From Cyanidioschyzon merolae (taxonomy: Eukaryota), in assembly GCA_000091205.1 (NCBI GenBank), contig AP006501.2: a stretch of DNA of 64,000 bases; one strand, written 5' to 3'. Under the pieces are notes generated by a model. That model did not search any database and was not told where the DNA came from. It saw nothing but the letters and a program-made list of their open reading frames with translations. The position numbers and the translations under genes are program-made. Positions 1 through 64,000 of this stretch are shown here, piece by piece; positions within the stretch are counted from its first letter, which is position 1; every line of letters begins with the position of its first letter.

Positions 1-78
1 GCTGCTGCAGCTGGAGCTGCTGCCGCTACCGGGGCACCAGATACGGACCTTGTGGAACGAACGGATACGGAGACAAGG

Positions 79-1062
79 ATGGCTCTGCTCGATGAATTGC
101 GCCATGCACATGCCGCCGCCGCCGCTGCTACCAGCTCCAGCATGATTCATGGGCATCCCGTGCCCGCGACGGATCGCCGTTCGGTGAAGTACGGGCCGCA
201 CTGGCGATTCGCACCGCTTGCAGCCATTGCCGCGCACGCGCGCAGCCTCGCGACCCCTGGGGTTGTCACGGGAGTCGGCGAAACCGCATGCTCGACGCTT
301 TCGTTACTGAAACTGCTCGCGGAGGATACGAGGCGATTGGTTGACGAGATACTGATCCTAGCTTCTGGTACCGACGAAGCGGAAACAACAGAGCCGGCAA
401 AGCGCCTGCCCGATCGCGATACAACCACAGAGACGCTTGGACGCATTTTGCTTGCGTACGCACAGGCCTTGGTTTCTGTGGCGGAGGCGCAAGCAGGTTC
501 CGGAGAGTCGCAAAACACTGTGATGCATGACCTGGGAAAGACCGCTCTTCAGGCGCTGATCCAGGCTGAACGATCGGGTATTCGAGAACCCCATTTTCGA
601 CATGCACTCCGAACTTTGATCCGAGGCTTCGTACCCGCGACAGCATCAGCGGATTGTGTCGCTGCTATCAGCGCAATACTCGAAGAGCATCTTCCGAGCG
701 GACGCATAGAGCGAGAATCCCACCGCTTAGAGCTACTGTGTCAGGTGGTTACCCTGGGTCCGGATCTGCTTGCCCTAGCATCAGTATTGAGGCGTGCGAG
801 CCGTAACCAGACGTCCCACGTCCTGTCTGCGGTCGCGTGCCCTGACCTGAGGGCTCCTTGTTCTACCAAATGGTACAGGCAGGTCGTCCAGCTCTACGAA
901 ATCGGGGCCAGAACCATCGCGAATCAGCTAACTGGTTGTTGGCCGGCGGAAGACCTGCAGGAACACACCGCTGATTTCCTCGTCAACGGGGCGATGCAGT
1001 TGCCTTTGCTTTGTACAGGAAACCTATCAGAACACGATTCAACTGTTGCGCCTGTGAGATAG
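79..1062 (+). CDS. hypothetical Ala/Leu-rich protein; may be truncated by the window start
   Basis: Track ORF 52..1062 begins at GTG; first in-frame ATG at 79. No recognisable motif. Confidence 0.2.
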   Translation: MALLDELRHAHAAAAAATSSSMIHGHPVPATDRRSVKYGPHWRFAPLAAIAAHARSLATPGVVTGVGETACSTLSLLKLLAEDTRRLVDEILILASGTDEAETTEPAKRLPDRDTTTETLGRILLAYAQALVSVAEAQAGSGESQNTVMHDLGKTALQALIQAERSGIREPHFRHALRTLIRGFVPATASADCVAAISAILEEHLPSGRIERESHRLELLCQVVTLGPDLLALASVLRRASRNQTSHVLSAVACPDLRAPCSTKWYRQVVQLYEIGARTIANQLTGCWPAEDLQEHTADFLVNGAMQLPLLCTGNLSEHDSTVAPVR

Positions 1063-2501
1063 ATTCATACTGCCTGCTGTTTTCGCGAATGGAGGCAGTA
1101 TCGTGGACAAGTTGCCTCGTGTTGGCGCGTTCTGTGGCGGAGCGGACCACGCCACCACCAGGAAATCCATGATGACGCCCTATGGAGACCAACGGAGACG
1201 CCGCATCAACCCTCATGCGCAGACAAGGACGAAAACGATCCGAAGCGAGCGATAGGATGCACTGGTGGCGTCTGCTTGCGCGCCGTCTCCACCGGCCGCA
1301 TCACGTCGCCCGCAACAGAACACCGGTTGCAAGCATGGTTGCGCTTACAAGTCACCAGCGCGGGCCGCGCTGTGCTGTATGCCGCCTGTAGCCTGAGGCC
1401 GCTGCAGCCTCCGGTGCGCAGAACCCGAGCGATTCTCGAGAACTGCCACGTTACGCGGACACCCGTTTCTACTTTTCAGCAGAAGGACACACTCCCGACA
1501 GAACATAGCCTGGTACTTGGCGCCAGGGGCGTTGCAGCGACAGCAGCGCGGCGTCTCGCCTCGCCGTTGTGGTTGCTCGACAAGCAGAAGCGCACAGTCT
1601 GCGCAGATGCGAGCAGGTTCGAATAGCGCGTGCACTGCTTCACAAGTCACGCACTGACCGTCGCAGCGCGCACATAACAAGCCGACTTCACTGCCCTGTG
1701 TGCGGCCGCACTGAGCTCCGGTATGTTTCAGGGACATTTGCGGTGCGCTCGAGCGTCTCGCTTTCGCCTCCTGAGAACGCGACGGCCAACTGCACGCACA
1801 GTTCACAGGTTCAGACTCGTAGTTGTCGTGGGTTTCGTCAACTAAGCACCGCTGCGCCTTTAGACGGTGCCAGCGCGTCTCCAAAGCCGCCTAACGGGGA
1901 ACTCAGGAACCAGTTCGGTGTCAGACTTGGAGCAAAACTTTCAACCAGTGCGCTCGTTCCACACGTTGCAGTACCGTCAAATCAAAAGGTTGAGCACTGG
2001 CTTATCGGGTACGCTGAAAGACTCGGCTAGTCCAAGCGGACGCGTGTCTGCCAACGTAACACTGACTAGAACGCGGCCCTGTTTTGGTACTTGCTCCGGG
2101 GCTCGGTGGACCGCGATGGACCACGCGACGAGCGCGCTCTGGCAGGCAGCTGCACAGCGATGAAGTCAGAGGCCTGGGAACGCGCACAGCGCCGCGGAGT
2201 TAATCCGACGCGCGTCCGGAACGCCACAGCGCACCGTTTATGCCGCAAGTTGCAGAGCGCCTGCGAGCAGGCCGGCCCAATGAGCAGCTCGCCACAAGTC
2301 CATGAACTGAACGGGCGTTCAGCAGGCTCGGAACGTGCACAGCCTCCTGCTGTTGCGGATTCGACGTTAGCAAACGAGTTAGAAATCGACCAAAAGCCGC
2401 TTTACAACGAATGCACCGCATTTTCTGCATTTAGGCCCCGTTTCATGCCGTATATGTATGTCAACGCCAGTGCTTAGTCGCCGCACCGTCTCGGCAGCGT
2501 T

Positions 2502-3761
2502 TCAAGGTGATTCGGGTTCGGGTTCGGATTCGGGTTCCAGTTGCGCAACGATAACGCTCGCATCGTCACCCTTCCCAGGACAAACAAGTCTCGGCATGCG
2601 TTCCGATATGTAAGGATCGCAATTGGTGCAGCTGGAGAAGTTATGTGCGAGTTGTGCCAGTTGATAGCTTAACAACACTGGATCTATGTGGGTAAAGGTG
2701 CCCAAGCAGGTCCGATTCGCCACCGCCAGATTCGAATCATACGCAGAAGAGACCGGACACACCAGCGCGAGAATCTGGCTCTCACTGATATTATCGAAAA
2801 GGCCATCCGTCCCAAATATAACCGTATCGTACGCTCGTAGTCGGAACACGTCGAGGTAAATGGGCACCACATCACCCGTACACGTCTCGATCGTGATGCT
2901 GGTGCGTTGGGTTTCCGGATTCCCCTCGATGCCGTTGAGGCTCGAGAACACAATTGTTTGATCACGAATCACGAGGAACCCGATATTGCCTGTACGCACG
3001 GCATAGAGCAGATTCCCATTGTTTGCGAGACATGCCGCCAGCACCGACACCGAACGCACTGCTTCGGGCGGCCGCATATGCGTCACGGCATCACGGAGAC
3101 AGCTGAGTAGTTCGAAGCGTGGTTGCCAGTTTCGTCCTCGAGCGGTGTCTTGCTCCGATTCAGAAAAAAGCACCTGTTCAATGAACCCGTCTAAGATGTT
3201 GCGCACATGGTACTGCGCCGTGTACATATGCGCCAGTTCTACATCGCGCGTGTCCTTAATCGGTGCGAATGCCGCGCGAACAACACCACGCTCAGTGGCG
3301 TAGAGAACGTGACCGCAGTCCGCAAGGCCCACCGCGCCCTTCCCCTCGCAAACGAAGACCGTGTCCGTCGACCCCGAGAGAAGCAACGCCTCACCAGGAA
3401 ACGTTGTACCTTGTTCCGCACTAGGACGATCGCCGATGATCTGGTACGTTCCACACCGAAAGACGCACCGCTGCTCTGAGACTGCAAGCGGACGCTGCTC
3501 GTTGTGCGGCTCGCTCCGCAACGACAGTTTCGCCACGCCGCACCGCCGCTGTGCCTCGTGTGAGTGCTGACCGCGCAAACACCTCAGTGCAGACGCCGAC
3601 GAGAAGAGGCTTCCGCGATAAACACACGTGTTAATAACGAACTGCAACGGATTATCAGGTTCAACTGGCTGCCGCAACGAGCTTGGGGTTTCTTTGAACA
3701 GAGTGCCGCCTCGTTGCCTGCCGAGCGACCGCATGGCGAAAACGTACCGCCTGCTTGGCAT
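2502..3761 (-). CDS. PPM/PP2C-like protein phosphatase, divergent
   Basis: 419-aa ORF with an ATG start. PP2C-like blocks: LANNGNLLYAVRTGNIGFLVIRD (cf. VANVGDSRAVL), VIFGTDGLFDNISESQI (cf. LILASDGLWDV), C-terminal GKGDDASVIVAQL (cf. SKDNITVIVV). The N-terminal ~120 aa are not obviously PP2C. Confidence 0.4.
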   Translation of the reverse strand: MPSRRYVFAMRSLGRQRGGTLFKETPSSLRQPVEPDNPLQFVINTCVYRGSLFSSASALRCLRGQHSHEAQRRCGVAKLSLRSEPHNEQRPLAVSEQRCVFRCGTYQIIGDRPSAEQGTTFPGEALLLSGSTDTVFVCEGKGAVGLADCGHVLYATERGVVRAAFAPIKDTRDVELAHMYTAQYHVRNILDGFIEQVLFSESEQDTARGRNWQPRFELLSCLRDAVTHMRPPEAVRSVSVLAACLANNGNLLYAVRTGNIGFLVIRDQTIVFSSLNGIEGNPETQRTSITIETCTGDVVPIYLDVFRLRAYDTVIFGTDGLFDNISESQILALVCPVSSAYDSNLAVANRTCLGTFTHIDPVLLSYQLAQLAHNFSSCTNCDPYISERMPRLVCPGKGDDASVIVAQLEPESEPEPESP

Positions 3762-3872
3762 AGACAGTGACCGGAAAGCTGCACCGAAAACGCCGTTGTG
3801 CTCTTCTCGAGCCTGTGTTCCGAGACCTGCACGCCGCCTCCAACAAACGCCGTTCTAAAGAAAAGGCTGCTG

Positions 3873-6145
3873 TCACCAGTGGTACAGCAGTGGCGCGCCA
3901 CGCGCCCCCCAGACAAAACGTCTCGAGCAGATGCGCAGATGCCCTTCAGATTTCTTGAACCGGCCACCCAATACTGCTTCCAACTTCTTTTCATATAGTT
4001 CAACTTTGAGAGGTTGTCCAAGAAAATTTTCTCTTGACAGCTGTGGAGGTCGTTTCTCCAGCAGCGCACATTTCCTTATATTGATTGCGGCGTTAAAGTC
4101 ACGATTCACAAACTCCATATGTTTCTTGCCATTGGTAGTTGGACTCACTAGTGCAAGCAATCCACGAACTTTCGCCCTCCTTTTCATTTGCTCTTCCGTC
4201 AGCGGTCCGTACTTTTTTACATCCTCAGGGCTTCGCTGATATTTTTCCATCTCGACCGTCTGAAGTGTGCACCCCAGTTCATGGTGTGTATAGGACGTTC
4301 GGAACTCATCTGCAGGTATCGTAGCGAAGCTCCGTGCGCACTTCTTGTACGTTCTTGTTGTTGGAGCTGGCGTAGTTCCTTTTTTGGGTCCTCCATCGCC
4401 CTGCTCCGTATGCTACTACGAGCCTTTGACTTTCATCCTCCTTCAAGGCGCTCAACTGACTGAAAAAGTTGGCGACTGCAAGCCGCTTCCCACAATACAG
4501 GTTCATAAGCAGACGGGCCCATCGAGGCTTTGTATACTCCTCCCACAGCGCATCCCAATGAGCAACGCGAACTTCCATAAACTCCCGAAAAGCGTTAGAG
4601 TCCGCTCCTCGGGTCGTCACCTCGCTCAAAGCCTCCAGGTGCTCTTTCATTCCTGAATTCCATGTAATGATTTTCTTCCTTGCATTCATTACGCCGGATC
4701 CTCGGTAGTATCTCGCTCTCGAGAACCTCAACAGACGCATGTCTTTCTGACGTGAGTTGCCGTCAGTACCATCTTCCGCGCGCTTGGGAGCAGCGATGGT
4801 TACGATATTCGTAACCCCAGGGTCCGCGCCAACGACAAAGTCGTTATCCTGCACTTTCTGTGTGGCACAATCTGCCTCCTTCTCATCTTCATGCTTCGTC
4901 ACGGACACTATCGAAGACGGAACTGGACGATCCGCCTTCAAGCGCCGATAGTGAACACACATGGCTACTCCATCGGTTTCGATCACCCCTGTGAATACCT
5001 TTTGTTTGCTCACTTTCAGACTTGTGAAATCGAAGATATTCTTCCAGTACGTGTCCCGGTTTTCACCGGTACTCTCCTTCCTGCTGACATTAAACTCGGG
5101 GCTGAACTCCTTCATGATGCCGTAAAGGATTCTGGAATCGATAGTCACAAAATGTGACTCGATGTTGGACAACGGAACGACGTTGAAGCGCTTACCCAGA
5201 AGCGCAGCCTTTCGTCTCCCCCACTCTTCATTTTTTCCTCACTCAGCTTCATCTCTGCCTTGCGTTCGAGCTCACGGTCCAGAAACACAAAGTAACGCAG
5301 GACGTGGCGGTAGTATCTTTCGTTATCTTTTTTCAACTCTGATATGTTTGCTGCTCGGTTCGCCAACCCCAGTACCGCACGATGCTCTTGTATAGCCGCT
5401 CGGATGACGGAATCCTCATTCATGCTCCTGAGTGATTTCTTCTCGTCGATGAATTCAATCTCATCTTCATGCTTGCGATCGTTCGTGTTGCCATTGATAA
5501 TCGCCCATATCCCCTGGCGAATGAGACCGGGTAGAGTGCAAAGATGGAGCGTATCATGAAGTTCTTGAGGTTCATTGTTAAATGGTTCTTTAGACTGGTG
5601 AGGTAGTTCATCGCTCCGTAGGTGTAAATATTCGAATCCCCCCCTGTATCGAGTACCGTCGAAGCGGAACTCGGCGTAAATTTTGTGGAGGGCATGAACT
5701 CGCTCATTTCACCTAGACGTTTCACCGGTGCCAAGCATCCGGTGATGAAAAACGGTTTTGTTGAGAAAATCTTCCAGAATATGGACTGTTTTGATGTCCG
5801 TAACGTCATGATACCATTTTCTTAGGAAATCCACCATTCCTTGAGAAGCGTCACGAACACCGCTGGAGTTCGGCTCGACACGGTTCCAGATTGCCTCTCG
5901 AACGTTTTCCCTGTACGGATCCTTGGTATGTTGAAGAAGACAGGCTTTCACCGCCATCTCGTCGTACCGTCATCTTTTGCGTAGCCTTTGACGTAGGGCC
6001 TCCCGCTTTTACTTCTTCTTCTTATCCTGTTCCTTTGCACTTGGCACTGTTCTTCATTTTTTCGGGCTGCCGGCGACATTGGCGCCCAGGATCCTCCACT
6101 TCCCCTCCCGTAACTTTCCTTTTTCAATATAAAAAACCGAAACAA
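3873..6145 (-). pseudogene. Fanzor-type TnpB-like RNA-guided endonuclease gene with at least 4 frameshifts
   Basis: The reading frame switches between consecutive ORF segments. One example lies at 4250-4306: a third frame restores ...FRTSYTHHELGCTLQTVEMEKYQR. Catalytic-looking residues are retained. Confidence 0.65.
3876..6116 (-). mobile_element. Fanzor/TnpB-like element, copy A (~2.24 kb, degraded)
   Basis: Colinear ORF segments on the minus strand (5948-6145, 5709-5957, 5420-5809, 5145-5423, 4306-5172, 3873-4250) jointly encode a ~700-aa protein. It carries [12 protein letters not shown] (RuvC-I-like) and EFVNRDFNAAINIRKCA (the classical TnpB/Fanzor RuvC-III motif). Homology to copy B begins at ~6116 and ends just after the stop codon. 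Confidence 0.7.
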
Positions 6146-7199
6146 CTTTGGATGGTACAGCTATTACGCATAAAAAAGCACTTGAATACATTAGTGTGAA
6201 GGTTGAAACACGATTGAGGACAAACAATGGGCTTTTCTACGACTTGAAATCGTTAAAATTTGTACGATAGAGCTACATGCTTCATTTTTCCGATGGAAAA
6301 ACACTTACATTGACAATGGATCCCAGATTGTGCTATAAATGGGTATCGGATTTGGCGAAAGCATCCATCATGCTGCATTCTAACTCCAGATTCCATTACG
6401 TATACTTCCTTTCAGATGTACTACTCGTCTCGTGCTTCCTGTCATTCGCCGGGTGCATGCGTTGATGCACCCGCCTTAGCGTCTAATCCGCTGATGCCGA
6501 TGCATAACAGAGACAGGACAGCGTTGCCGTACTACTGAGGGCGTCGGATCGAGGAATGCTCCACCTGACACAGAGTCGGAGTATAGGATCATTCTGGGAG
6601 CCAGCAAGCTCCGCAGACAGACACACTGCCTGCGATAGCGTGAAGCTATATACCAGGACTCCACCGCGACCAGATCGACGCCCAGATGCAGTTTAACTGC
6701 CGCTAGTACCAGAATAAACAGTGCTGCAGACGAATTGCTCAGATTTCTATGCAGCACCCGCCACTGGGTGGCGAGCACGAAGCACGTGCCTGGGGTACTC
6801 GTCTGGCTCGCGGGTTTTTCCGTCGAGAAATTCAACTTTCGACAAAACGGGAACCGTGTTTCCTTTTTATCGTTTATCGTGCAGGGAAGATAAATTGGTA
6901 TATCGTTGCTAGTTAATGGTTAGTCTCTGTTCTTTGCTCTGTATGCTGCGGTCGGTTAGCGCGCCGGGGAGATCAGGTCGTACGAGACAAGACGCACGTG
7001 TCGCCGTTGAAAGGAAACGCGAAATTGTGAAAATCCGTTTTCTTATTGTTCTACCGTACAAGTTGTATTTGCGTTAAAGTCGTAACAAAGTAAAGTTGTT
7101 TCATGCAATTGTGTTTCAAACCTCAAGTAAGTGTATACAAATGATGTTTGGCAATTCAGATCAGAAGCGTCGAAAGAACCTTCTTCTTCTTCAAAAATA

Positions 7200-9416
7200 A
7201 AAAAGGTTATGGAAAAGAAACTGGAGGATCCTGGACATCTGGTGTCGTCGACTGCCGGAGACTGACGAAAAACATGGCGGAGCTAAAAGGAACATGAGAA
7301 GACGATGGAGCAAAAGAGGAAGGCCCGAGGTCAGAAGCTGAACGAACCACGACAGTACGACAAGATGGTGGTGAAAACCTGTCTTCTCGCACATATCAAG
7401 GATCCGTCCCGGCGAAGGCTGCGAGAGGCCATCAGAAACCGTATCGAGTCATACTCCATGAGTGTTATGATGGCTTCTGCAGGTATAATGCATTTGGTGA
7501 AGGAGATGCGCGACGACGTAACGGGCATCAAAACAGTCGAGGTTCTGGAAGAATTTTTCGGCAAAACCTTTATTCGTCACCTGATGCTTGGTACAGGGGA
7601 AACGTCGAGGAGAAATGAGCGGGTGCATGCCCTCTGCCAAAAATACTCCTTCTACAGCTCCAACGGTACTCGAGACAGGGGTGACTCGCATATTTACACC
7701 GTCGGGTTATGAAGCACCTCACGAACCTGAAGAACTATTTGACCATGAGCCTGGAACGTTTCATGATACGCGCCGTCTGTACGCGCTACCCGGGCCCCTC
7801 TCGCGAAGGGATATGGACCATCATCGACGGCATCACAAACGATAGTAAGAATGAGCAGGAGATCGAATTTGTTCACGGGAAGACATCACGCAGGAGAGCA
7901 AATGAGGATTCTGGAATCCGTGCAGCTATTAAAGAGCATCGTGTGGTCTTGGGGCTGGCGAGTCCAGCAGAAAAGATATCCGAGTTGAAAAAAGATTCGG
8001 AAAGATACGATCGCCTCATCTTGCGCTATACCATATTCCTGAACCGACAACTGAAATGCAAGACCGATATGGAGCAGGGTGTTGAAGCAAATGCAGTGTC
8101 GGAGAAACGGAAAGCTGCGCTTCTGGAGAAGCGCGTCAACGTCGTTCCGTTGTGCAACATCAAGTCACATTTTGTGAGTATCGACTCCGAAATCCCTTAC
8201 GGCATCATTACGGAGATCTGTCCAGTGTTCGATGTAAGCAACAAGCAGTTCACCGATGAAAACCAGGAGACGTACTGGAAGAAGAATATCTTCGATTCCA
8301 AACGTCTCAGAACGAGCAAGAAAAAGGAATTCACTGGGATGATCGAAAGTGATGCGATAGCCATGCGTGTACATTATCGGCGCTTGAAGGCGGATCGTCC
8401 AGTTCTGTCTTCGTTGCCGTCGCTGGCAAAGCGTGAAGAAAACAAAGAGGCTAGCCCAACGACGCAGGAGGTGCATGAGAACCACTTTGTCGTTGGCGCG
8501 GGCCCTGGGAACACGAATATCAGGACCATCACAACACGCAATTGCGGGGATGATGGCATCGACGACAACCTACGTCAAAAAACACATGCGTGTTTTAAAG
8601 CTTTCAAGAACGAGATATTACCGAGAATTCGGTGTGATGAATGCAAAGAAGAAAAGTGGGGCGTGGAACGCAGGATTGAAAGAGCACCTGGAAGCGATCA
8701 GCCAGGTGACGGGCCGGGGAGCGGACTTTCACGCTTTTCGGGAGTTTATGGAAGTTCGTGTTGCTCATTGCGAGGCGCTGTAGGAGGAGTATACAAAGCC
8801 CCGGTGGGCTCGGTTGCGTATGAATCTACACGGTGGGAGCCAGCGTGCGTTCGCGAGTTTTTTCAATGAATTGAACGTCTTGAAGGAGAGCGACAGTCAG
8901 AGGCTCGTACTAGCGTATGGAGCAGGGCGATGGAAGACCCGAAAAGGGTGTACACGAGCTCCAACTACAAGAACGCACAAGGAGTGTGCAAGGCGTTTCG
9001 TTACGATACCTGTAGATGAGTTACGAACGTCGTATACACACCATGAACTGGGTTGTACGCATCATAGAGTGGAGATGGAAAAGTACCAGTGAAGCCCTGA
9101 GGATGTAAAAAAGTACGGAGCGTTGACGGAGGAACAAATGGAAAGCAGGGCGAAAGCTCGTGGACTACTCGCATTACTGTGTACAAACAAAGATGGCAAG
9201 AAACGTATGGAGTTTGTGAATCGTGACTTTAACGCCGCTATCAATATAAGGAGATGTGCGGTGGTGGAAAGAAGACCTCCAGAGTGGACACGATAGAACT
9301 TTGTTGCGCAATCATTCAAACTGGAACTGTATGAGAAAAAGTTGGAGGCAGTAGTAGGTGGCCTGTCCAAAAAGGCTGGGAGGCGTCTGCACGTCAGCCG
9401 AAGACGATTTATCTAG
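7200..9416 (+). mobile_element. Fanzor/TnpB-like element, copy B (~2.2 kb, degraded), inverted relative to copy A
   Basis: ORF segments 7305-7712, 7709-8869, 8433-8783, 8814-9092 and a 9095-9416 frame are colinear with copy A at ~55-65% aa identity. RuvC-I reads [10 protein letters not shown] (D to G). The C-terminus reads MEFVNRDFNAAINIRRCAVV with in-frame stops (MEKYQ*, ...EWTR*). Confidence 0.7.
7305..9416 (+). pseudogene. Fanzor-type TnpB-like endonuclease gene, inactivated (frameshifts, stops, RuvC-I D to G)
   Basis: As above; the aligned sequence contains stop codons. Confidence 0.65.
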
Positions 9417-10217
9417 CGCGGGTTTCTCGCCACTACTGTACACGGCCGCCGGCGACGTTCGTCTTTTAGGGCGTTCCTTGTGTCGGCGATACCACGGACC
9501 AGCAGCAGGCGACCGCGCCCATCGCCCGAAAGAAGCAACCGGTTTCGCGAGCTGGACGCAGTACGGCGCTCTGCCCTGTGCGCCTTTTGTGGCTTTCAGG
9601 TACGCGGTCTACCGCTCCGGACACTGCTCCAACAGTCTGGCCGGTCCTTGATTACGACAAGTAGCGCTGAAAGCAAGCCTTTCGTGCACGGAAACTGAAC
9701 GCGAGTCGGAGCACTGTTCGTCACACAAGTGCTGGGTTATCCGTTCTCGTCCCTATCATAGACGTGTGTGTGTGGGCGTGCGGGTGGCTCCGCTTTGCTC
9801 CTCGAGATTTTCCCTTCCGTGAAACGGGGACGTGTCTGCAGGATTATGTGACGTACGCGAGTTTGATCGGAAGACAGTTACTGTCAGGAAAGCGCTGGCT
9901 GGAGCTGCCCGCAAGACGACTGGTCGCAGGAGGTGTTTTCGTGGTAAGCGTCACCCTCGCCGGCATCACGCTTTACCACGGGTGGTATTCCAACACACAA
10001 AGCATTCAAGACGATCATGTCCGGAATGGCTCTGTGGAGACGTGCGACTGCGCCCCGCTATGGAGATGCATGCAAGCGTTCGGTAGCGAGCACGCACCAG
10101 AGTGCGCAGCGGAACGAAGCAGCCTCCTGCGCTGCATGGCGCACAGCAAGCCTTCTACATCATAAACATGAAGGGGCACCATTGGCGGCCTTTATGTGAC
10201 TGTGCAAAGAAGTGACA

Positions 10218-10853
10218 TCATGAAACTTGCTCATGGAGAATTTGGTCAACCATCCAGTACAAACGCGGACGGCGTGGTGCACGTGGAGCGCCTGGCAACG
10301 CTCGGCGGCTGAGGCAAAACCTGAAAACGGCAACGTCGTCCACGCTCGAGAGAACCTGGATACGGCAGTGGTAGAGGTATGGGGTGACTCGCATTGAGCT
10401 AAGCACGCATCGACTCTTGTGACGGAGCAGCGCGGAATACGGCCTCGCCATCATGATGCGCTTAAAGCGTTCAAACTGACCCAAATCAATGCGCTTTCCG
10501 AAGAACTCATTCTTGATCGACCAGACGTCAAAGTTCGCAAAGGCATACAACGCTTCAATACCCTCATCACACTCCTGCGCGGTGGTGAGTGCCTGTCGAC
10601 GCGAGAGACCTTCCAGTAAGTGCTCCACAGTTTGTTCAGCGGAAAGCTGTGCATAAAGCGCAACGGTATCACGCCAGCGAAGCGAGTCGCCCCCGGCCGG
10701 TCGAGGTGCACACGCGTCGAGCTTGGCGGGACCTGCACCCCGGCGCGCGTTTGCGAGGCGAAGCCGTTCACAGCGCGTTACCCGCACTGCTTTGGCTGGG
10801 TAACGCAAATAATTCAGACCCAAAGAAGGACTAGAAGCAAGTGATACCAGCAT
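10218..10853 (-). CDS. hypothetical protein
   Basis: 211-aa ORF with an ATG start; no recognisable motif. Confidence 0.2.
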   Translation of the reverse strand: MLVSLASSPSLGLNYLRYPAKAVRVTRCERLRLANARRGAGPAKLDACAPRPAGGDSLRWRDTVALYAQLSAEQTVEHLLEGLSRRQALTTAQECDEGIEALYAFANFDVWSIKNEFFGKRIDLGQFERFKRIMMARPYSALLRHKSRCVLSSMRVTPYLYHCRIQVLSSVDDVAVFRFCLSRRALPGAPRAPRRPRLYWMVDQILHEQVS

Positions 10854-11431
10854 TGATGGCGGTTCACGCCTCCAACAGGCACCCTTTTGGAGTCGACCTC
10901 AGTGCAGCAGCGTAGCGGTACCTGGGGGGGAGAATTCGCTGCACCCCACACAGGATTCCGTTGCGCGAGCTGTGCACGCACTTTGGCGAGCATTCGCGCT
11001 ACCTCGATGGCCAGCGCGCGCAACCGAAAGCGCAGCAGCGCCTCTGGCACGAATGGCGCCACCAAACTGCCTTCCGCAGCTTGCATGGTGGATGGTGTCG
11101 GATTGTCCAGGTTATGCGCTTATGCTAATGTGCGCGACGCGCATCGGCATCAAGGGTACCTTCTGGGCGCAAGGTCCAGCGAATCGGATACGCATACGGG
11201 GCCAGTGCGCTTTCTGCGCCTACCCACTGTGGTGGGTGTCAAGCACAAACCCGCATTGCCAACCGACAACAGCGCATTCCATGCATGATCACGAAGGAGA
11301 GCGGCGGCTCCCAGCATTCATCCTAACAGCCAAGTTTCTCCAGCGTGTCGTTCAGCAAAGGCAAGCCTGCATCCGCAGACTGTCCGAGCACATACCGACG
11401 ACGAGACCCGATTCTACGTCGGGTGAAGCAC

Positions 11432-11750
11432 GCCTCAAGCCGACGCCCTCTCGGGTATAGAAAAGCTGTTCTAGCTCTATGAACTATCTGCTCTAGCATT
11501 TAAGGTCCAAAGGCGGATACGGAACGGCAGGCACTAGGCACACCCGATGGGACGTATGAAACGGCCGGAATATCCGAGAAGAGGTATCGGTAATGTAACT
11601 TGGAGGTTCGGGGGTTTGATGGACACCTTACCGCCCACTGAAAAAAACCACAAAAAAAGTAAGAAACAAATGCGCTTAATCGGAGAACGCTGGCCGAAGT
11701 AAACGTGTTGTCAGTGAAAAAAATCCGAACGTGCTGCTGTGGTGGCATAT
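11432..11750 (+). repeat. dispersed ~320-bp repeat R1, copy 1
   Basis: Colinear with 18490-18808 at ~80% identity, from agccgacgccct...ctagctctatgaactatctgct through an A-rich tract to gctgctgtggtgg. Followed by an AT-rich 50-bp patch. Confidence 0.7.
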
Positions 11751-12049
11751 AGATACCTAATGATATATTTATCAATATTTATAGTACTATAGATTCATGA
11801 TGGTGCGTAAATGGAGAGGTGCATACCGTTTCGGATTGCGTGCGCGCAACTGCGCCAGCGCAGGCGGAAGAAAACGTGCGCCTGTGCGGACGCTGTCCGT
11901 TGAAGAGCAAAGGCTGGGTGTGCGGACTTGCGTATGCGCGTGTGGTATCACGAGCGTCAGACTCGAGCGCTCGTGTGACGCCAAACGTCAGCCGATGGAC
12001 TTGCAGTGAACGATAGCTGTTTGTTGGGGTTGCATACACCTCCGATGGT

Positions 12050-12475
12050 ATGGACAGTGCACCGTTGGTGCCGGTACTGAGCTCCATGGCGGCGATTCAA
12101 CAAGCACTGGCTGAGGAAACCGAGCGTCTGGTTGCCCTGCGCTTTAGCAGCGATCCAGCAGCCGTAGATTGTGTCTTCATGGACGAATTCCTGGCAAGAT
12201 CAGCAGCGCGCGTGCGGCGGTTCGCAGTGGTGTACGATGTGGACTTGCGGCAGGTTCCGCAGGCTGCGCGGCGCTTCGGCGTTGAGGCGTGGCGACCCCT
12301 GTCGCTCCAGTTCTATTATCGAAAGCGCCTCATCAAGGTGGACTGTGGTACTGGAGACACGGCGCGTCTGACCCGTCCGGTGCCGAGCGTGCAGCAGGTG
12401 GTGGACCTCTTCGAAGTCGTCTATCGACAGGCGTTGCGCGGAAAGGGTCTCGCGATGGCGCCGTTCCGACTCTAG
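12050..12475 (+). CDS. Dim1/TXNL4-family thioredoxin-like protein (U5 snRNP Dim1/DLP-like)
   Basis: 141 aa with an ATG start. Colinear with Dim1: LVALRFSSDP (cf. VVVIRFGHDWDP), RRFAVVYDVDLRQVP (cf. KNFAVIYLVDITEVP), LIKVDCGTGDTARLT (cf. HIMIDLGTGNNNKI), VVYRQALRGKGLA (cf. TVYRGARKGRGLV). Confidence 0.75.
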   Translation: MDSAPLVPVLSSMAAIQQALAEETERLVALRFSSDPAAVDCVFMDEFLARSAARVRRFAVVYDVDLRQVPQAARRFGVEAWRPLSLQFYYRKRLIKVDCGTGDTARLTRPVPSVQQVVDLFEVVYRQALRGKGLAMAPFRL

Positions 12476-13359
12476 CGCGGACTGTGGACGTATGCTGGCG
12501 GCCTCGGAGGTGTAGGATGCAAAACGTCAGCCCCGCAGCTTCAATGCATGGCGGGATTCGCTCGTGCGTCATTCGTGCAGCATTCCATATGCTTTGATGG
12601 CTGCTGCGAACGTCGACTCATGCTATGAAGCTCCCGAGATCGTAAGAATGCCAGGTCCAGGGCGCTGCATCGCCCAAGTGGACCGCAGTTGCCACTCACG
12701 AGGGAGCGTGCGTCGACCACGTATACCGAAGCGCGCGAACGCAGAAAGCTCCCCGTCTGTGGAACAGCTGGAGCCACAAGGGTGGACACGGCAGCGCGAG
12801 CCGCACCTGGCCACGAAATGTTCATGAGTGCACGGGTACGGCTCGCTGGGGAACGCCCGCTCACCGGTCTCGCGGCAACTGACATACTGCGCAAGGCGTC
12901 GTAATCACTGGCCAGTGCCTAGACGTATGTATGCATGGATACATGTGCGCGTACGTGCGCTCAAGCGTCGCTCACGCAGTCTCCTGGATACATTCGACAC
13001 CAGTCTGAGACCAAGAAAAGGCGTCATCGACTATATCAACGGGAACGATGTGCGGTACACTGCACGCAGACGGCACAGCGTGCTACCACATCGCCGTAGT
13101 GCGCGCTCAGAATGAAACCTTCGGATGCTGCGTCAAATTTTGGTGTCTGGATTTACCCCGGATACTTCAAATGCTTTGTCAGGTGCGCCTGCTTCCTATT
13201 TGTCGCACGTATCCACATTCGAGACTCGTTTCCTATTCATACTGAGAACAGCGTGCTTCTTGTCCTACCATGCATCAATCGGCAGTGTAGATGCGCGTGC
13301 ACCTTCCTCGGCTTCCGTTCGGGCTCGGAGCCCGTCAGCGGCACTCATGCAGGGTAGCG

Positions 13360-14310
13360 CTACCACCATCGCTGCTGGTCATACACAGCCAGTTGCTCCT
13401 GTGGGCGAACTGGATTTATATCGCACCACGGGATCGCAAACTGACCCAGGCTCGACGGTGACAGCTCCGGTGCCTCGCGGGCGATGAGCTCCAAAATGGC
13501 ATCGTAAACGAAGCGCTGACCTCGATCACTCAGGTGAAGTCCATCGATGAAGAGGCCGGAACGTTCCGCTGGAGGCAGCTGCTCGATTTGCGTAAAGAGA
13601 TCTAGGAGCAAGACTCGATCTCGGGGTCGAATCTGCGCAGCAACACGGCGACAAGCAGCCGCGTACTGTCTAGTTCGTGCACACATACGATCAGACTCAG
13701 TTCGTTGACCTGAGTCCGATGGCTGGTGGGCGTCGGGCGCAGCGCGCTCCGCTGCGAGACTGCTTTGGATATGGCGCCGCCGAGCTTCCTCGTCTACCCA
13801 CGGTGGCGTCATCAGCAGAACACGAGGGTATCGAACAGACTCTATCTCATTCGCCTCCGATGCATCAGGTGCCGGTGCCGCTGCGAGCGACGGTGGCGTT
13901 CGACCGTGCTGCTGCCGCTGTGGACGCCTCTCGCTGGTCAGGGTCAGGGATGCGTCGTGCGAGCGCTCCAGTATGAGCCGAAGCATCTCGTAAACATTGC
14001 TTGCGTATTCATCCAGTGGAACGTACTGTGCAGTACCGGGTGCTGCGGCATCATTCGCTCCAAACCAGATCCCAACGAGCAGCAGACGCTCCTGTGCCAC
14101 ATCCGACAGGTGATGCCGGACCACTGGCAGCGCCCACCGCGTGTTATAACCCGACAGACCACGAAAGATGCAGTCCGCCGCACCGTTATATGCGTGAACG
14201 AGTCGCAGACCCCAGCCAACGGAGGTGTATCCAGCGTATTCGTTGATATCGAGGCCGCGACGTGTCAGCGAGTCACCCAGAAATAGCAGCACTGGAGTGG
14301 CAGCGGCCAT
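13360..14310 (-). CDS. SGNH/GDSL hydrolase, IAH1-like esterase
   Basis: LLFLGDSLT (block I), GANDAA (block III), DGLHLSD (block V). The track ORF runs to 14529 but would start 12 bp from the divergent neighbour, so the in-frame ATG at 14310 (MAAATPVLLFLGDS) is preferred. Confidence 0.55.
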   Translation of the reverse strand: MAAATPVLLFLGDSLTRRGLDINEYAGYTSVGWGLRLVHAYNGAADCIFRGLSGYNTRWALPVVRHHLSDVAQERLLLVGIWFGANDAAAPGTAQYVPLDEYASNVYEMLRLILERSHDASLTLTSERRPQRQQHGRTPPSLAAAPAPDASEANEIESVRYPRVLLMTPPWVDEEARRRHIQSSLAAERAAPDAHQPSDSGQRTESDRMCARTRQYAAACRRVAAQIRPRDRVLLLDLFTQIEQLPPAERSGLFIDGLHLSDRGQRFVYDAILELIAREAPELSPSSLGQFAIPWCDINPVRPQEQLAVYDQQRWW

Positions 14311-14742
14311 CCGGCGCGCAAAGAGAGCCCGAAACTGCTCGGTAATACCGCCGTGAGCCCTGGACACGACGCCGCCCAGTGCGTTGAAGGTTCGTTGCCA
14401 GCGTAGCTGCCATGGTAAGCGCTGCTGCGAAGCTAGGGCGCTGACCGGTCGCTCCTCCGACTGGTTGAAGGTTGCCGCGTCGCGCGCTTGCGCGGGGTCT
14501 TCGACGCCCGCAGGCTGCTCGGATGCCATTAGCCCAGCTCAGTGCACTCAGTGACAAGCGTAGAATCCATAAACCGCACCAGCATAGCAGCACTCGAGTC
14601 GCTGAGCGGACAGTCGGACCTAAGGACGTTACGCTTGCAAGGCGTATGCGCTCGCACTCGACTGCAGTTGGTGCTGGCGCTGCGGCATGCCAAGCGGCAT
14701 GCGCTGCGTACCTTGCTCGAGCGCACTACGTTGAAGCAGCGC

Positions 14743-15204
14743 ATGGACGAGACTGCTTCATACGAAGTACGTGAACTATGCGAAACAGATCTTGAGCACG
14801 GGTTTCCAGAGTTGCTTGCCCAGCTTACACAGACGGGTACGCTGCCGTTGTCCTTTTGGCGCGAACGCTACCGCCTTCGCCAGCAGCTGCCGGGCACGTA
14901 CGTGACGCTGGTGGCCGTCGAAAGTGCCACAAAGCGCGTAACAGCGACAGCAACGCTGCTTATCGAGTACAAATTCACGCGAAGCTGCGGGCAAGCCGGT
15001 CACATTGAGGACGTTGTGGTTGACGCAGCGTATCGGCGGCGGAACCTGGGCTCACGCCTCGTTCGAGAGCTGTGTGCACGAGCGCGGGACCAGTTCAAGT
15101 GCTACAAGGTTACCCTGGACTGCGTCGAAGAAAACGAGGCCTTTTATGCGAAACTCGGTCTGGAGCGGAAAGGTGTCCAGATGGTGCGCTACTTCCGTAT
15201 TTGA
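14743..15204 (+). CDS. GNA1: glucosamine-6-phosphate N-acetyltransferase (GNAT family)
   Basis: GHIEDVVVDAAYRRRNLGSRLV...CYKVTLDCVEENEAFYAKLGLERKGVQM closely matches the GNA1 signature (GHIEDIVVD...GCYKIILDC...FYEKCGF...QM). Internal ATG at 14743; the track ORF starts at 14542. Confidence 0.7.
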   Translation: MDETASYEVRELCETDLEHGFPELLAQLTQTGTLPLSFWRERYRLRQQLPGTYVTLVAVESATKRVTATATLLIEYKFTRSCGQAGHIEDVVVDAAYRRRNLGSRLVRELCARARDQFKCYKVTLDCVEENEAFYAKLGLERKGVQMVRYFRI

Positions 15205-16019
15205 GGCCCTGCACTGACCCAGCATCCGGACGCAAATAACCAGTGCCGAGAGGTGTACTCGTCGTTGCTGCGACTCCTGAACTTTTCCAGACGATCTAGC
15301 ATATCGCGGATGACACTGAATGCAGGCGAGAAGCTTCCCGTGATCAAGTCTAGAATTCGCAAAACCTTTTCATTGCAAGCAGCAACATGTCATAATGTTG
15401 CACGAGTATAACCATCGGTTTTCGTATTGCAGCGCACGAGGGACGACGACCCGTCCGCCCAGGAGGCTTGCGGGCACGCTGCTGCGATCGCTGGCTCGCT
15501 CCTGGTGCTCAACGCGAGCGCCCCGGATTCTCCATATGTGTGGGATCACGAGCGTACCCAGTCGCTCGTTTCCTGGATGAAACGTGTGTGCACGAAGCCG
15601 CGCTCTCTGTGGTCGAATTCGCTACCTTAACCGTTGGCAGCGAAACCACCAGCTCGATACGTGTACTGAACTCACCGGTGTCGTGATGAAAACGCATTTT
15701 ACGAGTTTTCGAGGGTTTGTGCAAGCTCGCACACCCTCGACAGCAAATGCTCGTTACCGATCATGCTTCGGATCACAACATGGATACGTTCAGCGTGCTT
15801 CTACGCTAGATGCCGCCTTTCTTCATCTGGATCGCCGCTTACACATGCGGGATATTCGGCCAAGGACGCCCGCATCGCGAACCCTGATCGCTCCAACTTG
15901 GTATCATGTATGTTCAATAGAGCGAAAACGTTTCGCAACCATGTAGGTTCAATGAATACCCAGGCGCAGACGCCTCCCAGCCTGTTTTGACCAGCGGCCT
16001 GCTATCGGTTTTGATTTAC

Positions 16020-16215
16020 CCAGGTGCACCTGTAGTCTGGGAGGCTGCCCACAAAGTTGGATCGCGTCAGTTCTGCGGATCTGGCCTTCAGCACCGCACA
16101 TCGTCTGATATTGATGGTGGCGTTGAGGTCTCGGTTCTTGATCTCCTTGCGTGCAGTGCCACTGGTTGAACGCACGATTGCAAGAAGTTTTAGAACTCGT
16201 GCTCGCTGTGCCACT
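16020..16215 (-). mobile_element. solitary internal fragment of a Fanzor/TnpB-like gene (RuvC-III region)
   Basis: The minus-strand ORF encodes ...RARVLKLLAIVRSTSGTARKEIKNRDLNATINIRRCAVLKARSAELTRSNFVGSLP. This matches RAKVRGLLALVSPTTNGKKHMEFVNRDFNAAINIRKCALLEKRPPQLSRENFLGQPL from copy A. It is more diverged than the other copies. Confidence 0.55.
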
Positions 16216-16861
16216 AGAGGCTCGCCTATCCAACACCTCTTCTTCTGCTTCTTCGTCGTCGTCGCTTGTGCTTCTTCTTCGCTCGATCGTCAGCAAGAAG
16301 AGGATTTTTCGGCAGCGGACGATAACGGCCCTTCAGGATCCCCGACTTTCACGCCCATAACTTTCCCTTGCACTCCTTATTTCTTCAAATGAACACACCT
16401 TGAATGCATCAGCGCTAACCAGCGAGACAGCCTTTGATGAAACGCATCTAGGGATTGGAAAACAATTCAGGAGCATGTCAAGGACACGACGATGCGGGAA
16501 TCGCGCAGGCATCGATCGGGCGACGCAGGCGGGTGCACACGCTCCAGTTCACACTGAAACGTAGGAGCAGGCGGTTGAAAGGCCCTCGCGTGGGCAACAA
16601 CGTGCTCTGCGTTGCTTCGGTGGCGTTCATAGCAAGCTGTTCAGGTACGGGGTTTGTGAGGTCTGGCTTGGCCCAGGTGTGAGCAAGCTCTGCTCATAAA
16701 CGTTATCTGTAGTCGGTACGAAGACGATGTTCTTGAACGCAGGCTGTGTGCCACGTCGTAGTGGGCCTGGGTCTCAGGCACGCCCCGTACGAGGTCTCGG
16801 ACGTGAACGCAAGCTGCGCTGGAGCGCCCGGTTCGCGAGGCGACGAGTGGCGTTTCTTGAC

Positions 16862-17122
16862 ATGCTGGTACTTCCCAGTGATATGCTGAGTGAACTGGGA
16901 CCACAGCCAGTGAGCCCAGTCATTTGGGTTGCCTCTTTGTTGAGCACGGTCCCGTTCTTCGTCGGACTGGTAGTGTTTCTGAAGGCGATAGCGCGACAGC
17001 GATCCTGTGCGACGTGCAAGGGCTCGGGTTTGGTCGCCACCGACTCAGCGAAGCTAGAACGCTGCCCACGGTGCGGCGGTTTTCTTCCATGGCAGCACTG
17101 GTGGCGATTTTTCACAGGATGA
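16862..17122 (+). CDS. candidate small membrane protein with a DnaJ-CR-type zinc finger (CxxCxGxG)
   Basis: 86 aa from an internal ATG. Predicted TM helix VIWVASLLSTVPFFVGLVVFL followed by CATCKGSG ...(10)... CPRCGG. Weak. Confidence 0.25.
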   Translation: MLVLPSDMLSELGPQPVSPVIWVASLLSTVPFFVGLVVFLKAIARQRSCATCKGSGLVATDSAKLERCPRCGGFLPWQHWWRFFTG

Positions 17123-18489
17123 CTTGTCGCTCTGTAGACCAGGACTCAGAAAAGGATCAAGGCCCCTGGGCGTTTAGATATGCGTCTGCCCAGCATCCAA
17201 GAACAGACTTGATCGGTGAGCAACAAATGCTCGGCGATACTGCGGAGATATTCTGTGCTCCTGTCGCTTGGTGCGCACCGCTCTAGGCCGCCTGAGCGTT
17301 GCAGCGTCCAGATTGTCTGGGGCGCGCGTCAGGCACTGCTGGAAGACCCGTACCAATGCCCTGCGAGCTGGTAGGCTGACACCATCCCTGCTACAAGAAT
17401 GATGATATCAAGCATGATGCGTACCCAGCGTTTCTCTCGCTCAGACGCTAGCATGAAATATGGCTGAAACGTAGAACAAGCATGCGAATATCTCCGCGAG
17501 ATTTGCGTAAAGGAAAACGCTATGCGCTCTGACGAACCAGAATGGCACTCGAGCTGAGCATTCCCTGACGCCGTGACGGACGGTGCTCGGTGGACCAGTT
17601 CGGTACGCGATCAATGGGCAGGCAAGTCACCCATCTGGTGGTGATGTCCTTGCGTTGCGGGGTGGTCGCAGCTGCCCAAAGTGCAAAATCCACTCTGACC
17701 TGGTTTGGACTTGCTCGGAAAGGCGCTCCCACAGAGCACATGCTGTTTTGTTCTCGAGTTGCAGCAAACACCGGCGTGCTCCTGTAATTTGAGGGCAAAC
17801 GCTCCGTTGTCAGCAGTTGCCGCGCTAGCGTCACGCGGTTGCGAACGAAGGCTGGTTTCCAGTCAGGCCGATCCCGAGGCTGCCTCGCAAACTTGGTACC
17901 ACGACGAGTACGCACGATCTGAACATTCAGGCGCATTCTGGATTTCGAACCTGTCCAAGTCGGTGGTGCAGAGCAGACTACACGGACGCGCACCCACAAT
18001 GAGGCCGGCTGCCGGGAGCTCAGTCTCTCTGCTTCCGCAAATGCAGCCGCGCTGCCCTCGCCTCCCGGAGCGCCTCGCTGCCCTGTGGAACAGAGCCATG
18101 TACGCACCGGCGACGTTTCTTACGCCAAAACTTTCCGAATTGTTGACGACTATGCACAAAGTGCGCCACTGCACCCGCCACGCGGCGGCGACACGGGCAC
18201 GTCAGCCACAAAGAACCCGTAGCGTGCTTCGCCTGGATGCCTGCCGCCGGTACCTGGATATCAAGGCCTCGTCGATACCGCGCCAAGCGTTAGCGGTGCG
18301 CTTAGCACGCATCGATTCGTTCAATGGATACAGATCCAGATCCGTAATACAGTACCCAGCATGGTACATATCCTAGCGCTGGAGGAGGCGCTCACGTCTC
18401 AAGTTGTCGCGCGCCCGCTCATCATATTCAGGCAAAGCGGCCTGTAACGGCGCTGTGATCGCAAAATGCGCATACAGGAATCGCTACCC

Positions 18490-18808
18490 TCGAGCCGACG
18501 CCCTTTGTGCGGTACAGCAACGCAGCGCTAGCTCTATGAACTATCTGCTCCAGCGGTTCAGGCGCAAAGGCGGATACGGAACAGCAGGCACTAGGCACAC
18601 ACGAGAGGACGTGAGAAACGACCAGAATATCTGAGAAGAAGTATAGGTAATGTAACTCGGAGGTAGGGAATTCGGTGGATACTTCACCGCGCACTGAAAA
18701 AAAAACAGAAAAAGAAAAGAAAGGAAAAAGCGCGTAATCAGAGAACGCTGGCCTAAGTAAACGTTCTGTCAATGAAGAAAAATCGAAATCGCTGCTTGCC
18801 GGTGGGCG
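18490..18808 (+). repeat. dispersed ~320-bp repeat R1, copy 2
   Basis: See copy 1 (11432-11750). Confidence 0.7.
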
Positions 18809-19041
18809 CTCAGGCAGCGCTTCGTGGTACGCGCTGCAATCACAGCGGCGGCGTTACAGGCACGCGGCGCGCATGCAGCGCACGTCACGCTCGGGACAGC
18901 GGTTACGGTTGCGGGAATTTGAACCCGGCGCATGGATCGCGTTGTTGTTGAGCCTGCAGCCGTTGCAGCTGCGGGCGAGCGTGCGTATCGTTGCGCGTTG
19001 TATTTGCTCTCCGGCTCTTTCAAGCAGTCTCAACAGATAAC

Positions 19042-20004
19042 ATGTCTCTGCAGACACCTCCGCACTATCGTCGTCCTCAGGGAATGCGCTCACCACTTGC
19101 GTACGAAAAGGAGAATGTGCGCTTGACGCCGAACAATCTCACGCGAATGAACGAGTCTTTCGCTACGCCGTTCAAGGAGCTTGCAAACTCCCCGATGCGG
19201 CTGGAGGACAAAGCCTTGCTCGTCAAAAGGATACAGGAGGAAGCCTATAAAGCGAAGCAGCTCAAGCTCCTGAACGCTACGCTCATTTCTCGTCTGAGGG
19301 AAACCACTCTCGAGCTGGAAGGAAACAGGGAGAGGCTGCATCAAGCGGAGCAGCGCGTGACGCACCTGGACCAGCAGGTCAAGACACTGGAAGCGCAGCT
19401 CCACGACAAAGACGTGGATCTCGTCTCCGTTAGCAAACAGCTTGCACTTCAGGAGCAAGCAAATCGCGAGCTCCAGGCCTACATGCGGGAGCTGGAAGAG
19501 CTCAGGCTCGAGGTCGTTGCCTTGCGTGAGTCAAAGCAGCAGGTGCTGGTGGATATGGAAGGACTGCGTTTCGAGAAGGATCACGAAATGGAGCTACTTC
19601 AGAATGACATGGAAAAGCGCCAACAAGCTCGAGAGAGGGAGCTCGCCGAGTTACTGGAGACGGTCGCAACATTGCGGCGCGAGCAGGCACAGCTTCGGAG
19701 CACGCTTGAAACCATTGAATGCAAGAAAAATGAAGTTGCTCTTACTCTTGACCGCATGTTTGGCGAAGTCCGAGTCTACCGGGAGGCGTGTCAGCTGCGC
19801 GATCAAGAAAATCAACAGCTACGCAACAGGAACCTGGAGCTGGAAGGCGAGCGCACCCAGTTACTCTTGGAAATAGAGAGGCTTGGCAAGCAGATTGAGG
19901 CCCTGCGTATGGATCTGGAAACGACGCGTCTCAAGAGCACGTTGTATTACAAAGTTCGCAGTCTGTTGGGTAATCTATTCACTTACTTTACACGCAGTAA
20001 CTAG
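19042..20004 (+). CDS. coiled-coil protein, function unknown
   Basis: Track ORF starts at TTG (18991); first ATG at 19042. Heptad-rich, E/L/Q/R-rich sequence throughout. Confidence 0.4.
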   Translation: MSLQTPPHYRRPQGMRSPLAYEKENVRLTPNNLTRMNESFATPFKELANSPMRLEDKALLVKRIQEEAYKAKQLKLLNATLISRLRETTLELEGNRERLHQAEQRVTHLDQQVKTLEAQLHDKDVDLVSVSKQLALQEQANRELQAYMRELEELRLEVVALRESKQQVLVDMEGLRFEKDHEMELLQNDMEKRQQARERELAELLETVATLRREQAQLRSTLETIECKKNEVALTLDRMFGEVRVYREACQLRDQENQQLRNRNLELEGERTQLLLEIERLGKQIEALRMDLETTRLKSTLYYKVRSLLGNLFTYFTRSN

Positions 20005-22506
20005 ACTCATTGAGAAAGATACGTAAACGGCGCGTGCGCTCCACGCCAGACCGAGGCGTAGCAGCGAATCATCCGTACATGGCCCCCGATGGGACACGCT
20101 ATTTGTGGCAGCGGTCCGCGAGAAGAAAGCGATACCGTCGCGCTCGTACTTGCTGCTTTTATGCGTATATGAGTGGATGACGCAACCCAGGCGATCGAAA
20201 CGTCTACAGCCCGGGCGCGAAAAATGAAGCAGACTGAGGGTAACGGCCGTTTGCGGATCAATCGCAAATGCACCCTGGAGGCGCACCCTGCTGACGTCGT
20301 ACGATCACGTTGCCGGTCCAGAAAAGTGGGAATTCACGCGAGGCATTCCTGATGTGTCGACAGAGGCAAATGACAGGCTGGTGGCGGTGGAGGAGCTCGA
20401 AACGCTTCCGACTTTGGACGGGACATCGTCGCCAGCGCACGAGTCGCGTAGCTGCGTCCGAGTTCATCGTTTGGCGCTCGGCCTCGGGCTGACGGATATC
20501 GTATCGTAAGGCTGGTTTACGCATCATGTCTGTCTTCGTTGCATCTTGCGCTCCTACGTGTTCCTCAACGGACCCGTATAGAGCAAAGCAGACGACGCCC
20601 TGTCCGAATACTAACGCCTCGCCGCCACATGCGTTTCTTCTACGCGTCTCCCATATGTCACATCAAGGGTAATGATGGCATCGTAGACACGTTTGACCTG
20701 CATGGAGTCACCAGGGATCGACGGCCGGCCTCTCCGAGCAAGAAACAAGCATTCGACCGGCGTCGCGAAGCGCATGGACGGTGCTTATCCCAGGTCTCTC
20801 GTTCACAGATACAATGCGGAGCGAATGAAAATCCATATACAGGCATTTCGTGAAATCTCGACCCGAGTCGAGCAACGAGACTCATTCTCAGCCGCTCACC
20901 GTAGATGAAGAGATGGACCTGGAGATGCCGGGCTGAAGAACCTCATTGCCGTCGATGCAACGCTGCGTCAAGGAGACACAGCTAGAGACCTGAACGGAAA
21001 ACAGATGAAACGAGGCAACGTTACCGGGGCTCGTCATAATCCGTAGTCGGGCATGGCAGATGCCGGGACGCATACCAACAAATGGGATGAGGTCGTCGAG
21101 ACCGGTCTCGACACTCTCGACATCGTACTGAATAGTGGCACATGGCTTGTGCGCTTCATGTAGAGAGACTATCAATGTGTAAATCGCTCATGCGGACGAG
21201 GTTTTTGGCAGGACAACACGAGACCGCGCCAGAACACCAGCGATTTCAGTTGTTCAAGGGCGAGAAGCTCGCATTCGCCTACTTGTTCAATGCCTTGGAA
21301 AAGCAAGTAACTGACAAGTCGCGTTGTTAGGTAGTGACCCACGGCGCCGAGCACGCTGTAGCGCGCAAGGGCTGCTTTCGCGCTACCTCGTCCATAGCCT
21401 GCAACGAGCACGGGGATCGATTCGAAACGATTCCCATGGATGCGTCCAGGACGGCATCCATGAATCATGAGCAGGAGCGCACGCTGCAACAAATAGAGAA
21501 GAAGAGCGCCAAACAGAGACGGTTGCAAGAGGTGATGTAGAATACGCGGACCGGACCTCAAATGGCGAGACAATCGTAAGCGAGAGGCTTGCTATGGAAT
21601 GACTCCAGAGCTGGCAAGCATGCGCGCAAACGTGCTTCGCACTCAGCCTTGAACGCGTCAATGAACATCCAAAAACATGTCGTGCTTGCAGAGCGCCCAG
21701 CGGCTCTGTGTCGAGGCAAGTCTCTGACGGAATCGTTCAGTACCCAGTTTGGGCATCGTGCAGAAACGTTGCGATCTGGCGATGAGCGAAAATCACTGGT
21801 CACGAGAGACGGGATTGGATCCTCGCCTGGAGCAAGGCATTGGCATGGTCGGGTTCCGCTCTGTCACGAACCGCTGGAGCACCGTCTTCACACAACGGGA
21901 ACGATTTTGCGGGGTTACCGGTCGACGAAAATTCGTGCCCCATGGTTATCGATAACCGATTCCAGCACACTTGTTCTTCACGCCGTATCAGAAAAGAGGC
22001 GCGTCTCATATGCAATGCTCGTCATATCGACGCATTCCACGACGGGGTCCAGGGCCTGGGCGGGTCCCCGCTGAGCCTCGGCGACGACGACGTCGCGCGC
22101 ACTGTGCGCAACGGCACGAAGGCGGTTGTGCGGCACGCCTCAGAAATACAGCGCGTACGGCACTTTTGCCGTTTCGCATACATATCCACGCATCAGAGAC
22201 GCGGTCCTTACCGAGTACCTGGGCAGACTCGCGTCCTGCACACGACGCCAGCACAGAGTCACGTCGACGGATCGCAGCCGATGAGAGCAGTTGCAGAGGA
22301 TGCCTCCGAGGACCCGTGAGCGATTCCTCCACAGCAGCCGCCACAGCAGCCGCCACCACGGCCACTTCCATGTACGATGGTTCCGCGAACGATACCGGGA
22401 ACTGGCCCCCATCGGGCCGTGTTACGCGTCAAATACAACGCGGAGATTCTCTCGACAGCGTCTACCGACAGCAGAAGAAGCAACGCGCATCCGCGTTTCA
22501 TCGACG

Positions 22507-24885
22507 TCAATCGCTCGCCTCTTCGACAAGCGCGGCATTTATGGCAGTGCCAACCTTCACGTAACGCCGCATCTCAAAAACCAGGGCCGCATCATCCACG
22601 AGCAGCGCTCCAAGTTCGGATGAAGCGTCATAAGGCAGCAGCCGTTGCAGGTTCATGTTGTAGCGTCGAAGTTCCTGAAATGAACGTCTCAGAACAGATG
22701 CACCGATCTCCCAGTTCGGAAAACTCCGCACGATAGCCTTACACACGAGTTCGAGCTGGGCCTTCCACTCCGAGCGGAACTCGGCCAACACGAGGCGCCA
22801 GTGCTCCGTCGACGGTGCGTTCGCTCTCGGTGACGATTCGGCCTTGGAGGAGGCGAGCGTCAGAAACTCCCCGAAACTGCCCATGAGCACCATCGCCGCC
22901 AACTGATTCGTACACGCCTCGAGCTCCAGCTCGAATTCCCGCTTCATTTCTTGCAGCGTTTCGAGGCCAGCGTCGGTGACCGGATCGCGCTCACGCTGAA
23001 CCGAGGACGCCACCCGAGTCAGGCGTTGAACAATCGTTCCTAGCTGATTGATGAGGAACGCGTTCCTGTTCTGAGCCGTCTGAAAACGCTCCGCCATGCC
23101 ATGCAAAATGCGATGCATCTCTCGTTGCTGCACGTGCAACGACTTGAGCACCATCGCATCCGATGAGGGCACGCGTAGCGCCAGCGTGAGCAGTATCTGC
23201 ACGTAGTCTGCGTAGCGTTGCACAACGGCATGTATGCGCCGTGCGAGCTCAGTCTCCGGATCCTGTTCAGCACTGTATGCAGCAGCAGATATTTCGAATA
23301 GGAGCCGTGGATCCGCTTGCGCAAGGCTCGTTTCGTTCGCATCCAAAATTTCCTTCAGACGCGGAATGATCGCTAGTTCGACACGCGAGAAGAATATCTC
23401 GAGCAGCGCGAGTCCATTTGCACGTGCGTCGTCTCGCTGCGTCTGTCCGATTCGGGTGCACAGCAGGAGACCAACCACATCTGTTGTCCGGGCGAAATAT
23501 TCTGAGAATCGCTCCGCCACATAGTCTCTTGCCTGCAGCATGACGTGCTCCAGCGTGGGCGACTCAACAGGTCCGAAAAAGTCCGCGAGAAAGTCCCTTT
23601 CAGAGCTGCAGATCGTTAGTAGCATCCTTCCAACCGACCAGAAGATGCGTTCTGGGGGAATGAGCCGCCCCTCGGCCTGAGCGACGGCGAGAACTAGTGG
23701 AGGCTCGGCCAGCTCCTCCAGAACGGCTAGGCGCTGGCCGAGACCACTGGGAGTGGCAGCGCCAGCCGCGGTCCGGTCACCTGCCGCAGCGCTACCAGCT
23801 GTTGTACCAGCGCTACGCATTCGATCACCGCTGGTGGAGGTGGCGGCTTTGCTGTTGGACATCCAGGAGCTCGTGAACATCGACGGCAGACGAAACGACG
23901 TCGCGGTTGGCAGCAAGCGCTGCCAAACCGCCCCAAGGGAGCTCGACATTGACGGTGGAATCAGCAAGGTATCTTCGAGATTCTGGTCCGGCTCGTGAAG
24001 GGCCCAGAGTCCATCCAGGTACTGGCGAAAGAAATTCAGATACACCCGACTCTGCGTATTCTTATATGTTTGCGTGATGCTCTCAACCGCCTCCGGTGCA
24101 ACGTCTTGCAGAAACTCGATGAAATACCTATATTTCAGGAGCATATTCTGTTGCAGAATCTGAATATTCGTATTCGGCTCTTCCAGACGACTCATTTGAC
24201 CCAGCAAGAACGCCTGCAACCGAGCGACCACTCGACGCTGCAGCTCGTGCAGGATAGGTCGCAGGTCTTTGTAGGCCGCAGTTCGCTGTACATCCGGAAG
24301 GCTGGCGAACGCTAGCTTACTGCGAAAGCGCTTCACTTCTTCGAGGTAGACTTCATCGATCTGTGGGCGTGCTGTGAGCCTGCGTACGAGCGCTGGTGGT
24401 AGCACGACCTCCAGGGCGAAGGCTTGCAGGTGACCAGCCGCTTCGCGTGTTGTGTGCACGCGCTCGTTCCAGCGCTGACTTTCTACTTCATCGAAAGCAA
24501 GCCGACGTCTGCGGTCGTCCAGTTGCCCTAGAACTTGACAGAGTCTTTCTTCGGCGTCGGTGAAGAAGCCCTCGCAGCGAGCGAGTTCGGTAGCGGTAGT
24601 CTCGAGCAGCGGCTCGTCGGCAGCCACTCGTTGCAGCAGCTTCGATTCGAGCGCCCGCAGCTCTTGCTCGTACTGTAAGTAGAGTTCTTGCACGTGTTGC
24701 AGGGTGTCCAGAGACAGCGGCCTCTCGACCTGTGGCGCGTCGTCGAGTTCGCGTGCGAGTTTCTCCAGAAGCCGCCCTAAGTCGTCATCGAGTGCATCTT
24801 TCCCCAGAGGCGCTAGTGGTTCCTCCGGTTGGGCGATTCGCCAAGCCACGGCAAAGTCTTCCTCAGAGAAGAGGCTTTCTCCCAT
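22507..24885 (-). CDS. VPS52: VPS52/Sac2 (GARP/EARP tethering complex subunit)
   Basis: ILQQNMLLKYRYFIEFLQDVAPEAVESITQTYKNTQSRVYLNFFRQYLDGL resembles the VPS52 block LLKYRFFYQFL...AKEIRDEYVETLSKIYLSYYRSYLGRL. MLLTICSSERDFLADFF resembles ALLDNSCREYLFICEFF. C-terminal SEWKAQLELVCKAIVRSFPNW resembles SWKSSVESLSQDVMRSFTNF. Track start is GTG at 25170; first ATG at 24885. Confidence 0.7.
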   Translation of the reverse strand: MGESLFSEEDFAVAWRIAQPEEPLAPLGKDALDDDLGRLLEKLARELDDAPQVERPLSLDTLQHVQELYLQYEQELRALESKLLQRVAADEPLLETTATELARCEGFFTDAEERLCQVLGQLDDRRRRLAFDEVESQRWNERVHTTREAAGHLQAFALEVVLPPALVRRLTARPQIDEVYLEEVKRFRSKLAFASLPDVQRTAAYKDLRPILHELQRRVVARLQAFLLGQMSRLEEPNTNIQILQQNMLLKYRYFIEFLQDVAPEAVESITQTYKNTQSRVYLNFFRQYLDGLWALHEPDQNLEDTLLIPPSMSSSLGAVWQRLLPTATSFRLPSMFTSSWMSNSKAATSTSGDRMRSAGTTAGSAAAGDRTAAGAATPSGLGQRLAVLEELAEPPLVLAVAQAEGRLIPPERIFWSVGRMLLTICSSERDFLADFFGPVESPTLEHVMLQARDYVAERFSEYFARTTDVVGLLLCTRIGQTQRDDARANGLALLEIFFSRVELAIIPRLKEILDANETSLAQADPRLLFEISAAAYSAEQDPETELARRIHAVVQRYADYVQILLTLALRVPSSDAMVLKSLHVQQREMHRILHGMAERFQTAQNRNAFLINQLGTIVQRLTRVASSVQRERDPVTDAGLETLQEMKREFELELEACTNQLAAMVLMGSFGEFLTLASSKAESSPRANAPSTEHWRLVLAEFRSEWKAQLELVCKAIVRSFPNWEIGASVLRRSFQELRRYNMNLQRLLPYDASSELGALLVDDAALVFEMRRYVKVGTAINAALVEEASD

Positions 24886-26535
24886 AAAGAGAGGTCGGTG
24901 GCTCTCGTTCGTGTCCCCCGAAGAGAGACCGCGTCGCTTAGAGCCAGAGTAGAAAGGCTTCCGCACGGAGTTTTCGAGGCCTACGGTCGACGACTCTACC
25001 AAGAGCACCCTGGTTGTGCAAGTGCTACCAGTAACCAGCGAAGACAAAGCCGTCCTCCTTTGGAGGCGTCCACGTTCTACCAGCCCCAGTCCAGGCGTGC
25101 AGCTACGCACTGGTGAGGCAGGCGTTGCATTCGTTCGTGACGGGCCGCCCGCACCATACGGGTGCCACACTGTTGCGATCCCGCAACAAGCGTCGTGTGT
25201 TCATCCAAACGACAGGTCCGCTGATACAGGTCACGCGCTTTCTTGATTCGTACGTGATGCTGCGGCGTGCATAGCCTGTGTTTACGCATACGATTTGCGG
25301 TGTCAGGTCAGGCATGTCTGAGCACAGGATGCACGCTGGTGGATGCTTCTCATCGACACGCGCGCCGTCACCAGCACATAACGTCGCATATATCGCGTTT
25401 CCCAGAGCGAGTGCCCGTTCTCCAGCACATTCGTCGCATCTTTTGAACAGGAAGAGCGCTGTTCACGCATCTGCTGGCCGGATCCGAATCCACCGAAAGC
25501 ATCGAACGATGGATTCACCGGCATGCAAGACAAGTACCAAAGGCGCTGCTGCACGTTCCACACATCCACAGAGGAAGAATGAGACGAAGAAGAAATAACC
25601 GGTGAGGCGTACCCTGGCAACATTTGCCGATGATTTGGGCGCATTGCCTGACACGCCCATGATACCGATCCGAGAGTTGCAGCGTCATCCTGCGCCAGCG
25701 AGGACGGGTGCAATGCACCATGTCATCCTATATCCAATTATGTCTCATGAGCGAATCGGGTCATGCGTGACGCCTCGGCTGTCGACGGCGCGCGGGTGGC
25801 AGCGTGCACCCGCACACCAGGCGGCACGATGAGGTGTCGCGAGTCGTGCCGTTGACGAGCACCCCTAAACCGTTGACGAACGGTACAGCAGCGCTGGGCC
25901 GCTCAGTGCATCACTTGACACCACGCGATGCCTCGATCAGCGACAGTTTCAGAACGAGCCTTCGCTCATGAACCCTGTATACTGCCTGGTGCTTTTGCCA
26001 TGCGCGAATATCAGCGTCGATGCTACGGCACTGCACCACGGAATTGGAAGCAACTCGTAGAGTCTCTAGGACGATGTCGTGACATGCCCGAAATATCGGT
26101 GTAGAATATACACAGGATCTCGATTGAGCGGTACAGCGGCAGCGATCAGGGTGCTGAACATGGCTTGTTTGCGATCGATCACCGACCCTCGCAGGGATGA
26201 TGATGGTGCATCGCGCGGCGAGCGGATACTTCATCGATTCCAGAATGAATGACCCGTTAGGCGTCCGTGCGAGGCTTCACAGCCGCAACCAACGGATTCC
26301 GGAACTAAAACGTTCCAGAAAACCTGGCGTTTGTGGATGCGCAAACGCGGCTGGTGATCAGAGCAGCATCCTGACGGCTCCAGCAGATGCCTCAAGGTGA
26401 CATTTCCCTCTACGCAGTACCATTGCGTTCCCATCAGGTGCGCTCATGGAATCGACCAAGACGCCTGCGGAATCGCATTCGCTGCCAATGATAGAGGCTG
26501 CATACGCATCGCTGCTGCAGAAGCGCCTCGCTTTG

Positions 26536-26610
26536 GCACCAGCACCAGCACCAGCACCAGCACCAGCACTAGCACCAGCACCAGCACCAGCACCAGCACT
26601 AGCACCAGAG
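26536..26610. repeat. (GCACCA)n hexanucleotide microsatellite, ~12 units
   Basis: Direct reading of the sequence. Spuriously translated as poly-AP/poly-ST/poly-LV in three overlapping ORFs. Confidence 0.9.
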
Positions 26611-26993
26611 CACCTCGCCCGATCCGCAGACGCTCAGCAGCGAGGCGCAGCGGCGTCGATGCTGGCGCCACCGCGCGGCCGTTGCCCGGAGTGCGTACTG
26701 ATGTAGCGTTTCAGTACGGCCTGCACGTTCGACCTTATCTGCGCCTGTGGAGGCGTCGGCGGCGGTTTCGTAACACTCCAGCCTTCCTCGAGGACGATCA
26801 GCAGACACCGTGACTCGTGGTGGTGCTGTGCGGTGCTGGGCTTCGTAACGGCACGCAAAGCAGCATCAACGTAGCGGCGCTAAGGTTCGGCTCACACGCG
26901 GTCTGGGCGCCGTTCGAGCTGCGACACGGCGTGTGTGCCTGGGTCGTGAAAAGCGCGCGTGGGACGCTCGGACTTTAGATCTGCGGAAGATTC

Positions 26994-28742
26994 ATGGAAA
27001 AACCCGTAGCCGACGGGCTTGAGGGACTTGAGCTCGAAAAAAAGCAAAGTCATGCACCAGATTCCGTCGCGCTCGGGAAGGAAAAGCCGGCTCGCTCTGC
27101 TGCAGCGCAGGGATCCGTGTCTGCGGAGACAAAAAAACGTGTCGAGCGAGAGACGAAAGAAGGAATAGATTGCCGCAAGGCAGATAACTTTAGTGCATGG
27201 TACCAACAAGTGGTGATCAAAGCGGAGCTCATTGAGCTCTACGATATCTCCGGCTGTTACATCATTCGACCATGGGCGTACGCCGTCTGGGAGAAGATCG
27301 TCGAATTTTTCGACGCTGAAATCAAGAAACTTGGCGTCCAGAATGCGTATTTCCCTGTCTTTGTTTCCGAACGTCGTTTGCGAACAGAGCAGGAACACCT
27401 GGAAGGGTTTGCCGCCGAGGTGGCCTGGGTGACCAAAAGCGGCTCCAGCGAGCTCGAAGAGCCGATCGCCATCCGCCCGACGTCGGAAACGATCATCTAT
27501 CCGGCGATGGCGAAATGGATACGATCGCACCGGGATCTACCCTTGAAGCTGAACCAATGGAGCAATGTCGTGCGTTGGGAATTCAAACACCCGACACCCT
27601 TCATTCGTTCACGAGAATTTCTGTGGCAGGAAGGCCACACCGCCTATGCCGATCGATCAGCAGCTGACGAGGAAGTGCTCCAGATTCTCGAGCTCTACAG
27701 GCGCATCTACGAGGAGCTGCTTGCGGTTCCCGTGATCAAAGGCATCAAAAGTGAGCGGGAGCGGTTCGCTGGCGGCCTGTACACAACCACCGTAGAGGCA
27801 TTTGTGCCCGCAAATGGCCGTGCTGTACAAGGTGCAACGAGTCACTCCCTGGGCCAGAATTTTGCCCGCATGTTTGGAGTGTATTACGAAGGCAAAGACA
27901 GCGGAGAGAAGCTCATGCCTTGGCAAAACTCATGGGGTTGCACAACACGCACCATTGGTGTTGCCGTTATGGTCCACGGAGACGACAGAGGCCTCGTATT
28001 GCCCCCACGCGTGGCACCACTGCAAGTGGTCATCGTGCCCATCATCGTGAAGAACGCCGCAGCAAACGTATCCCAAGTATGCGAGGTTCTCTGCCTGCGA
28101 CTCCAGCGTGCAAACCTGCGGGTGAAATTCGATGATCGCCCCGAGAAGACCCCGGGATGGAAATTCAACGAATGGGAGCTGCGAGGCGTCCCGCTGCGCA
28201 TAGAAGTCGGCCCTCGGGATGTGCAGTCGAAGACGATCACCATTGCACGCCGAGATACCATGGAGAAGCGAAGTATCCAGTTGGTAGATTGGGATGCGCT
28301 TGAAGCAGACGACAGCTTTGGCAGGGAAATTGCGAAAATCCTCGACGATATCCAAAAGAGCATGTTCGAAAGGGCTTCTGCTGAGCGAAACGCGCGCATT
28401 CGCTGTGTCGCAAGCTGGGAGCCGTTCATGAAAGCCATCATCGAACGTTGCCTGGCACTGACACCATGGTGCGCTGAAACCAACTGCGAGGAGCAGGTTC
28501 GTCAGAGAAGCATGCAGGACTCTGTGAGCTATCGTGAGCGCCTGGCCAACGAAGTCGACCCTGCCGCCGCGGACACTGTCCTCTCTGGTGCAGTGAAAAC
28601 GCTTTGCATGCCCTTCGCGTCCGAGCTGGAGCGGCTGCGTCTCGTTGACCGGTCAGAGTACGAGGCGCCAGCGCCTGGCAAACAGTGTTTTGCATGCGAC
28701 GCAGCAGCAAAGCGCTGGGCACTCTGGGGTCGTAGCTACTAG
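26994..28742 (+). CDS. prolyl-tRNA synthetase, eukaryote/archaeal type (class II aaRS)
   Basis: 582 aa with an ATG start. YDISGCYIIRPWAYAVWEKI, WSNVVRWEFKHPTPFIRSREFLWQEGHTAY (motif 2), GGLYTTTVEAF...GATSHSLGQNFA (motif 3), anticodon-binding LQVVIVPI, and a C-terminal ProRS-C domain ending in Tyr. Confidence 0.85.
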   Translation: MEKPVADGLEGLELEKKQSHAPDSVALGKEKPARSAAAQGSVSAETKKRVERETKEGIDCRKADNFSAWYQQVVIKAELIELYDISGCYIIRPWAYAVWEKIVEFFDAEIKKLGVQNAYFPVFVSERRLRTEQEHLEGFAAEVAWVTKSGSSELEEPIAIRPTSETIIYPAMAKWIRSHRDLPLKLNQWSNVVRWEFKHPTPFIRSREFLWQEGHTAYADRSAADEEVLQILELYRRIYEELLAVPVIKGIKSERERFAGGLYTTTVEAFVPANGRAVQGATSHSLGQNFARMFGVYYEGKDSGEKLMPWQNSWGCTTRTIGVAVMVHGDDRGLVLPPRVAPLQVVIVPIIVKNAAANVSQVCEVLCLRLQRANLRVKFDDRPEKTPGWKFNEWELRGVPLRIEVGPRDVQSKTITIARRDTMEKRSIQLVDWDALEADDSFGREIAKILDDIQKSMFERASAERNARIRCVASWEPFMKAIIERCLALTPWCAETNCEEQVRQRSMQDSVSYRERLANEVDPAAADTVLSGAVKTLCMPFASELERLRLVDRSEYEAPAPGKQCFACDAAAKRWALWGRSY

Positions 28743-29346
28743 ATACATGTTTTAATCAATTTAAATGAGGCTCGTGACCTGAAACCCACACGACATGCTG
28801 CACTCCTTGTCTGAACAGACGCGCGACGCCGAGCTATGCGACATGAAGCTGTCGCTGCGAAGCGTCGACACAGCGACTGTATACGCGGTGCTCGCGTGCA
28901 ACAGAGGCACCTTTCTGGCGTCCGCGAAAGGACCACGCTTTCAGCAGCGATGCTGTTTTCGTGGTGGTGTCTCGGCGGATGCACCCGGATGCCGGTGGAT
29001 GCGCGCCAGCTAACGGTCACTGGGCAAACGGCTGTTATTCCTTAACCGACACGTTTACGTTCCGCAAGCGCGAACCCTGGATTTCTCATACAAACTCATT
29101 CTTGGTCAATCTGGTAAGCAGACAGCATTGTTAGACAAGCACACGCAGCCGCGCGCACCGCGGCAGTCGACAGACGCAATACATGGGCGTCAGCGCTCCC
29201 AGCCGGCGAACAACAACTGTGCTGGACGCTCCATGAAGCAGCGCAAACCGGCAGCTGTGGCGCGATTTACCAGCGCTTGCTCGCAAAGCGGCCCGCACAC
29301 GCTGCACCGGCTTGTCTGCTCGCAAAAGAACCGAGAACACCAGCTC

Positions 29347-29598
29347 CTATACCCGCGTAGCGGCTGGTGCACAGACCGGAACCGCTCTGCTGGGACACCA
29401 CGCCTCTACGTCATAGATGACCCGGATGCGAAGCGAGCACGACGGGCACTTGGCAATCTGTTCCCCACGCCGCATTTCTGCGACTGTGAGAACGAATAGG
29501 TCCCCACACGGGCAATTGTACGTGTACCTCTGGGCATCTTCTTCATAGTTCATATCTTCGATCTCGACTTCGTCGTATACATTAGTCTCTGTTTCCAT
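29347..29598 (-). CDS. DPH3: diphthamide biosynthesis protein 3 (DPH3/KTI11, CSL zinc finger)
   Basis: METETNVYDEVEIEDMNYEEDAQRYTYNCPCGDLFVLTVAEMRRGEQIAKCPSCSLRIRVIYD matches DPH3 YDEVEIEDM...FTYPCPCGDRF...CPSCSL.IKVIYD. Start set at the internal ATG 29598; the track ORF extends to 29748 into transposon-derived sequence. Confidence 0.8.
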   Translation of the reverse strand: METETNVYDEVEIEDMNYEEDAQRYTYNCPCGDLFVLTVAEMRRGEQIAKCPSCSLRIRVIYDVEAWCPSRAVPVCAPAATRV

Positions 29599-29749
29599 TC
29601 CCTGGTCGTTATCCACGAAGCGTTCGCTCGAATGACGCACCCGGTGAATGCGAAGACAACCCTGAAAACAAACCCCTTTCAAAAGAAAAACGTTGCTGCC
29701 AACGGTGTACGGTAGTGGCGACCAGCGCCTAAGCCTTGACGTCTCCAAC

Positions 29750-30200
29750 TGACGTGTAGACGCCTCGCCGTCTTTCTGGACCGGCCGCCTACAACTGGTT
29801 TCAATTGTTTCTCATATAGTTCCACTTTGAGAGGGTGTCCCACAAAGTTCACTCTTGTCCACTTTGGAGGCTTTTTCTCCATCATCGCACATCTCCCTAC
29901 ATTGATTGCTGCGTGAGAGTCTCGGTTCGCAAATTCCATACGTTTCTTGCCATCACTGGTAGTACTTACTAGTGCAAGCAAACCACGCACTTTCGCTCTC
30001 CTTTCCATTTGATCTTCCGTCAGCGCTCCGTACTTTTTTATATCCTCAGGGCTCCGCTGGCACTTTTCCATCTCCACTCTCTAAAGAGTACACCCCAGTT
30101 CATGGTGTGTATAGGACGTTCGGAAAGCATCTACAGGTATCGTGACGAAACGCCGTGCACACTCCTTGTGCGTTCTTGTCGTTGGAGCTGGTGTACACTC
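29750..30200 (-). mobile_element. 5'-truncated Fanzor/TnpB-like 3' fragment (zinc-finger region + RuvC-III + 3' end)
   Basis: Minus-strand frames give ECTPAPTTRTHKECARRFVTIPVDAFRTSYTHHELGCTL then MEMEKCQRSPEDIKKYGALTEDQMERRAKVRGLLALVSTTSDGKKRMEFANRDSHAAINV...RRLHVSWRR. These are colinear with the copy A/B C-termini. Confidence 0.7.
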
Positions 30201-30552
30201 CAGAGGGTGGAGATGGAGAAATGCCAGCGGAGCCCTGGGGATATAAAAAAGTACGGAGCGCTGACGGAAGGTCAAATGGAAAGGAGGGCGAAATTTCGTG
30301 GATTGCTTGCATTAGTAAGTACAACCAGTGATAGCAAGAAACGTATGGAGTTTGTGAACCGAGAACTTAACGCGGCAATCAAGGTAGGGAGTTGTGCGGT
30401 GATGGAGAAAAGACCTCCAGCGTTGACCAGAGAGGATTGTATGGGGCAACCTCTCAAAGTGGAACTATTTGAGAAAAAAATGAAACCAGTAGTAGCTTGG
30501 CGGCCCAGAGAGGCTGGGAGCCGTCTGCACCTCAGCTGGAGACGATTTGTCC
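30185..30552 (+). mobile_element. 5'-truncated Fanzor/TnpB-like 3' fragment, inverted partner of 29750-30200
   Basis: The plus strand encodes VEMEKCQRSPGDIKKYGALTEGQMERRAKFRGLLALVSTTSDSKKRMEFVNRELNAAIKV...SRLHLSWRRF, ~80% aa identity to its minus-strand partner. The junction lies at ~30184, where homology switches strand. Confidence 0.7.
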
Positions 30553-30642
30553 AAGGCGCGTTCGCCGCCACGACTACACACCGCTGGCGGCAGCGGTTCT
30601 CTTTTGAAAGGCGTTATCGGACTAGCCTCTGATTCATCAAGG

Positions 30643-31440
30643 ATGGTGCTGTTTGAAATTGAATATCGAGTGCGGCTTCCTCGGGAGGAGATGTGGAGCC
30701 TGCGAGAAGACCCTGAGTTTTTGCGTTGGCAGTATGAGCACTCCTCCGATATGAGCAACCTGGAAATTGTGGAGAAAAACGTCGACGCAGCCGACCCCGA
30801 CCGCATAACCGTGACGTGGCGGATAACACCTAGCGTGCCGCTGCCGCAGTTTGTACTTGCGTACGTTGGCGAAGGTGCTGGCATCTACATCGAAGACGTT
30901 CACGAATACCGCCTGTCGAAGCCGTACTACATCAACTTCCGCAGCCATCCGAATATGTTTCAGGAGTACACCGAGACCAGGGGTGAGTGCGAGTTCGTTG
31001 ATGAACCTGCTGACTCCGCGGATGCCCAGGCTGGAACACGCGTCTGCATCCGAGGAGAGGTGATTGTGAACGTCCCGCTTGTGGGGCCTTACGTCGAAAA
31101 CTTCGTGGTGAATAACTTGCGGAACTTTTACACGGGGTTTCCAGACCTGGTGCATTCATATGTAGCGGCCAAAAATGGACGTTTGAACCCCGACGACAGT
31201 CAGATGTGGTTGAACCCGGAGTCATCGGTGCATGTACAACCGAATACCGCAGAGGCAAACGAGGCGAGTGCCATCCACGGGGCTGGCGCGGATGTGGCCC
31301 CTGCTCTGGCGGCTCTGCAGCGCTCGCTACCGCCATCGGTCGACGCGTCACTGGCATCCGTGCCAGTGGCTTCTGGCGCCCCTGAAGCGATCCCAGAGTC
31401 CATACAAGCGCCAAGAAGATCATGGTGGCCATGGCAATGA
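30643..31440 (+). CDS. hypothetical protein
   Basis: Track ORF starts at TTG 30547 inside the transposon fragment; first ATG is 30643 (MVLFEIEYRVRLPREEMWSL...). No confident family assignment. Confidence 0.35.
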   Translation: MVLFEIEYRVRLPREEMWSLREDPEFLRWQYEHSSDMSNLEIVEKNVDAADPDRITVTWRITPSVPLPQFVLAYVGEGAGIYIEDVHEYRLSKPYYINFRSHPNMFQEYTETRGECEFVDEPADSADAQAGTRVCIRGEVIVNVPLVGPYVENFVVNNLRNFYTGFPDLVHSYVAAKNGRLNPDDSQMWLNPESSVHVQPNTAEANEASAIHGAGADVAPALAALQRSLPPSVDASLASVPVASGAPEAIPESIQAPRRSWWPWQ

Positions 31441-32228
31441 ATTGCGTACCCGCCGGTGCCTTGTGGTGCCTCTGAAGTGGCACCAGAGACCGTGCACGTC
31501 CCAAGCTGATCACGCTGACCATGGCGCTGAACAGGCGGCGCAAGCCACCGTTTGAATCGATTGTCGTGGTATCATGCATACATGACGCAATATTTATTGG
31601 GGGCAATCATCGAAATGTGAACGAGAGTATTGGGCTACTCGCGTGCTTGTGGAGCACCAATGCGCAGAACTCTTGGAGATGGGACGGTGCGAATCAGAGG
31701 CTCTCCATTGTAGCGTATGCTCTGCGAAGGGTTGATTCCGCTTGCGATTCCCGAGCTGCGAGCACCAAGTACCCTGATGTACGCTATTGCTTAGGCGGGG
31801 AACGGGAGCGTTCACTCGTCGTCGAAGCGAATTCTCCCGCGACAAAGATGAGTATTCGCATGGAGCGCGCACCGCGAGTCGCCTGCGCAGTCTGTATGCC
31901 GCCATCCTGTCCCCGGAGGATCAACGAAAGCGCGAACCACCAGCAGTTCAGTCAGAGACGTCATTACCATCGAGCTGGGGTTTAAGAACGCACGAGAAAT
32001 CGTTCCAGCGATCGAGCGCGTGTTTCTCGGGGGAGATGTCTGGAAACGTCAAGAAGAGGAAGGCTTCACGCACCACGGCACGTCATTCGCTCCCAGGCTG
32101 CAATGTCTTCATGATGCCCCGAAGTGCGCGTCAGTTCGCCGGATACCGGTGTCGCTCATGACCTGGGGAACGATTCCTCGCCGCTGGTGGTGCCCATGTG
32201 GCCACGAGTTGTGCGGCTGTTTCAGGAA

Positions 32229-32302
32229 CAACGTAACGCAACGCAACGTAACGTAACGCAACGTAACGTAACGCAACGTAACGCAACGCAACGTAACGCA
32301 AC
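32229..32302. repeat. (AACGY)n pentanucleotide microsatellite, ~15 units
   Basis: caacgtaacgcaacgcaacgtaacg... read directly. Confidence 0.9.
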
Positions 32303-33755
32303 TGCGCATTCTCGAGCGCGTATGGTGAAGGAAGCGAGCTGTTGCGTGACAGCGCCTGCCGCGTACCCTACGCTGTCGCGACCCTGAGCCTTGTTCAAGT
32401 CTGGAGAACGTGCGCGTCGCGAAACGAGCGGCCAGATGCAGTGCGACCTGTCGCGCTCGCAATGTCGTGCTGTGGTTATCAGCGGATATTGACGCGAATG
32501 CCACGGCATTGTAGCGGCGTCTCTGTAAACCATACGGCCGCTCGTCGGCTGCAGTACGTGCTTTATTCTGCCACGGACGCGTGCTTGGTGCAAGCCAGCG
32601 TGTTCTTATACAGACCAGTTCATCCACAGAACAAGGGTGATGCATGTTTCGATTTGAGTTTTGATATCGCTGACCATTGGGGGTATGCTTCCCGAAACGG
32701 TCCCTGTGTCATGCAGGTTTACGCCCGCCTGACGACCCGGTGTTCGCACCGCACTGCGACCAAACGCGCGGCTCCATCAGCTTGTCTGGCATCACTCAGA
32801 AGCTGGACGAGGCGGCCTGGCGGGCGCGTTCGTGGCTTGCGTCCCCGGCGCAGCTGCTCAACTAGATTGCAGCGCATGCGGGCATGCACGACGTCCGCGC
32901 TCTCTTGTTACGCACACTGGGAGCCAGGTATTCGCAAGAGCTCACGCGAGTGGCGGGCGCGCTTGGTGTTTGGCGCGTAGCCGAGCGCTGCACCTATGCC
33001 CCGGGGCTTACAAAACGCATATCTGTGACCTAGCTCTGCAGCAATGCTTCTCACGGTGAGCCGCGTGGATCATAAAAAGTGTCGTTTTTGATTGCCCTGT
33101 CATCCGCGAAAGCAGCATGTTCAAAGCTTATTGAATCCTGGAAGCGACTGTTCTCGGAAACTGATGTTTCATCTCGAATCACCGGCGGCAGCGGCAGCGG
33201 TATTGCCTCGAGCCGTCACCTCGCCAACGCGTCGAAGAGCCGGTCGGCCGCAGAGCATTGAACGCGGCAACAATTGTCGTGCGAAACCAAATGCCAACGC
33301 TAGACACCGTTCAGCAGCTCTGTCTCTGGGGGGATCAACTGCGACGCGGGCGTAGCCCGAGTCACGCCACGCTTCTGGAACATGTTTGATGCCCCGAACG
33401 TCGCTAGATCGAATCAACTTGTATTCCTTCGGGAAACACATCCCGGTCGATTATGGTATGCAGATGCGTATCTGGATAGGCTGGGGTATCTTTCATTTCC
33501 TCTAGGAGCAGTTATGTATCCACGAGAAGCCTGATAAGATTCATCGATCTCACACCATGAAAAATCGACAAGCTTGGCACCCAGCAGTGCACTGTACGGA
33601 CTCTCGCTGCCCACCAAACAGGAACACTCGTCTGGGGCTTGCGGAAAATACAAGCGCCTTGTGAAGCTACAGCATTTTCCATCCGCAGGATAGGCAGCAC
33701 CTGCACATTCCACTGCGTACTCGCACTGCACGCATCGATCATGCATCATGCATCG

Positions 33756-33830
33756 TAATTCGATCGTGCATCAAGCACCATAATTCGATCGTGCATCAAG
33801 CACTATAATTCGATCGTGCATCACCAGTGC
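33756..33830. repeat. 25-bp tandem repeat x3 (taattcgatcgtgcatcaagcacya)
   Basis: Read directly. Lies just upstream of the CBS-pair gene and is followed by (GCT)7 and (GGCT)5 tracts. Confidence 0.85.
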
Positions 33831-34043
33831 CTACGCATCTGGCACTGCCGCATTCTTTCCATGATAGGCGCTGCTGCTGCTGCTGCTGCATGCGTGAGGC
33901 ATCCGGTGAACGCCTGCGGGCATGCGTGCCGATCTGCCAATGGAATCTGTGGCTGGCTGGCTGGCTGGCTGGTGCTGCTGCGCACGCGCGCTTTCACCCA
34001 ATTGTTTACACCACGGTGCCGAGCATTGGTGTCACCCAGCGGT

Positions 34044-34799
34044 ATGCGCAGTCTCCAGCGTCTCTTGCCAGTTTGGCGTCAAAAGAGCGCGGTAGAATCG
34101 GTGGTTATCGCTCCACTAGTGCAATGGAGAAGACGCTTGGCTGCTCTAGCGATGCTGGAGCGCGAGTTACCCCAGTACCTAGACCTGGACTCGTGGCAAA
34201 TGACGCTGGCACAGTTCATTCAGAGCCAGCCACGAAGAGCGTACACCATATCGCCCGAGTCGACGGTATTCGAAGCTGTACAGAAAATGGTAGCGCACAA
34301 CGTTGGTGCTGTCGCGGTGGTGGAACCGGACGCAAACGATGCCGCACGACAGGCACAGCGGCTCGTTGGCATCTTCACGGAACGCGACTACTTGCGGAAA
34401 ATTATTGTTGCCTCGAAGGCATCGAAAACAACCCCCATAGCTGAGGTCATGACCCAAGACCCGGTATGCGTAACGCCGCAGCAACGAGTCGGTGACGCGC
34501 TTCACCTCATGACGGAGCTCGATATACGACATCTGCCCGTACTGGAGAGCCTGCCGAACGGCTCCCTGCTGACGATGGTTTCCATGCGCCAACTCATGCG
34601 CGAGGTAGCGGCTAGTCACGAGAAACAGGTCTCTGCGCTGATGGCACAGCTGCGGAAACTCTCGCTCCTCGTGGTCGACGATCGCTCTCCCGGGGACGGA
34701 GCAGCGACACTGGGTCCGGCGTCATCGACGACACCGAACACGAGGACGATCCACACGGGATCGGATCGCTTGAGCCTGAAATCCTGGTGGCAGCGCTGA
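34044..34799 (+). CDS. CBS-domain pair (Bateman domain) protein
   Basis: Two CBS motifs: YTISPESTVFEAVQKMVAHNVGAVAVVE...LVGIFTERDYLRKI and IAEVMTQDPVCVTPQQRVGDALHLMTELDIRHLPVLE. The track ORF begins at GTG 33816 within the repeats; first ATG at 34044. Confidence 0.6.
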   Translation: MRSLQRLLPVWRQKSAVESVVIAPLVQWRRRLAALAMLERELPQYLDLDSWQMTLAQFIQSQPRRAYTISPESTVFEAVQKMVAHNVGAVAVVEPDANDAARQAQRLVGIFTERDYLRKIIVASKASKTTPIAEVMTQDPVCVTPQQRVGDALHLMTELDIRHLPVLESLPNGSLLTMVSMRQLMREVAASHEKQVSALMAQLRKLSLLVVDDRSPGDGAATLGPASSTTPNTRTIHTGSDRLSLKSWWQR

Positions 34800-35292
34800 A
34801 CGCTTGAGCGCTTCACGTGCAACGGACGGGAATCGTTCCGGGCACGCGCTGCTGAGTGGAGGTCTCGTCCAGCAGGTGACGCACGGTACCAGTGCGCCGA
34901 GGTGGCGCTCGCAAAGCCACGTATAAAAAAACTTTCCCCGTACTCGACGCAGTATATGCTTTACGGCGACTCAGATTCGCAAATGTTGGCTCGTAGTCGT
35001 ACGCATTGCCAAACAAGTCCGCGGATACAAAACTACCCAGAGTACATGAAGCATCCACGCGCAGCGCCTGCTCGCACGGGATGCTCGTACGGTGGCGAAA
35101 GCGGATACCCGCGCTGCGTTGACATGTGCCCGACAACCGGTGAACCAGCGAACGCTGTTCGCGAAAAACAAAAGTGATGGCAAGTGTGGTATTCCAAGGA
35201 CGCGCTGAGGACAGTATTCGGGTTTCGAGCACATCCTAGTGACCAGGGTGCAGTGCATTGAGGCCCCTGCACGAGCCAATCACTGACAAGTC

Positions 35293-37458
35293 TTATCGAT
35301 TCGCGGGATGACGCGGTCGAGGAGGTATCATCGCCGAGACACCCGGAACGGGCGCCCCGGTGTCAGCAGAAGCAGCCGTGGTGCGCGCACTGCCAGCGCT
35401 GCTCAGGCCGCCGCTCGGTGCCTTCCACTGGGCCTTGGAACGTGAAGTGGTGGGTTTTGTTTCCAGCCGTGCGCCATCTGAAGGCGAGGAACTAAGCATC
35501 AACAGATTTCCCGGAGAGAGTTCAAATTCGGACGCATCCGCCATGGGCAAGAGGGCTGCGCTAGCGCCAGCTGCCCCTGCTCCTGTGCCAGCTGCTCCTG
35601 TGCCGAATCTGCTCGTCGAGGCGTCGAGTGCAGACGCGCTGCTGCGGCTCGTGTCGTCGATATGCGGCATAGCGCGTTGCGAATGCAACGCAGACTCGCC
35701 AGTGATGCCACCGGCTGCCGTGCGATGCGCCTCGCCCGCATGTTCACCTCTTAGCGCCGGCCCGCGGCCCGCTGTGCAGGACATATCTGTGGAGCACTGC
35801 TCGAGCGCATCCATGGGGACCAGGGCCGAAGCGGGCGCCTCGGCGAGGCGGGTACCTCGGTAAGTCACGTCCTTGCGCTCATCCTCAGACATTGGTGGAT
35901 CCGAATCCAATGGCTGGGGCATGACAAAGTACGCTGCCGCAGCATTCGCGGAGGTTGAGATGCTTTTCCAGTACTCTGGTGTGCGTCCAGTATAGAGATA
36001 ATCGCGCGGACTCGACCCGAGCAGGCTGGATGTTCCGGTGGGGAATCCTGAATGGTTGCCTCCTCCGAGCCAACCCGTATTCGTGCCGAACGAGTGCATC
36101 GGATGCGTCGTCCACGGCATGGTTTGTTCGTACGACATACCGCTCGGTGGCGACGAAGCACCGGTCGGATGCATCGCCATCACGCCTTGGATGTGGGCAG
36201 ACGTCTGACCATTCGCTGCAGCAACCATTGCCATGGTGTTGTGGTAGTGGCCGATCGAGCCAGCATTGTTCGTGTCTGCTGCTGGAGAGCCGTACGGATT
36301 AAAGTACAATGGAGATGAACCTGCGGTCATCTGGGCGAGGCTTTGGGGCAGGCCCTGGTGAAATGACATCTCGGCGGTCTCAATGGGGCTCGAATCACGG
36401 TGCATGTAAGAAAAATGCACCGAAACGTGATCCGCTCCACCCTCGAATACAGTTCCAAGACCGGAAAGCGCGCGTGTATCGCCACGCACAGGATTTGCCA
36501 CCAGAATGTGTCGACTATCCGGATTCGTGTGCATTCCCGAGGTACCGACGGGCATCGGTTGGCTCGACCGCATGGTGCGGGCGCCTCCTGCAGGTGCATC
36601 ACCGGCTCGTGGTCGCATGTTCATGTTCGAAAAATCGGCACTGGTCGAGGTCGAAAAAGCAGACTCCGAATGGGGGCCTGTTCCAACAGCCCCAAGCACG
36701 GGTCGCCCCATCAGCCGGTCTCCCATGATACCCAGAGCGCTCGAATGGGCACCAACCTGAGTAGTGTCGGCGTCGGTCGAGACGGCCGCCAGAACTCTGT
36801 CTTGACCATTGTAAACCTCGCACTCTGGGTGTTTCGCAAGGTACTTGGCGAGATTTTTCCGCAGCGGTGCGGCATTCCCAGTGACTTTGCGGCGCTCTAT
36901 TCGATGCCAGATGGGCACGTGTTCATTGTCGACCATGGACGCGCGGACTTCGGGGTCAAGACGCTCATCCTGTCCATCGAATACCTCGCACTCGGGGTGC
37001 CTGCTCAGATACTTGCGCAGGTTCCGCCGCAGCGGAGCCGCATTCCCAGCGATTTTACGCAACTCGGCACGATTCCATATCGTCACGTGCATGTTCGCCT
37101 CTTCCTCTGATAGCTGCGACACGTCCTCTTGTAGCATCTTTAAAGTAGCGTGGTTCACGGGCAAGTTGCGAAAGATGGTGGCAGGTTCCGCGCCGCCGCC
37201 CAACGAGTCCGAGTCGGCCTGCGAGGGACTTGTCGCTCGCGAGCCCACTGTGTCTGCTCCGGGTTCGCTTTTCTCGGAACTTTTGCCCCCGTCGTGCACC
37301 TGGAAGGAACTGGCCACTGATTCCATTCCAACGTCAGGGGACAGCGGTGCGTCACCCGCGACAAGGCCCCCAAGCGCGGCTGCGTGCTGTTTCGAAACCG
37401 CAGCCGCTCGCAAAGCCCCCTGGGTCAGCCCGCCTCCCCCGTCTGGTAAAGCTTCCAT
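35293..37458 (-). CDS. Ser/Pro/Gly/Ala-rich protein with two tandem copies of an unidentified ~40-aa module
   Basis: 721 aa with an ATG start. Duplicated module: HVTIWNRAELRKIAGNAAPLRRNLRKYLSRHPECEVFDGQDERL and HVPIWHRIERRKVTGNAAPLRKNLAKYLAKHPECEVYNGQDRVL. The rest is low-complexity. Confidence 0.45.
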   Translation of the reverse strand: MEALPDGGGGLTQGALRAAAVSKQHAAALGGLVAGDAPLSPDVGMESVASSFQVHDGGKSSEKSEPGADTVGSRATSPSQADSDSLGGGAEPATIFRNLPVNHATLKMLQEDVSQLSEEEANMHVTIWNRAELRKIAGNAAPLRRNLRKYLSRHPECEVFDGQDERLDPEVRASMVDNEHVPIWHRIERRKVTGNAAPLRKNLAKYLAKHPECEVYNGQDRVLAAVSTDADTTQVGAHSSALGIMGDRLMGRPVLGAVGTGPHSESAFSTSTSADFSNMNMRPRAGDAPAGGARTMRSSQPMPVGTSGMHTNPDSRHILVANPVRGDTRALSGLGTVFEGGADHVSVHFSYMHRDSSPIETAEMSFHQGLPQSLAQMTAGSSPLYFNPYGSPAADTNNAGSIGHYHNTMAMVAAANGQTSAHIQGVMAMHPTGASSPPSGMSYEQTMPWTTHPMHSFGTNTGWLGGGNHSGFPTGTSSLLGSSPRDYLYTGRTPEYWKSISTSANAAAAYFVMPQPLDSDPPMSEDERKDVTYRGTRLAEAPASALVPMDALEQCSTDMSCTAGRGPALRGEHAGEAHRTAAGGITGESALHSQRAMPHIDDTSRSSASALDASTSRFGTGAAGTGAGAAGASAALLPMADASEFELSPGNLLMLSSSPSDGARLETKPTTSRSKAQWKAPSGGLSSAGSARTTAASADTGAPVPGVSAMIPPRPRHPANR

Positions 37459-38801
37459 GTCTTAAGCGCGGCTCCTTCCCCAAAATCAATGAAGAGCCAG
37501 CCTCAAGCAAGAAGGAGTCGGTTGAAACGAACAGCCTGCGAGGCGCCCCGCAAAAACAGGTTTCGAAAACTGCGCACCCGTTCCTAGATCGAATCCATGG
37601 CTAGCGCGAGACGCGAAGCGCTGTGTGCTGAAGATCCTTCAAAGGCTAAACAAAAATGTATTTTTCGGTCAGTAGACGTGAAATGGTATGATTCGATTTA
37701 GGTAGATTAGTACAGACTTTTAACCTCGATGGGATGCGTGGCCTCTAGACGCGACGTTGCTGACGAGGTACAGCGCGCCTATGTATTCGTTTTGTTGCAA
37801 ATCTTCTCCTCCACGAGGTGATGCAACTAGCGTGGAGCACCAGGCAGCATTGCGGACAAAATACGAGCGTTGTACATAGAGCACTGAATAGTGCACGGAG
37901 TCGGTGCCCGCGCTGGGGCACGGGGTCGATGTGAGAATCAGGCTCTGTGGCGTGGCGTGGCATAGCGTGGCGTGGCGGTAGCGGTGCCGTTTGCCCTTTC
38001 TGCTGCACGTGTGCTCGTCTAGACCACACCTATACGAACCGTTTTGTTTTAGAAGCACCGCCGCATGGCAAAGAGAACTGCAGAATGCAGGTACTTTTTG
38101 AAATAACGCTTGGGCACTCTATTGGACACAGTGCGGACGCAAGCTAAGCGCTATCTTCAGCCTCAGTGCGAGGTTTGTCGGAACTAGTCAGTACCACCGA
38201 AGCAAGTAACTGCAGATTTTTTGAATAGCACGGATCTCCTGCTGCTTCTCGATTCAAATCGGAATAACCATAACGACTAATACGTCGACAAAGCCGATGG
38301 AGCGTAGGTGCAGTGCGCGTGCGCGTACCTGTGGGGTGACGGTTTGCTCCGCGCTGCGTATTCAGGTGGCGCGCTGCAGCTCGTGTACCGTGCAGTACCT
38401 TTCGCTGAGCGACGCCAGTCACAGGAGGACGCCTCTGCTTGGCAGATGAGTGGGCACTCGCGCAAGAGCGGTCGCACGCCGTCACGCACTACCACAGAGA
38501 CAGCGTGCTTCTCGTGTTGACGCTTTCGCAGCTACAGTCGCGTCGCTGCTCGAAATCACACCTGTAAGAGTGATTCAATCGCCACCGCCACTGCTGGTTT
38601 GTTTTCGATAGCTGTCCACCGACGATGAATGCCTTGTCCAGCTGTCAACAAATGCCGTCTCGTCGAGATGACGCGCGGATGAGACACGCTGTGGCTGGTT
38701 CGGACGCTGCGAGCACCGCAGCACGAGTCTTTGTGCCTATGGAGCAACCGACTTTTGGGTGAACCTCTCCATCCTTGCTTGTGCTTCATGGCTAGGCGCG
38801 A

Positions 38802-40055
38802 ATGCGTTACCTACCGCTCCCTCTTGTATGCGAAATAGCGTCACGGCGCTGGCGAGTCTGGCGCGCTCATACACGATCCTCTGTAAACTGGATCGCAAAA
38901 CCGCTTTATCTAGGTCTGAGCCTCGTTTTGATTTCTTGTGTATGGTGGCTTTTGTCCCACCAGGTAAACTTGGCGGCCTGCTGGCAGAGATACCGCCACG
39001 CCTCAGCGCCCTACCAGCGCTTGGATGTGAAGCAGGTCGATACGCCCCGCATCGCCATCGTGACAGGGGCGACGTCCGCGTTCCTGAATCGATTCTCGCT
39101 TGCCATCACGAACAAACAATGCTTTGCACGGCTTCATGGGTACGAATTTATCATAGATATTCGAGATTGGTCGGAAGTGCACGGTAAGAGCGACTACTGG
39201 AATCGTTTGTGGTTTTTGATGGAATATGTCCAGGCGTGTCTTGGTGGCAACTCGTGTCCGGACTGGATCTTCTACGTGGATGCCGACGCAATGGTGATGA
39301 ACACCAGCATTCCGCTGAGCGCTTTCACTGACGCAGTATCCGAAGATATCGATCTCGTGCTGCATGATGGTGCCGATTACATCAACTCTGGAGCGTTTTT
39401 CATTCGACCAACGGAATGGTCGTTGGCCTTTTTGGAGAAATGGCGAGCGCAAGCCGATGAGCCGCAAACGCTCGCAGACCAGTCAGCGCTCTGGGAGGTG
39501 CTCCTCGAGCTGGCGGATGCGCATGCGCAAGTGGATGCATCCCTGCAACCATCTCCAGCAGTTGTTGCACGCTACACCGGAGCTTGCAAGCCGCAACAAC
39601 TTCACCGAGGCACACCAGACGAGAACTGCTTCACCTGGGACACCTGTCGATGCAAAAGGTGTCTTCGACGCGCAGAGCGCTGCTGGCGGGAGGAAATGCG
39701 TCGCCTGGGGCATCCGTACGGGCAGCGGCGGCTGCCTAAAGTCCATTTCTGGTCACCAGACGGAGACTGGACTACAAACTGGACGAAGCCATGGCCAAGG
39801 GGTTTCAATTTTTACGCCTCTGTGGGCCACTGGGGCAACGTGGAACGATGTCATCCTGCGCAGTTGTGGCGACTGGGCGATCTGCTGGTCCAAGATGCCA
39901 AAGGTCTTGGCCAGGCCTACGCAACCTGGTGGGATGCTTTCCGCTGCCCGACGACGATGACGACAGAGCAGCTTCTTGTACACCTCGAAGCATCGAGAGG
40001 TCCGACGCACCAGCAGCTCTGGGGTCCTAGCGGGCGCTTCCAGGGCTCGCGCTAA
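38802..40055 (+). CDS. glycosyltransferase, GT34 (GMA12/MNN10-type galactosyl/xylosyltransferase)-like
   Basis: N-terminal TM anchor, then RIAIVTGATSAF...NKQCFARLHGYEFIID...DWIFYVDADAMVMN...DLVLHDGADYINSGAFFIRPTEWSLAFLEKW. This is colinear with the GT34 conserved blocks, including the DxD-like motif. Confidence 0.5.
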   Translation: MRYLPLPLVCEIASRRWRVWRAHTRSSVNWIAKPLYLGLSLVLISCVWWLLSHQVNLAACWQRYRHASAPYQRLDVKQVDTPRIAIVTGATSAFLNRFSLAITNKQCFARLHGYEFIIDIRDWSEVHGKSDYWNRLWFLMEYVQACLGGNSCPDWIFYVDADAMVMNTSIPLSAFTDAVSEDIDLVLHDGADYINSGAFFIRPTEWSLAFLEKWRAQADEPQTLADQSALWEVLLELADAHAQVDASLQPSPAVVARYTGACKPQQLHRGTPDENCFTWDTCRCKRCLRRAERCWREEMRRLGHPYGQRRLPKVHFWSPDGDWTTNWTKPWPRGFNFYASVGHWGNVERCHPAQLWRLGDLLVQDAKGLGQAYATWWDAFRCPTTMTTEQLLVHLEASRGPTHQQLWGPSGRFQGSR

Positions 40056-40454
40056 GACCTCATTCGCAAACGTCAAAACGGTGCCTGCGGCGGCCGACTG
40101 GAGCGCGGCTCACGGATAAGCTGCAGACGCTTCCGGACACCAGTGTGAGCGAACGAGGCGGCGCCGAACCGATGGTACTCGTCAAGGCGTGTAGTTGACC
40201 GATGCATCGGTAACCTGCAACGCAAAGCTGACAACGTCAACTGCAGCATACAGACTGCTGCTACCATATCGGTCTTCGCACATAGATGCACACATGCGAG
40301 CACACGAGGAGCCTCATAGCCGCACGCAAGGATAGACATCTGCAGAGGCTGCTGTTTGGGTCCAGCTCCGCCCAGTGGGCACAGCCGCGCTCCATGTCGC
40401 TTTGGTGCAGTGAAGCGCTGACTCTCAGATGCTGGCGTCGGTCTGCAAGTTCGA

Positions 40455-40505
40455 GCACACACACACACACACACATGCATACATACACACACAGACACAT
40501 ACACA
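40455..40505. repeat. (CA)n / (CATA) microsatellite
   Basis: Read directly. Spurious ORFs 40073-40504 and 40261-40506 translate it as CVCV/HTHT tracts. Confidence 0.9.
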
Positions 40506-40561
40506 AAGCCTCAGAACCGATTTGATGATGCCTGACCCAAAATACAGGTCAAGCGATCGCT

Positions 40562-41641
40562 CTAGAGAACCAATGCGCCTACGATGACCGCAAGCACTGC
40601 ACCTATCGCTGTGTTCAAAACGTTAACTGCTTCGTTGGAGAGCCACGGATACCGCCGCTGCAGGGTAGCTCCGATGACGCTCTCGATGAGGGTTGCGCTG
40701 AACGCAGACACGGAACAGATTGCAAGCGCATTCGCCTGAAACGGTATCAGCCTGGACGCTGCCCCGAAGAGCGTCAGGATCAGGATTCCCGCAGCACAAG
40801 CGATGGTGCCTTCGCGACTAATGGCACCCTCAGTACCAGGCTGCACCTCCTGCATTGTGGTGATCAAGTACGTCTTGCGTCCGTACGCCTTGCCGATTTC
40901 CGTGGCGAGCGTATCGCCTAGCTTTGTCGCCATGGATGTCAGAAAACCTAGTCGAGCAAGCGCCTTCCATCTAGCAGAAGCGCCAGTCCCTGGGAGCCAG
41001 ACGTGTAGAAGCGCGCAGAGCGCAGCGACAGCGGCCGCGCCCCAGACGTTCTCTGGGCCCCGGGCACCGCCGCGCTTCTCCGCGATGCCGAGTTGCTCCT
41101 TTCTATCCTGTTTTAAACGGGTGGCTATACTGGATATGACCAAAAAGAGCAGACAAGTGGTCCACCCAGCCCAGCCGAGTGACGCCCATAACAGCGTCCC
41201 GAGTGCGGCAGCGTGCAGCAGGCCAGCTTGCGTGAGCGCCCGCTGCCTAGAGACGAACCCAAGCGCCCAGAGTGCCCCGTTCACAAGCACAGCTGTGAGC
41301 GCCCGTCCGGATGATGGCGCCCAAGTGACGTTCATGTCGAGCCGTCTCTCTCGACCCGCACGCTGGTGACGTAAGCGTGGGGTCAAACGCGCACCGCTGT
41401 GCCCAGGAGTGACTGCCGATCGCCGGAGCCGTCGCAACGGGCACCTAATCAGCGTTGTTGCCGTGTGCACACGTTCATAGACCAGAGCCAGCTCCATTCC
41501 CGTGACACGGGACCTGGTGTTAGCCAGAGCGTGTCCACAAGCGAACGCTGCCGCATGACTCTCCTCCATAAGGCCTGGAAGGCGTTGCACTTCAGGAGCC
41601 GGCTCTGGCAACCCAGCCGTACCCTGGAGGCGCCTGCGCAT
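40562..41641 (-). CDS. DUF92 (TMEM19/VTE6-family) integral membrane protein
   Basis: Multi-TM C-terminal half with LGFLTSMATKLGDTLATEIGKAYGRKTYLITTMQEVQPGTEGAISREGT, resembling the DUF92 signature (ADTWASEIG...G.P.LIT...VPPGT.GGVS..GT). The start is uncertain: the track begins at TTG 41782, and in-frame ATGs occur at 41641 and 41335. Confidence 0.5.
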   Translation of the reverse strand: MRRRLQGTAGLPEPAPEVQRLPGLMEESHAAAFACGHALANTRSRVTGMELALVYERVHTATTLIRCPLRRLRRSAVTPGHSGARLTPRLRHQRAGRERRLDMNVTWAPSSGRALTAVLVNGALWALGFVSRQRALTQAGLLHAAALGTLLWASLGWAGWTTCLLFLVISSIATRLKQDRKEQLGIAEKRGGARGPENVWGAAAVAALCALLHVWLPGTGASARWKALARLGFLTSMATKLGDTLATEIGKAYGRKTYLITTMQEVQPGTEGAISREGTIACAAGILILTLFGAASRLIPFQANALAICSVSAFSATLIESVIGATLQRRYPWLSNEAVNVLNTAIGAVLAVIVGALVL

Positions 41642-42464
41642 GATTGCGGGTTCGCGTTTGCGTCGATGGTGCGGGATCGAAACCCCCTGATCAAAACATT
41701 CCAGAGGTGCACGTGGAACAAGTGATCGCGGAAGAAGCGGCAGCTGTTCAGGAACTGCTGTCGGGTTCCAGCGCTTCCGCAATGGTATACCATCCGAGAG
41801 TAGAGGCTCGATCGATGCAGCGACCGTTCAGGTGCGGACACGAGGCAAGCCAAGCCTGTCGATGACGCTGGATGCGCCACTGCAGTCACCGCTCGAAAGC
41901 AGAACGTCCCTGCGATACCCATGGACCCGTTATCTTGACAAGTGCATTCGATGGGGCTGTGGTGTAGCGCTCGGGATCGCTGCCTTGACGCAGCGCACAG
42001 CCTTTTCGGCTGTTACAACAGCAACGTCTGAGCGCTGGTTGTCGCTGATGCTCGTACCTGGAATCAAGTCGTGCGATCACCGCTCTGTGAGCGCGAAAAG
42101 TGACCATTTTACGGTATCCATGAGTAGCGAAGAATCGGTCGTAAGGCATGCTGCCCGTACCCGTATGCCGCATAGAACTTGCGGGGATCGAAATCTGCCA
42201 ACCGTTCAGGAATCGATAACGAGAACGAGTGCTACGGACGCCATAGCCCGAGTCTGGGGTCGTCCCAGGCTCGAGCGGAATACCCGTGACAAGCCGCTCG
42301 CCTATGGAACGAGTCGTCGGAGTTGGGGTAAGCTCCGTACCTGCCGCCTGAGCGGCAAACGTCTGGCGCGGAATGCTGCGTCTATGCCCGGACGGGAAAG
42401 CGTGTGCAATTTGCATTTGCGACCAGCATCCTGGTCGCCACGGGAAGCTACCGCGTTGATTTGT

Positions 42465-42790
42465 GCGTATTTTCGACTGATCATCGTTCACGCTCTGTAG
42501 CGAGGCCAGATACTGCGTACCAGAGTGCACCCACCAGCTGTTCGAGCGGAACATCGCTTGCAGCTGGGGGCCGGGCGTATTTTCGACTGATCATCGTTCA
42601 CGCTCTGTAGCGAGGCCAGATACTGCGTACCAGAGTGCATCCACCAGCTGTTCGAGCGGAACATCGCTTGCAGCTGGGGGCCGGGCGTATTTTCGACTGA
42701 TCATCGTTCACGCTCTGTAGCGAGGCCAGATACTGCGTACCAGAGTGCATCCATCAGCTGTTCGAGCGGAATATCGCTTGCAGTTGGCTT
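42465..42790. repeat. 110-bp minisatellite, ~2.9 tandem units
   Basis: Units at 42465-42574, 42575-42684 and 42685-~42790 are near-identical (gcgtattttcgactgatcatcgttcacgctctgtagcgagg...). No interspersed unique spacers. Confidence 0.9.
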
Positions 42791-43451
42791 CGGTTGATAC
42801 ACTCTGCGAATCCGCAAAACGAATGGGAATCATGGCATGGAACTGGAGCGCCATCACCAGGCAAGAGTACTCGACGCATCGTTCCGGATCACGGGAATCG
42901 GCGTGTGTTTCACGGTAACGCAGCGCTAGATTGATGATGAGCTACCCAGTGAGCTTGCCGTGAATCGCGAATACGAACGTGAATCTCCAGGGACGATTTA
43001 CGAGACCGATGGACGGTCTCACAGATTCAATCGTTTTCGCCAATAAGATACTCCAGTAATTTTCTGGACTTTTTCTCCGAAGCAGCGCTCGAGCGGCAGC
43101 ACGAAAATGACCAGCTTCACAGCTGCCATCCGCGAGGCCTATCCTTCACTCTGCTTCACACACGAACGCGCATGTGCATCGTATTGATCACACATCCGCA
43201 TATTAGCGCGAAAGTCATTCCCCAGTTCATGGTAAACAACCTGTTGCCGATATCATCCGCATGGTATCCGCTGCTGTTGCTGGCGGTGTCGCAACCGCCG
43301 CCGCCGCCGTTGCGCCCGGCGTGTCTGCCGACGACAATGCGACACCGCCAGCGCGGCGCTTGCCTTAAAAGGGCGCATCCCCCGAGGCCTCAGTAGCACG
43401 CTCCTGTGTTTCAGTGCTTTCCGTGTCAAGAAGCGTTTCTGCATCGGCTCC

Positions 43452-44015
43452 ATGGCGACGTTCTGGTCAAAGTATACGCAATTGTTGGCTGAGAAGCCAC
43501 TTCAGGTGAAAACTATGACTTCTTTCATAGGTTTTACGATCGGTGACCTGGTGGCTCAGATCCCGGCCTTGATGGACGGGAAACCCTGGGACGCTGCCCG
43601 CACAGCAAGAATGGCGTCATTCGGTCTTGTACTGCACGGACCTATCGGACACTACTGGTACGAGTTTCTAGACCGGACTATCATGCCGCAGGCGAGCAAG
43701 AGTACCGCTGCTGTGGTTTCGAAAATGGCCATCGACCAGTTGCTCTGGGCTCCAGTTTTTACGTCGCTTTTCTTTTCTTATATGCAGGCGGCGGAGGGGA
43801 AACCGGAGCGGGCTCCTGAAGTCGTTCGGGAGAAATTATGGCCAACATTGAAAGTGAACTGGACGGTTTGGCCGTTGGCGCACCTTATTAACTTCCGCTT
43901 TATCCCTTCTTCTCAGCGTATTTTGTACATTAACACGGTTCAGGTGGGGTATAACGCATTCCTGAGCACCATGGCTGCAGCGAAGACGAGCGTGCCGGTG
44001 GAGAAAACCAGCTGA
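43452..44015 (+). CDS. Mpv17/PMP22-family membrane protein
   Basis: 187 aa with an ATG start. Family-typical FGLVLHGPIGHYWYEFLD, DQLLWAPVFTSLFF, WTVWPLAHLINFRFIPSSQRILYINTVQVGYNAFLS. Confidence 0.7.
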   Translation: MATFWSKYTQLLAEKPLQVKTMTSFIGFTIGDLVAQIPALMDGKPWDAARTARMASFGLVLHGPIGHYWYEFLDRTIMPQASKSTAAVVSKMAIDQLLWAPVFTSLFFSYMQAAEGKPERAPEVVREKLWPTLKVNWTVWPLAHLINFRFIPSSQRILYINTVQVGYNAFLSTMAAAKTSVPVEKTS

Positions 44016-47000
44016 GCATGCTGCAACCAGACCGGGGCGCTCTGCAGAGTGCACGCTGGCCACAGGCAGCGTTCGAAGGTAGCGCGCGTTCTCTTCGCGC
44101 GCCTGTCTTGAACGAGTACGAAAGCACACCAACGCACTAGATTGTATGCTCGCGAACGAAAGGTGTTCATTTTTTGATACTGAAGGATGGATCCGCTTCG
44201 AATGAGATGTCCTTGACAATTCATTGACGAGACGCTTGGACGAGGTCACTCATGGAGATGCGTAGCGGGGAGGGCGTGCGACTCGACGCTGTACGCACCC
44301 GGCTAATAGATACAACGACTTTTTACGTATGGCCCAAAGAATGCCGTATATCTTGCATGGGTCGATATAGATGGGCGTAAAACCTGAACCCGATGCTGAA
44401 AGAATGAAATTGTCGTTCTGGAGACCGCGACATATGTCGCGGCCTTTATGTGTACGGGGAGCGCGAATCGAACACCGAGCGCATGACGCGGAGAAACGTG
44501 TTCGGTGCTGTCTGGGAAGCCCCGAGCTATCGCCCTGACAATGAGTTCGAGTACCCGATGCCGCTCATCATGATAGCATACTCGACAAAATCCCCTTCGG
44601 GTCCAAGATGATAAGCTCATAGCGTTGGAACGTAGCGTTCGTGGGCACAAATGCGGTGTGATCACCAGCACGACGATGCAGCATACCTTGGGAATGCACG
44701 ATTGCGAGATATCTGGAATGTGCTCTATGCACATGTTGCTCAAAGCGCGTGGATAAAACCATTCACTTGATCTTCAGGTGCTTGGCATTCGATTGAAGCA
44801 AGTGGTCGTTCTTGCAGCTAGAGATCGACATGGATACGAGTGCCTTCTAACTCGTGTTTGGAGCAACGACTGCAGGGCCGTTCGCACGGCTCGCTGCCGC
44901 AGCCCTATCTGCAATGCTCGAGGCGAGCATGCGGTGTTGCTGGTGCAGTTTGGAGGTCTTGGGCGGAAGCGCGGGCATTCTCGCGCATGCCGCTAATCAT
45001 CGCGCGATTCGGAATCCTCGATGCAGATCAACGGCTGTTCACCCGACATGTAGTGCGATGCTCGCCAGCACCCGTATCATATATTGATATGAGACACTGG
45101 AGTGCTCGCTCTATTCATGCCTTTGGTTATGTTCCGAGCTTTTCATTGGATGTGTAGCCTCTAAATCCCAAGTGCAGCAGGAAGGCCTTGCGAATCCATA
45201 AGTAGTTTAGAGACTCGAGGTTGGTTTTTCACCATAGATCCGTAGACGCTTTGCAGCAGGGAGTTATTACGTGAATGGAATCAGAATGGTTTACGACGCA
45301 TTTGAACAGAGGCTCGTAAAATAAATTATATCGTTATTCAATGTACACGTACAATGCTTCACTCGTCTCCTTTACTCACGTGTGGCCTGGTCAGATCACA
45401 AGCTCTTCAAGTTTTCCATCTTCCTTATTCAAGGCAACTCGTGGGCGCAGCGATTCTCGCCGCAGCGCTGACGACGGGTGAAATCGCTGTCGTTCCATGA
45501 AGAATGCATCACAAGTTCTTCTCTCTAGTTCAATGAACGTGTCACATGATGTAATCGATTCTGTTCGAAACACTAGTCCTCGTCTATTTGTGGTAATCGA
45601 CTATATGGAATTCAATACGAGCATGATGCCGCTCAAAGGGGGCTGATCCGAGAGACTCCCGTTTCGTCTGTTTGCATAGAAAACGGCCTTGGGCTCGCAC
45701 TGAAGGCTTCGCAGGCATTGCCTGCAGCAGAGAATGCGTCTTGGCATTGCACTGCTGGTTCGTGGACGGATCCGGATATCTCGACTTGAGCTCCAGTCCG
45801 GGATTTCCTTACGGGACTTATTTCATCGTGGACAACATCACGGTCGACGGATCTGTGATCCAAAGGAACAGCGTTCGCTTGTGCGAGAAGCAGACAACAT
45901 ACTCGCCGCAGAGATCGTCTCGAAGAAGCCTGCGATCGCAGGCGACGGCACCGGGGCGCAGAAGCGGAGGAGCGTATCGCAGAAAGCCCATTGTACCCGC
46001 CAAGATCAGGCATCGAGCGACGAAGCAAGCGTTCGCGTGCCAAAAGACAGCACTCATAGGAGGAGGATGCCGAGGAGGAGGCGTCGCAAAAGCATAGGAT
46101 CACCTCATTACATCCAAGTCTCGCCGCTGCGAATGGCCCACAGAGTTTGTATACAAGGAAGATGAGAACGGCAGGCGATGCGTAGATGTCCACTTTTGCC
46201 TGTGCATGAAATGCGTCGACAGCAGTCGGGCGCAGCGAAATCGGGACGTCTATGCTGGTGTCAACATGCTTAGATTTGTTAACGACGGAGCTGAAGTGAC
46301 ATGGAAATACCGGCATATTTAAAGCCGGATACAAGAGCTCGGAAAAGGAATCATGCGCATAAATATCCACCAAAAGGTTGATGTAGATGACTATTGGCGG
46401 AGACCCAAAACATAGCGCGTGCGCCCGGGTTACGTGAGTGCACGGTTCTGTTCTATGCGGACATGTGTGTTGCACGGCGCCAATAACTCTGTACCACCCC
46501 CGAAATCCCACAGGCAGAGACGTTTGCTGCTTAAAGGTGTCTTCTGGTCGACGACCTGAAAAGAGTCAGGAGAACAAGCTTTCACAGCGATATCGTGGAA
46601 GGCATGGAGATGTGTAGTTCAGTCGCGAAGCGCGCGACCGTGCGCAGCCCCACAACGCCACCGCCGCGCTGCCGCGTATCCGCGGGAAGATGCCGCCATC
46701 CAAGCGGACGCACGCATCGATCTGCATTCGGGATCATTTTGTTCATATTGGTTCTAAAATATATATATTAGGACATTACTGGACCAAGAGGTACCGTGGC
46801 ACTGCCCCATCGAAATCAAGCCGCTGGCTGGGCAATTCGAATTTTTGGCAGCGCAGCACCGATACGCGCGAACAGATCCCCAGGCACTGTGGACGTTTTC
46901 GGTACAGGAGCCATTTGGGAGTGTTCGCTGCACGATACTTCTACTTGGGCAACGCTGGTCGAGACCGGATCCCAACAGCGTGCACGCCTTTCTGTTTAAG

Positions 47001-47133
47001 CACCTAAGAGTGGGCGTTTCAAGTGCTTTTTGTTTGTCAGTTGCTTTACGCCCGAGACTTTGCGGGAAACCTGAAGGGCGGGGACCATCGGCATAGCGAT
47101 TCTCGCGTTCGCCACGAAGTCTCTTCGAATTAT

Positions 47134-50100
47134 ATGGCAGATATAGGCGAACCGCACGATCAGGAGTATGCAAGTCACCCGTGGCGGCCACTTGGAAGTG
47201 AACGTTGGAACCAGAGCCTTTCTCCAATAGAGAAGGATACTCCAAAGCCGCCGGGCGCCGCAGAGGAAGCCGGCCAAACATACTGGCGGAACTTCCTCCA
47301 AACTCCAAGCTCCATTGCCCAACTCAGTCCCGAAGCGCTGGATGAAACCGCACAGAGCGAGGCCGTCGTCGCGTCTAACGGTGCTTTGGGGACAGTTGAG
47401 TCTCGACAGGAAGGCGATACCGCCGCCGACCTTGTCCATGGGGCAAACAGCGTCGCCGCCTCCAGTGCAAGGCGCAGCAACGCACCGCATCCGCGCAAAA
47501 GCGCAGAGAACATAGGCGAGGAGTCCATTGAGAATGGTGTTTCGTCCGAGCTCTCCCGCACATGCAGCACTTTGGAAGATAACGCTTCGGGATCTCGGGA
47601 GAAAGCCCTGGAGGGCCTCGGCAGCCCGCATACCCGGCGAACGGGAACACGCGGAGACTTTGCACCGTCGATGCGAACGCTCCTAGACGCTGGTGTCGAG
47701 CGGACTCCCAGGCCGAGCTCGCCACCGACGCCACCGTCGCCGACGACGCCGCACCTTGCTATGCGGCATATGCAGCAGGAAATTGAGCGGCTCAAGAAGC
47801 AAAACTTTAACTTGAAATTGCGAATATATTTTCTGGAAGAAGCCTTAGCTGCCGCTGGCATAGACTATAGAGCGATTGATGGGACGGCGCCCACCGGCGC
47901 GAGAAAACTGAACGACGATAGTACTGTTTCGCAGTGTGGAGCAATCGACTTTGATTTCGATTCTATTCGACTAGAATTGGAGGCGAAAGAAGAGCGCCTG
48001 CGTAGTCTGCAGGCAGAGCTCGAAGAGAGGCTAGCCGATCTTGAGGAGCGAGATGAATTGCTTCAAACGGCCCGAGAGGCTATTATGGGCCTTCAAGAGG
48101 CGCTCCAGGACGCACAAGCGCGAATTCAACGTGCCGAAGAACAGGCATTGGAAGCGGCCAAGAAGAGCTCCGCAAGCGGTGAAGCACTACCGTCGCCACC
48201 CCCGCAAGCAGGCGATTGCCAGACGCCTACACCCGTGAATCTTGACGCCGCAATTCGAGAAGCGCTAGCGTCCACTGAGGCGGCGTTCCGTGAAGAGATC
48301 CAAAGGCTGGAAGAGCAGATACGTATCCGTGACGAACAGATTCGAGATCTCGAGCAGGAGATCTGCAGCGTTCGCGACAGCAAGGACGAAGAGATTCGAG
48401 GCCTTCAAGAGGAATTGCAAGCTGCCATTCATGAGCGCGAAAAGGGAATCGACGTTGGACATGTGCCCGCGGATGCGAGCCACGTCGTCGAGCGAGAGCA
48501 ACGAAGTGCCCTCGAGTCACATCTCGCTGAGGCGGAAAAACGTATTGAACAGCTCAGTTTAGAAGCGAAGCATTATCAAAGCCTTCTGAAAGAATCCGAT
48601 GAACAGAGAACTATGCTTCAACGAGCTCTTGAAAAAGCCACGACGCATGCAGCTCGCGAGCCCGCCGTGCAAACCGAGCTGCAGGAACGGCTGACTGCAG
48701 CACAAAAGGAGCGCGACGCCCTCGCATCGGCACTCGAAGCTGTTCGGACCGAGCAGGCCACCTCGAACGAACGAGTTGCTGCCGCGGAGGATGCATGCCG
48801 CCACGCTGAGCAACGATGCCGCGAGCTGGAGTCTACCCTGACCAGGACGACCAGTGACGCGATGGAGCGTGTGCGCCGCCTAGTGGAGGCCCATGAGAAG
48901 GAGCGCGAGCACTGGCAGTTAACAGAGGAGCAGCTGCGGCACAGGGAGTCTGCGGAGCGCGAGGAGCTCCATCACGCGCAAAAAACGTTGAAAGAGACAC
49001 AAGAGAAACTCGCGGCAGAATGCCGCAGTCACGCTCAGTTGAGTCTCGAGCACGCGCAAGCGCTCGGCCACATCGAACACCTGCAGGCGCGCCTAGAAGC
49101 AGGCGATTCCGAACTGGACGCCCTGCAGGCGCGACTCAAGAGCATAGAACTGGAAAGCCAACGACAACAGGAGGAACTGGAATTGTGCCAGAGCGAACGC
49201 GATGAGCTTGCCGAGAAACTCCACGAAGCCATCAGGCGTATTGCTACTTTGGAGCGGGAGCTGCAAGCAAAAGCTCCAGCCGGTGAACACAGCACTGCTG
49301 CGACGGAAGCAAACGTGAAGAAACCGGAAACTGGAAATTACTTGTCTCACAGCAGCGGATATGAAACATTGAAAGCGGCATCCGCTCCTCCCAGTACTGA
49401 GGAAAACGAACGCAACACCACTCGCGCCGCAGAATCGCATGCGGCCGCCGTTCAGGCTGAGCGAGAGCCGCAAGACCAGCATGTCGAGCGACTGCGCGCC
49501 GAGTTCATGCATTACCAGAGCCGCTGTCGCTCGCTCGAAGAAATGATCGCAGATCGCGACCGTCACATTCATCAGTTGTGTATGGAGCTCAGCCAGTCGA
49601 TCACTCGTGAGCAGCAGCTCCAGGACCAGATTCGCGAAGTGACAATGCGAACGGCCAACGCTCGACCGCCGCTGAGCGCCCCAGCGGCAACCGCCACTCC
49701 ATCAGCGGGAAATGGTGCAGGTGGTCGCAAAGCAGCTGACGGTGCACCAGCGTCGACGGACGTGCTCCACTGGGATGCCATTCATCGAGACATTCGGACG
49801 CTCCATGAGGATATTCGCTTCTGGCGCGAGGAGGTGCGCCACTTTTGCGAACAATTGGTCAGTCTGCAGCGCTTCCAGGGCCCGCGCCCAGAAGCTTCCG
49901 TTCCGCCTCCCACGTCGACACCTGAGCCGCACCTGGAGAAGAAAGCACCACCGGCACTTGGAGAAACACCTCCAAAGCCCGCACAAAACTCCTGGGAGAG
50001 GACGCTACACGGTTTGGAACAGCGTATTGAACGGGTGATGCGAACTGTAGACCGACTTGCGCAAGTTCGCGGGCGCGATGCGGCCTCTGAACCAGGATCC

Positions 50101-50631
50101 CCGTGCGCCCCGGAAGCAACGCAAGCGGTACCTGACGAGGTTCCGCAGCCAGCGCCACCGTCGCGGAGCCAGGCTGTCGCGGCAAAGCCCCCGGCAGCGG
50201 CTCAAGCCTCGCGACAAAAGACCGAGACTCGACGGCGGCCAAAGCATCACGATCACGATGCGTCCGCGTGGCGTGCCGAAGAGCTGGACACCGATGAGCC
50301 GTCCATAGCATTGGACCAAGTGCCTGATGACCTGCAAGTAAGTCGAGAGATGATCCATTTTATGCGCACCAGGCATCATCGACGGCGCGTCGAGGCACCG
50401 GAACCCGCTGTGCAGCCCGTATCCGCTCCGAAGCAGAACGATGCTATCGCACCAACGCAGAACAAACTCTCGAAACAGGCGTGGCAAGACGCTATACTGC
50501 GTCAGGTAGAAGAGACACAGCGCGTTATAGCGGCCACCCAGAAGCGCCTGGAGCGCGAGCGCGCCGCCTTTCTACGACGTACCCACACGCAGTCCGCAGC
50601 TCGCACCACTGACGACTTGTTCAGCGCCTAA
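47134..50631 (+). CDS. CM1-motif coiled-coil protein (centrosomin/CDK5RAP2/Mto1-like gamma-tubulin complex anchor)
   Basis: IERLKKQNFNLKLRIYFLEEAL closely matches CM1 (CDK5RAP2 ITELKKENFNLKLRIYFLEER), followed by >900 aa of coiled coil and a Pro-rich tail. Track start is GTG 47023; first ATG at 47134. Confidence 0.7.
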   Translation: MADIGEPHDQEYASHPWRPLGSERWNQSLSPIEKDTPKPPGAAEEAGQTYWRNFLQTPSSIAQLSPEALDETAQSEAVVASNGALGTVESRQEGDTAADLVHGANSVAASSARRSNAPHPRKSAENIGEESIENGVSSELSRTCSTLEDNASGSREKALEGLGSPHTRRTGTRGDFAPSMRTLLDAGVERTPRPSSPPTPPSPTTPHLAMRHMQQEIERLKKQNFNLKLRIYFLEEALAAAGIDYRAIDGTAPTGARKLNDDSTVSQCGAIDFDFDSIRLELEAKEERLRSLQAELEERLADLEERDELLQTAREAIMGLQEALQDAQARIQRAEEQALEAAKKSSASGEALPSPPPQAGDCQTPTPVNLDAAIREALASTEAAFREEIQRLEEQIRIRDEQIRDLEQEICSVRDSKDEEIRGLQEELQAAIHEREKGIDVGHVPADASHVVEREQRSALESHLAEAEKRIEQLSLEAKHYQSLLKESDEQRTMLQRALEKATTHAAREPAVQTELQERLTAAQKERDALASALEAVRTEQATSNERVAAAEDACRHAEQRCRELESTLTRTTSDAMERVRRLVEAHEKEREHWQLTEEQLRHRESAEREELHHAQKTLKETQEKLAAECRSHAQLSLEHAQALGHIEHLQARLEAGDSELDALQARLKSIELESQRQQEELELCQSERDELAEKLHEAIRRIATLERELQAKAPAGEHSTAATEANVKKPETGNYLSHSSGYETLKAASAPPSTEENERNTTRAAESHAAAVQAEREPQDQHVERLRAEFMHYQSRCRSLEEMIADRDRHIHQLCMELSQSITREQQLQDQIREVTMRTANARPPLSAPAATATPSAGNGAGGRKAADGAPASTDVLHWDAIHRDIRTLHEDIRFWREEVRHFCEQLVSLQRFQGPRPEASVPPPTSTPEPHLEKKAPPALGETPPKPAQNSWERTLHGLEQRIERVMRTVDRLAQVRGRDAASEPGSPCAPEATQAVPDEVPQPAPPSRSQAVAAKPPAAAQASRQKTETRRRPKHHDHDASAWRAEELDTDEPSIALDQVPDDLQVSREMIHFMRTRHHRRRVEAPEPAVQPVSAPKQNDAIAPTQNKLSKQAWQDAILRQVEETQRVIAATQKRLERERAAFLRRTHTQSAARTTDDLFSA

Positions 50632-51362
50632 ACCTAGCAGCTTCACGCACAAACTCAGCTCGAGTGGCGCGCGCGACTCGTCTACGAAGCACTGTTCCGT
50701 AGTGCCCCTGCAGTTACGCTTCCGCGTCCACCAGCGTTTCAGTGAAGAGCGTCGCACGTCTGCACCGCACCTGGATCATGATGCGATAGCGCAACTCGCG
50801 CCTCTGCCCAGCAACGGTCAGCGTGTGCCGCACCGGCTACTTCGCCGCCGCGCAATCCAGCGCGTAACCCCGCCAGCCAGGCGCGCTTCAGCGAGTTCGG
50901 CTGCGCGGCAGCTACTGCACCCTGTTCCAGACTCTCGTGGACCAAGAGCGCCTCTATTCGCTCAAGCTCAACTTGATGATCATGTCGAATGAGTTCCAGT
51001 TCATCTAGACTGCTCTCCTCCATTCGAGTCGAGAACGAGGAACACGTTGCGTGCACGACCAGTCTCACAACGAGGGTATTCGGGGGTGGCGCGCGTACGC
51101 CTCAGCGTGACATTTGTCCTATTTGTACATACTCGAACAAAAACAGACAAGTTAGAGGCATTGGATCTACATCGACGTCTTCGATGGCTACTCGGGGTGG
51201 CGTGTGCGCGCCTGCGACACATCGAACCTATCTGTACACACCTATATAAAAAAGACAGGATGGAGGATGCCACGCGCAGCTGCCATGCGCGTCCGTACCG
51301 TCGAAAGCGCGGGCAAACGTTTCCAGCGCGTGCGCTCCTAGCGCTCGCACGACTTTGGTGCC

Positions 51363-53114
51363 ATGAGTGCTGCCCAGGTCATTGATCCCGTTTATGTGAC
51401 CGACCAGTCGCTTGGACCTGGGTCACTGCGGCTGTCGAAGGCTGGACTACTCTGGTCACCGCGCAACGAAGGTCTATACACGATCAGTGTGGCTCGCGAG
51501 GACCTCGCGTCGCTGCGCTGGTTCAGAGGCGCTCGCGGTGACCAGCTACGCTGCACTCGTAAAGACGGCAGCACCGTGAACTTTGAAGGTTTTCGTCCAG
51601 CGGATCGCGCAACCTTGGAGGAGTATGTGAAGGAGGCCTGGGCATGGACCAAGGGTGTACCGCGCGGCGAACAGGGCGTCGTCGGATGGAACTTTGGACA
51701 GGTGCGCATCGAGGGTGAGAGCGTGCTCTTCGTCTCTGGATCAGAGACGGCGTTCGAGTTGCCAATTTCGGATATATCGCAAGTGGTGCGTTCAGGTCGC
51801 AACGAGCTGGCGTTGGAGTTTCATCTCGACGACACGGCAGGGAAAACCGACGAGTGCCTTGTTGAGATGCGCTTCCAGGCACCGACCGAGGAGGACGCAA
51901 TCGCGCTCCACGCAGAGCTATCGGCGCGTGTTGGCTCAGCGTCGTTTATGGGTGAGTCTCTAGTTTTCTTCGAGGAACTCCCGTTTATCGTGCCGCGAGG
52001 TCGCTACGATCTCGAGCTGTTCCCCACGTACCTGAGTATGCACGGCAAATCTTTCGACTACAAGATCCTGTACAAGACAGTGCGGCGTATGTTCCTGCTG
52101 CCAAAACCGGATGAGATCCATCTGGCGCTGGTTATCTCTCTGGACCCGCCGATTCGCCAGGGCAACACAACCTATCCACACCTGGTGCTCCAGCTCCGCC
52201 GCGACGACGATGAGATCGAGGTGGCGTTAAACATGAAGCCAGAAGAGTTGCAGAAACGCTACGGGGATAAGTTGCCGCCGAAAATCAGCGGTGAGCTCTG
52301 GCAAGTCGTCACGAAGGTGCTGCGTGTTTTGGTCGACAAGCCCCTGCATGCACCGAAGAATTTTGTGACCTCACAGGGTGCCCATGCGCTGCGCACCGCG
52401 CTCGGTGCCAATGACGGTTATCTGTATCCGCTGGAGAACTGTTTCTTCTTTGTGAACAAGCCGCCGACCTATTTGCGTTATGAGGATGTTGATTTTGTTG
52501 AATTCAAACGACTGGAAATGGATAGAAGGTTTGACCTGCAGGTCGTGATGCTGAATGGCTCCACGCTGCTCTTTACGAATCTCGAGCGAAGCGAGTTCTC
52601 GACACTCTACCAGTTTCTGGAGAGCAAACAAGTTCGGATGGTCGGGATCCCGCCGGCGCTCCTGCGCGGTGCAACGACCGGCAAGACCAGTATGCGCGCG
52701 GCAGCCGTGCGAGCCGAAATGGCTATCGCCGCAGAGGAGGCTGCTCGTCGTGAAGCGGATGGTGAGGACGACGAAGAAGCCGACGACCAGGATACCAAAT
52801 ATGATGGGAAACGTGATCCGCAGACGTTTGACGACGAGGATGACGAGGAAGATGAAGATTTTGCAGGCGACGTTGAAGATGAGTCCGACGGTGCACCCAG
52901 TGACTCGGATGCAGCGCGCGACGATGACGATGATGATGACGATGATGATGATGATGATGATGATGAGGCGCTAGAAGCCGAACTCGAGCCCGAGGAGCCC
53001 CTCGAGCAAGTCACGGAGGAAGATCAGTCGCAAGGCGATCCGGAATCGACATCAGCAGCAGCAGCAGCAGAGACTGGGCATGCAACTGACCTGGAAAAAG
53101 CTTTACATTCCTGA
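51363..53114 (+). CDS. POB3: FACT complex subunit SSRP1/Pob3 (no HMG box, acidic tail)
   Basis: ATG start. N-terminal domain colinear with SSRP1: GSLRLSKAGLLWSP...TISVAREDLASLRWFRGARGDQL...FEGFRPADRATLEEYV...VGWNFGQVRIEGESVLFVSGSETAFELPISDISQVV. Acidic C-terminus includes D17 encoded by a (GAT)n microsatellite. Confidence 0.8.
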   Translation: MSAAQVIDPVYVTDQSLGPGSLRLSKAGLLWSPRNEGLYTISVAREDLASLRWFRGARGDQLRCTRKDGSTVNFEGFRPADRATLEEYVKEAWAWTKGVPRGEQGVVGWNFGQVRIEGESVLFVSGSETAFELPISDISQVVRSGRNELALEFHLDDTAGKTDECLVEMRFQAPTEEDAIALHAELSARVGSASFMGESLVFFEELPFIVPRGRYDLELFPTYLSMHGKSFDYKILYKTVRRMFLLPKPDEIHLALVISLDPPIRQGNTTYPHLVLQLRRDDDEIEVALNMKPEELQKRYGDKLPPKISGELWQVVTKVLRVLVDKPLHAPKNFVTSQGAHALRTALGANDGYLYPLENCFFFVNKPPTYLRYEDVDFVEFKRLEMDRRFDLQVVMLNGSTLLFTNLERSEFSTLYQFLESKQVRMVGIPPALLRGATTGKTSMRAAAVRAEMAIAAEEAARREADGEDDEEADDQDTKYDGKRDPQTFDDEDDEEDEDFAGDVEDESDGAPSDSDAARDDDDDDDDDDDDDDDEALEAELEPEEPLEQVTEEDQSQGDPESTSAAAAAETGHATDLEKALHS

Positions 53115-54309
53115 ATGGATTCGGGACCAAGCAGTTAAATGGCACAACTTGCCTAGCGAGGCGTCCAGCGTTTCGTGCCAGAGACGGTGTAGGCGGTGCT
53201 CGTGCTCGTTACCTGCAATCACAGGTTTCGGATCAAGTGCAAGCGGTGGACGCTGGACCAGCGAGGCGTGGCGTTTACGTCATTTCCATGTGCCGACGCT
53301 GCGTGATACGAAAAAAACAACAGCATCGCCAGATGGTGCGCGTTTTTGGCGCGAGATAAGGCTCTTCCCCGGAACGCAAATCCTATTTCTCACAGGGCAT
53401 CTCCGCAGCTGGTGCCGATTCGAAGAGACCTTCATCCGCCAGCAGCCAAGGGTGCCGAATCGCGACTCCAAAACCCCCTGCTGGGTATTAAGTCGTCGGC
53501 GCCTCGCTGGACGCCTCATGTGCGCATCCGTTTCAGACTGCCTCCCGATGCCGAGCACGTGTCAGCGCGCATGCCACACGGAGCTGGCTTGCCTCTATCG
53601 GAACCAAGAAGTCGACTGCGACGGTCGCATACGGTCGAGGTGCATCTGGCAATCTTCTCGTTGGCGCATTGCCCGAGAAGCGGCTGAGAAGCACCGCCAC
53701 GAACGTCAACGAGGTCTTCCACTTGATTCTGGTTCTCGTTGCAGTGCGCGCATGCCACTATGGAGACAAGAGAACCGGCCCTTGCTTCCAGAGGGAATCC
53801 GCATAAGGTTTGCTGCTTTGGTGCAGCGTCATCTCAAACGCTCACGAATACGCTTTCTCAACGGGGTAATCGGGGATGAGGATCCTAGATACCGCCTGAT
53901 CTCCGGGCCGAGGTTCGCATACCTCGAGCGATTCCTGGAGCTGCCGCTCTGCTTGTAGGCACAGTGCGAGGCAAGCTGCTGCCATGATAAACGTAATCCC
54001 GATAGGTAGTGCCGCCGGATATGACCCTAAACGAAGTGTGTGTCTTTGTGGGTGCGCGGAGATTGGGCTACTCGTTTGTTGAAGCGGATGCGTGTCAACC
54101 AGCATGGATGCAGTTCCATCGGTGTGAGCTGGAGTGTGCAAAACACCGCATAGCCATTCCGTATCCATACAGCAGTAGCAGCAGCAGCAGCAGCAGCAAT
54201 CGTCAGTGAAAGAAAAAACTGTTTTTACGAACACGGACGGTAAATGAATATCAATATATGGACGCCTCCTAGCCGTTTTCGACCGGCCCCCTGTTATCGG
54301 TTCCAGTGT

Positions 54310-54480
54310 ATCCGCTGTACACCACGAGCCTGAGAGGTTGTGCGATAAAGTTAGATCACGTCAGCTCTGCGGCTCTCGTCTCCAGCACAGCATACTGCCT
54401 GATACTGGTAACAGCGTTGAATTCTCGGTTCACGAGCTCCTTGGGTTTATTGCCTCTGGTTGAACACATCCGTGCATGGA
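54310..54480 (-). mobile_element. solitary diverged fragment of a Fanzor/TnpB-like gene (RuvC-III region)
   Basis: Minus strand encodes ...RGNKPKELVNREFNAVTSIRQYAVLETRAAELT*SNFIAQPLRLVV, colinear with GKKHMEFVNRDFNAAINIRKCALLEKRPPQLSRENFLGQPLKVEL. The listed plus-strand ORF 54306-54512 is its antisense frame. Confidence 0.5.
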
Positions 54481-55010
54481 TCACTAGATCTCGTACCCTC
54501 TGTGCCACTTAAGTCTAGCCTACTTCCCTCTTCTTCTTCATATCACTCGCTCTTCTTCGCTCGATAGTTGGAGCGAAGCGAATTTTTGTCGTTGTTTTCC
54601 GGCACCCGGCGAGGAAGGCACTCCAGGAGCCCCGACGCTCACGTTCATACCTCTGTATTTTTATTTCGTTACATGAACGCACTTTGAACACACCTGCTCG
54701 ATACCACGAAAAAGCACATTCTTCCACGCACCTGAGGCTCAATCATAATCGGAATGAAAGATGCTATGCAGCGCTCATATCCCGCTTTACGTATGAAACG
54801 TTGCCCGTCGTAACGCGGGCTGTACGATGAGGGCGCTCGACGCGGGGCACACGCGTCAGGCGCGTGCAGCACCATCGTGAACAGTTAGGGTTTGGCTGTT
54901 TTCGCTGACGTACCATACGAGAACGTTTGGGATCAGAGGCTTGACTTGGCCTAGACTTTGGCTTGAGATCCGCACGCGTTGCGGAGCACCATTACAATAG
55001 TTACGTCGTT

Positions 55011-56294
55011 ATGTTTGTAGTCGTGCCTGGGAACGCCTGGCGCTTGCCCCGTCCTCGGGGCGGTTTGCACCGTCGCCCTACCTGGAGACTTTCCCTGATT
55101 CACGGGAGCGAGGACGGTCAACATGCGCTGACGAGCTCAGGTACAGCACGGAACGCCGCTTCACCGGCGACGAGCACGACCGCGACTGCAACGACGGCGC
55201 GCGTGGCAAACCGGGGCACCGCTGGCAGCGCCTCCTTCCTGGAGCCACGTTTTCAAGGCCGAACTGGTCTCATTCTGGTAAACATCGGGACACCGGCGAG
55301 TCTGAACGTTGCTGATGTGCGGCGTTACCTACGCGAGTTTCTCGGCGACGACCGGGTGGTCGACATCCGACCCAAATGGCTCAAGACGATTTTGCTGCAA
55401 GTGCTGCTCCTCACTCGACCAGCAAAGTCAGCGGAAGCTTACGCGAATATCTGGGATAAGGAGACAGGCTCGCCGCTGTTGCACTATTCTCAAGAACTTG
55501 CGACAAAGATACAAAAGCGGGTCGGCAATGGCTACGCAGTCGCTGTCGGCATGCAGTTTGGTGAACCGAACCTGGTCTCGGTGATGCACGATTTTCGTCG
55601 ACGCGGTATCGATCGAATGATTATCGTACCGATGTTCCCGCAGTACGCGAGCAGTACCACTGGGAGTGCCAGCGAGATGGCTTATCATACCGCGAGCAAA
55701 CTGTACTCTACACCGTACCTGCACATCGTGCCGGCATTCTATGACCATCCCGCCTACATACAAGCCTATGCGAACGTAATCGAACGAGTCATTGGGCCGC
55801 GAGGATCACGACGCGTAGATCACCTTCTGTTGAGTTTTCATGGTGTCCCTGAAAAACACTGTCAACAAACTGATGATACTGGTTTAGTTTGTATGCAGCA
55901 AGAGCATTGCTGCAGCGCGTTGGTGCAAGCGAATCGCAACTGCTATCGGGCGCAGTGTTTCGCTACTGCCCGCGCTCTAGCACAGACGCTGGGCTTGGCA
56001 CCTCACGAGTACTCGGTGTCGTTCCAGAGTCGCTTGACTGCTGCTGGACCAGAGTGGATTAAGCCGTATACCGATGAAGTGTTGACGATATTGCCGAAAC
56101 AGGGTGTGCGGCGCCTTGCTGTCGCCATTCCGTCTTTCGTTACAGACTGTCTGGAGACGCTCGAGGAAATCGGGATGCAAGGGCGAGAAGAATTCCTCAA
56201 TGCGGGCGGGGAAGAATTTTACCTGGTGCCGTGTCTGAATGATTCCCAAGAATGGGCCGATGCCTTGCTGCGTATTATCGAGGACTCGTGTTGA
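55011..56294 (+). CDS. FECH: ferrochelatase with N-terminal extension (likely organellar targeting)
   Basis: GLILVNIGTPAS, MIIVPMFPQYASSTTGSA, LLLSFHGVPEKH, ...SFVTDCLETLEEI. The track begins at TTG 54963; first ATG at 55011. Confidence 0.8.
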   Translation: MFVVVPGNAWRLPRPRGGLHRRPTWRLSLIHGSEDGQHALTSSGTARNAASPATSTTATATTARVANRGTAGSASFLEPRFQGRTGLILVNIGTPASLNVADVRRYLREFLGDDRVVDIRPKWLKTILLQVLLLTRPAKSAEAYANIWDKETGSPLLHYSQELATKIQKRVGNGYAVAVGMQFGEPNLVSVMHDFRRRGIDRMIIVPMFPQYASSTTGSASEMAYHTASKLYSTPYLHIVPAFYDHPAYIQAYANVIERVIGPRGSRRVDHLLLSFHGVPEKHCQQTDDTGLVCMQQEHCCSALVQANRNCYRAQCFATARALAQTLGLAPHEYSVSFQSRLTAAGPEWIKPYTDEVLTILPKQGVRRLAVAIPSFVTDCLETLEEIGMQGREEFLNAGGEEFYLVPCLNDSQEWADALLRIIEDSC

Positions 56295-56520
56295 GCGCGC
56301 AGCCTCTGTGTCTGCGCTGCTGTAGAAGCGCACATACCCGGCTTCGATGTATATGGTAGGCGCTGCGCTCATAAACGTGCCTCGGGGATTCAGAGTCCGT
56401 AGCGATCTATGGTATCGGACGTTTCGTTTATGAACCAGACACCTTGTAGCGCTATTGTAAACGTGCCGAGTGCCTGGTCGGCTTGATGCAAGTTCCCGAC
56501 TGTCTCGCGTTGGCGTCTCT

Positions 56521-59427
56521 TCAAGCCGGGCGCGAAGGCTCCTCATCGTTGTTTTCCGCGCCTCCGAAACAGCAGACACCGCATATGCTGCGAAACCATG
56601 AAGCGCTGCGCCCTCCGCCACGGTTATTCCACTGTCCGCGACGTTGCACTCGTGCCTGACGTCCAGAACGACGCAGTCCGGTACGCTCGGATGCAGCAGG
56701 GGCCCCTGCATCACTCGTTTCGGTGGATGAGCGGGCATCCGCGAGCGCTGCTTCCAACTCCGGATCGACGGGGAGGCGCTCCAGTCGACAAGCCGCGTCT
56801 CGATCATCCAATGCTTGGAGCGCTTGCATGTAAGTGGTCGGCACCAGCATGCCACTGCCGCCAAGAATGATATCCTGACCGGTTCGACTCATCACTTGTG
56901 CCGCGGACCGTGCTTCACTGTAGCTGATGCCGCCAGCGACAAACACAACGAGTCGCGGGGTGCGCTCCACGTAGTCGTCAGCAGCACCAGCAGCAGCAGC
57001 TGCAGCAGCAGCAGCTGGTGACCCGCTGGCACCGCCTCCTGCCGTCTCCACTTTCAGGGGCGACGACTGTGCACGCTGCACACTGGCAGCGTCCGTGGTG
57101 CTCAACGCACGTTGGCTTCCACGTCGACGTGCTCCAGCAGGCGTCGAAAAGGTTGCTCCTGGTGACCTATGCGCGTCGACAGTTGCCCCTGCGCTGGATC
57201 CGGTGCTCATGGACTTGGTACGCTGGATGCGCTGTGTAGCAGACTTCCCCGGTCGTCGATTCGACCCAGCAACAAACGAACTCGGCTGCTTTGGCGTCGT
57301 GTGCTCGTCGCTTTCGGTGCCAGTGTCGCTTTCAGTGCTCGATGCATTCGCGCCTGCTGATGTGCGTCCATCCGAGGCATTCACCTGGTGATCAGAGACC
57401 AAGGGCCATTCCGAAGCTCGCAAACGTCCATCCGCAAAGTCCTGCATGACGGATCGGAAGGCAGGCACATAGCGGCTGAGGGTGTACGGGACGTCTGCCT
57501 GTTGCATGCGCATTCGGTGCAGCTTGCGCTCTCGGCGCCGCCATTGACGCCGTTTCCACCAGTTCTTCGGTGCGTACTCATTGACGGGTGCACGGAAACT
57601 GACCAATGTCTTCGCTCCGTTCAGGAGGTGCTCAACGGACCCAGACGAAACCCTCGCGCGCTGCATCATCATGCGCTCATCGAAGAGCGCTGCGGATTCA
57701 CACTGACCGGTATACTTTGCGAGCATGGCGATCAGCACGAGACGCACACGCTCGGAATCCGGTAAAGCGATCGCTTGAGGTGCCTTTGAGGCATCCGCCT
57801 TGTCTCTGGTGCTCGAGGGTCTCTCGGTGCGCTGGATGTCGGGAAACAGGCGAAGGAGCGCCTGCTCGAGGGCTTCGCGGCGCACCCGGTGCCCTTCCAG
57901 ATCACGACCACAGGCAAGATCCTGTTCGAGACTCGCCACCTCTTCGAGATGACGTTCGTGAAACGCCCGCATGCACTGGCCTGCCAAGTACGTGTGCAGC
58001 GAGAATGCGCTCAGCTGTTCTCTGTACTGTGGGAGCGCACGAATCGCCGCACCGAGCTGCTTCAAGTTAATCTGCTGCGTACCGGGGCTACTGGCGCTAG
58101 TCTTATCGAGGCCATCAGTGCCGCCGCTGTTCGCGTTGCCATCAGCGTCATCTTTTCGGGCCTTGGTCATTTGCAGGCGAGCAGCTGGATTCGTGTCCAG
58201 AAACCTCTGAAACGCACTCGTCAGCGCTGGTATCGCGTCCGCCATGTGCAGATAGCGAATCGATCGGAAGAGTGCGTCATTCTCGACGTCGTCGATGACC
58301 ACCTCTCGCGACTGTTCACGGCCGCTGCTGTCGAAGAACGGGTGCCGTAGACGTGCACCACCAGCATGCGACCGATCGATTTCGTCAGCAAGAATATCCA
58401 TAACCATCGCCTGGTAAGTGAATTCATGAATCACCGGAGCCAGCGGATCATACGAGCGATCTGCGATCAGCAGTGTCCACGGTACTGGTGTTCGACTCGC
58501 TTCCGCTGCGCCTCCACCGGGCAGCATGCGACGAGCTTGGGAGCGTTGCGTACGCAGCGATACCTGCTTGTTCAGATCAGCGCTATGGGGTAACGCTCGG
58601 GCCCGAGCGTGCGTTGCCAGTGCTCGCTCAAGCTGGTGCGCCATCCACTTGGAAAGCGGCGCGTCTACCGCGAAACGAATCAGCGGCCGTGCTCCAATGG
58701 TGCAACACAGCGAGACCAGTTGCTCGACCTGGGTTTGCATCTCATTCACCATGCTGCCCTGGTCGGGGCAGTAGAGACGGTGCAGGGCCCCAAACGGACG
58801 ATCAAGGCTGAAGTAGCGTTCGTCTAGTGCCAGAAAATCGAGGTCCAGATCCACGCTCGCTACTACACGATCCCTGATGCTCTCCGGGAACACGTACTGA
58901 AGCGACGAGGCACCTGCCTCTGGAGCCAACGGGCGACCCAGTCCAGGCAACTGGGCTGCCAGCGACGAAGCATCTCGCGTGAAGTAGACGTGAATCGCGG
59001 CGTATTCATTTCGAGAAGGTTTCGATAAATAGGTGAAGGACTCAACGACAGGTCGCAGAATATAAATGGCATGCATTCTGGGAAATTTCTCTCGCGGTAA
59101 TTCGAGACGCTCGACAAGCGCGACACCCTCGTTGAGCAGATCCGATAAGCGCATTGCAGCGGATACAATACGTAGGGCATAGCGATCAAGGACCAGAAGC
59201 ATCCACTCGCGTTGTGCATCGACCGGTTGAGGGTGCTCCGTCGAGCGTACCCCAGTCCGAGCCCGTTCGATTTCGCGAAGGCGTTTCAGGCTAGCCTGAA
59301 TGACCAGGCGATGGAAACGCTCTCGCACAAGACTACGGATACCGGGTTGCAGGACGCTATCGTCGTCGACGGGGCCAAGGTCGAACACCGGCGACGATAC
59401 CGCCGGCACTTGAACATCGATCGGCAT
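56521..59427 (-). CDS. Sec1/Munc18 (SM) family protein, Vps45/Sly1-like, with long low-complexity insertion
   Basis: WMLLVLDRYALRIVSAAMRLSDLLNEGVALVERLE...MHAIYILRPV (domain 1), LLIADRSYDPLAPVIHEFTYQAMVMDIL, C-terminal VVFVAGGISYSEARSA...DIILGGSGMLVPTTYMQAL. A ~250-aa Ser/Ala/Gly-rich insert includes poly-Ala. Track start is GTG 59637; first ATG at 59427. Confidence 0.7.
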   Translation of the reverse strand: MPIDVQVPAVSSPVFDLGPVDDDSVLQPGIRSLVRERFHRLVIQASLKRLREIERARTGVRSTEHPQPVDAQREWMLLVLDRYALRIVSAAMRLSDLLNEGVALVERLELPREKFPRMHAIYILRPVVESFTYLSKPSRNEYAAIHVYFTRDASSLAAQLPGLGRPLAPEAGASSLQYVFPESIRDRVVASVDLDLDFLALDERYFSLDRPFGALHRLYCPDQGSMVNEMQTQVEQLVSLCCTIGARPLIRFAVDAPLSKWMAHQLERALATHARARALPHSADLNKQVSLRTQRSQARRMLPGGGAAEASRTPVPWTLLIADRSYDPLAPVIHEFTYQAMVMDILADEIDRSHAGGARLRHPFFDSSGREQSREVVIDDVENDALFRSIRYLHMADAIPALTSAFQRFLDTNPAARLQMTKARKDDADGNANSGGTDGLDKTSASSPGTQQINLKQLGAAIRALPQYREQLSAFSLHTYLAGQCMRAFHERHLEEVASLEQDLACGRDLEGHRVRREALEQALLRLFPDIQRTERPSSTRDKADASKAPQAIALPDSERVRLVLIAMLAKYTGQCESAALFDERMMMQRARVSSGSVEHLLNGAKTLVSFRAPVNEYAPKNWWKRRQWRRRERKLHRMRMQQADVPYTLSRYVPAFRSVMQDFADGRLRASEWPLVSDHQVNASDGRTSAGANASSTESDTGTESDEHTTPKQPSSFVAGSNRRPGKSATQRIQRTKSMSTGSSAGATVDAHRSPGATFSTPAGARRRGSQRALSTTDAASVQRAQSSPLKVETAGGGASGSPAAAAAAAAAGAADDYVERTPRLVVFVAGGISYSEARSAAQVMSRTGQDIILGGSGMLVPTTYMQALQALDDRDAACRLERLPVDPELEAALADARSSTETSDAGAPAASERTGLRRSGRQARVQRRGQWNNRGGGRSASWFRSICGVCCFGGAENNDEEPSRPA

Positions 59428-60830
59428 CCTGGGGTTGACGTCGCCCCTAGATGACGTTGATGCAGAGATAATGCAGTGCTGGGGGGTAGTCGCACCAGAG
59501 CTTTCCGAAATATGGCAAGCCGCTCCGGGGATACGCTCGACACGGGACTCGTATGGTAAAACGAGCCGCGCGAGGCTCCCGAGGTCCTCGATCAAGTCCC
59601 TCGCGGATGTACGATGAACACAAAGTGACTCGTGCACTCACTGACAGACGAACTCAGTGAATCTCGGTTTGAATGCCTGTCTGCCTCACGAGTAGCTACA
59701 CTGCGCGTTTCGCTCGGAAGCGAGCTTCGGAGTGAAAGATACCCGCAGCGGCGCCTTTCCCGTGAAAATCCCTCTCGAGCCCGCTTCCAGCGAGCACGCT
59801 CAGAACCTGCGTTAGCCGCCAGGTCGTGCAAGGCCGCCGTTTCAACGAGCCCGTCAACTACCCAGACCTATCAGGGAAGTCAGCGTTGACGCCTAAAGGC
59901 CGCTGTCGCGTCAAACTGCTCACAAGTGCAATGTCGCGATCGCTCCCCTACAAGAGCGGTCGCCAAAAAATAAATATTCTGCAAGTGCCAGAGACTGCCA
60001 AGGAAAACGTTGAAAACTGCTGACCCGACGTGTCAGTGCTCGCACAAGACGTGCACCTACGGTTACCGTTTCGTGCAGCCAAGGACCTATCACAGGCGTC
60101 TCCAACTGCGTCACGGAAATAGCTACGTTCCGGACACCAGCGCTTCCGTATGGCCTTGGCGAATCTGCACTAGACACCGAGCGCCAAAGCTCGTATGGAC
60201 TCGCGGCAAACGTGGATGTACGCTCCCTCGATTGCGGTGTCCAGTGAAGAAGCCTAGTGCGACACCAGCGCCGCGCTGCTCAGTTCTCGTCGTCAGAGGC
60301 GTTGCAGACACCCCTGCGTCGCCCGTTCTCGAAGCACAACTTGGACCCAGAACGCCGGTTTCACCGGTCCGCAGAAGCCACCGTCTAACCGTGCAGTACG
60401 GAATCACACCAAACACGTTCAGAAGCGTGTTCACGAAGGCTTGGTTCGCGTCCTCTGCGATAACGCGTTTATCGCGAAGAAGAAGCGGAACCTGCGCTAA
60501 CGATGATACTCGTCGATGCGTTACGCGGCTCGAGATACGGCTGGCATCCACGGGCGCAACGACAAGCCTCTTTACCTGGAAAAGTTTGTTGTGGAATGTC
60601 GGCGACGGTTTCCTCTTAAAACAAAGTGCTTGTTTCCTAGAGACTGCTGTCCGTCATTCGGGAGCGTGAGCTAGGCGTTACGTACCGCATACTCGCCAAG
60701 CACGAGTGTCGCTTGCTCGAACAGACACCGCTGGGCAGCGTCACGCTTCGTTGAACGGTCGGAAAAGCGGGCCCCTGTGAGACCAGCACCCGATTCACAC
60801 ACGTGCCCAGTGGGTCACGCTGGTGTGGCT

Positions 60831-62399
60831 ATGGAGCATGCGAACAAGTCAGGCGTTCAGCGCTGGAAAGCGTTACCTCCGGCGGCTGACTCGGTTCTGG
60901 AGTGCATCGGGGGTACGCCGCTCGTACGGCTCTCGCGAGTTGAACGTGCGCTCGATGTTGCATGTAAGTTGTACGGCAAGTGTGAGTTCTTGAACGCTGG
61001 TGGAAGCGTGAAAGATCGCATCGCGGTCCGCATGCTTCTCGAAGCGGAACGACAGGGGCGAATCAAACCCGGTGACACGTTGATCGAGCCCACGAGTGGC
61101 AATACTGGCATCGGAATCGCCCTTGTTGCAGCTGTTCGGGGTTATCGCTGCATCATTACCATGCCAGAGAAGATGAGCGAGGAGAAGGTGAACATTCTCA
61201 AGCTTTTGGGCGCTGAAATCGTTCGCACACCCACTGAGGCAGCCTTCGACTCGCCCGATAGCCACATTTCAGTGGCGCGCAGGCTCACCGCTGAGATACC
61301 CAACTCTTTTATCCTGGACCAGTATCAGAACCCGGAGAATGTCTTGGCACATTATCACGGGACAGCTGCTGAAATTCTAGAGCAAGTTCCGGAAGGCCGA
61401 GTCGACGTGTTTGTGGCGGGTGCCGGCACCGGAGGCACCATCACCGGGTGCGCTCGTCGCTTCAAGGAGCAAGCGCCCGCCACCAAAATCGTTGGTGTAG
61501 ATCCAGAGGGTTCCATCCTTGCCCAGCCGGAGGCACTGAATGCAAAAGGTGTCCATTCGTATGCGGTTGAAGGCATAGGATACGATTTCGTTCCGGGAGT
61601 TTTGGATCGCTCGCTGGTGGACCTCTGGGTGAAGACCAGTGATCGCGAGTCCTTCTGTGCTGCACGTCAACTGATAGCGCTCGAGGGGCTTCTGGTCGGT
61701 GGCTCAAGTGGAGCAGCACTCGTTGGGGCGTTACGCGCCCTCGACCAGTTAGACCTACGCCAACGCACTGATGTCGTGGTTGTGCTCATCCTGCCCGACA
61801 GTTGCCGTAACTATATGAGCAAATTCGTTTCAGATTCGTGGATGATGAAGCATGGATTTCTCGATGACGTGACGCCGCGAGAGCTTTGGGAAGCGTATCC
61901 GGTCTCTCGTTTGCCGCTGCAGGTCCCGGTCACCGTTTTGCCGTCGGTCAGCTGTGGAGACGCGGTCAAAGTGCTCGCTGAGAACGGCGTCGATCAGTTG
62001 CCCGTGGTGGCTGAAGGGGAGATTCTCGGTGTTGTGACGGAGGGCAACCTCATGGCGCAGCTTGTTTCAAAGCGCGTATCGCCGAACGATCCGGTTTCCA
62101 AGGTCATGTTTCGACAGTATGCGAGCATCACGCCGTCCACAACGTTGGGCGAACTCTCACGCCTTTTCAAATTCGATCATTTTGCGATTGTCTCAGCAGC
62201 GCAGCGGGAGTATCGAAATAACGGGGAATGTGTCCTGAAAAAGATCGTGCTAAGCGTCTGCACACCGATTGACCTGCTGAGCTTCCTCGTCAAGGCCGGA
62301 TTTGAGCCTCCGGAGGCAGCGTCGTCGCAGTCACCAGTACCGTTGCGAACCCGTCGGCAGCATGAATCGAATCACGTCGATGCTTGCCTGAACGCGTAA
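60831..62399 (+). CDS. CBS: cystathionine beta-synthase (PLP fold type II + C-terminal CBS pair)
   Basis: IGGTPLVRLSRV, GGSVKDRIA, EPTSGNTGIGIALVAAVRGYRCIITMPEKMS, GTAAEILEQ, VDVFVAGAGTGGTITG, then two CBS motifs (VSCGDAVKVLAENGVDQLPVV...). Track start is GTG 60777; first ATG at 60831. Confidence 0.8.
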   Translation: MEHANKSGVQRWKALPPAADSVLECIGGTPLVRLSRVERALDVACKLYGKCEFLNAGGSVKDRIAVRMLLEAERQGRIKPGDTLIEPTSGNTGIGIALVAAVRGYRCIITMPEKMSEEKVNILKLLGAEIVRTPTEAAFDSPDSHISVARRLTAEIPNSFILDQYQNPENVLAHYHGTAAEILEQVPEGRVDVFVAGAGTGGTITGCARRFKEQAPATKIVGVDPEGSILAQPEALNAKGVHSYAVEGIGYDFVPGVLDRSLVDLWVKTSDRESFCAARQLIALEGLLVGGSSGAALVGALRALDQLDLRQRTDVVVVLILPDSCRNYMSKFVSDSWMMKHGFLDDVTPRELWEAYPVSRLPLQVPVTVLPSVSCGDAVKVLAENGVDQLPVVAEGEILGVVTEGNLMAQLVSKRVSPNDPVSKVMFRQYASITPSTTLGELSRLFKFDHFAIVSAAQREYRNNGECVLKKIVLSVCTPIDLLSFLVKAGFEPPEAASSQSPVPLRTRRQHESNHVDACLNA

Positions 62400-64000
62400 G
62401 GTCCGCAAACGTGTCGACGGACGCCCGTAGGACTGCTCAGAGAGGCCATTCCACACGTCTTTTTCAAACTGATGGGTACACGTTTGCGTTGCAATGCGGT
62501 ATCGCCGTCGGTCGAGTGATTCCTCAACCGCTCCGCATCGCTGCAGCGAGAGCTTCTCTTCGTGATGATATGTACGAACAGCGGGTCGCTCAATGAGCCA
62601 ACATCATTACCGGCTGGAAAGGATTTTGCTTTCTCTGACGGGAAGCAGTGGATTGGCTGCTTCTGGGGCTATCGTCTGTGACGACGACGTGCTGATGCAC
62701 GTTTCCAGAGAGCGGTACTGATCTCGAAACATGTCCGAATGGGCAGAACCGGTGCATGCTCCGGGAACAACGCGACTTTATGGTGCGACCTGGCCAAGTC
62801 GCTGCACATTCGGTGCTCTGAAAGAGCAGCACAGGCACAGCATTCGCTCTGGTCAAAACGCGATGCACCTTGTACGCATGGACGAGGTCTGCCAAGGAGA
62901 ACGCGATGCGGTTGCGCTGTCTATGATGAACTGGCAAGAGCCGCCAGATGAGAGCCGATGCCGCGGGTGTGTTTCATGGCCATCGTGGCCCCGTGCGCCA
63001 GCTGCAGCGATGTACCCAGCACCGCAGCATGTGCCTGCAGGGTCCGGCTCGCAGAGTCGATCAGAACTGAATATGAGACGCGCGTCGTGGTCTAAAGCTC
63101 GTCGACACTAGGAGCATCTGCACGGGCGCTGTGGTGCCTCCACTGGTTACGGGCTTTTGTCAAGGATGTATGCAGGAGTTCCTGGTGTCAATCCATCGAA
63201 TCTCTGTAGTAAATAACGCACTGTCATGCGATATTTGCACGCGACAGAGACATTCATCTGCAGGCAGAACGATCGGCATCGTTGTTCTTGTACTTGCATT
63301 GACCGTGGATGCCACTGGACGCTTTCCTGTGCAGCGTTGCGAAGCAAAAAGTGTCGCGTCGACGACAGCTGTGCGTTTGCAAGTACAGCGCTCGTTATGC
63401 ATGCTCATTTTCTACGAATAGTGTGTGTTGAACCCCATGTGCTCTGGGCATATCGGGCATGATGCTGTGTCGACTACCACGCAGGAATATTCTTGGCGTG
63501 TCGCAGGTGCTGGGAATCCCGCCTAGTGTTTCTCTCGGATGACGTTGGGAGATTGACGTCGACGCCCAGGTCAACGAATCCTGACAGCTGATGAGCACGC
63601 CTGGGCCGCACCATAGAAATGTATGTGTAGGCGCAGGCTCTGGTGCCGTGCGGAATGGAGGAAGCGATGCGCTCCTCTCACAGATCATCGGCAGCGGAGC
63701 GTTCGTCGACCTTATTCGGACTGGAGTGATGAAGGGAGAGCGGCTGTGAGCAGTGCTCACATCTACGGGCTCTCACGGAGTGTTTCACTTGAAGCATGGA
63801 TCGTTTCAACGGCCGTGTACGTGCTGCCTTGACAGATGCTGTGCATCGCTACCGTACGATGTGCCAGAAAATCCGGATGATGAGGACCAGGGACAAACTC
63901 GCGCGTGGACGCTCCGCAGAGGAGGCAATCGCGTTTGAAGAAAAAGGGATGGCGATGATGCACTTGAATCGGAGTTTTGTCTGCTGGAAAATACAGCGTA

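Follow-up and report, generated by a model that had tools for sequence, protein, structure and literature searches.

The 3' ends of CMe-1A, a Fanzor1-only element of Cyanidioschyzon merolae, are concentrated just upstream of host start codons and point towards them. We lean towards an explanation in which copies integrate or are retained close to genes, and host transcription starts in, or runs across, the 3' end of the element. The analysis covered a stretch of 64,000 nucleotides, here called the window, and a further sample of 32 independent CMe-1A junctions on contigs of hot-spring metagenomes, which were counted over distinct downstream genes.

The repeats in the window were compared by blastn with the published 3169-bp CMe-1A consensus (supplement of PMC3627910) and are copies and fragments of this element. 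Identity to the consensus is 83-86% over the four younger copies, designated A-D. The window comes from C. merolae 10D, since the protein encoded by its ORF 30643-31437 shows 100% identity to CYME_CMS026C of that strain. The following element sequences were found:

3848..6281, minus strand: CMe-1A copy A, consensus 735-3169, 84% identity, 5'-truncated, with a frameshifted Fanzor1 ORF (blastn, three-frame translation, 3'-end alignment)
6291..9473, plus strand: CMe-1A copy B, full length, 83% identity, with frameshifts
15966..16425, minus strand: old CMe-1A relic, consensus ~844-959 and 2849-3084, ~70% identity, with an internal deletion
20456-21765: relic of a different Fanzor1 family
29673..30195, minus strand: CMe-1A 3' fragment C, consensus 2645-3169, 86% identity (blastn)
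30185..30613, plus strand: CMe-1A 3' fragment D, consensus 2739-3169, 85% identity (blastn)
54261..54759, minus strand: second old CMe-1A relic, consensus ~793-969 and 2872-3081, ~70% identity, with a similar internal deletion

CMe-1A was described by Bao & Jurka (2013, Mobile DNA 4:12; PMC3627910). According to the excerpts of that paper on which we drew, the element is present in ~150 copies with ~80% identity to the consensus, is devoid of terminal inverted repeats (TIRs), has undetermined target-site duplications (TSDs), shares its first 635 bp (5') with TE-N2_CMe and encodes Fanzor1 as its sole protein. The window copies and the 3169-bp consensus likewise contain a Fanzor1 ORF alone and no integrase or transposase ORF. 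Inspection of the outer flanks of A/B and C/D by eye revealed no evident direct repeats.

The true ends of the copies were set by a four-copy alignment, an nhmmer search over 80 related loci and blastn to the consensus. The element terminates in a hairpin ending ...GAAAGGCG(TT), located 28-77 nt beyond the Fanzor stop codons, and nearly all of the 80 loci possess the identical 3' end. The termini are thus located at 3848 (A, terminal hairpin region ~3846-3913), 9473 (B, consensus 1-3161 aligned by blastn, terminal GGCG read at 9470-9473), 29673 (C) and 30613 (D). A preliminary description of this DNA had placed the 3' ends at 3876, 9416, ~29750 and ~30552; these positions are Fanzor stop codons or mutated remnants. 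Because the termini lie beyond the stop codons, the same-strand spacers between terminus and ATG, first given as 90-150 bp, had to be corrected to 86 nt for A, 74 nt for C towards DPH3 and 29 nt for D towards CMS026C.

The 3' terminus of CMe-1A is constant and the 5' ends are truncated to varying extent. Copies A and B are arranged head to head, with the 5' end of B abutting the truncated 5' end of A. Fragments C and D are also head to head, share a junction at 30185-30195 and form the two arms of one palindrome. Insertion of copy B into copy A was rejected, as the sequence that A lacks at its 5' end does not reappear beyond B, and L1-style twin priming was rejected for the head-to-head pairs because the element 3' end is present on both arms.

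The assignment of the repeats to the TnpB family, as Fanzor, was confirmed at the protein level in addition to the identity to CMe-1A. A profile of 40 family members matched the Fanzor1 structures 9cf0 (E=1.1e-19), 8gkh (2.4e-10) and 9cer (5.8e-6) in a search against PDB; with a shallow profile of close relatives only, no PDB match was obtained, and the matches came after widening with distant relatives. The RuvC motifs VGADPG, VDEFRTS and NRDFNAAINI, forming a split D...E...D arrangement, are present in copy A and its homologs. Copy B carries a D to G exchange in the RuvC-I motif, the ORFs of both A and B are frameshifted, and both copies are dead. Pfam gave no match for the Fanzor ORF pieces or the full CMe-1 homologs, not even to PF07282, the zinc-finger/TNB domain located between RuvC-II and RuvC-III of Fanzor1 proteins, and one more distant relative produced a sub-threshold PF07282 match (E=0.0023). 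An AlphaFold2 model of the CMe-1 Fanzor reached a mean pLDDT of 34.7 and was too poor for comparison with the WED/REC/RuvC fold.

The 66 nt located 3' of the stop codon are conserved up to a sharp terminus in ~40 distinct copies. Single-sequence folds predicted a terminal hairpin in both sequence subfamilies, with modest z-scores. RNAalifold yielded no consensus structure for 37 3' ends, partly as a result of subfamily differences in gap placement, and no Rfam family was matched in the window. For both TnpB and Fanzor, transcription of the guide from the 3' flank is established (PMC10530073).

The genes next to the 3' ends, together with the spacer of copy A, are as follows:

2502..3761, minus strand: host gene, 419 aa, conserved in cyanidiophytes; start, from orthologs, at 3761 or at the next ATG, 3734
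3762..3847, minus strand: spacer of 86 nt between the terminus of copy A and ATG 3761
10218..10853, minus strand: host gene, 211 aa, gene call, with a 73%-identical syntenic ortholog in locus L091
29347..29598, minus strand: DPH3/KTI11-type CSL zinc-finger gene, 83 aa, Pfam PF05207 (E=1.9e-23), synteny in loci L085-L089
30643..31440, plus strand: CMS026C, 265-aa DUF2505 protein, 100% identical to the annotated C. merolae 10D protein

The gene starts at 3761(-), 29598(-) and 30643(+) were correctly placed in the preliminary description, as judged from orthologs, the CSL zinc finger and the CMS026C identity, respectively. ATG 30643 is the annotated start, since the annotated 10D protein is identical. 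The preliminary description had also considered a true start far downstream of 3761, and the orthologs point to 3761 or 3734. Its label "PP2C-like" for this gene is not supported by Pfam; no domain was detected in the 2502-3761 gene even at E<=10. Copy B indeed lacks a gene start at its 3' end: the nearest downstream feature is the stop codon of 10218-10853(-), 742 nt away. Exact-protein look-up returned no transcript-like contigs for CMS026C, DPH3 and the 2502-3761 gene, and the literature searched yielded no useful data on the TSSs or 5' UTRs of C. merolae.

The element is absent from orthologous sites in relatives. Of the 1044 nt that separate DPH3 from CMS026C, the C/D palindrome takes up 941; CMe-1A homology was not found in the syntenic spacers of Cyanidiococcus (922 nt) and another relative (~730 nt). 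Furthermore, the ortholog of the 2502-3761 gene in the syntenic locus L091 of a relative is preceded by an element-free spacer of 1.5 kb.

Placement was then evaluated statistically. Our own ORF caller supplied the start codons and was also used for the null. In the window alone, three of four 3' ends are oriented towards a gene start, which is not significant (p=0.31); the proximity of three of four ends is significant against a null of ~5.6% per end and corresponds to roughly 7e-4 by our own arithmetic, C and D not being independent. The non-random placement proposed earlier is strongly supported on addition of the 32 metagenome junctions, which probably sample the ~150 copies of the same species rather than an independent lineage (locus L092 is identical to the window). 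At 26 of these 32 junctions a same-strand gene start is the nearest neighbour (p=2.7e-4), and at 18 (56%) a same-strand ATG lies within 150 nt, as compared to 5.6% under the null (p about 6e-15 to 1e-14). The spacers have a median of 77 nt. An outward ATG within 150 nt was found for just 2 of 17 5' ends (Fisher p=0.003 versus 3' ends), which have a median distance of 460 nt (MWU p=2e-4). However, 13 of the 17 5' ends also face gene starts, from further away than the 3' ends. The 3' end therefore shows a bias in proximity, not a pure bias in orientation, and part of the signal reflects a preference for promoter-containing spacers that is not 3'-specific. CMe-1A favours divergent intergenic regions: those bearing the element comprise 18 divergent, 9 tandem and 4 convergent ones, as compared to a per-base expectation of 21%, 61% and 18%.

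The genes next to the junctions are housekeeping genes, with ATGs at distances of, for example, 38 nt (eL43), 28 nt (CysRS), 17 nt (E2), 14 nt (KTI12-like), 23 nt (SEC11) and 50 nt (eIF5B); these ATGs are real, because the N-termini are canonical. In locus L078, the outward ends of a second palindromic pair are separated from the adjacent ATGs by 23 and 28 nt. Many spacers measure 3-40 nt, which is too short for an independent promoter, and in about a third of cases they measure 100-440 nt and could hold native promoters. Adjacency to a gene start is not obligatory for CMe-1A 3' ends: 6 of the 32 junctions face none, and neither do copy B and both old relics of the window. The 3' sides of these relics face the stop codons of genes 14743-15204(+) (relic 15966-16425) and 51363-53114(+) (relic 54261-54759). 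The 3' side of the other-family relic at 20456-21765 does not face a gene start either.

The preliminary description had listed insertion preference near promoters, read-through into host genes and a retained regulatory activity as alternatives, with no choice among them. In the family as a whole, the 3' terminus is typically found tens of bases in front of the host ATG, co-oriented with the host gene and mostly in a divergent (promoter-promoter) spacer. In the explanation that we prefer, CMe-1A copies would integrate, or survive, only at the 5' edges of genes with the 3' end towards the gene. Transcription of the neighbour most likely begins within, or traverses, the last ~430 nt of the element, because a spacer of 3-90 nt is too small for a promoter and because TnpB-family elements are transcribed across the 3' boundary to provide the guide. 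These last ~430 nt may be kept by selection, with the remainder decaying; such retention would in turn lead to solo 3' fragments and to head-to-head pairs whose outward 3' ends serve two divergent genes.

The placement could also result purely from insertion-site preference: the element would integrate into open, nucleosome-free DNA at or near the TSS, the host start sites would stay in the short spacer, the element would add nothing to expression and the 3' proximity would reflect anchoring by the integration machinery. Many eukaryotic transposons target promoters, divergent spacers with gene starts on both sides are strongly enriched, and the spacers, at 3-145 nt with a median of about 50-77, are distributed like short 5' UTRs. 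We nevertheless regard this as possible but rather unlikely, since the 3-30 nt in front of the eL43, CysRS, E2 and KTI12-like genes cannot accommodate a core promoter and the DPH3/CMS026C spacer retains only 103 non-element nt for two genes; moreover, an insertion that separates a promoter from its ATG would normally be harmful, unless the element itself takes over the promoter function. Every element that sits in a short spacer is close to a gene end, so a chance effect of genome compactness, or an artefact of the ORF calls, was considered as well. In favour of chance, the window alone gives only three of four ends, with C and D not independent, and some native divergent spacers measure down to about 210 nt. 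Yet element-free spacers have medians of 635-1467 nt, 56% of junctions have a close same-strand ATG as compared to 5.6% under the null, the asymmetry between 3' and 5' ends was obtained with the same gene caller, and the adjacent genes are genuine, being conserved and having canonical N-termini. Chance and artefact are thus disfavoured and appear highly improbable.

A further proposal concerns how copies arrive and is therefore compatible with the explanation that we prefer. Here, Fanzor and its omega RNA would cut sites resembling the donor 3' flank; the broken end would anneal at the donor 3' boundary, copy inward over a variable distance and be joined without homology, Fanzor being the only mobility protein. 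The 12-14 nt beyond the hairpin are semi-conserved over 39 junctions and track the hairpin subfamily, and their leave-one-out PWM scores are +2.9 bits versus -4.4 at generic upstream positions (p=1.5e-14). The spacer of copy A begins with ~14 nt (3832-3845, TGTTGGAGGCGGCG) that match this tail, which is seen after most CMe-1A ends. Copying of this kind would also agree with constant 3' ends and variable 5' truncation, with the recurrent head-to-head truncated pairs and their short junction overlaps, with a coding content of Fanzor1 only and the lack of reported TIRs or determinable TSDs (both from the excerpts of PMC3627910) and with the efficient homologous recombination of C. merolae (PMC3764038, in the portion consulted). 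However, the tail may simply belong to the element as its final, less conserved stretch, copies A and B are dead, and two gene-proximal insertions followed by a deletion also yield head-to-head pairs. When regions upstream of element-free genes were scanned with the tail PWM, a weak sense-strand excess was all that appeared. As an account of CMe-1A placement, we judge nuclease-driven copying improbable. Similarly speculative, and in our opinion unlikely, is a bolder combination: a Fanzor1-only element would be copied, on cleavage by its nuclease, to guide-like sequences at gene 5' ends, dozens of housekeeping genes would derive their promoter or 5' UTR from omega-RNA read-out transcription of the element, and palindromic tail pairs would act as bidirectional promoters.

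C. merolae, a haploid organism with about 4,800 genes, permits efficient gene targeting; its ultra-compact genome is famous for containing almost no mobile DNA. The strong, polar tie of the presumed guide-encoding end to host ATGs connects host gene expression with omega-RNA read-out transcription in a concrete and testable way, and bears on the role of Fanzor nucleases for their host elements and on Fanzor-only mobility without a transposase. If the tails are promoters, an RNA-guided-nuclease transposon would have been co-opted on a large scale; guide-directed targeting, if this is what the semi-conserved flank reflects, would speak for a nuclease-only mode by which transposons spread.

The window element agrees with published CMe-1A in that its ORF matches the 734-aa CMe-1 protein and that copy number, divergence and the TIR/TSD description fit. 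Gene placement, 5' truncation, head-to-head pairs and the semi-conserved 3' flank are not mentioned in the consulted excerpts of PMC3627910, and the positional bias of CMe-1A appears to be unreported. Likeness to the Fanzor1 nucleases SpuFz1 (8GKH), Parasitella Fz1 (9CF0) and Guillardia Fz1 (9CER) consists of profile-level homology and the RuvC motifs. Unlike these biochemically characterised proteins, CMe-1 has no evident CxxC zinc-finger pairs; moreover, in the window the ORFs of A and B are frameshifted and C and D are only 3' fragments. The non-coding 3' end of CMe-1A is conserved to the boundary, as would be expected if it were, as in TnpB systems, part of an omega RNA with a guide read from the flank; such transcription of the guide in TnpB and Fanzor is reportedly described in a second study, too.

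Among transposons that target promoters or transcription start sites are Tf1 of S. pombe (Pol II promoters) as well as yeast Ty3 and Dictyostelium TRE5 (Pol III genes), and P elements and some Helitrons and MITEs are found near gene 5' ends. CMe-1A resembles them in its strong enrichment just upstream of genes, which in some of them comes with fixed orientation and distance, and in the idea of a "safe haven" within a gene-dense genome. Promoter-targeting elements rely on an integrase, a reverse transcriptase or a transposase that is tethered to transcription factors, and their insertion leaves target-site duplications, whereas CMe-1A encodes an RNA-guided nuclease only, shows no evident TSDs and, at Pol II housekeeping genes, separates the ATG from the region that is likely to hold the promoter. 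TldR proteins are domesticated, nuclease-dead bacterial TnpB repressors that are RNA-guided and act in trans on a guide-matched promoter. Nothing suggests a repressor for CMe-1A, whose proposed contribution is cis-acting, by DNA or by transcription from the element end; TldR nevertheless sets a precedent for a TnpB-family guide beside a promoter gaining regulatory use.

By their sequence, the Fanzor copies recognized in the preliminary description are members of CMe-1A, an already known Fanzor1 element. Bao & Jurka (PMC3627910) describe ~150 copies in C. merolae, each ~80% identical to a 3169-bp consensus, without terminal inverted repeats, with target-site duplications undetermined and with a single protein of 734 aa. 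Comparison with this consensus by blastn gave the following copies.

CMe-1A copies in the window and their match to the published consensus
6281..3848, minus strand: copy A, consensus positions 735-3169, 84% identical
6291..9467, plus strand: copy B, consensus positions 1-3161, 83% identical; terminal GGCG at 9470-9473
30195..29675, minus strand: fragment C, consensus positions 2645-3167, 86% identical
30185..30613, plus strand: fragment D, consensus positions 2739-3169, 85% identical
16425..15966, minus strand: old, internally deleted relic, ~70% identical
54759..54261, minus strand: old, internally deleted relic, ~70% identical

Copies A and B each carry several frameshifts and stop codons; RuvC motifs are readable in CMe-1A translations. 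A PDB search using a profile built from close relatives only gave no match. A wider profile, to which distant relatives were added by exhaustive HMMER search, matched Parasitella Fanzor1 (E=1e-19), Spizellomyces Fanzor (2e-10) and Guillardia Fanzor1 (6e-6).

The 3' ends originally placed at 3876, 9416, ~29750 and ~30552 proved to be Fanzor stop codons or mutated remnants of them. Homology among the four window copies and ~40 distinct related copies runs ~60 nt further, to ...CTTTTGAAAGGCG(TT), the point at which the published consensus also ends. Hence, the supposed gaps of 90-150 bp become spacers of 86 nt (A), 74 nt (C) and 29 nt (D), each to a same-strand ATG. The gene starts themselves stood: 29598 (minus) is the start of DPH3 (CSL zinc finger, E=1.9e-23) and 30643 (plus) that of CMS026C (DUF2505). 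The ORF of the latter, 30643-31437, matches CYME_CMS026C from strain 10D at 100% identity, which identifies the window as nuclear DNA of the red alga C. merolae. The start at 3761 (minus) opens a conserved ORF of 419 aa; its orthologs, whose N-termini vary, give 3761 or the next ATG, 3734, and not a start far downstream. The label "PP2C-like" for this ORF found no support in Pfam, even at E≤10. Copy B is indeed an exception, its 3' end pointing at the stop codon of gene 10218-10853 (minus) at a distance of 742 nt; a syntenic ortholog (73% identical) shows this gene to be real.

A protein-alignment scan of JGI metagenome contigs yielded 80 loci, every one from hot-spring samples, whose copies share 81-90% identity with the C. 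merolae consensus. One further contig (L092, JGI sample 3300002182) is identical to window 3715-4049 over 335 aligned bases, across the copy A junction; therefore, at least one "metagenome" sample holds a 10D-like genome. Because of both similarities, the 80 loci are best taken to sample the CMe-1A insertions of Cyanidioschyzon. An HMM built from the terminal 339 nt of the element served to place the 3' termini, a dicodon model for which long ORFs were the training set served to call genes, and duplicate contigs were merged by similarity of flank and of downstream protein. This left 31 distinct metagenome downstream genes and four in the window; one junction added by hand (L078 minus copy, 97-aa ORF starting 23 nt from its end) brought the metagenome junctions to 32. 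Element-free intergenic regions with identically called genes (median lengths: divergent 812 nt, tandem 1467 nt, convergent 635 nt) served as the null.

The pattern proposed for the window, 3' ends upstream of same-strand gene starts, recurs beyond it: such a start is the nearest neighbor at 26 of the 32 metagenome junctions (binomial p=2.7e-4). At 18/32 the ATG lies ≤150 nt from the 3' end as compared to 5.6% under the null (p=6e-15). The 18 shortest of the 26 same-strand spacers measure 3, 14, 17, 18, 23, 23, 28, 38, 38, 40, 50, 56, 64, 90, 93, 112, 130, and 145 nt; the median of all 26 is 77 nt. The neighbors are real genes, with the N-termini usual for their respective families.

Genes downstream of CMe-1A 3' ends and their spacers
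eL43 ribosomal protein: 38 nt
cysteinyl-tRNA synthetase: 28 nt
ubiquitin-conjugating E2: 17 nt
KTI12-like P-loop protein: 14 nt
SEC11: 23 nt
SUMO: 56 nt
eIF5B: 50 nt
ATP synthase beta: 93 nt
phosphoglucomutase: 112 nt
COQ6: 130 nt

In part, this signal is a preference for promoter-containing spacers, divergent ones above all, since the nearest gene on the far (5') side of the element block is also start-proximal in 13/17 cases and element-bearing intergenic regions are divergent in 18, tandem in 9 and convergent in 4 cases (per-base expectation ~21%, 61% and 18%). What sets the 3' end apart is its proximity to a start. An outward-reading ATG lies within 150 nt of 18/32 3' ends vs 2/17 5' ends (Fisher p=0.003), and median distances are 77 nt and 460 nt, respectively (Mann-Whitney p=2e-4), 5' boundaries being less certain. 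The 3' ends are constant; 5' ends are truncated to varying extent or have alternative 5' regions.

The gene order Vps52/ProRS/DPH3/DUF2505/CBS/BRK is syntenic in Cyanidiococcus yangmingshanensis and one other cyanidiophyte, where CMe-1A homology is absent from the DPH3-DUF2505 spacers (922 nt and ~730 nt). In C. merolae this spacer has 1044 nt, 941 nt of which are the palindrome of fragments C and D, so that only 74 + 29 nt of non-element sequence are left for two divergent genes. Upstream of gene 2502-3761, a relative has an element-free spacer of 1.5 kb; in C. merolae the A/B pair lies there, at distances of 86 nt to the ATG and 742 nt to the upstream gene. L078 holds another palindromic pair, independent of the first and flanked by cysteinyl-tRNA synthetase and a small gene, whose ATGs are 28 and 23 nt, respectively, from the two outward 3' ends. 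Copies also meet head to head in L079 and L083/L084.

Spacers of 3-40 nt before housekeeping genes cannot accommodate an independent promoter. At the level of the TnpB/Fanzor family, the guide is the flank, so that transcription has to cross the 3' boundary of an element (PMC10530073). For these two reasons, transcription of the adjacent genes would most likely start inside the last ~430 nt of CMe-1A or run through this segment, a reading we favor with modest confidence. A guide from the 3' flank is reportedly established for the family by a second study, too. Only copies with the 3' end toward a gene would then be tolerated, the last ~430 nt would be retained as the remainder of the element decays, and head-to-head pairs in divergent spacers would derive from two gene-proximal copies by deletion of the intervening sequence. 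A preference for TSS-proximal insertion alone, without any regulatory role, is consistent with the observed enrichment but at odds with the shortest spacers and with a DPH3/CMS026C spacer that the element has replaced almost completely; we regard it as unlikely.

The copies might also arrive through cleavage of guide-like sites by Fanzor, the donor then being copied from its 3' boundary. Constant 3' and truncated 5' ends, the recurrence of palindromic pairs, the absence of a transposase and the lack of reported TSDs and TIRs for CMe-1A would fit, as would a semi-conserved tail of 12-14 nt past the terminal hairpin (consensus TGTTGTTGGCGG; leave-one-out PWM +2.9 bits vs -4.4 at generic upstream positions, p=1.5e-14). 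However, this tail, whose bases track the hairpin subfamily, may equally be the poorly conserved last bases of CMe-1A itself, and we consider this route rather improbable. Chance or a gene-calling artefact is very unlikely to account for the pattern.

The predicted terminal hairpin is kept in two subfamilies (window 3846-3913; L076:1055-1120; L070:3820-3885) with different stems, CGUUUUUC/GAAAGGCG vs GUUCGA/UCGAAC; RNAalifold found no consensus structure for CMe-1A 3' ends, partly because hairpin registers are slightly shifted between subfamilies. A ~95-nt copy of the hairpin region (L010:923-1018, L042:4283-4363, L047:4373-4453, L075:4010-4101) marks the outer edge of an alternative 5' region of ~930 nt and is located ~750 nt upstream of consensus position 671; either some subfamilies have the same hairpin at both ends, or these may be nested or tandem insertions. 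L019 and L064 have their 3' junction and flank in common and different 5' regions: one begins at consensus position 4, whereas the second has the alternative 5' region, which suggests recombination or conversion between copies. Directly upstream of the RuvC-I motif, a 75-80-nt unit (consensus 2117-2196) occurs in 1-5 tandem copies in many metagenome copies (L002-L084), encoding a variable peptide repeat, KHEE.KEA..ATQ.V.DND.VV, in the Fanzor protein.

Both CMe-1A relics in the window share a deletion of the same kind (consensus ~960 to ~2850), which suggests that a non-autonomous deletion derivative arose long ago and spread in its own right; comparable relics occur in L024, L025, L031 and L045. 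A ~300-nt repeat at 11407-11738 and 18488-18796 (both minus) matches consensus ~84-282 and is a TE-N2_CMe-like 5' module, which also occurs as a separate element of ~70 copies, according to Bao & Jurka. A second, more divergent Fanzor1 family left a relic at 20456-21765 (plus), whose 3' side points at the stop codon of gene 22507-24885 (minus). This relic has 27-48% amino-acid identity to P0052-type proteins and does not resemble CMe-1A at the nucleotide level. The window (G+C ~57%, introns few, genes dense) additionally contains tandem repeats at 42465-42787 (110 nt x 2.9, 98% matching), 32229-32302 (15 nt x 4.9) and 33735-33823 (25 nt x 3.6), and 12 GCACCA hexamers at 26536-26608, directly upstream of the ProRS gene.

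The accessible parts of the paper describing CMe-1A are silent on a polar association with host start codons, a divergent-spacer preference, the 5'-truncated, head-to-head architecture and the semi-conserved 3' flank; a keyword search of further papers on the repeats and genome of C. merolae found none of these four features. Our reading would tie host gene expression, in an organism open to genetic manipulation, to the end of a eukaryotic RNA-guided-nuclease element that encodes the guide. Promoter-proximal placement is known for other transposons; here, it is seen for a Fanzor-only element.

Follow-up and report, generated by a model that had tools for sequence, protein, structure and literature searches.

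The closest described relative of the locus presented here is CMe-1A (Bao & Jurka 2013, Mobile DNA 4:12; Repbase), which comes from the same organism, Cyanidioschyzon merolae, and is of the same family and layout as the copies in our window, the whole stretch of 64,000 nucleotides that was analysed. As published, CMe-1A has ~150 copies, ~80% identical to a 3,169-bp consensus, and a 734-aa protein, CMe-1; terminal inverted repeats (TIRs) are absent, and the 5′ 635 bp have 95% identity to TE-N2_CMe (PMC3627910). The same paper holds a C4 zinc ribbon to be "strictly conserved" in Fanzor/TnpB.

The nearest protein with a known activity is SpuFz1, the Fanzor1 of Spizellomyces punctatus (8gkh, 9ceu-9cez), experimentally shown to be an omega-RNA-guided DNA endonuclease, whereas the nuclease role of CMe-1 is predicted by analogy. 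SpuFz1 and the CMe-1 clade have the DPG motif and the alternative-glutamate arrangement in common, although their sequence identity is just 14-15% and no zinc ribbon (CxxC...CxxC) separates RuvC-II from RuvC-III in the CMe-1 clade. Prokaryotic TnpB (ISDra2 TnpB, 8h1j; IS200/IS605, IS607) is like CMe-1 in its split RuvC, in the RuvC-III motif RDxNAAxNI and in being carried in a mobile element, for which, by analogy, a non-coding RNA would be expected at the 3′ end. CMe-1, however, is about twice as long, has DPG instead of D-hydrophobic-G and a glycine in place of the canonical glutamate, and has neither a zinc ribbon nor a TnpA partner. The Fanzor1 elements of Chlamydomonas and Volvox (CRe-1 to CRe-3 in Helitron2; VCa-1 and VCa-2) are, as CMe-1A is, algal, high-copy and devoid of a classical transposase. 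The CRe proteins retain the CxxC zinc ribbon within a recognisable Helitron2, whereas CMe-1A has no Helitron termini and no assigned superfamily. A ...YG.AKFA...VPT.RA.KEC...V.EFR... block, seen by eye, is common to VCa-1 and VCa-2 (PMC3627910 supplement) and to two distant relatives, P0049 and P0050.

The window is part of chromosome 19 of C. merolae 10D, as five of its ORFs, including CMS015C and CMS028C, match 10D proteins exactly. Between CMS015C and the next genes lies a pair of elements oriented 5′-to-5′. We are highly confident that both are long-dead copies of CMe-1A, a Fanzor1-encoding repeat family of C. merolae, derived independently of each other and placed head-to-head. An earlier note, made from the letters alone, had named them Fanzor-type and judged such family members worth cataloguing. 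The naming was right, but the family is not new, because CMe-1A was already described in 2013 (Bao & Jurka, PMC3627910); the window copies are ordinary decayed members, whose 83-84% identity to the consensus fits the published ~80%. The GC content over the pair is 0.48-0.49, against ~0.57 in the neighbouring sequence.

Alignment with the published consensus (PMC3627910, supplementary file 2) defines the extent of each copy. Copy A, a 5′-truncated pseudogene on the minus strand, occupies 3848-6281; by blastn it is 84.2% identical to consensus 735-3169 over 2,445 columns and lacks the first 734 bp of the element. The remnant of its CMe-1 coding region (consensus CDS 906-3110) spans 3909-6111 and matches residues 10-734 of the published protein by tblastn. 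Copy B, on the plus strand, is also a pseudogene and is complete in length, running from 6291 to 9475: blastn places consensus 1-3161 at 6291-9467 (82.8%, 3,186 columns), and 3′ end alignments carry the terminal hairpin to ~9475. It comprises a TE-N2_CMe-like 5′ non-coding module (6291-6934; consensus 1-635, where there is no convincing ORF), the remnant of the 734-codon Fanzor1 gene (7209-9416, with the ATG at 7209 and TAG at 9414-9416; tblastn residues 1-734), and a structured 3′ tail of ~60 nt. The shared 5′ boundary previously reported marks only where similarity between A and B becomes detectable, ~10 bp before the start codon; the consensus puts the ends at 6281 and 6291. Nor does homology stop a few codons past RLHVS.RRF, since it extends ~60 nt beyond the stop codon, to 3848 in A and ~9467-9475 in B.

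That A and B are a related head-to-head pair is plain from blastn of the oriented stretches, which gives one alignment, 3882-6117 (-) with 7203-9441 (+), with 76.4% identity over 2,248 columns (21 gaps, E = 0). Protein identity, segment by segment, is 56-69%, close to the 55-65% first estimated. Adjacency and inversion are what a recent local inverted duplication, a palindrome of one inserted element, would leave behind. This origin is contradicted, and we consider it highly improbable: the arms resemble each other less than either resembles the family consensus (84.2% and 82.8%), their sets of frameshifts and stops are wholly different, their 5′ extents are unequal (consensus 735 versus consensus 1), and the flanks past the two 3′ ends are unrelated. 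The first reading of the pair as two family members therefore holds. Independent origin is supported by the greater similarity of each copy to the consensus, and also by the differences from it at codon positions 1, 2 and 3, which are skewed in A (0.138, 0.090, 0.204) and flat in B (0.164, 0.125, 0.168).

The assignment to Fanzor1 rests on several comparisons. Searched against 177,635 PDB sequences, the family profile has a sole match, S. punctatus Fanzor1 (8gkh, E = 2.3e-4), which extends from the WED/RuvC-I region to the DE[FY]xTS motif; 3,092 cluster representatives match the profile at E <= 0.001. The structure was predicted with AlphaFold2 for a close metagenomic homologue (P0001, 62% identical to the repaired copy A) rather than for the window sequence itself (pLDDT 83.7, pTM 0.82). 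In Foldseek the best seven matches of this model are all Fanzor1 (E 1e-15 to 2e-13, target-normalised TM <=0.73), SpuFz1 among them (E ~2e-15, TM 0.71-0.73, ~770 columns), so that only Fanzor1 is matched at or near E <= 1e-13. Cas12 and TnpB come next at E > 0.009, with TnpB a weak match (E = 0.047, 277 columns). Profile match, model fold and catalytic columns together support the assignment of the CMe-1 family to Fanzor1, in agreement with the earlier note. A plain Pfam search, which that note had proposed as a check, is a poor guide: with P0001 and P0049 no model reached threshold, the best being PF07282 (OrfB_Zn_ribbon / Cas12f1-like_TNB; E = 0.23 and 0.028, respectively), and OrfB_IS605 gave no match. 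Pfam alone would thus wrongly refute the Fanzor idea, because nothing stands above threshold there.

The RuvC-like motifs do fall at catalytic positions, as their columns align across 102 family members. The RuvC-I aspartate, which aligns with the IDP of SpuFz1, is D in 102/102; the canonical RuvC-II position is G in 102/102, a glycine that is a Fanzor hallmark (Jiang et al. 2023); the alternative RuvC-II glutamate is E in all 102; and the RuvC-III aspartate is D in 100 of the 102. In these columns the family conforms to the DPG and E-alt signatures that Jiang et al. and Yoon et al. have described. In copy A, on the minus strand, we find the RuvC-I block with the Fanzor DPG signature and its aspartate intact (4807-4836); VVAYGAGRW, with glycine at the canonical RuvC-II position of a rearranged catalytic site (4393-4419); IPADEFRTSYTHHELGC, which holds the alternative glutamate in DE[FY]xTS and, after it, a degenerate zinc knuckle (H-H...C, not CxxC; 4269-4319); and the RuvC-III block NRDFNAAINIRKCA (4065-4106). 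The motifs read in copy B, on the plus strand, are the RuvC-I block, in which glycine has taken the place of the catalytic aspartate (8489-8518), VLAYGAGRW with the same glycine (8907-8933), IPVDELRTSYTHHELGC with the alternative glutamate and degenerate knuckle (9006-9056), and the RuvC-III block NRDFNAAINIRRCA (9219-9260). RuvC-III is thus shared by A and B, as had been claimed, but the RuvC-I motif, present in A, is not shared intact, given the D-to-G change in B. The RuvC split by a zinc finger expected earlier is likewise borne out in part: RuvC is split, but two CxxC motifs before RuvC-III occur in 0/102 family members. Judged by its sequences, CMe-1 falls short of the C4 zinc-finger motif published as strictly conserved.

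By analogy with SpuFz1, GtFz1 and KnFNuc, CMe-1 in intact form would associate with an omega-RNA made from the 3′ end of the element that encodes it. In this RNA the scaffold would overlap the last part of the ORF as well as the 3′ tail, while the sequence just past the right end of the element would supply the guide. With its split RuvC site, composed of the DPG aspartate, the alternative glutamate of DEFRTS and the NRD aspartate, the protein would cleave matching DNA beside a short TAM. Such RNA-guided cutting presumably helps the element to persist or to spread.

Neither window copy retains an open reading frame, so the ~700-aa coding elements reported before are remnants. Relative to consensus CDS 906-3110, copy A has six frameshifting indels and four in-register stops; its start codon has changed from ATG to ACG (6111-6109) and its stop codon to TGG (3911-3909). 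Copy B has two frameshifts and five in-register stops. Could these be working or domesticated genes, broken only by assembly errors, introns or programmed frameshifts? Some CMe-1A copies do keep intact ORFs (Bao & Jurka 2013, PMC3627910), and in a family-wide comparison of ~80 copies the third codon position is less conserved than the first and second, a sign of selection. Against this, 5/6 frameshifts of A, 1/2 of B and most of the stop codons are seen again at this locus in L071, an independent environmental assembly. The lesions do not look like inserted introns but consist of single-base indels and point stops spread over conserved domains; in B the RuvC-I aspartate is gone, and in A the start codon; and near-full ORFs are found in only 2-3 of the ~45 distinct copies at the metagenomic loci. 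We therefore reject a working gene, for which we see hardly any chance, at both loci. Both copies are pseudogenes without function today, and the window accordingly holds no candidate working nucleases.

Since B starts at 6291 (consensus 1) and A reaches 6281 (consensus 735), the elements abut, with 9 bp between them. At this junction (6282-6290), located by consensus and junction alignments, the truncated 5′ end of A meets the complete 5′ end of B (...gctacatgc ttcatttttc, then cgatggaaaaac...). The junction is identical in L071, which is the same locus (98.4% identical), and also in L058/L059, whose outer flank is unlike that of the window: past the A-like 3′ end lies a ~45%-identical paralogue of the gene at 45.2-46.3 kb. 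The head-to-head junction thus recurs at a second locus, which we regard as a minor lead.

It is tempting to see in this recurrence a single event, in which the pair arose as an inverted (fold-back) dimer during or before integration, was itself repeated, and is possibly a mobile composite unit with the Fanzor 3′ ends as long terminal inverted repeats. An independent head-to-head join exists in L074 (an inverted copy, c~660-683, meeting c4). Another head-to-head pair, of 3′ fragments, lies in the window at 29675-30613, with 7 bp of microhomology (GAGCTGG) and an inverted structure that stops exactly at both element ends. The C. merolae genome is roughly 16.5 Mb in size, and with ~150 copies in it chance abutment should be rare. 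We nevertheless think a dimeric origin unlikely. The codon-position patterns of A and B suggest different source lineages, and the arms are unequal, B being complete and A truncated. No target-site duplication was recognised around the pair, most family copies among the 80 metagenomic loci are solitary, and the L058/L059 copy, whose identity to the window declines with distance from the junction (94% there, ~80% at the far end), could reflect segmental duplication or gene conversion. Independent derivation of the two copies remains our preferred account.

Both copies carry a 3′ non-coding tail. In A (3848-3908, minus strand), 3′ end alignments and folding reveal a hairpin after the stop codon, a conserved core, CACTGCTGTAC, and a stem-loop at the terminus that ends in ...GAACGGCGTT; in B (9417-9475, plus strand), alignments show a conserved CGCCACTACTGTACAC core and a partly degraded terminal stem-loop. 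In family copies the terminal 32 nt fold more stably than shuffled sequence (mean z -1.14; z below -1.5 in 44% of copies vs 0-7% in control segments; Mann-Whitney p = 4e-6, the copies not being independent of one another). The CMe-1A family has a 3′-terminal hairpin, again a minor lead. As to an omega-RNA, the results are negative: Rfam gave no match, RNAalifold recovered no structure common to the copies over the 3′ 130 nt, and conservation of third-codon positions close to the 3′ end is not unusual (~80 copies). The hairpin register differs between subfamilies, and there is therefore no true covariation.

CMe-1A has no transposase of its own, no TIRs and no defined target-site duplications. 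It may be no DNA transposon at all; its copying might instead proceed via RNA or a single strand, primed at the structured 3′ end in the manner of non-autonomous LINE-dependent or rolling-circle elements; if so, the 5′-truncated copies and head-to-head joins would be explained. The absence of TIRs (Bao & Jurka 2013, PMC3627910), the folding of the terminal 32 nt and the microhomology at one inverted join are consistent with such copying. So are the many copies that are 3′-terminal fragments, with a common end at ~3169 and starts at 2594, 2645, 2737, 2739, 2840, 3073 and 3086, although deletion can also yield truncated fragments. We consider this route quite improbable: neither the window nor the CMe-1A family has yielded a reverse transcriptase or Rep/helicase partner, a poly(A) or simple-repeat tail is absent, the termini are unlike the TC...CTRR type of Helitrons, and the hairpin registers, as described, vary by subfamily.

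The head-to-head join, its recurrence at a second locus, the missing C4 motif and the flank motifs of the element are absent from the paper of Bao & Jurka. These flank motifs are GATTTTTT(C) ahead of position 1 and TT(T)GTTGGTG behind position 3169, and they suggest that the published CMe-1A consensus may be a few nucleotides short at both ends.

Five of the window's large ORFs match Cyanidioschyzon merolae 10D proteins exactly and over their full length (BAM82668, 82670, 82674, 82678 and 82679, including CMS015C and CMS028C), and the large ORFs carry the eukaryotic domains Vps52, prolyl-tRNA synthetase, SSRP1/POB3, Sec1 and CBS-PALP. Given these matches, the host, which the earlier note took for an unidentified GC-rich, intron-poor eukaryote, is the red alga C. 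merolae 10D, and the DNA belongs to chromosome 19. A tRNA scan of the window found none. The one Fanzor1 family described in this alga is CMe-1A, whose roughly 150 copies each share about 80% identity with a consensus of 3,169 bp that encodes a single-exon protein of 734 aa, CMe-1. It has no TIRs, and neither its TSDs nor its TE class were established; its first 635 bp are 95% identical to a separate repeat, TE-N2_CMe, present in about 70 copies (Bao & Jurka 2013, PMC3627910). The C. merolae Fanzor1 family has thus been on record since 2013, in Repbase as well as in the literature, and the suggestion that it would be worth cataloguing has been overtaken by that description.

The ORF listing of the window contains two sets of broken frames with matching translations, at 3.9–6.0 kb on the minus strand and 7.3–9.4 kb on the plus strand. 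These correspond to a single blastn match between copy A (3882–6117, minus) and copy B (7203–9441, plus), with 76.4% identity over 2,248 columns (E = 0), which bears out the head-to-head pair of related elements that had been read from the sequence. In a three-frame view of this alignment the same protein runs through both copies, jumping frame at single-base indels and being interrupted by stops. The GC content is 0.48–0.49 across the pair versus about 0.57 in the surroundings. We aligned both copies to the CMe-1A consensus DNA and the CMe-1 protein, taken from the supplementary files of Bao & Jurka 2013 (PMC3627910). Copy B (6291–9467, plus) matches consensus positions 1–3161 with 82.8% identity and is a full-length element, while copy A (3848–6281, minus) matches positions 735–3169 with 84.2% identity. 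Both are therefore ordinary decayed members of CMe-1A, which was catalogued in 2013, and their host is a model alga whose genome is fully sequenced.

The two copies differ at their 5′ ends. The TE-N2_CMe-like 5′ module occupies 6291–6934 in B (consensus 1–635) and is absent from A, which begins at consensus 735; no convincing ORF was found in this module of the consensus. The truncated 5′ end of A lies 9 bp away from the intact 5′ end of B. Accordingly, what had been described as a shared 5′ boundary is no more than the point, immediately ahead of the start codon, from which A and B can be recognised as similar. Nor does the homology end a few codons past RLH(V/I)S.RRF, as had been thought: it extends about 60 nt beyond the stop codon and takes in a conserved 3′ tail. 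Solo TE-N2_CMe-like fragments (consensus ~84–282, 74–77% identity) also occur at 11407–11607 and 18488–18667, both on the minus strand, and in metagenomic loci such fragments are found upstream of Fanzor ORFs in either orientation.

Scored against the consensus CDS (positions 906–3110), copy A carries six frameshifting single-base indels, four in-register stops, a change of ATG to ACG and a change of the stop codon to TGG. Copy B carries two frameshifting single-base indels, five in-register stops and a substitution of glycine for the RuvC-I aspartate. A metagenomic contig representing the same locus (L071, 98.4% identity) has five of the six A frameshifts, one of the two B frameshifts and most of the stops, and since the lesions recur there they are real and older than the split of the strains. 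Copies A and B are thus inactivated pseudogenes and, the family being known and both copies dead, the pair in itself matters little.

The differences of A from the consensus are skewed to the third codon position (0.138, 0.090 and 0.204 for positions 1 to 3), whereas those of B are flat (0.164, 0.125 and 0.168). In addition, A and B are each nearer to the consensus (84.2% and 82.8%) than to each other (76.4%). This contrast in codon-position patterns, together with the identities to the consensus, upholds the earlier view that the pair is not a recent inverted duplication, and fits two copies from different source lineages, each decaying once inserted, and not one element duplicated locally in inverted orientation. 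In about 80 copies drawn from hot-spring metagenomes, the third codon position is less conserved than the first two, so the family as a whole diversified under protein-level selection, as argued by Bao & Jurka 2013 (PMC3627910). Only two or three of the metagenomic copies have near-complete ORFs.

What kind of protein do these pseudogenes derive from? Pfam gives nothing above threshold for the nine ORF pieces, the repaired copy A or the homologues. The best result is a sub-threshold match of PF07282 (Cas12f1-like_TNB) at the RuvC-III motif, with 12.1 bits for the homologous protein P0001 and 15.0 bits for a second homologue, P0049, against a cut-off of 26.3; likewise, the gathering threshold is not reached for membership in prokaryotic TnpB, that is, Pfam OrfB_IS605 plus OrfB_Zn_ribbon. 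We set this null result aside as evidence against a Fanzor because the searches of PDB sequences and folds were positive. A nine-member family profile, run against 177,635 distinct PDB sequences, has exactly one match, the Fanzor1 of Spizellomyces punctatus (8gkh, E = 2.3e-4), which extends from the WED/RuvC-I region (vvgaDPgntni vs VVVIDPNKRDI) to vDEfRTS vs LDEYKTS. Profile searching, which the earlier note had proposed as a check, therefore fails with Pfam but succeeds with a profile of the family itself. At E <= 0.001 the same profile matches 3,092 cluster representatives, which are mostly 600–700 aa long.

An AlphaFold2 model was made of P0001, a 752-aa metagenomic homologue 62% identical to the repaired copy A, from a 103-sequence alignment (mean pLDDT 83.7, pTM 0.82). 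In a Foldseek search of the PDB the best seven matches are all Fanzor1 structures (SpuFz, PpFz and GtFz; E 1.5e-15 to 2.1e-13), with target-normalised TM up to 0.73, while Cas12 variants and ISDra2 TnpB come behind Fanzor1 and only at E >0.009. The P0001 model thus has the overall fold of solved Fanzor1 proteins, namely, REC, WED and a split RuvC. Many metagenomic copies (L001–L004 and others) contain two to four tandem repeats of a segment of about 75–80 bp, consensus 2117–2196, just upstream of RuvC-I; this segment corresponds to an unstructured, low-pLDDT stretch of the P0001 model, residues 379–469, and the window copies have a single unit.

The catalytic columns were counted in the 102 aligned family members that cover the RuvC segment. 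The RuvC-I aspartate, in DPG, is present in 102/102 members; the canonical RuvC-II position, in AYGAG, is a glycine in 102/102; an alternative glutamate, 33 residues downstream of that glycine in VDEFRTS, is present in 102/102; and the RuvC-III aspartate is found in 100/102. With four essentially invariant columns, the RuvC-like motifs do align to catalytic positions. The motifs quoted in the earlier note are present, with NRDFNAAINI at RuvC-III in both copies, but at RuvC-I copy A has GADPG while copy B, as a mutated pseudogene, reads GAGPG, with glycine in place of the aspartate. DPG is the RuvC-I signature of Fanzors (Yoon et al. 2023), whose RuvC-II is rearranged: an inert residue, G or P, replaces the canonical glutamate, and an alternative one lies further downstream, ahead of the [TS][TS] motif (Jiang et al. 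2023). Judged from these columns, the predicted active site of the CMe-1 family is the rearranged Fanzor signature, DPG plus alternative glutamate, of Jiang et al. 2023 and Yoon et al. 2023. The Fanzor-type identification is therefore borne out by the profile search, the predicted structure and the catalytic signature alike, and shows that a Fanzor can be correctly recognised from motifs in raw sequence where Pfam fails.

The expectation of a RuvC split by a zinc finger stands only in part, for the P0001 model has the split-RuvC fold of Fanzor1 but the zinc ribbon is absent. Between RuvC-II and RuvC-III, 0/102 members have the two CxxC motifs of a C4 ribbon (CxxC...CxxC). In this segment CMe-1 reads TSYTHHELGC...C, and the corresponding sites in the window are 4269–4319 (A) and 9006–9056 (B). 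The C4 finger was called "strictly conserved" in Fanzor by Bao & Jurka 2013 (PMC3627910), although the CMe-1 sequence published in that paper is itself without one; according to Yoon et al. 2023, a zinc finger is found in "many" Fanzors, not all. On the strength of that "many", we take the ribbon to be a frequent rather than an obligatory feature, and its loss here is treated as clade-level variation, not as failed Fanzor membership. There is thus a large clade, of >3,000 cluster representatives, with the full Fanzor catalytic signature and without a zinc ribbon.

Other Fanzor1 members have been known to be active since 2023. By analogy with those that have been characterised, an intact CMe-1 protein would associate with an omega-RNA transcribed from the 3′ end of its element and would cut guide-matching DNA adjacent to a TAM. 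Copies A and B, being pseudogenes, could have no such RNA-guided, TAM-dependent cleavage. In the 3′ tail of the family, one hairpin lies across the stop codon and another, variable one has the form GGCG../..CGCC; the tail also contains a CGCCACTACTGTACAC core that is strongly conserved, and its terminal stem-loop extends to the final bases, ...GGCGTT. Compared with dinucleotide shuffles, the terminal 32 nt form more stable folds (mean z −1.14, with 44% of copies below −1.5 against only 0–7% of coding and flank controls; Mann–Whitney p = 4e-6, an optimistic value since the copies are phylogenetically related). For the MFE of the last 80 nt the mean z is only −0.72. Rfam has no match in 3500–9800 at E <= 1. 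In 31 aligned 3′ ends RNAalifold gives no consensus structure, and a column-wise helix search yields numerous GC-rich candidates that overlap one another, without clean covariation. Two variants of the terminal stem-loop were considered as compensatory changes and rejected, their registers being shifted by 3 nt, which is no true covariation. A conserved tail with a terminal hairpin is compatible with an omega-RNA, by the same analogy, and is no proof of it.

The flanks of some 17–40 distinct copies (L011–L081 plus the window) are non-random where they adjoin the published consensus. Position 1 is preceded by GATTTTTT(C) and position 3169 followed by TT(T)GTTGGTG(C/T)GTG, in about half of them. 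Either ~10–15 nt are missing from both ends of the published consensus or the element selects its insertion sites.

The head-to-head arrangement is the sole part of these observations that goes beyond the 2013 description of CMe-1A. The A/B junction reads ...gctacatgcttcatttttc/cgatggaaaaac... (slash at the join) and is identical in L071, from the same locus. It occurs also in two further metagenomic loci, L058/L059 (contigs Ga0123519_10028648 and JGI24721J26819_10011170), in a non-syntenic place: past the A-like 3′ end their flank is unlike that of the window and holds a distant paralogue of the gene at 45–46 kb. Because this outer flank does not match, we reject L058/L059 as orthologues of the window locus. 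They are 94% identical to the window at the junction but only ~80% near the 3′ end of A, which suggests that the composite was duplicated and then underwent gene conversion or mosaic divergence.

It is tempting to propose that the pair, rather than being an accident of nested insertion, is a propagating composite of two Fanzor elements joined 5′-to-5′, in which the structured 3′ ends take the role of terminal inverted repeats. The recurrence of the same junction at a second, non-syntenic locus speaks for it, as does an independent join of the same type in a third metagenomic locus (L074), where an inverted copy broken at ~c660–683 meets position 4 of a full-length copy. So does a miniature version of two 3′ ends at 29675–30613. 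Here, two 5′-truncated 3′ fragments of CMe-1A, 29675–30195 (minus; consensus 2645–3167, 86% identity) and 30185–30613 (plus; consensus 2739–3169, 85% identity), are 82% identical to each other and joined head-to-head through a 7-bp microhomology, GAGCTGG. They form a foldback-like unit of 0.94 kb whose inverted structure stops exactly at both element termini, the flanks beyond being unrelated. However, no recognisable TSDs surround either the A/B pair or this smaller unit, and the missing 5′ part of A, predicted past the 3′ end of B by a nested-insertion model, has no match in 9468–11400. For these reasons we consider a propagating composite improbable and keep it only as a lead; an insertion preference for the family's own 5′ region, or dimer formation during copying, are possible sources of the same join. 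Were the composite real, it would be the first clue to the mobility of CMe-1A, which has no TIRs and no assigned class, and to whether its Fanzor, lacking a zinc ribbon, is involved. The recurrent head-to-head join and the 3′-terminal hairpin could, in any case, help to classify the family.

Older relatives are also present in the window. Two internally deleted CMe-1A derivatives of ~70% identity, at 15966–16197 plus 16305–16425 and at 54261–54468 plus 54585–54759 (all minus), share a layout in which ~consensus 800–960 is joined to ~2850–3084, and positions 382–632 of the metagenomic locus L066 look similar; these may be a separate short non-autonomous subfamily. Finally, 20456–21765 (plus) is a heavily decayed remnant, with no ORF >160 aa, of a second, divergent Fanzor1 lineage, whose protein identity is 31% to CMe-1 and 33–35% to the homologous protein P0117.

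Follow-up and report, generated by a model that had tools for sequence, protein, structure and literature searches.

Positions 3873-5172 of the DNA that we analyzed (the window, a 64,000-nucleotide stretch from chromosome 19 of Cyanidioschyzon merolae 10D) almost certainly, taking the explanation as a whole, hold the RuvC half of a dead copy of the transposable element CMe-1A. The interval is the 3′ half of this element, which we call copy A, and contains the RuvC-nuclease part of its gene. CMe-1A is the Fanzor1 family of the C. merolae genome; it was described with a consensus of 3169 bp, a 734-aa protein (CMe-1), no terminal inverted repeats, and ~150 copies at ~80% identity to the consensus, some of them intact (Bao and Jurka, 2013, Mobile DNA 4:12, PMC3627910). 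An earlier note on the window, whose author could not have learned of this publication from sequence alone, had surmised that an active master copy might exist elsewhere in the genome, and the published intact copies bear this out. Family, host, copy number, and degraded state have thus been known since 2013, and Fanzor1 function was established in 2023. To this record we add exact maps of the lesions, proof that they are genuine, confirmation of the catalytic triad from structure, and the missing C4 zinc finger of CMe-1.

The Fanzor1 gene in the window is carried by a transposable element that is present in many copies and has a eukaryotic host genome. Using blastn against the consensus, we found at least eight CMe-1A-derived pieces in the 64 kb, which also contain the eukaryotic host genes Vps52, SSRP1, and Sec1. 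Of six host ORFs compared with database records, five proved identical to C. merolae 10D proteins, two of them with CMS locus tags. Four of the CMe-1A pieces are listed in Table 1, with the motifs and lesions discussed below. The window is enriched in fragments from the 3′ terminus, namely copies C and D together with two short deletion derivatives. Copies A and B belong to CMe-1A, as judged by DNA identity along their length, the C. merolae host, and the lack of terminal inverted repeats; the two ends of copy B do not form an inverted repeat, and there is no transposase gene within the element. The published description of divergence (~80%) fits both, and nothing essential sets these two apart from the ~150 copies. 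After frame correction, the proteins of A and B are 78% and 73% identical, respectively, to the 734-aa CMe-1 protein. We found no record of the exact 386-aa ORF product of copy B. The 5′ ~635-bp module of copy B is common to TE-N2_CMe. A tRNA scan gave no match, and hot-spring metagenomes yielded 199 stretches related to CMe-1A.

Table 1. CMe-1A copies in the window and the features mapped within them
Feature	Position	Strand	Basis or detail
Copy A, 5′-truncated CMe-1A, Fanzor1 ORF pseudogene	3848-6281	-	consensus nt 735-3169; blastn 84.2% identity over 2445 nt
Copy A RuvC-III motif NRDFNAAINI, Asp672 retained	4077-4106	-	codon 4100-4098; aligns with SpuFz1 D606
Copy A TNB/NUC zinc-finger-equivalent insert, YTHHELGC...RGLLALVS, CCCC ligands absent	4107-4292	-	profile alignment to SpuFz1
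Copy A RuvC-II motif DEFRTS, Glu603 retained	4293-4310	-	codon 4307-4305; aligns with SpuFz1 E541
Copy A, sole frameshift within 3873-5172, 1-nt insertion in A-run at ~4385	4376-4390	-	consensus CCC-AAAAAGGG, copy A CCCAAAAAAGGA
Copy A RuvC-I motif, Asp431 retained	4807-4836	-	codon GAC at 4824-4822; aligns with SpuFz1 D383
Copy B, full-length CMe-1A, Fanzor1 ORF pseudogene	6291-9467	+	consensus nt 1-3161; blastn 82.8% identity over 3186 nt
Copy B RuvC-I motif, catalytic Asp to Gly (D431G)	8489-8518	+	codon 431 GGC at 8501-8503, consensus GAC
Copy B RuvC-II DELRTS (9015-9032), degenerate zinc-finger equivalent with stop (9090-9092), RuvC-III NRDFNAAINI (9219-9248)	9015-9248	+	
Copy C, 3′-terminal CMe-1A fragment	29675-30195	-	consensus 2645-3167; blastn 86.4% identity and profile matches
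Copy D, 3′-terminal CMe-1A fragment, head to head with C	30185-30613	+	consensus 2739-3169; blastn 85.2% and profile match

To place the active site, we compared the reconstructed copy A protein with its relatives (E = 8.5e-290, a similarity well outside chance) and with Fanzor1 proteins of solved structure. A phmmer search of PDB sequences with the copy A protein returned only noise, and a family profile was needed for matches. The profile of 112 relatives matched the solved Fanzor1 chains of PpFz (1.1e-17), SpuFz (1.1e-11), and GtFz (0.023), and the D/E/D of the family aligned to residues 777, 935, and 1000 of the 8GKH chain. Subtracting the 394-residue tag offset makes these D383, E541, and D606 of SpuFz1, which coordinate Mg. 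Among the relatives, D431 and E603 are each conserved in 112/112 and D672 in 111/112, the remaining row being gapped. Profile alignment and structure comparison together establish that the Asp of the GADPG motif is the RuvC-I catalytic residue, a direct confirmation that is a useful product of the analysis. The earlier note had read both copies as TnpB/Fanzor-type RuvC nuclease genes and had proposed alignment to a characterized Fanzor as the check on this Asp; the alignment upholds both its reading and its choice of residue. The peptides that it quoted (RuvC-I and RuvC-III of copy A, RuvC-I of copy B) are all present in the sequence, as is the Asp-to-Gly change in copy B. The triad lies at SpuFz1-homologous positions, with copy B departing at the first only and retaining E603 and D672.

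A structural model supports membership in Fanzor1. The fold comparison was made not on a protein of the window but on P0046, an intact relative 40% identical to copy A, for which AlphaFold2 gave a pLDDT of 91.8 and a pTM of 0.89. When this model was compared with the PDB using Foldseek, the seven best matches were all Fanzor1 (SpuFz, PpFz, and GtFz; E 2.5e-17 to 3.3e-15), with TM scores of 0.54-0.66 normalized to the query and 0.53-0.74 normalized to the target. For the SpuFz entries, these values were 0.64-0.66 and 0.71-0.74 over ~670 columns. Cas12 proteins ranked after Fanzor1, with Cas12f, Cas12i, and others at E 1e-2 to 3e-4. The model therefore predicts, over the whole length, the WED/REC/RuvC/NUC fold of the solved Fanzor1 structures.

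The closest characterized system, SpuFz1 of Spizellomyces punctatus (PDB 8GKH, 9CEU-9CEZ), has been shown experimentally to be an omega-RNA-guided DNA endonuclease (Saito et al., 2023, PMC10432273). SpuFz1 and CMe-1 share the overall fold (in the P0046 model), the D/E/D positions, and their status as single-ORF transposon cargo, but their sequences are only ~14-16% identical. SpuFz1 elements have 30-nt inverted repeats and CMe-1A has none; SpuFz1 also has a known omega RNA and target-adjacent motif. Bacterial TnpB (IS200/IS605, e.g., ISDra2) and Cas12f resemble CMe-1 in having a RuvC fold into which a TNB/NUC domain is inserted, whereas CMe-1 has a much larger REC region, a eukaryotic host, no TnpA partner, and no zinc finger. 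A prokaryotic TnpB (IS200/IS605/IS607) was considered for the copies and rejected: the element contains no transposase gene, and neither reconstructed protein, A or B, matched any Pfam family at E <= 1, be it Cas12f1-like_TNB (PF07282, formerly OrfB_Zn_ribbon) or the OrfB_IS605-type domain of TnpB. The relative P0001 matched PF07282 only at E = 0.23, and the sole precomputed family was DUF8286, a weak assignment.

Within the NUC domain, the alignments point to a difference from the published description of the family. A C4 zinc finger (OrfB_Zn_ribbon/TNB) between RuvC-II and RuvC-III is listed as strictly conserved, and its absence from CMe-1 is not mentioned (Bao and Jurka, 2013). CMe-1 lacks this Fanzor1 feature, which is visible in the NUC domain of the SpuFz1 structure. 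Where SpuFz1 has SVCPRC...GLLGCTNPNC, CMe-1 has YTHHELGC...GLLALVS, so that the first three Cys of SpuFz1 align with His610, Leu613, and a Leu, and the fourth with nothing. The column of the first Cys contains Cys in only nine of the 112 relatives, and that of the second is mostly Asp (60) or Thr (33). Neither CxxC pair is present in 207/233 relatives (~89%) and both are kept in 10, while distant members such as P0326 keep CxxC...CxxxC. By this distribution, loss of the CCCC ligands is a trait of the CMe-1 clade and most of the subfamily, not a product of decay in A and B. The earlier note was right that a zinc-finger segment would be atypical here, the CCCC ligands being absent, but the peptide that it quoted, RTHKECARRFVTIPVDELRTSYTHHELGCT, lies in copy B, at 8970-9059 and thus not within 3873-5172, and straddles RuvC-II; in copy A, RTYKKCARSFATIPADEFRTSYTHHELGCT (4266-4355) corresponds to it. 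Since the first Cys of RTHKECARRFVTIPVDELRTSYTHHELGCT (in KEC) is upstream of the RuvC-II Glu, it cannot belong to a TnpB-type zinc finger. The subfamily (Pfam DUF8286-type; 905 clusters at 50% identity, E <= 1e-30) has in general lost CCCC yet kept the active site, which bears on the parts of Fanzor that may be dispensable when engineering compact editors. In the literature that we searched, we found no test of nuclease activity for the zinc-finger-less clade.

We mapped the lesions of copy A by codon-by-codon alignment to the consensus. There are six frameshifts, at ~6082, 6062, 5644, 5528, 5236, and 4385, each a 1-nt indel when set against the consensus ORF, which is continuous and has no introns. 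Four premature stops (6054-6056, 6009-6011, 5970-5972, and 5709-5711) arose by substitution within conserved coding sequence, and the ATG, the stop codon, and the 5′ 734 bp are gone. Copy A was previously judged nearly intact, which overstates the state of the whole copy; preservation is good in the RuvC half alone. The earlier note counted at least four frame changes; only one falls within 3873-5172 and none at 4250-4306, the example given. There, 4306 is the stop of the old frame and 4250 the first ATG of the correct frame, and the gap is merely the distance between them. Four of the six frameshifts are downstream of an internal Met that was probably the starting point of that count.

Copy B has two frameshifts (~7701 and ~8583), one in-frame 3-nt insertion, and five premature stops, starting at 7263, 7284, 8781, 9090, and 9294. 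Neither copy has the combination of uninterrupted ORF, start, and triad that makes a functional autonomous Fanzor1 gene, and with frameshifts and stops in both, D431G in B, and the start lost in A, the description of both as dead stands.

Both copies are true pseudogenes and not assembly artefacts. Were the frameshifts and stops assembly or sequencing errors, copy A would be a truly intact, active Fanzor1 gene, and four of its frameshifts do fall in homopolymers, classic error sites (A-runs at ~4385, ~5236, and ~6062; a G-run at ~5644). However, we identified orthologous loci in JGI metagenomes, L003 (99.4% identical) and L004 (98.5%); L003 reproduces all six frameshift contexts of copy A exactly, L004 keeps five of the six, and 4376-4390 is identical in both. 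(None of the orthologous loci covers 8387-9467, the region of the window that holds D431G.) Because the frameshifts recur in two independent metagenome assemblies, they are not sequencing errors, and the refutation that the earlier note had allowed for, errors that mask a single intact ORF, fails. The four substitution stops, the lost ATG, and the missing 734-bp 5′ end of copy A also argue against sequencing error, to which we give practically no credence. We consider it just as implausible that introns or programmed ribosomal frameshifting restore the frame and that the locus still makes nuclease. Splicing is possible in principle in a eukaryotic host, and dN/dS below 1 indicates past constraint on the protein, but the indels are of 1 nt only, with no inserted block bearing splice sites, and the stops derive from substitutions inside conserved coding sequence. 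Copy B additionally lacks the catalytic Asp, and C. merolae is generally known to have very few introns.

L004 differs from the window in dense substitution clusters that coincide with repair of the frameshifts at ~5528 (A) and ~7701 (B). We asked whether the L004 differences move toward the consensus; it agrees with each of the two alleles at about the same frequency, which gives no direction of change. The patches are a hint of ectopic gene conversion; equally, they could stem from paralogous repeats joined into a chimera during metagenome assembly.

Copies A and B are arranged head to head with their 3′ ends outward, and 9 bp separate the truncated 5′ end of A (6281) from the 5′ end of B (6291). 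This topology, which recurs at 29675-30613, is what one ancient inverted duplication would leave, with A and B as the arms of a fold-back repair of a break inside the element. However, the identity between A and B is 76%, lower than that of each copy to the consensus (84% and 83%), and dS between them (0.52) is near the sum, 0.61, of their distances from the consensus (0.36 for A, 0.25 for B). The arms also end at unlike consensus positions, 735 in A and 1 in B. Because of the divergence, we reject an inverted duplication, which we consider very unlikely; A and B are instead, almost certainly, independent old insertions. Nesting of B in A was also rejected: the 5′ 734 bp that A lacks do not turn up past the 3′ end of B, and the one piece nearby (11407-11607, consensus 87-282) is both too distant and too incomplete. 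Overall dN/dS is 0.30 for A and 0.56 for B, and falls to 0.24 and 0.35 in the RuvC half. While the A and B lineages diverged, purifying selection acted on the protein; the later decay of the copies was neutral.

CMe-1A is thus a ~3.2-kb multicopy element without terminal inverted repeats, and the product of its single gene is a Fanzor1, the eukaryotic relative of bacterial TnpB/Cas12. By homology, an intact CMe-1 member would be an RNA-guided DNA endonuclease with a WED/REC/RuvC/NUC body whose D431, E603, and D672 would bind two Mg2+ and cut DNA; presumably, a guide RNA transcribed from the element's 3′ end would select its target. Neither A nor B is able to make nuclease, and A lacks the promoter region as well as the start codon. 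We looked for the guide RNA at the 3′ end. An Rfam scan of the whole window gave no match, and RNAalifold found essentially no consensus structure in 60 aligned, mostly dead CMe-1A 3′ ends. In sliding windows, the consensus 3′ end was mildly more stable than shuffled sequences (z = -2.3 to -2.8; -2.8 for the last 150 nt), but some coding windows were beyond this (z = -3.3 to -3.5). As the 3′ end is no more structured than these coding windows, we make no claim of an omega RNA.

Dead copies might nonetheless be useful in trans, by supplying 3′-end guide RNAs to a Fanzor1 elsewhere or by resurrecting ORFs through gene conversion. The over-representation of 3′-terminal fragments and the repaired frameshifts of L004 fit this idea; the failure to detect a conserved RNA structure or an Rfam match weighs against it, as does the alternative source of the L004 patches in chimeric assembly, and we regard such use as improbable. 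Somewhat less doubtful, although still unlikely, is that the CMe-1 clade is an active RNA-guided, zinc-finger-less Fanzor1 of a hot-acid red alga, its dead copies sustained in part by ectopic gene conversion. The basis for an active, zinc-finger-less nuclease is that the D/E/D is invariant and dN/dS of the RuvC half is ~0.24-0.35 despite loss of CCCC. If this were true, the TNB zinc site would be dispensable in Fanzor1, and the clade would be a heat-adapted eukaryotic scaffold for genome editing.

Self-comparison of the window revealed two diverged copies of one element, A and B, arranged head to head at ~3882-6117 (-) and ~7203-9441 (+) and 76% identical. One Fanzor1 family, CMe-1, is on record for C. 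merolae; its element, CMe-1A, is present in ~150 copies, each ~80% identical to a ~3-kb consensus, and lacks terminal inverted repeats, and its target-site duplications could not be determined by the authors (Bao and Jurka, 2013; PMC3627910). We took the 3169-bp consensus and 734-aa protein from the additional files of that paper and aligned them to the window. These alignments identify A and B as two members of the family already described in the C. merolae genome. Both the transposon family and its occurrence in this host were thus already published.

CMe-1A pieces, motifs, lesions and neighboring features in the window
Feature	Position	Strand	Detail
Copy A	3848-6281	-	Consensus nt 735-3169, 84.2% identity; lacks first 734 bp
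Copy B	6291-9467	+	Consensus nt 1-3161, 82.8% identity; 5′ end complete
Copy C, 3′ fragment	29675-30195	-	Consensus nt 2645-3167, 86.4% identity
Copy D, 3′ fragment	30185-30613	+	Consensus nt 2739-3169, 85.2% identity
Short deletion derivative	15966-16425	-	Consensus nt 844-959 + 2849-3084, ~70% identity
Short deletion derivative	54261-54759	-	Consensus nt 793-969 + 2872-3081, ~70% identity
5′-module piece	11407-11607	-	Consensus nt 87-282, 74% identity
5′-module piece	18488-18667	-	Consensus nt 84-256, 77% identity
RuvC-I motif, A	4807-4836	-	D431 kept
RuvC-I motif, B	8489-8518	+	D431G, GAC to GGC at 8501-8503
RuvC-II, A	4293-4310	-	DEFRTS; E603 kept
RuvC-II, B	9015-9032	+	DELRTS
RuvC-III, A	4077-4106	-	NRDFNAAINI; D672 kept
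RuvC-III, B	9219-9248	+	NRDFNAAINI
1-nt frameshifts, A	~6082, 6062, 5644, 5528, 5236, 4385		Six
1-nt frameshifts, B	~7701, 8583		Two
Premature stops, A	6054-6056, 6009-6011, 5970-5972, 5709-5711		Four
Premature stops, B	7263, 7284, 8781, 9090, 9294 (starts)		Five
CMS015C	2502-3761	-	PP2C-type phosphatase, exact protein match

Five of the six host ORFs that we compared by exact sequence are identical to C. merolae strain 10D proteins, including CMS015C, CMS028C and prolyl-tRNA synthetase (BAM82674), which places the window near one chromosome 19 end of this thermoacidophilic red alga. Other ORFs specify proteins characteristic of eukaryotes, among them Vps52, SSRP1/Pob3, Sec1 and cystathionine beta-synthase. 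G+C content is 0.48-0.49 in the flagged region (3873-5172) and 0.55-0.60 around it.

The 692-aa protein reconstructed from copy A had no Pfam match and no match in a plain sequence search of the PDB. It matched 50 metagenome proteins (best E = 8.5e-290), some tagged Pfam DUF8286. Searching again with an alignment of matches as query yielded 139 relatives, and many of these are intact (600-700 aa). When 112 were aligned, the first and second candidate catalytic residues proved conserved in all 112 sequences and the third in 111. By sequence alone, a profile built from that alignment matched the solved Fanzor1 chains of Parasitella parasitica (E = 1.1e-17), Spizellomyces punctatus (1.1e-11) and Guillardia theta (0.023). 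Aligned to the S. punctatus structure (SpuFz1; 8GKH), the D, E and D of the family match chain positions 777, 935 and 1000, which, after subtraction of a 394-residue tag, are D383, E541 and D606, the residues that coordinate two Mg2+ ions (Saito et al., PMC10432273). The GADPG Asp is therefore the RuvC-I catalytic residue, as the earlier note had supposed. An AlphaFold2 model of P0046, an intact 676-aa relative 40% identical to copy A, was confident, with a pLDDT of 91.8 and pTM of 0.89. Its best seven Foldseek matches in the PDB were all Fanzor1 structures (TM-scores 0.54-0.66 query-normalised and 0.53-0.74 target-normalised, ~670-800 alignment columns), with Cas12f, Cas12i and Cas12o far behind. 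In an exhaustive HMMER search, 6602 clusters (50% identity) were related to the profile, and E was <= 1e-30 for 905 of these.

Three related proteins (P0001, P0008 and P0018) carry 2-5 tandem ~25-aa repeats just upstream of the RuvC-I Asp (alignment A1 columns ~450-570). The unit, ..KHEE.KEA.PATQEV.DND.VV.A.., duplicates the strand entering the catalytic Asp and is present once in copy A (4837-4920), copy B and the consensus.

Three-frame translation recovered all peptides quoted in the earlier note, and codon-by-codon alignment of A and B to the consensus mapped their lesions. Both copies contain frameshifts and premature stops, confirming that they are pseudogenes and dead as nucleases. Copy A has also lost its start codon, and its natural stop is mutated, so that the frame continues to 3873. 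Copy B keeps both codons and carries one in-frame 3-nt insertion; as proposed, it lacks the RuvC-I Asp and has in-frame stops. The estimate of at least four frame changes in copy A holds for the whole copy, but only one (~4385) lies inside the flagged interval. The frame change placed at 4250-4306 is no lesion: this is the gap between a shifted-frame stop and the first correct-frame ATG, and the correct frame is already open from ~4400. The RuvC half of copy A is well preserved, but the copy is not near-intact overall. The original observation was correct and its interpretation essentially right.

The earlier note would have been refuted had the frameshifts been sequencing errors. Using the C terminus of copy A as query against JGI metagenome contigs, we obtained 79 loci, of which two, L003 and L004, are this very locus in environmental relatives; they are 99.4% and 98.5% identical to window 1-6459 and 1-8386, respectively. 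All six copy A frameshift contexts are exact in L003 and five, including ~4385, in L004. Since two independent assemblies reproduce them, the frameshifts are genuine and not sequencing errors. Some copy A lesions are polymorphic: a CGA codon replaces stop 5970-5972 in L003 and stop 6054-6056 in L004. Differences between L004 and the window are concentrated in clusters at 5521-5615, 5724-5797, 7347-7417 and 7635-7668, with 12-15 substitutions in 40-100 bp; elsewhere the two are ~99% identical. One copy A patch adjoins a 1-nt repair of the ~5528 frameshift, and the copy B ~7701 frameshift is repaired ~35 nt beyond another patch. Either CMe-1A copies have exchanged sequence by ectopic gene conversion here, or repeats were assembled chimerically.

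The head-to-head arrangement could mean that A and B are arms of one inverted duplication. This is unlikely, because they are less similar to each other than either is to the consensus. Synonymous divergence (dS) is 0.36 for A versus consensus, 0.25 for B versus consensus and 0.52 for A versus B, with dN/dS of 0.30, 0.56 and 0.43 overall and 0.24, 0.35 and 0.33 in the RuvC half. These values fit two independent insertions, from lineages that separated while purifying selection acted on the protein, followed by decay, in agreement with what the 2013 paper says of coding capacity that persists for long (PMC3627910). Among the 81 loci retrieved, a near-full-length ORF of CMe-1A type, spanning consensus aa 11-699, occurs only in L001 and L013; the P0046 locus, L002, is likewise intact. 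Thus, intact copies are rare in nature too.

SpuFz1 and TnpB have a CCCC zinc finger between RuvC-II and RuvC-III (PMC10432273), listed as strictly conserved by Bao and Jurka (PMC3627910). In the profile alignment, however, SpuFz1 Cys548, Cys551 and Cys586 correspond to CMe-1 His610, Leu613 and the Leu in GLLALV, and Cys591 has no counterpart, bearing out the suspicion that this segment is atypical. The peptide on which that suspicion was based is not in the flagged interval; it is copy B 8970-9059 (copy A equivalent, 4266-4355), and the KEC Cys counted toward the finger is irrelevant to it, lying upstream of the RuvC-II Glu. Among the 112 relatives, the first ligand column holds Cys in 9 and His in 50, the second Asp in 60 and Thr in 33, and the third Cys in 74. 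By pattern matching, 207 of 233 relatives have neither CxxC pair, and the 10 that keep both are all distant members. These counts indicate that the finger was lost across the subfamily while the triad stayed invariant; its loss is a lineage trait rather than damage to A or B. This clade-wide absence is the sole, mildly new point. Consensus His610/His611/Cys615/Cys625 form a candidate substitute metal site, in which Cys625 is Tyr in both A and B.

Our data establish that A and B are inactivated and, for the family, its homology, its fold and the geometry of its active site. By analogy with characterised Fanzor1 proteins (PMC10432273, PMC11423790), the 3′ end of the element would be transcribed into a guide RNA that intact CMe-1 would bind, and the protein would cut matching DNA via its RuvC site. 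For the guide RNA, an Rfam search gave no match, 60 aligned 3′ ends yielded no consensus structure and the stability excess at the CMe-1A 3′ end was unremarkable. In ~60 CMe-1A 3′ ends (copies A-D and L003-L081), conservation extends past consensus nt 3169: TT(T/G)GT(T/G)G comes first, shared by 25-50 of the 60 copies, and a weaker resemblance continues over ~20 nt. Either the real 3′ boundary or a target preference lies beyond the 2013 consensus end. Between stop codon and 3′ end, a 7-bp GC-rich hairpin, GCCGCCA...TGGCGGC, is followed by a T-rich run (consensus nt 3119-3146; copy D 30565-30595). This possible signal for transcription or transposition has decayed or moved in copies A, B and C.

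Copies C and D are also head to head, overlapping by ~10 bp, with 3′ ends outward as in A and B; two such pairs in 64 kb suggest an insertion or repair bias. Both deletion derivatives join a CMe-1A 5′ UTR/start-region piece to a 3′ piece; they are 80% identical to each other over 311 bp and look like copies of one non-autonomous family. The two 5′-module pieces match only consensus nt ~84-282, a module common to CMe-1A and TE-N2_CMe, and so are probably TE-N2_CMe-type remnants. Finally, another Fanzor1 lineage has left a relic, much further decayed, at 20327-21795 (+) (~31% aa identity to CMe-1, collinear profile matches), with recognizable motifs LRSYVFLNGP, FETIPMDASRT (Ala for the RuvC-II Glu) and RGLLWNDS...KRASHSALNASMNI (Ala for the RuvC-III Asp).

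Follow-up and report, generated by a model that had tools for sequence, protein, structure and literature searches.

Four related sequences lie within the window analysed here, the whole 64,000-nucleotide stretch from chromosome 19 of Cyanidioschyzon merolae 10D, and they raise the question of where the element that they represent ends on its 3' side and what its last nucleotides might do. The assignment to this organism is supported by proteins that match CMS genes of C. merolae 10D exactly. The initial annotation had placed this right end just after the open reading frame, within 10–20 bp of a C-terminal RRF, and took all that lies beyond as flanking DNA or guide. Self-BLAST of the window revealed the four homologous copies, here called A, B, Fm and Fp, which together with their 3' tails are as follows:

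3846..6281, minus strand: copy A, a CMe-1A Fanzor1 element (self-BLAST, six-frame reading, homology to the other copies)
3846..3914, minus strand: non-coding 3' tail of copy A, 69 nt from the RRF codon to the right end (alignment, identity, consensus mapping)
6285..~9475, plus strand: copy B, a full-length "long form" of CMe-1A, ~3.19 kb (shared left end, consensus mapping)
9411..9475, plus strand: non-coding 3' tail of copy B, 65 nt (alignment, identity, consensus mapping)
29671..30194, minus strand: fragment Fm, the 3' ~520 nt of a CMe-1A copy (self-BLAST, consensus mapping)
29671..29735, minus strand: non-coding 3' tail of Fm, 65 nt, with the terminal stem-loop AACGUUUUUC-UUUU-GAAAGGGGUU
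30195..30615, plus strand: fragment Fp, the 3' ~420 nt of a CMe-1A copy (self-BLAST, consensus mapping)
30549..30615, plus strand: non-coding 3' tail of Fp, 67 nt (identity, consensus mapping)

CMe-1A is a Fanzor1 (eukaryotic TnpB-like) transposon of this red alga described by Bao and Jurka (2013, Mobile DNA 4:12; PMC3627910), with a consensus of 3169 bp and about 150 copies which are ~80% identical to that consensus. It possesses no terminal inverted repeats (TIRs), and a target-site duplication (TSD) was not established in 2013. The CMe-1 protein of 734 amino acids ends in ...NRDFNAAINIRRCAVLEKRPPELTRENFVGQPLKVELYEKKLEAVVGGRSKKTGRRLHVSWRRFV (RRLHVSWRRFV), while the DNA consensus starts with CGATGACAAAACGTTTACATTGACC..., ends with ...GTCTAGGGCGCGTTTGCCGCCACTACTGTACACCGCTGGCGGCAGCGTTTTTCTTTTGAAAGGCG / ...CTTTTGAAAGGCG and runs 59 nt past the stop codon; its 5' module is common to TE-N2_CMe (PMC3627910). 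The 76-nt right end of the published consensus aligns with Fp at 30538–30613 (88% identity), with Fm at 29746–29675 (81%), with copy B (80%) and with copy A at 3924–3848 (78%), and its left end aligns with copy B at 6291–6433 (80%). The C-terminus of CMe-1 is reproduced by the reconstructed frames of A and B and by a 46-copy consensus. We regard it as almost certain that these are copies of CMe-1A and that the boundary they share is the right end of that element. Neither the family nor its right end is new, both going back to the 2013 publication and its deposited sequence. The published element and the window copies belong to the same genome and the same family and differ in nothing essential. 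The 2013 paper predates RNA guidance and is silent on an omega-RNA, on hairpins in the tail and on a target motif (PMC3627910).

Copy A is without the 5' module of ~660–700 nt and without ~100 nt of the Fanzor unit, and by six-frame reading it is a pseudogene, its frame requiring at least four changes and containing an in-frame stop. Copy B, in which a TE-N2_CMe-like 5' module (6285 to ~6950–6990) precedes the Fanzor unit, has a left end (6283–6287) common to nine independent copies; in-frame stops and several frameshifts mark it, too, as a pseudogene, and the final ~8 nt of its tail have diverged. Fm, which is 5'-truncated at ...GTPAPTT and has one in-frame stop, is joined head-to-head to Fp, itself 5'-truncated at ...GCTLQRVEMEK. 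An intact ORF is absent from all four, A and B being broken and Fm and Fp fragments; the window copies are old, inactivated or truncated members of CMe-1A from which the protein can no longer be produced. Longer reading frames exist outside them, including the 752-amino acid gene call P0037. Many copies that look 5'-truncated belong instead to a discrete short form, which has a conserved 5' end of its own. Short derivatives of ~550 bp, keeping only the 3' region, are also present in the window at 15940–16464 and 54223–54716.

The element contains a single ORF family, and the proposal that it specifies a TnpB/Fanzor-type protein was borne out by RuvC motifs and by a match to SpuFz1. Copy A and the consensus contain VVGADPG(N/V)TN, (V/A)DEFRTS and NRDFNAAINI, and the D...[TS][TS]...RD motif set of Bao and Jurka was found (RuvC-I Asp, [TS][TS] and the C-terminal RD). 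An 11-member family profile searched against the PDB gave SpuFz1 (8GKH) as its sole match, weak but unique [E = 3.6e-4 over ~300 positions], with an alignment reaching from the RuvC-I Asp to the DE(F/Y)(R/K)TS motif. The C4 zinc finger (OrfB_Zn_ribbon / TNB) appears degenerate, only HHELGC...C being seen, and the Pfam PF07282 scores of P0037 (E = 0.23) and P0086 (E = 0.028) both fall under the gathering score.

In all four copies similarity does end abruptly on the 3' side, at a common boundary beyond which the flanks are unrelated, as the initial annotation had it and as a mobile element would lead one to expect; this is evident from the drop in identity and from 46 non-redundant junctions, 42 of them from metagenome contigs. 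The motif RLHxSxRRF which it ascribed to every copy is found in B (RLHVSRRRF, ending at 9410), A (HLRICSRRF, 3915) and Fp (RLHLSWRRF, 30548), but not in Fm, which reads RRLHVSWRRQ. Such a boundary goes far beyond what chance would produce, yet its position is not the one first stated. When the junctions were aligned, homology continued well past the stop codon in four of four copies: the DNA does not lose similarity within a few codons of RRF but is alignable for a further 65–69 nt, and this places the right end 65–69 nt after RRF rather than 10–20 bp from it. Nor does it lie just after the ORF, since a conserved non-coding tail of 59–61 nt follows the stop codon. Mean pairwise identity among the four copies is 0.71 over the 66 nt that precede RRF and 0.69 between RRF and the right end; over the following 66 nt it drops to 0.48, the level of shuffled sequences (0.50 ± 0.03). 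Across the 46 junctions the majority-base fraction is ~0.78 up to ...GAAAGGCG(T/G)T and then ~0.32; the drop therefore sets the true boundary at 3846–3848 in A, ~9475 in B, 29671–29673 in Fm and 30613–30615 in Fp. The junctions and the published consensus agree on an end at ...CTTTTGAAAGGCG(TT).

An end within 10–20 bp of RRF had drawn on the peptides that follow, which were quoted correctly (VWGARGAPLLYHW* in A, I* in B, QGLGAGRHYRT in Fm, VQGAFAATTTH in Fp) and do differ among the copies, and ungapped extension of the repeat halts at 3911/9414. The latter is the site of an indel, and the peptides look unrelated because small indels and the natural stop codon occur there. Gapped DNA alignment and the 46 junctions, in contrast, give 65–69 nt more homology, and the published consensus goes 59 nt beyond the stop. 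Placement of the end at RRF is thus refuted by alignment, identity and published consensus, and we allow it practically no chance.

Other hallmarks of a transposon end were looked for. The left end compared with the reverse complement of the right end scored no higher than shuffles, giving no indication of terminal inverted repeats, and flank-sharing indicative of a target-site duplication was no higher than in mismatched pairs. One metagenome contig matches 13.7 kb of the window at 98.4% identity; no empty site was found, the orthologous locus of this strain having the same A and B copies. The sequence YGAT(T/C), considered as a possible transposon-adjacent motif (TAM), stands 5' of the left end in only five of nine independent copies, a small sample in which one of the five is another copy's end.

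The consensus ORF ends ...GRRLHVSWRRFV, with TAG or TAA directly after RRFV (28 and 9 of 46 copies, respectively), and codon periodicity is lost after the stop codon. The tail then has the order GGCG[S]GTTT[S']YCGCC, ACTACTGTACAC, a variable short palindrome and a terminal stem-loop; after ...GAAAGGCG(T/G)T come a few G/T-rich bases, beyond which the copies are unrelated. The bases after GGCG are partly repeat-like, an example being (GGTGGC)n in L064. Averaged over its length, the tail shows no greater conservation than third codon positions do. Its 16-nt block GCCACTACTGTACAC, with a majority fraction of 0.83–0.98, is conserved like codon positions 1 and 2 (0.92 and 0.95, versus 0.79 for position 3).

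RNA structure was assessed in several ways. One pair in the hairpin HP1 switches between G-C (17 copies) and C-G (15 copies); this is the only strong covarying pair and may reflect a single subfamily split. The AGAC/GUCU hairpin displays two single compensations, and the overall covariation score is 0.095 compared with 0.081 for shuffles. Most of the proposed helices are invariant and therefore speak neither for nor against pairing. The terminal 34 nt fold at −9.85 kcal/mol versus −6.66 kcal/mol in shuffles (Wilcoxon p = 1e-9), and the terminal hairpin stops 0–2 nt from the last conserved base. This stem-loop occurs in two sequence versions with G.U pairs, because of which it forms only on the sense strand. 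For the tails of the four window copies, fold z-scores were not significant (−0.9 to +0.9), global RNAalifold found little, and an Rfam search returned no matching family. Upstream, within the ORF, the codons for LEKRPPE form a nearly invariant CTGGAG-N7-CTCCAG hairpin without codon periodicity, which suggests that constraint at the nucleotide level reaches into the reading frame; AGACGUUUUGUCU, RRF codons included, is a hairpin as well.

In characterised Fanzors (Saito et al. 2023, PMC10432273; Jiang et al. 2023, PMC10530073), conserved non-coding sequence with secondary structure separates the ORF from the right end, and the guide reaches beyond that end. A conserved non-coding tail is present here too (59–61 nt, 0.78 versus 0.32 beyond), and by this analogy the anatomy of the tail appears to fit the arrangement of an omega-RNA with a flank-derived guide. 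As in SpuFz1, ApmFNuc and TnpB, the last ~200 nt, comprising the C-terminal coding part and the tail, would be transcribed into an omega-RNA scaffold, the 3' end of which would read through the right end into flanking DNA; the flanking sequence would then be the guide for the Fanzor RuvC nuclease. To the whole explanation, i.e. decayed CMe-1A copies, their right end, and a tail that would serve an omega-RNA and guide, we assign a probability of roughly 0.65; the omega-RNA and flank-derived guide, considered alone and by analogy, would be an even wager. More tentatively, and at rather less than even odds, the last ~225 nt might be a functional omega-RNA scaffold overlapping the C-terminal codons (LEKRPPE hairpin, ACTACTGTACAC block and terminal stem-loop), with RLHxSxRRF partly shaped by the RNA. 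CMe-1A would then be a still-active TIR-less Fanzor1 in C. merolae, self-guided from beyond ...GAAAGGCGUU, and the ~550-bp derivatives might be "ghost" guide loci in the sense of Saito et al. 2023 (PMC10432273).

The same tail could instead be mainly a cis-acting transposition end, a sense-strand DNA hairpin for a transposase supplied in trans, and not, or not only, a guide-RNA scaffold. The subterminal hairpins of IS200/IS605 and the 3' hairpin of Helitrons would be its models, and we think it rather unlikely. TIRs and TSDs are absent, as in HUH-type single-strand elements, the hairpin all but adjoins the last conserved base, and the recurrent YGAT 5' of the left end recalls TTGAT, the target of ISDra2. 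Helitron-type elements have, moreover, captured Fanzor1 according to Bao and Jurka 2013 (PMC3627910). However, the element contains no transposase ORF and its left end is without a matching hairpin. Since the same IS200/IS605 end serves both roles, a transposition end is compatible with the omega-RNA reading.

Two further explanations invoke transcripts of another kind. Were the tail an ordinary mRNA 3' UTR of the Fanzor gene with signals for 3'-end formation or stability, its end would coincide with that of the element, since the latter has to bring its own signals. Its start exactly at a selected stop (TAG in 28, TAA in 9 copies), its shortness (~60 nt) and a mean conservation equal to that of synonymous sites would all suit this. 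We nevertheless deem it unlikely, for the 16-nt block equals non-synonymous positions in conservation, the HP1 switch preserves structure, the terminal hairpin has two alternative versions, and the nearly invariant LEKRPPE-codon hairpin lacks codon periodicity. Retroposition in trans, with the reverse transcriptase of a non-LTR element recognising the 3' stem-loop and the G/T-rich tail, would account for 5'-truncated copies with intact 3' ends; Fm and Fp are such copies, and the G/T-rich, partly repeat-like bases after GGCG, such as (GGTGGC)n in L064, are in keeping with it. Yet the copies are without flanking TSDs, many of the "5' truncations" are the discrete short form, and there is neither poly(A) nor a regular microsatellite tail, so we consider retroposition very improbable.

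The value of these results as a discovery is small, CMe-1A, the protein it encodes and its 3' terminus having been published and deposited as early as 2013 and RNA guidance by Fanzors having been shown in 2023. They do correct the boundary by ~65 bp: a guide designed from the bases just after RRF would be scaffold mistaken for guide. They also illustrate how a reading at the peptide level misplaces the end of a transposon if a stop codon and indels come in between. C. merolae is an acidophile of 42–45 °C, and the candidate omega-RNA of this thermo-acidophilic alga's Fanzor1 now has a testable anatomy, which comprises the stop, the 16-nt block, one hairpin with covariation and, on the sense strand, a terminal stem-loop that occurs in two versions.

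Among known systems the TnpB-only elements of the IS200/IS605 type (IS1341-like) and ISDra2 resemble CMe-1A in their single TnpB-like ORF, the lack of TIRs and TSDs, and a hairpin adjoining the right end. The motif 5' of the left end may be a further likeness (YGAT in CMe-1A, TTGAT in ISDra2). In these elements the right end and the 3' end of the ORF together give rise to the omega-RNA, an origin that CMe-1A would share by analogy. CMe-1A differs in its host, a eukaryotic nucleus, in its protein, ~1.5 times longer (734 amino acids), in having no known TnpA partner and in a left end without a matching hairpin. Compared with SpuFz1, which possesses inverted repeats and putative TA duplications, CMe-1A has neither; its tail, at ~60 nt beyond the stop, is short, and most of its zinc-finger cysteines appear to be lost. 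What CMe-1A shares with the SpuFz1 / Fanzor OMEGA systems is a Fanzor-type protein, with 8GKH as the only PDB match, and a conserved, possibly structured non-coding stretch from the ORF end to the right end, just past which lies the sequence that is the guide in SpuFz1-type systems (PMC10432273, PMC10530073).

Exact matches of three long ORFs to proteins of C. merolae 10D, namely 2502-3761 (-) to CMS015C in the strain 10D annotation, 26994-28742 to the prolyl-tRNA synthetase and 38802-40055 to an annotated protein, identify the window as nuclear DNA of this alga. From the CMS locus tags we read its position as chromosome 19, near the left end. The G+C content is ca. 57% and the genes are intron-less. 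Self-comparison revealed four related pieces, the CMe-1A Fanzor1 copies A and B (long) and Fm and Fp (5'-truncated). A (-) and B (+) lie head to head and are 76% identical across ~2.24 kb. In six-frame reading the TnpB/Fanzor-like product carries the motifs VVGADPG(V/N)TN, (A/V)DEFRTS and NRDFNAAINI; several frameshifts and in-frame stops break both the A and the B frame, which are therefore pseudogenes. The copies and the more distant relics include:

6285-~9475, plus strand: copy B, full long form (with the 5' module described below)
~29671-30194, minus strand: Fm, from self-comparison, head to head with Fp
~30195-30615, plus strand: Fp, from self-comparison, head to head with Fm
20333-21795, plus strand: remains of a more distant Fanzor-like gene, heavily degenerate, ~26-30% protein identity to CMe-1
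16047-16244 and 54317-54463: distant relics

The initial annotation had placed the right end of the element within ~10-20 bp of RRF, the end of the conserved C-terminal peptide RLHxSxRRF, with a flank-derived guide proposed to follow. The motif and the downstream peptides quoted with it are both real, with the exception that Fm reads RRLHVSWRRQ instead of RRF. That similarity ends a few codons past RRF is contradicted by the DNA, since homology runs on through ...CGCCACTACTGTACAC...CTTTTGAAAGGCGTT when the four junctions are aligned with gaps. Mean pairwise identity among the four copies is 0.71 over the 66 nt upstream of RRF, 0.69 over the 65-69 nt downstream, and 0.48 over the next 66 nt past the right end, the last value being the shuffled level (0.50 +/- 0.03). 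Extended without gaps, the A/B repeat stops at an indel at 3911/9414, and as a consequence of this indel and the natural stop codon the downstream peptides only look unrelated. A shared 3' boundary does exist, its true position being ~65 nt further downstream. Collapsing near-identical sequences left 46 independent 3' junctions, the window's four included. When these were aligned (alignment A2) the majority-base fraction was ~0.8-0.99 up to ...GAAAGGCG(T/G)T and ~0.3 thereafter, the last 5-10 nt of the right end being blurred by a few G/T-rich bases (TGTTG, GTTGGTG, GGTGGTG). The right ends in the window are:

3846-3848, minus strand: copy A
~9475, plus strand: copy B
29671-29673, minus strand: Fm
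30613-30615, plus strand: Fp

The element and its right end are already in the literature. CMe-1A of C. merolae is represented by ~150 copies with ~80% identity to the consensus; it is 3169 bp long, lacks TIRs, has a TSD which could not be determined, and specifies a 734-aa Fanzor1 protein from a single exon, while its 5' 635 bp are common to the short element TE-N2_CMe (Bao & Jurka 2013, PMC3627910). The supplementary consensus protein has the C-terminus ...GQPLKVELYEKKLEAVVGGRSKKTGRRLHVSWRRFV and the DNA consensus the 3' end ...GGAGACGTTTTGTCTAGGGCGCGTTTGCCGCCACTACTGTACACCGCTGGCGGCAGCGTTTTTCTTTTGAAAGGCG (Bao & Jurka 2013, PMC3627910). Both published termini match the window copies. The published DNA end lies 59 nt past the TAG stop and 65 nt past the RRF codons, and the end deduced from the 46 junctions agrees with it within 2 nt.

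A stop codon directly follows RRFV in at least 37 of the 46 copies (TAG in 28, TAA in 9), and the use of two alternative codons marks it as a genuine terminator. Variation shows strong codon periodicity in the RuvC-III region (majority fractions 0.92/0.95/0.79 at positions 1/2/3), none over VLEKRPPELTRENF, a moderate one over GQPLKVELYEKKLEAVVGGR, a weak one from there to RRF, and none past the stop. The periodicity is lost across about 45 nt in the LEKRPPE region, the codons of which form a nearly invariant CTGGAG-N7-CTCCAG hairpin (A2 columns 128-146); the proline codons show no synonymous change, and the loop codon is variable (AAA/ACG/AAG/AAC/AAT). The substitution pattern suggests nucleotide-level constraint inside the ORF at this point. 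The hairpin is located at:

4044-4062: copy A
9263-9281: copy B
30401-30419: Fp

In RPPExTR the x codon (A2 columns 149-151; B 9284-9286) is hypervariable, being TAG in 8 of the 46 copies and TGA in one more, and among the same 46 the Gln codon of NF.GQPL (A2 columns 173-175) is TAA or TAG in three. The 752-aa gene call P0037 ends ...ENFIG, upstream of the RLHxSxRRF tail. With early stops at these sites the conserved tail peptide goes untranslated in some otherwise long frames.

The reconstructed protein has 51 relatives, every one from hot-spring-type metagenomes, and a metagenome scan gave 79 loci; we infer that these loci amount to paralogues from the window's own species or a very close one. 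Contig Ga0080006_1131325, the source of loci L025 and L080 (L080 1-13740), comes from a hot-spring metagenome and is collinear with window 13731-1 at 98.4% identity over 13.7 kb; public metagenomes therefore include an organism very closely related to strain 10D. The collinear stretch takes in A, B and the A/B junction, and the A/B insertions are thus older than the split. The search for empty sites found no polymorphic insertion among the 79 loci and no empty site at the A/B locus, the orthologous locus of the 98.4%-identical strain holding A and B too.

The truncated 5' end of A adjoins the left end of B directly, at 6281/6285 (window 6275-6295). Insertion of B into A was considered and rejected: the 5' part that A lacks does not occur past B's right end, so the arrangement is no simple nested insertion. 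The Fm/Fp junction at 30190-30198 (window 30185-30205) carries a 7-8 nt inverted microhomology, GGTGTACAC. Fm and Fp share 76% identity with each other and up to 80% with other copies; being no closer mutually, they are not sister copies, and an origin as two arms of one fold-back event is unsupported. Head-to-head copies also occur in metagenome loci L007 and L021.

The left end of B (6283-6287) is common to nine independent copies, and the first ~660-700 nt of this long form constitute a TE-N2_CMe-like module. A short form without the module is frequent; it starts ~660-770 nt in, at about ATCGCGCTCGGTGAGCGCACC, and is found in at least three different upstream contexts. Copy A is this short form with a further ~100 nt missing from the 5' side. 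Other loci have the module, in either orientation, directly against the 5' end of the Fanzor unit; a third 5' module, of unrelated sequence, is also present among them. Solo modules and a separate ~550-bp repeat family, which keeps only a diverged Fanzor C-terminal region (...NRDLNATINIRRCAVLK...AGRRLRLGIH*) and is bounded by 5' and 3' sequence of its own, are located at:

11157-11724 and 18488-18811, minus strand: solo TE-N2_CMe-like modules
15940-16464 and 54223-54716, minus strand: ~550-bp family
L026 6323-6833 and L079 7490-8028: ~550-bp family, metagenome loci

The ~550-bp repeats may be non-autonomous, "ghost"-like derivatives; conservation of the CMe-1A tail in them was ruled out, the 3' end being different. 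Comparison of left with right ends gave no TIRs above shuffles, and left and right flanks shared no more than mismatched pairs did, giving no indication of TSDs. YGAT(T/C) stands in register at the end of the left flank in five of the nine independent copies, and YGAT may represent a TAM or target motif, or else belong to the element. The left-end flanks are:

6275-6284: window
L047 2061-2070, L029 1507-1516, L062 1951-1960, L044 915-924 and L070 2136-2145: metagenome loci

In L070/L072 the left flank corresponds, in reverse complement, to the short-form 5' end of another copy (ATCGACGC...).

Pfam returned nothing above threshold for the ORF pieces or the longer relatives; the TNB model PF07282 (TnpB/Cas12f) was below threshold, and PF26935 (DUF8286) is the sole precomputed label on the Fanzor1 proteins P0037-P0085 and L080 8620-9429. 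Under routine domain annotation the CMe-1 family would escape recognition as Fanzor. An 11-member family profile had a single PDB match, the Spizellomyces punctatus Fanzor1 8GKH (E = 3.6e-4), aligned from the RuvC-I Asp to DE(F/Y)(R/K)TS. The zinc-finger cysteines are largely missing.

The tail, the non-coding stretch between RRF and the right end, has a mean majority fraction of 0.78, about the third-codon-position level, with a 16-nt block, GCCACTACTGTACAC, at 0.83-0.98. Three local hairpins recur in the 3' region. An AGAC-N5-GUCU hairpin overlaps the RRF codons and shows two single compensatory changes; in HP1, GGCG[S]-GUUU-[S']YCGCC, one pair switches between G-C (17 copies) and C-G (15 copies); and a terminal stem-loop, ending 0-2 nt short of the last conserved base, exists as AACGUUUUUC-UUUU-GAAAGGCGUU or GCGUCGUUCGA-CUU-UCGAACGGCGU, the G.U pairs in both versions placing the structure on the sense strand only. 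The terminal 34 nt of the 46 copies fold at -9.85 vs -6.66 kcal/mol for shuffles (Wilcoxon p = 1e-9), with z < -1.64 in 18 of 46; folded singly, the four decayed window tails are not significant. Overall covariation across the 3' region is weak, and the RNAalifold consensus of the 46 tails is near-empty because indels put the two versions of the terminal hairpin out of register. Rfam matched no family, giving one chance-level match at a permissive E-value. A long-range helix of GCAGTAGTAG (codons EAVVG) with ACTACTGT in the tail, frequent in single-sequence folds, is not claimed, since its pairs hardly vary and offer no convincing compensation.

An RNA-guide reading of the right end is plausible by analogy: the candidate guide would be the copy-specific flank beyond ...GAAAGGCGTT at the right end. 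Less probably, the tail may be a cis-acting transposition end, IS200/IS605- or Helitron-like, or an ordinary 3' UTR. In characterised Fanzors and TnpB the omega-RNA (fRNA) derives from a structured, conserved non-coding region running from the ORF end to the right end, and the guide is the sequence just past that end (PMC10432273, PMC10530073). CMe-1A has matching anatomy at its 3' end, which makes the guide proposed in the initial annotation a reasonable idea, provided that its position is shifted 65 nt downstream.

Follow-up and report, generated by a model that had tools for sequence, protein, structure and literature searches.

A head-to-head dimer of truncated CMe-1A (Fanzor1) copies fills most of the spacer between the divergent DPH3 and CMS026C genes of Cyanidioschyzon merolae

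The spacer separating the divergent DPH3 and CMS026C genes of the red alga Cyanidioschyzon merolae 10D consists for the most part of two 5'-truncated copies of the Fanzor1 element CMe-1A, joined head-to-head; each arm is oriented towards its neighboring gene, as the original prediction had it, and ends there in the element's 3' terminus. The locus, on chromosome 19, was analyzed within a window of 64,000 nucleotides. Our main reading, to which we assign a probability of about 0.55, is that the spacer is a lineage-specific, dead snap-back dimer of CMe-1A, and that the start sites and core promoters of the two genes lie at or inside its outward transposon ends.

DPH3 (29347..29598, minus strand) encodes 83 amino acids with a CSL zinc finger, matching Pfam PF05207 from profile position 1 (E=1.9e-23, domain residues 9-63), and its orthologues at loci L002 and L004 start at the equivalent methionine (MDTEIDVYDD and MDAEFDVYDD vs METETNVYDE). 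On the plus strand, the 265-residue gene at 30643..31440, DUF2505 or SRPBCC-like (Pfam PF10698, E=3.4e-11), coincides with the annotated CMS026C at 100% identity and 100% coverage. The chosen starts, 29598 and 30643, are thus backed by annotation and orthologues, and the objection that the wrong start codons had been picked is ruled out by the CMS026C annotation and the DPH3 orthologue starts. It had also been claimed that the ORFs of both genes run back into transposon sequence: those at 29347..29748 and 30547..31440 do, but only via TTG starts admitted by a bacterial-code list, and the supported gene start is the first ATG of each. The ATG-to-ATG spacer covers 29599-30642, 1,044 bp.

Within it, an inverted pair of Fanzor fragments of about 800 bp had been placed at 29750-30552. 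The pair is real, a repeat search returning 370-nt arms at 83% complementarity plus a 58-nt extension, and BLAST giving E=0, far above chance; its extent, however, had been set too small. Mapped by BLAST to the consensus, the left arm spans 29673..30198 on the minus strand (consensus about 2641-3169; 86.4% identity over 523 bp, consensus 2645-3167) and the right arm 30184..30613 on the plus strand (consensus 2739-3169; 85.2% over 431 bp). The dimer takes up 941 bp, or 90%, of the spacer; with the 13 nt of 3' extension that other copies share, the figure rises to 956 bp (92%). The arm ends, at 29673 and 30613, coincide exactly with the CMe-1A 3' terminus, GAAAGGCG followed by TT, the former being the terminal sequence of the right arm, and the flanks are unrelated. 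Consensus mapping leaves 74 bp between the DPH3 ATG and the published left-arm 3' end (29599..29672, minus strand) and 29 bp between the right-arm 3' end and the CMS026C ATG (30614..30642, plus strand), or 27 bp on the narrower count, in place of the 90-150 bp previously estimated. The stretch 29660-29672 (reverse complement TTTGTTTTCAGGG) may be part of the element too, in which case the DPH3 remnant would be 61 bp; the motif TTTGTTTCCAGGGG comes after the CMe-1A 3' end at five other loci.

Comparison with the published consensus identifies the arms as derivatives of CMe-1A, a known old Fanzor1 element of C. merolae, of which the 10D genome has roughly 150 copies. This consensus, 3,169 bp long, is contained in the supplement of Bao & Jurka 2013 (PMC3627910), and the peptide encoded by the arms matches the CMe-1 protein of the same authors. 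Family identity rests on the consensus and on a fold search, not on sequence searches of Pfam and PDB, where the Fanzor pseudo-protein gave negative or sub-threshold results only, such as PF07282 for one homologue (E=0.0047) and a RuvC-I stretch of IscB (E=0.04). The AlphaFold model of an intact homologue, P0047, found six PDB matches at E <= 0.001, all of them Fanzor1 proteins (SpuFz, GtFz and PpFz; E 4e-6 to 8e-5, about 560-780 columns, TM about 0.3); they come from a weak model, with a mean pLDDT of 54 and the RuvC half below 50, and are supportive of Fanzor1 membership. Full CMe-1A copies show the motifs GADPG and NRDFNAAINI, which have degenerated in both arms. Since Bao & Jurka list a Fanzor1 in white spot syndrome virus (PMC3627910), the 'WSV repeat' that PMC5405695 cites from genome papers on C. 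merolae is probably CMe-1A. The family has been described as devoid of terminal inverted repeats (TIRs) and with an undeterminable target-site duplication (TSD) (PMC3627910); in keeping with this record, no TIRs were found for CMe-1A, and no direct repeat was seen by eye at the flanks of the dimer (...CAAA / dimer / TTATCGG...).

Both arms are decayed. By translation, the left one contains the C-terminal codons of Fanzor1, including those of the zinc finger and of RuvC-III (NRDSHAAINV, a degenerate version of the motif), followed by the 3' untranslated end with a predicted terminal hairpin; it carries an in-frame stop and has lost the native stop codon. The RuvC-III of the right arm (NRELNAAIKV) is similarly degenerate, and a Gln codon has replaced the native stop. 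The arms meet in a 15-bp junction, GGAGCTGGTGTACAC (30184..30198), which matches both of them simultaneously, contains the palindrome GTGTACAC at 30191-30198, and sits on an imperfect inverted repeat internal to native CMe-1A (consensus 2641-2655 vs 2739-2755). A second head-to-head pair lies in the same window (3848..9467), where copy A (3848-6281, minus strand, consensus 735-3169) adjoins copy B (6291-9467, plus strand, full-length, consensus 1-3161), both being frameshifted; the full-length copy is 82.8% identical to the consensus over 3,186 bp.

A comparison with orthologous loci, proposed along with the original prediction, was carried out on Cyanidiococcus and one metagenome relative (L002-L006), where the gene order Vps52-ProRS-DPH3-DUF2505-CBS-BRK is kept. 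The DPH3-DUF2505 spacers of these relatives, about 920 and about 730 bp long, contain no similarity to the arms at either the DNA or the protein level. Gene order being the same and the spacer unrelated, the insertion is lineage-specific. The sequences upstream of DPH3 and CMS026C feature no recognizable conservation with Cyanidiococcus either, and a native promoter motif is therefore not definable.

With only 74 bp (DPH3) and 29 bp (CMS026C) free of transposon sequence ahead of the ATG, both genes probably start transcription at or inside the outward-facing ends, where their core promoters must then lie as well. The Pol II pre-initiation complex has a footprint of roughly -45 to +20 around the start site; 29 bp are too short for a core promoter and a leader, so that transposon DNA must contribute at least in the case of CMS026C, whose expected core-promoter footprint must, at minimum, overlap transposon-derived DNA. 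Promoter and leader roles would now fall to the transposon, at any rate in a passive way; this is certain for CMS026C, probable for DPH3. The original prediction had left the choice between promoters within the remnants and promoters supplied by the transposon ends: the corrected boundaries shift the balance towards the transposon, while the start-site positions, and any promoter activity of the arms, are what we infer from sequence. Exact-protein look-ups of DPH3, CMS026C and the TTG-extended CMS026C ORF in transcript contigs gave no match. A 3-kb Logan contig for ProRS, the sole C. merolae match, ends within DPH3 and is uninformative on start sites. As of 2025, no endogenous promoter or start site had been mapped in C. 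merolae (PMC12770821). The repressive mark H3K27me3 is found on about half of C. merolae transposons; an active promoter would not easily fit with this mark, were it present at the dimer locus.

CMe-1A 3' ends tend, across the family, to lie just upstream of start codons. Among 48 distinct 3' ends in related metagenome contigs, 19 have a same-strand first ATG at most 130 bp downstream; for 14,380 random intergenic placements the share is 8.9% (p about 1e-8). With only non-negative distances counted, 14 out of the 48 remain (p=5e-5). Most ORFs downstream of the 19 ends (15 out of 19) contain Pfam domains. No enrichment was found in the same contigs for 3' ends in the opposite orientation (5/48), nor was any found for CMe-1A 5' ends (2/18). 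Within the window itself, three of the four 3' ends lie just upstream of a same-strand ATG (p=0.003), including that of copy A, 86 bp upstream of the ATG at 3761. It is possible, and we put it forward tentatively, that the CMe-1A 3' end either carries an outward promoter or integrates in sense orientation just before start codons. Either way, the family would have rewired promoter-proximal DNA at dozens of genes in Cyanidioschyzon, with the snap-back dimer, through its two such ends, making a double case of DPH3 and CMS026C.

In TnpB and Fanzor systems the guide (omega) RNA is encoded at the 3' end of the element and reads outward, and by analogy the CMe-1A 3' end is expected to encode one. 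A terminal hairpin is predicted there and recurs in two sequence versions. RNAalifold analysis of 28 such ends produced a weak consensus of -5.8 kcal/mol with no covariation, and the single folds of the two arms (z-scores +0.97 and -1.22) are no better than those of shuffled sequences. A search of the arms against Rfam returned no family, only a sub-threshold miRNA-like match on the central palindrome. With no convincing conserved RNA structure and no Rfam family, we do not claim an omega RNA in the arms.

As to the origin of the dimer, the joining of the arms at an internal inverted repeat of CMe-1A indicates a one-step, snap-back event: two 5'-truncated copies, each with an intact 3' terminus on the outside, would most likely have been made together during replicative copying from the 3' end of the element, and the product would have inserted into a bidirectional promoter of small size, whose surviving native DNA amounts to about 100 bp. 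Abutting head-to-head pairs are recurrent in the family, accounting for 11 out of 13 close pairs, or about 7 out of 9 after removal of duplicate loci. In related genomes, dimers with junctions 2110/2093 and 2140/2093 (consensus positions) are found at five or more distinct loci with different neighbor genes; of the 2641/2739 junction described here no second instance was found among 79 loci compared. In-situ fold-back of a replication fork was considered as well, but does not agree with arms that break off precisely at the element terminus, with unrelated DNA beyond, and was discarded. The alternative of two independent insertions, one before each of the divergent genes, with later deletion of the 5' parts and of the native DNA in between, appears very unlikely. 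CMe-1A does tend to sit before genes, so that a divergent pair offers two sites, and the left arm shares 85.2% identity with the copies at L010 and L015 but 82.2% with the right arm. Nevertheless, the ends of such a deletion must have fallen exactly on both halves of the native internal inverted repeat, and the scenario sits poorly with the recurrence of head-to-head pairs, some of them with identical junctions at different loci. Moreover, the arms are more alike, at 82%, than the about 73% that our own arithmetic predicts for independent copies; their identity to other CMe-1A copies in the window is 76-78%.

A snap-back dimer placed close to both ATGs may still be related to their promoters in other ways. 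The native promoters may survive in the remnants, with start sites within 74 bp of the DPH3 and 29 bp of the CMS026C ATG, working whatever lies upstream and receiving nothing specific from the transposon; we regard such neutral filling as rather unlikely. It agrees with the very short promoters and leaders that are frequent in compact genomes, and with the finding that 15 out of 45 transposon-free divergent spacers in related contigs do not exceed 200 bp: short divergent spacers being common, insertion into a 100-bp one brings both ends near the ATGs with no special property needed. It also agrees with the lack of extra conservation near the arm 3' ends (76-94% per 50-bp window, like elsewhere in the arms), which gives no sign of purifying selection on a promoter. 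However, even a start site within the 29-bp remnant lays the pre-initiation complex on transposon DNA, and the orientation-specific excess of 3' ends before start codons is not predicted by neutral filling, from which depletion would be expected, if anything. This excess might instead reflect a preference of integration, the element being copied 3'-end-first, in fixed orientation, at breaks or nicks just upstream of start codons, after which transcription of the host genes would depend on elements farther away or newly evolved. Enrichment of the 3' end alone, and not of the 5' end, frequent 5' truncation, junctions at microhomology or internal palindromes, and the missing TIRs and TSD, undeterminable for the family (PMC3627910) and not evident by eye at this locus, all fit 3'-end-first copying. 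In contrast, no target motif was found at CMe-1A insertions beyond the TT after the terminus, the tolerance of genes to separation from their upstream DNA is left unexplained, and the copies, about 15% from the consensus, are old enough for selection to have filtered them. An integration preference as the sole source of the proximity is, in our estimate, quite unlikely, and core promoters at or inside the transposon ends remain our preferred reading.

In several respects the locus resembles published CMe-1A copies: its arms share 85-86% identity with the consensus and run up to the same 3' terminus; the age of the copies (about 80-85% identity to the consensus), the lack of TIRs and the lack of an evident TSD agree too. 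Unlike these, it contains only the last 430-530 bp or so, in the form of a head-to-head dimer; Bao & Jurka 2013 (PMC3627910) describe neither dimers, nor a junction at an internal inverted repeat, nor a tendency of 3' ends to precede start codons. As with promoters derived from LTRs, MITEs and other transposon fragments, a lineage-specific fragment fills the promoter-proximal region with its ends outward by the genes, but the promoter role is here a predicted one, and the donor is a Fanzor1 element. Foldback or MITE-like elements and snap-back (copy-back) defective genomes similarly consist of one terminus present twice, in opposite orientations, with the joint at an internal palindrome, and the presence of one identical junction at several loci of related genomes adds to the likeness; here, however, a TSD is not apparent, the 3' end that supplies both arms belongs to an element without TIRs, and this junction has no second instance in the sequences compared. 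The 5' truncation, microhomology at internal junctions and inversions of L1 copies, also made 3'-end-first, are comparable, but in L1 twin priming the segments are adjacent parts of the element, while CMe-1A arms share one 3' terminal region, and neither reverse transcriptase nor poly(A) is involved in the dimer.

A transposon relic in a promoter is, alone, commonplace; the family-wide 3'-end pattern is the interesting part. In a genome among the most compact of eukaryotes, the locus offers a clean natural experiment, with a housekeeping gene left with 74 bp and its neighbor with 29 bp of native upstream DNA, and it is editable in C. merolae through homologous recombination. The excess of 3' ends, the 5' truncations and the snap-back dimers, which have spread in turn, provide testable constraints on how Fanzor1 elements move and target without a recognizable transposase. 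If the arms do drive transcription, a transposon end expected to encode a guide RNA would be tied to the regulation of host genes.

In the window, which is from Cyanidioschyzon merolae 10D, DPH3 (29347-29598, minus strand; a Pfam CSL zinc finger match at E=1.9e-23 that begins at profile position 1) and CMS026C (30643-31440, plus strand), a DUF2505 protein of 265 aa identical (100%) over its full length to the annotated C. merolae protein, are separated, from ATG to ATG, by a spacer of 1,044 bp (29599-30642), in line with the distance of about 1 kb originally predicted. The possibility that wrong start codons had been chosen can be set aside, since orthologues of both genes open with equivalent methionines. 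ORFs extending back into transposon sequence are indeed seen, but they begin at TTG codons, admitted only by a bacterial ORF rule. A run of about 95 bp of AACGY pentanucleotides (AACGT/AACGC) lies between CMS026C and the next genes (32220-32314).

A repeat search found inverted arms of 370 nt (83% complementary), extended outward by a further 58 nt, and BLAST of the spacer against the window returned the self-inverted match and two more copies, at ~3.8-4.4 kb and ~8.9-9.5 kb. All derive from CMe-1A, a Fanzor1 element of C. merolae with a consensus of 3,169 bp and a 734-aa protein (Bao & Jurka 2013, PMC3627910). When the consensus from the supplement of that paper was mapped onto the window, positions 2645-3167 aligned with 30195 down to 29675 (left arm, 86.4% identity) and positions 2739-3169 with 30185 to 30613 (right arm, 85.2%); refinement by junction analysis set the final boundaries at 29673-30198 (minus strand) and 30184-30613 (plus strand). 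Transposon sequence makes up 941 of the 1,044 bp (90%), or 956 bp if TTTGTTTTCAGGG, located directly outside the left arm and in the same position at five other loci, is counted, so that only 74 bp (perhaps 61) of other DNA precede the ATG of DPH3 and 29 bp (27) that of CMS026C. The inverted pair of the original prediction is thus confirmed, but is larger than the 800 bp assigned to it, and the 90-150 bp allowed between fragment ends and start codons were an overestimate.

CMe-1A is represented by about 150 copies, each ~80% identical to the consensus; it lacks terminal inverted repeats, and its target-site duplication could not be determined (PMC3627910). The encoded peptide matches the published CMe-1 protein. 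No Pfam match was obtained with a reconstructed 714-aa pseudo-protein, PF07282 was hit at E=0.0047 by one homologue, and PDB sequence searches gave only chance-level or marginal matches (a pilin at E=0.26; with a family profile, the RuvC-I stretch of IscB at E=0.04). An intact homologue from a metagenome was modelled with AlphaFold at low confidence (pLDDT 54); even so, the model had six PDB matches at E <= 0.001, exclusively to Fanzor1 structures (SpuFz, GtFz, PpFz). The arms retain only the last ~140-175 codons of the Fanzor ORF, with an in-frame stop in the left one, a degenerate RuvC-III in both (NRDSHAAINV and NRELNAAIKV) and the native stop codon lost from both; both are dead. Many metagenome copies (L009, L011, L016, L017, L027, L033 and others; L-numbers denote loci from relatives) carry in the ORF, at consensus 2117-2196, one to five copies of an in-frame tandem repeat of 75-80 bp. 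The repeat shortly precedes the GADPG RuvC-I motif and can also be seen in protein P0005, as repeated KHEE...QEVQDNDF blocks.

The window contains a second head-to-head pair (3848-9467), formed by copy A (minus strand, consensus 735-3169) and the full-length copy B (plus strand, consensus 1-3161), both frameshifted, separated by 9 bp (6282-6290) and lying in the low-GC stretch of the window (0.48-0.49). Two fragments on the minus strand (11407-11607 and 18488-18667) include only consensus ~84-282, within the 5' part that CMe-1A has in common with a separate element, TE-N2_CMe (Bao & Jurka, PMC3627910). Many metagenome copies start at consensus ~648-672, and at several loci (L034, L063, L017, L052/L065) the first ~620 bp of the consensus, the TE-N2 part, lie inverted beside Fanzor copies starting at ~640-670, suggesting that the published consensus may be a composite of two elements. 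More diverged relics of ~70% identity (15966-16425 and 54261-54759, both minus strand) correspond to two separate stretches of CMe-1A (consensus ~800-970 and ~2850-3084) and may represent a subfamily that is older or different.

As to the origin of the dimer, 15 bp at its centre (30184-30198, GGAGCTGGTGTACAC) match both arms at once, and the junction sits on an imperfect inverted repeat native to the interior of CMe-1A, whose halves lie at consensus 2641-2655 (GTGTACGCCAGCTC in some copies) and 2739-2755 (GAGCTGGGGTGTACAC). This agrees with a nascent strand that starts at the 3' end of the element, copies inward as far as this repeat, jumps there to the complementary strand and returns outward to the 3' end; its arms would run from 2739 and from 2641, exactly as observed. 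Both arms end precisely at the element terminus and the flanks are unrelated, which speaks against an accident of replication in situ and favours an origin in the course of transposition. Identity between the two arms is 82%, compared with 76-78% between them and the other copies in the window and ~73% expected, by our own arithmetic, for independent copies. Abutting in head-to-head orientation is habitual in the family: it is seen in the second pair of the window and, at the 79 metagenome loci from relatives, in 11 of 13 close pairs (<50 bp apart), or about 7 of 9 without duplicate loci; terminus ends, arm identity and this habit all support a one-step origin. Dimers with an identical junction, at an internal palindrome (GGCTTCGCCCGTGGCGAAGC), are found in metagenomes beside different genes at five or more loci, and therefore seem to have spread as units: the head-to-head junction is at consensus 2110/2093 in L037, L055, L057 and L083, and at 2140/2093 in L041, L043, L045 and L068. 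Corresponding arms are ~82-97% identical between loci, while the two arms within L037, the one dimer tested, are only ~74% alike.

The insertion arose in the Cyanidioschyzon lineage, since in the orthologous loci of Cyanidiococcus yangmingshanensis and one metagenome relative, a comparison already proposed with the original prediction, the order Vps52-ProRS-DPH3-DUF2505-CBS-BRK is kept, and the DPH3-DUF2505 spacers (~920 and ~730 bp) show no similarity to the arms at the DNA or protein level.

Whether the promoters of the two genes reside in native remnants or in transposon ends was fairly posed as an alternative, and the corrected geometry tilts towards transposon involvement, without proving it. 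Because only 29 bp separate the right arm from the CMS026C ATG, transcription of this gene starts either inside the arm or so near it that transposon DNA underlies the initiation complex; a wholly native core promoter is just possible in the 74 bp of DPH3. As of 2025, neither a TATA box nor a start site had been mapped in any promoter endogenous to C. merolae (PMC12770821). Several observations count against a specialised function: the outer ends of the arms are no more conserved than the rest, structure and Rfam searches revealed no conserved RNA structure or family pointing to an expressed guide RNA, divergent spacers are often short in these genomes, and about half of C. merolae transposons bear the H3K27me3 mark. 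A sub-threshold Rfam match at 30043-30241 to the plant miRNA precursor MIR394 (24 bits; gathering score 60) was rejected, as it only mirrors the ability of the dimer centre to fold into a hairpin. In about 50 copies (29673-29734 and 30552-30613 in the window), the last ~20 nt of the 3' end form a terminal hairpin, in two versions, CGTTTTTC-TTTT-GAAAGGCG and CGTCGTTCGA-CTT-TCGAACGGCG, nearly always followed by TT; variants of a stem located upstream, GCCGCCA...TGGCGGC, look compensatory.

The 3' end of copy A also lies 86 bp upstream (3762-3848) of a same-strand ATG, that of a minus-strand gene (2502-3761) encoding 419 aa with no Pfam match, which parallels DPH3 and CMS026C; of the four 3' ends in the window, three lie 29-86 bp ahead of such an ATG (p=0.003). 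The 79 metagenome loci, drawn from the 80 best C-terminal matches rather than at random, and from environmental relatives other than strain 10D with ORF-based gene calls, yielded 53 distinct 3' ends, 48 of them with a callable downstream ORF. In 33 of these 48 the gene that follows shares the strand, and in 19 its first ATG falls within 130 bp, against 8.9% when positions were drawn at random from the intergenic DNA of the same contigs under the same gene calls (p=1e-8); the excess persists (14/48, p=5e-5) without the five cases having the ATG inside the element end. No enrichment was seen for the opposite orientation (5/48) or for element 5' ends (2/18). Pfam domains are present in 15 of the 19 downstream ORFs, FtsZ, DnaJ, M13 peptidase, bicarbonate transporter, PI4-kinase, phosphoglucomutase, HIT and PTH2 among them. 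The pattern could stem from a preference for integrating the 3' end a short distance before start codons, or from the survival of insertions at such sites thanks to support that the 3' end gives to transcription downstream.

The DPH3/CMS026C locus is in itself a transposon relic in promoter DNA, a known phenomenon in a described family; what deserves to be pursued is the family-level association of 3' ends with start codons, together with the snap-back dimers.
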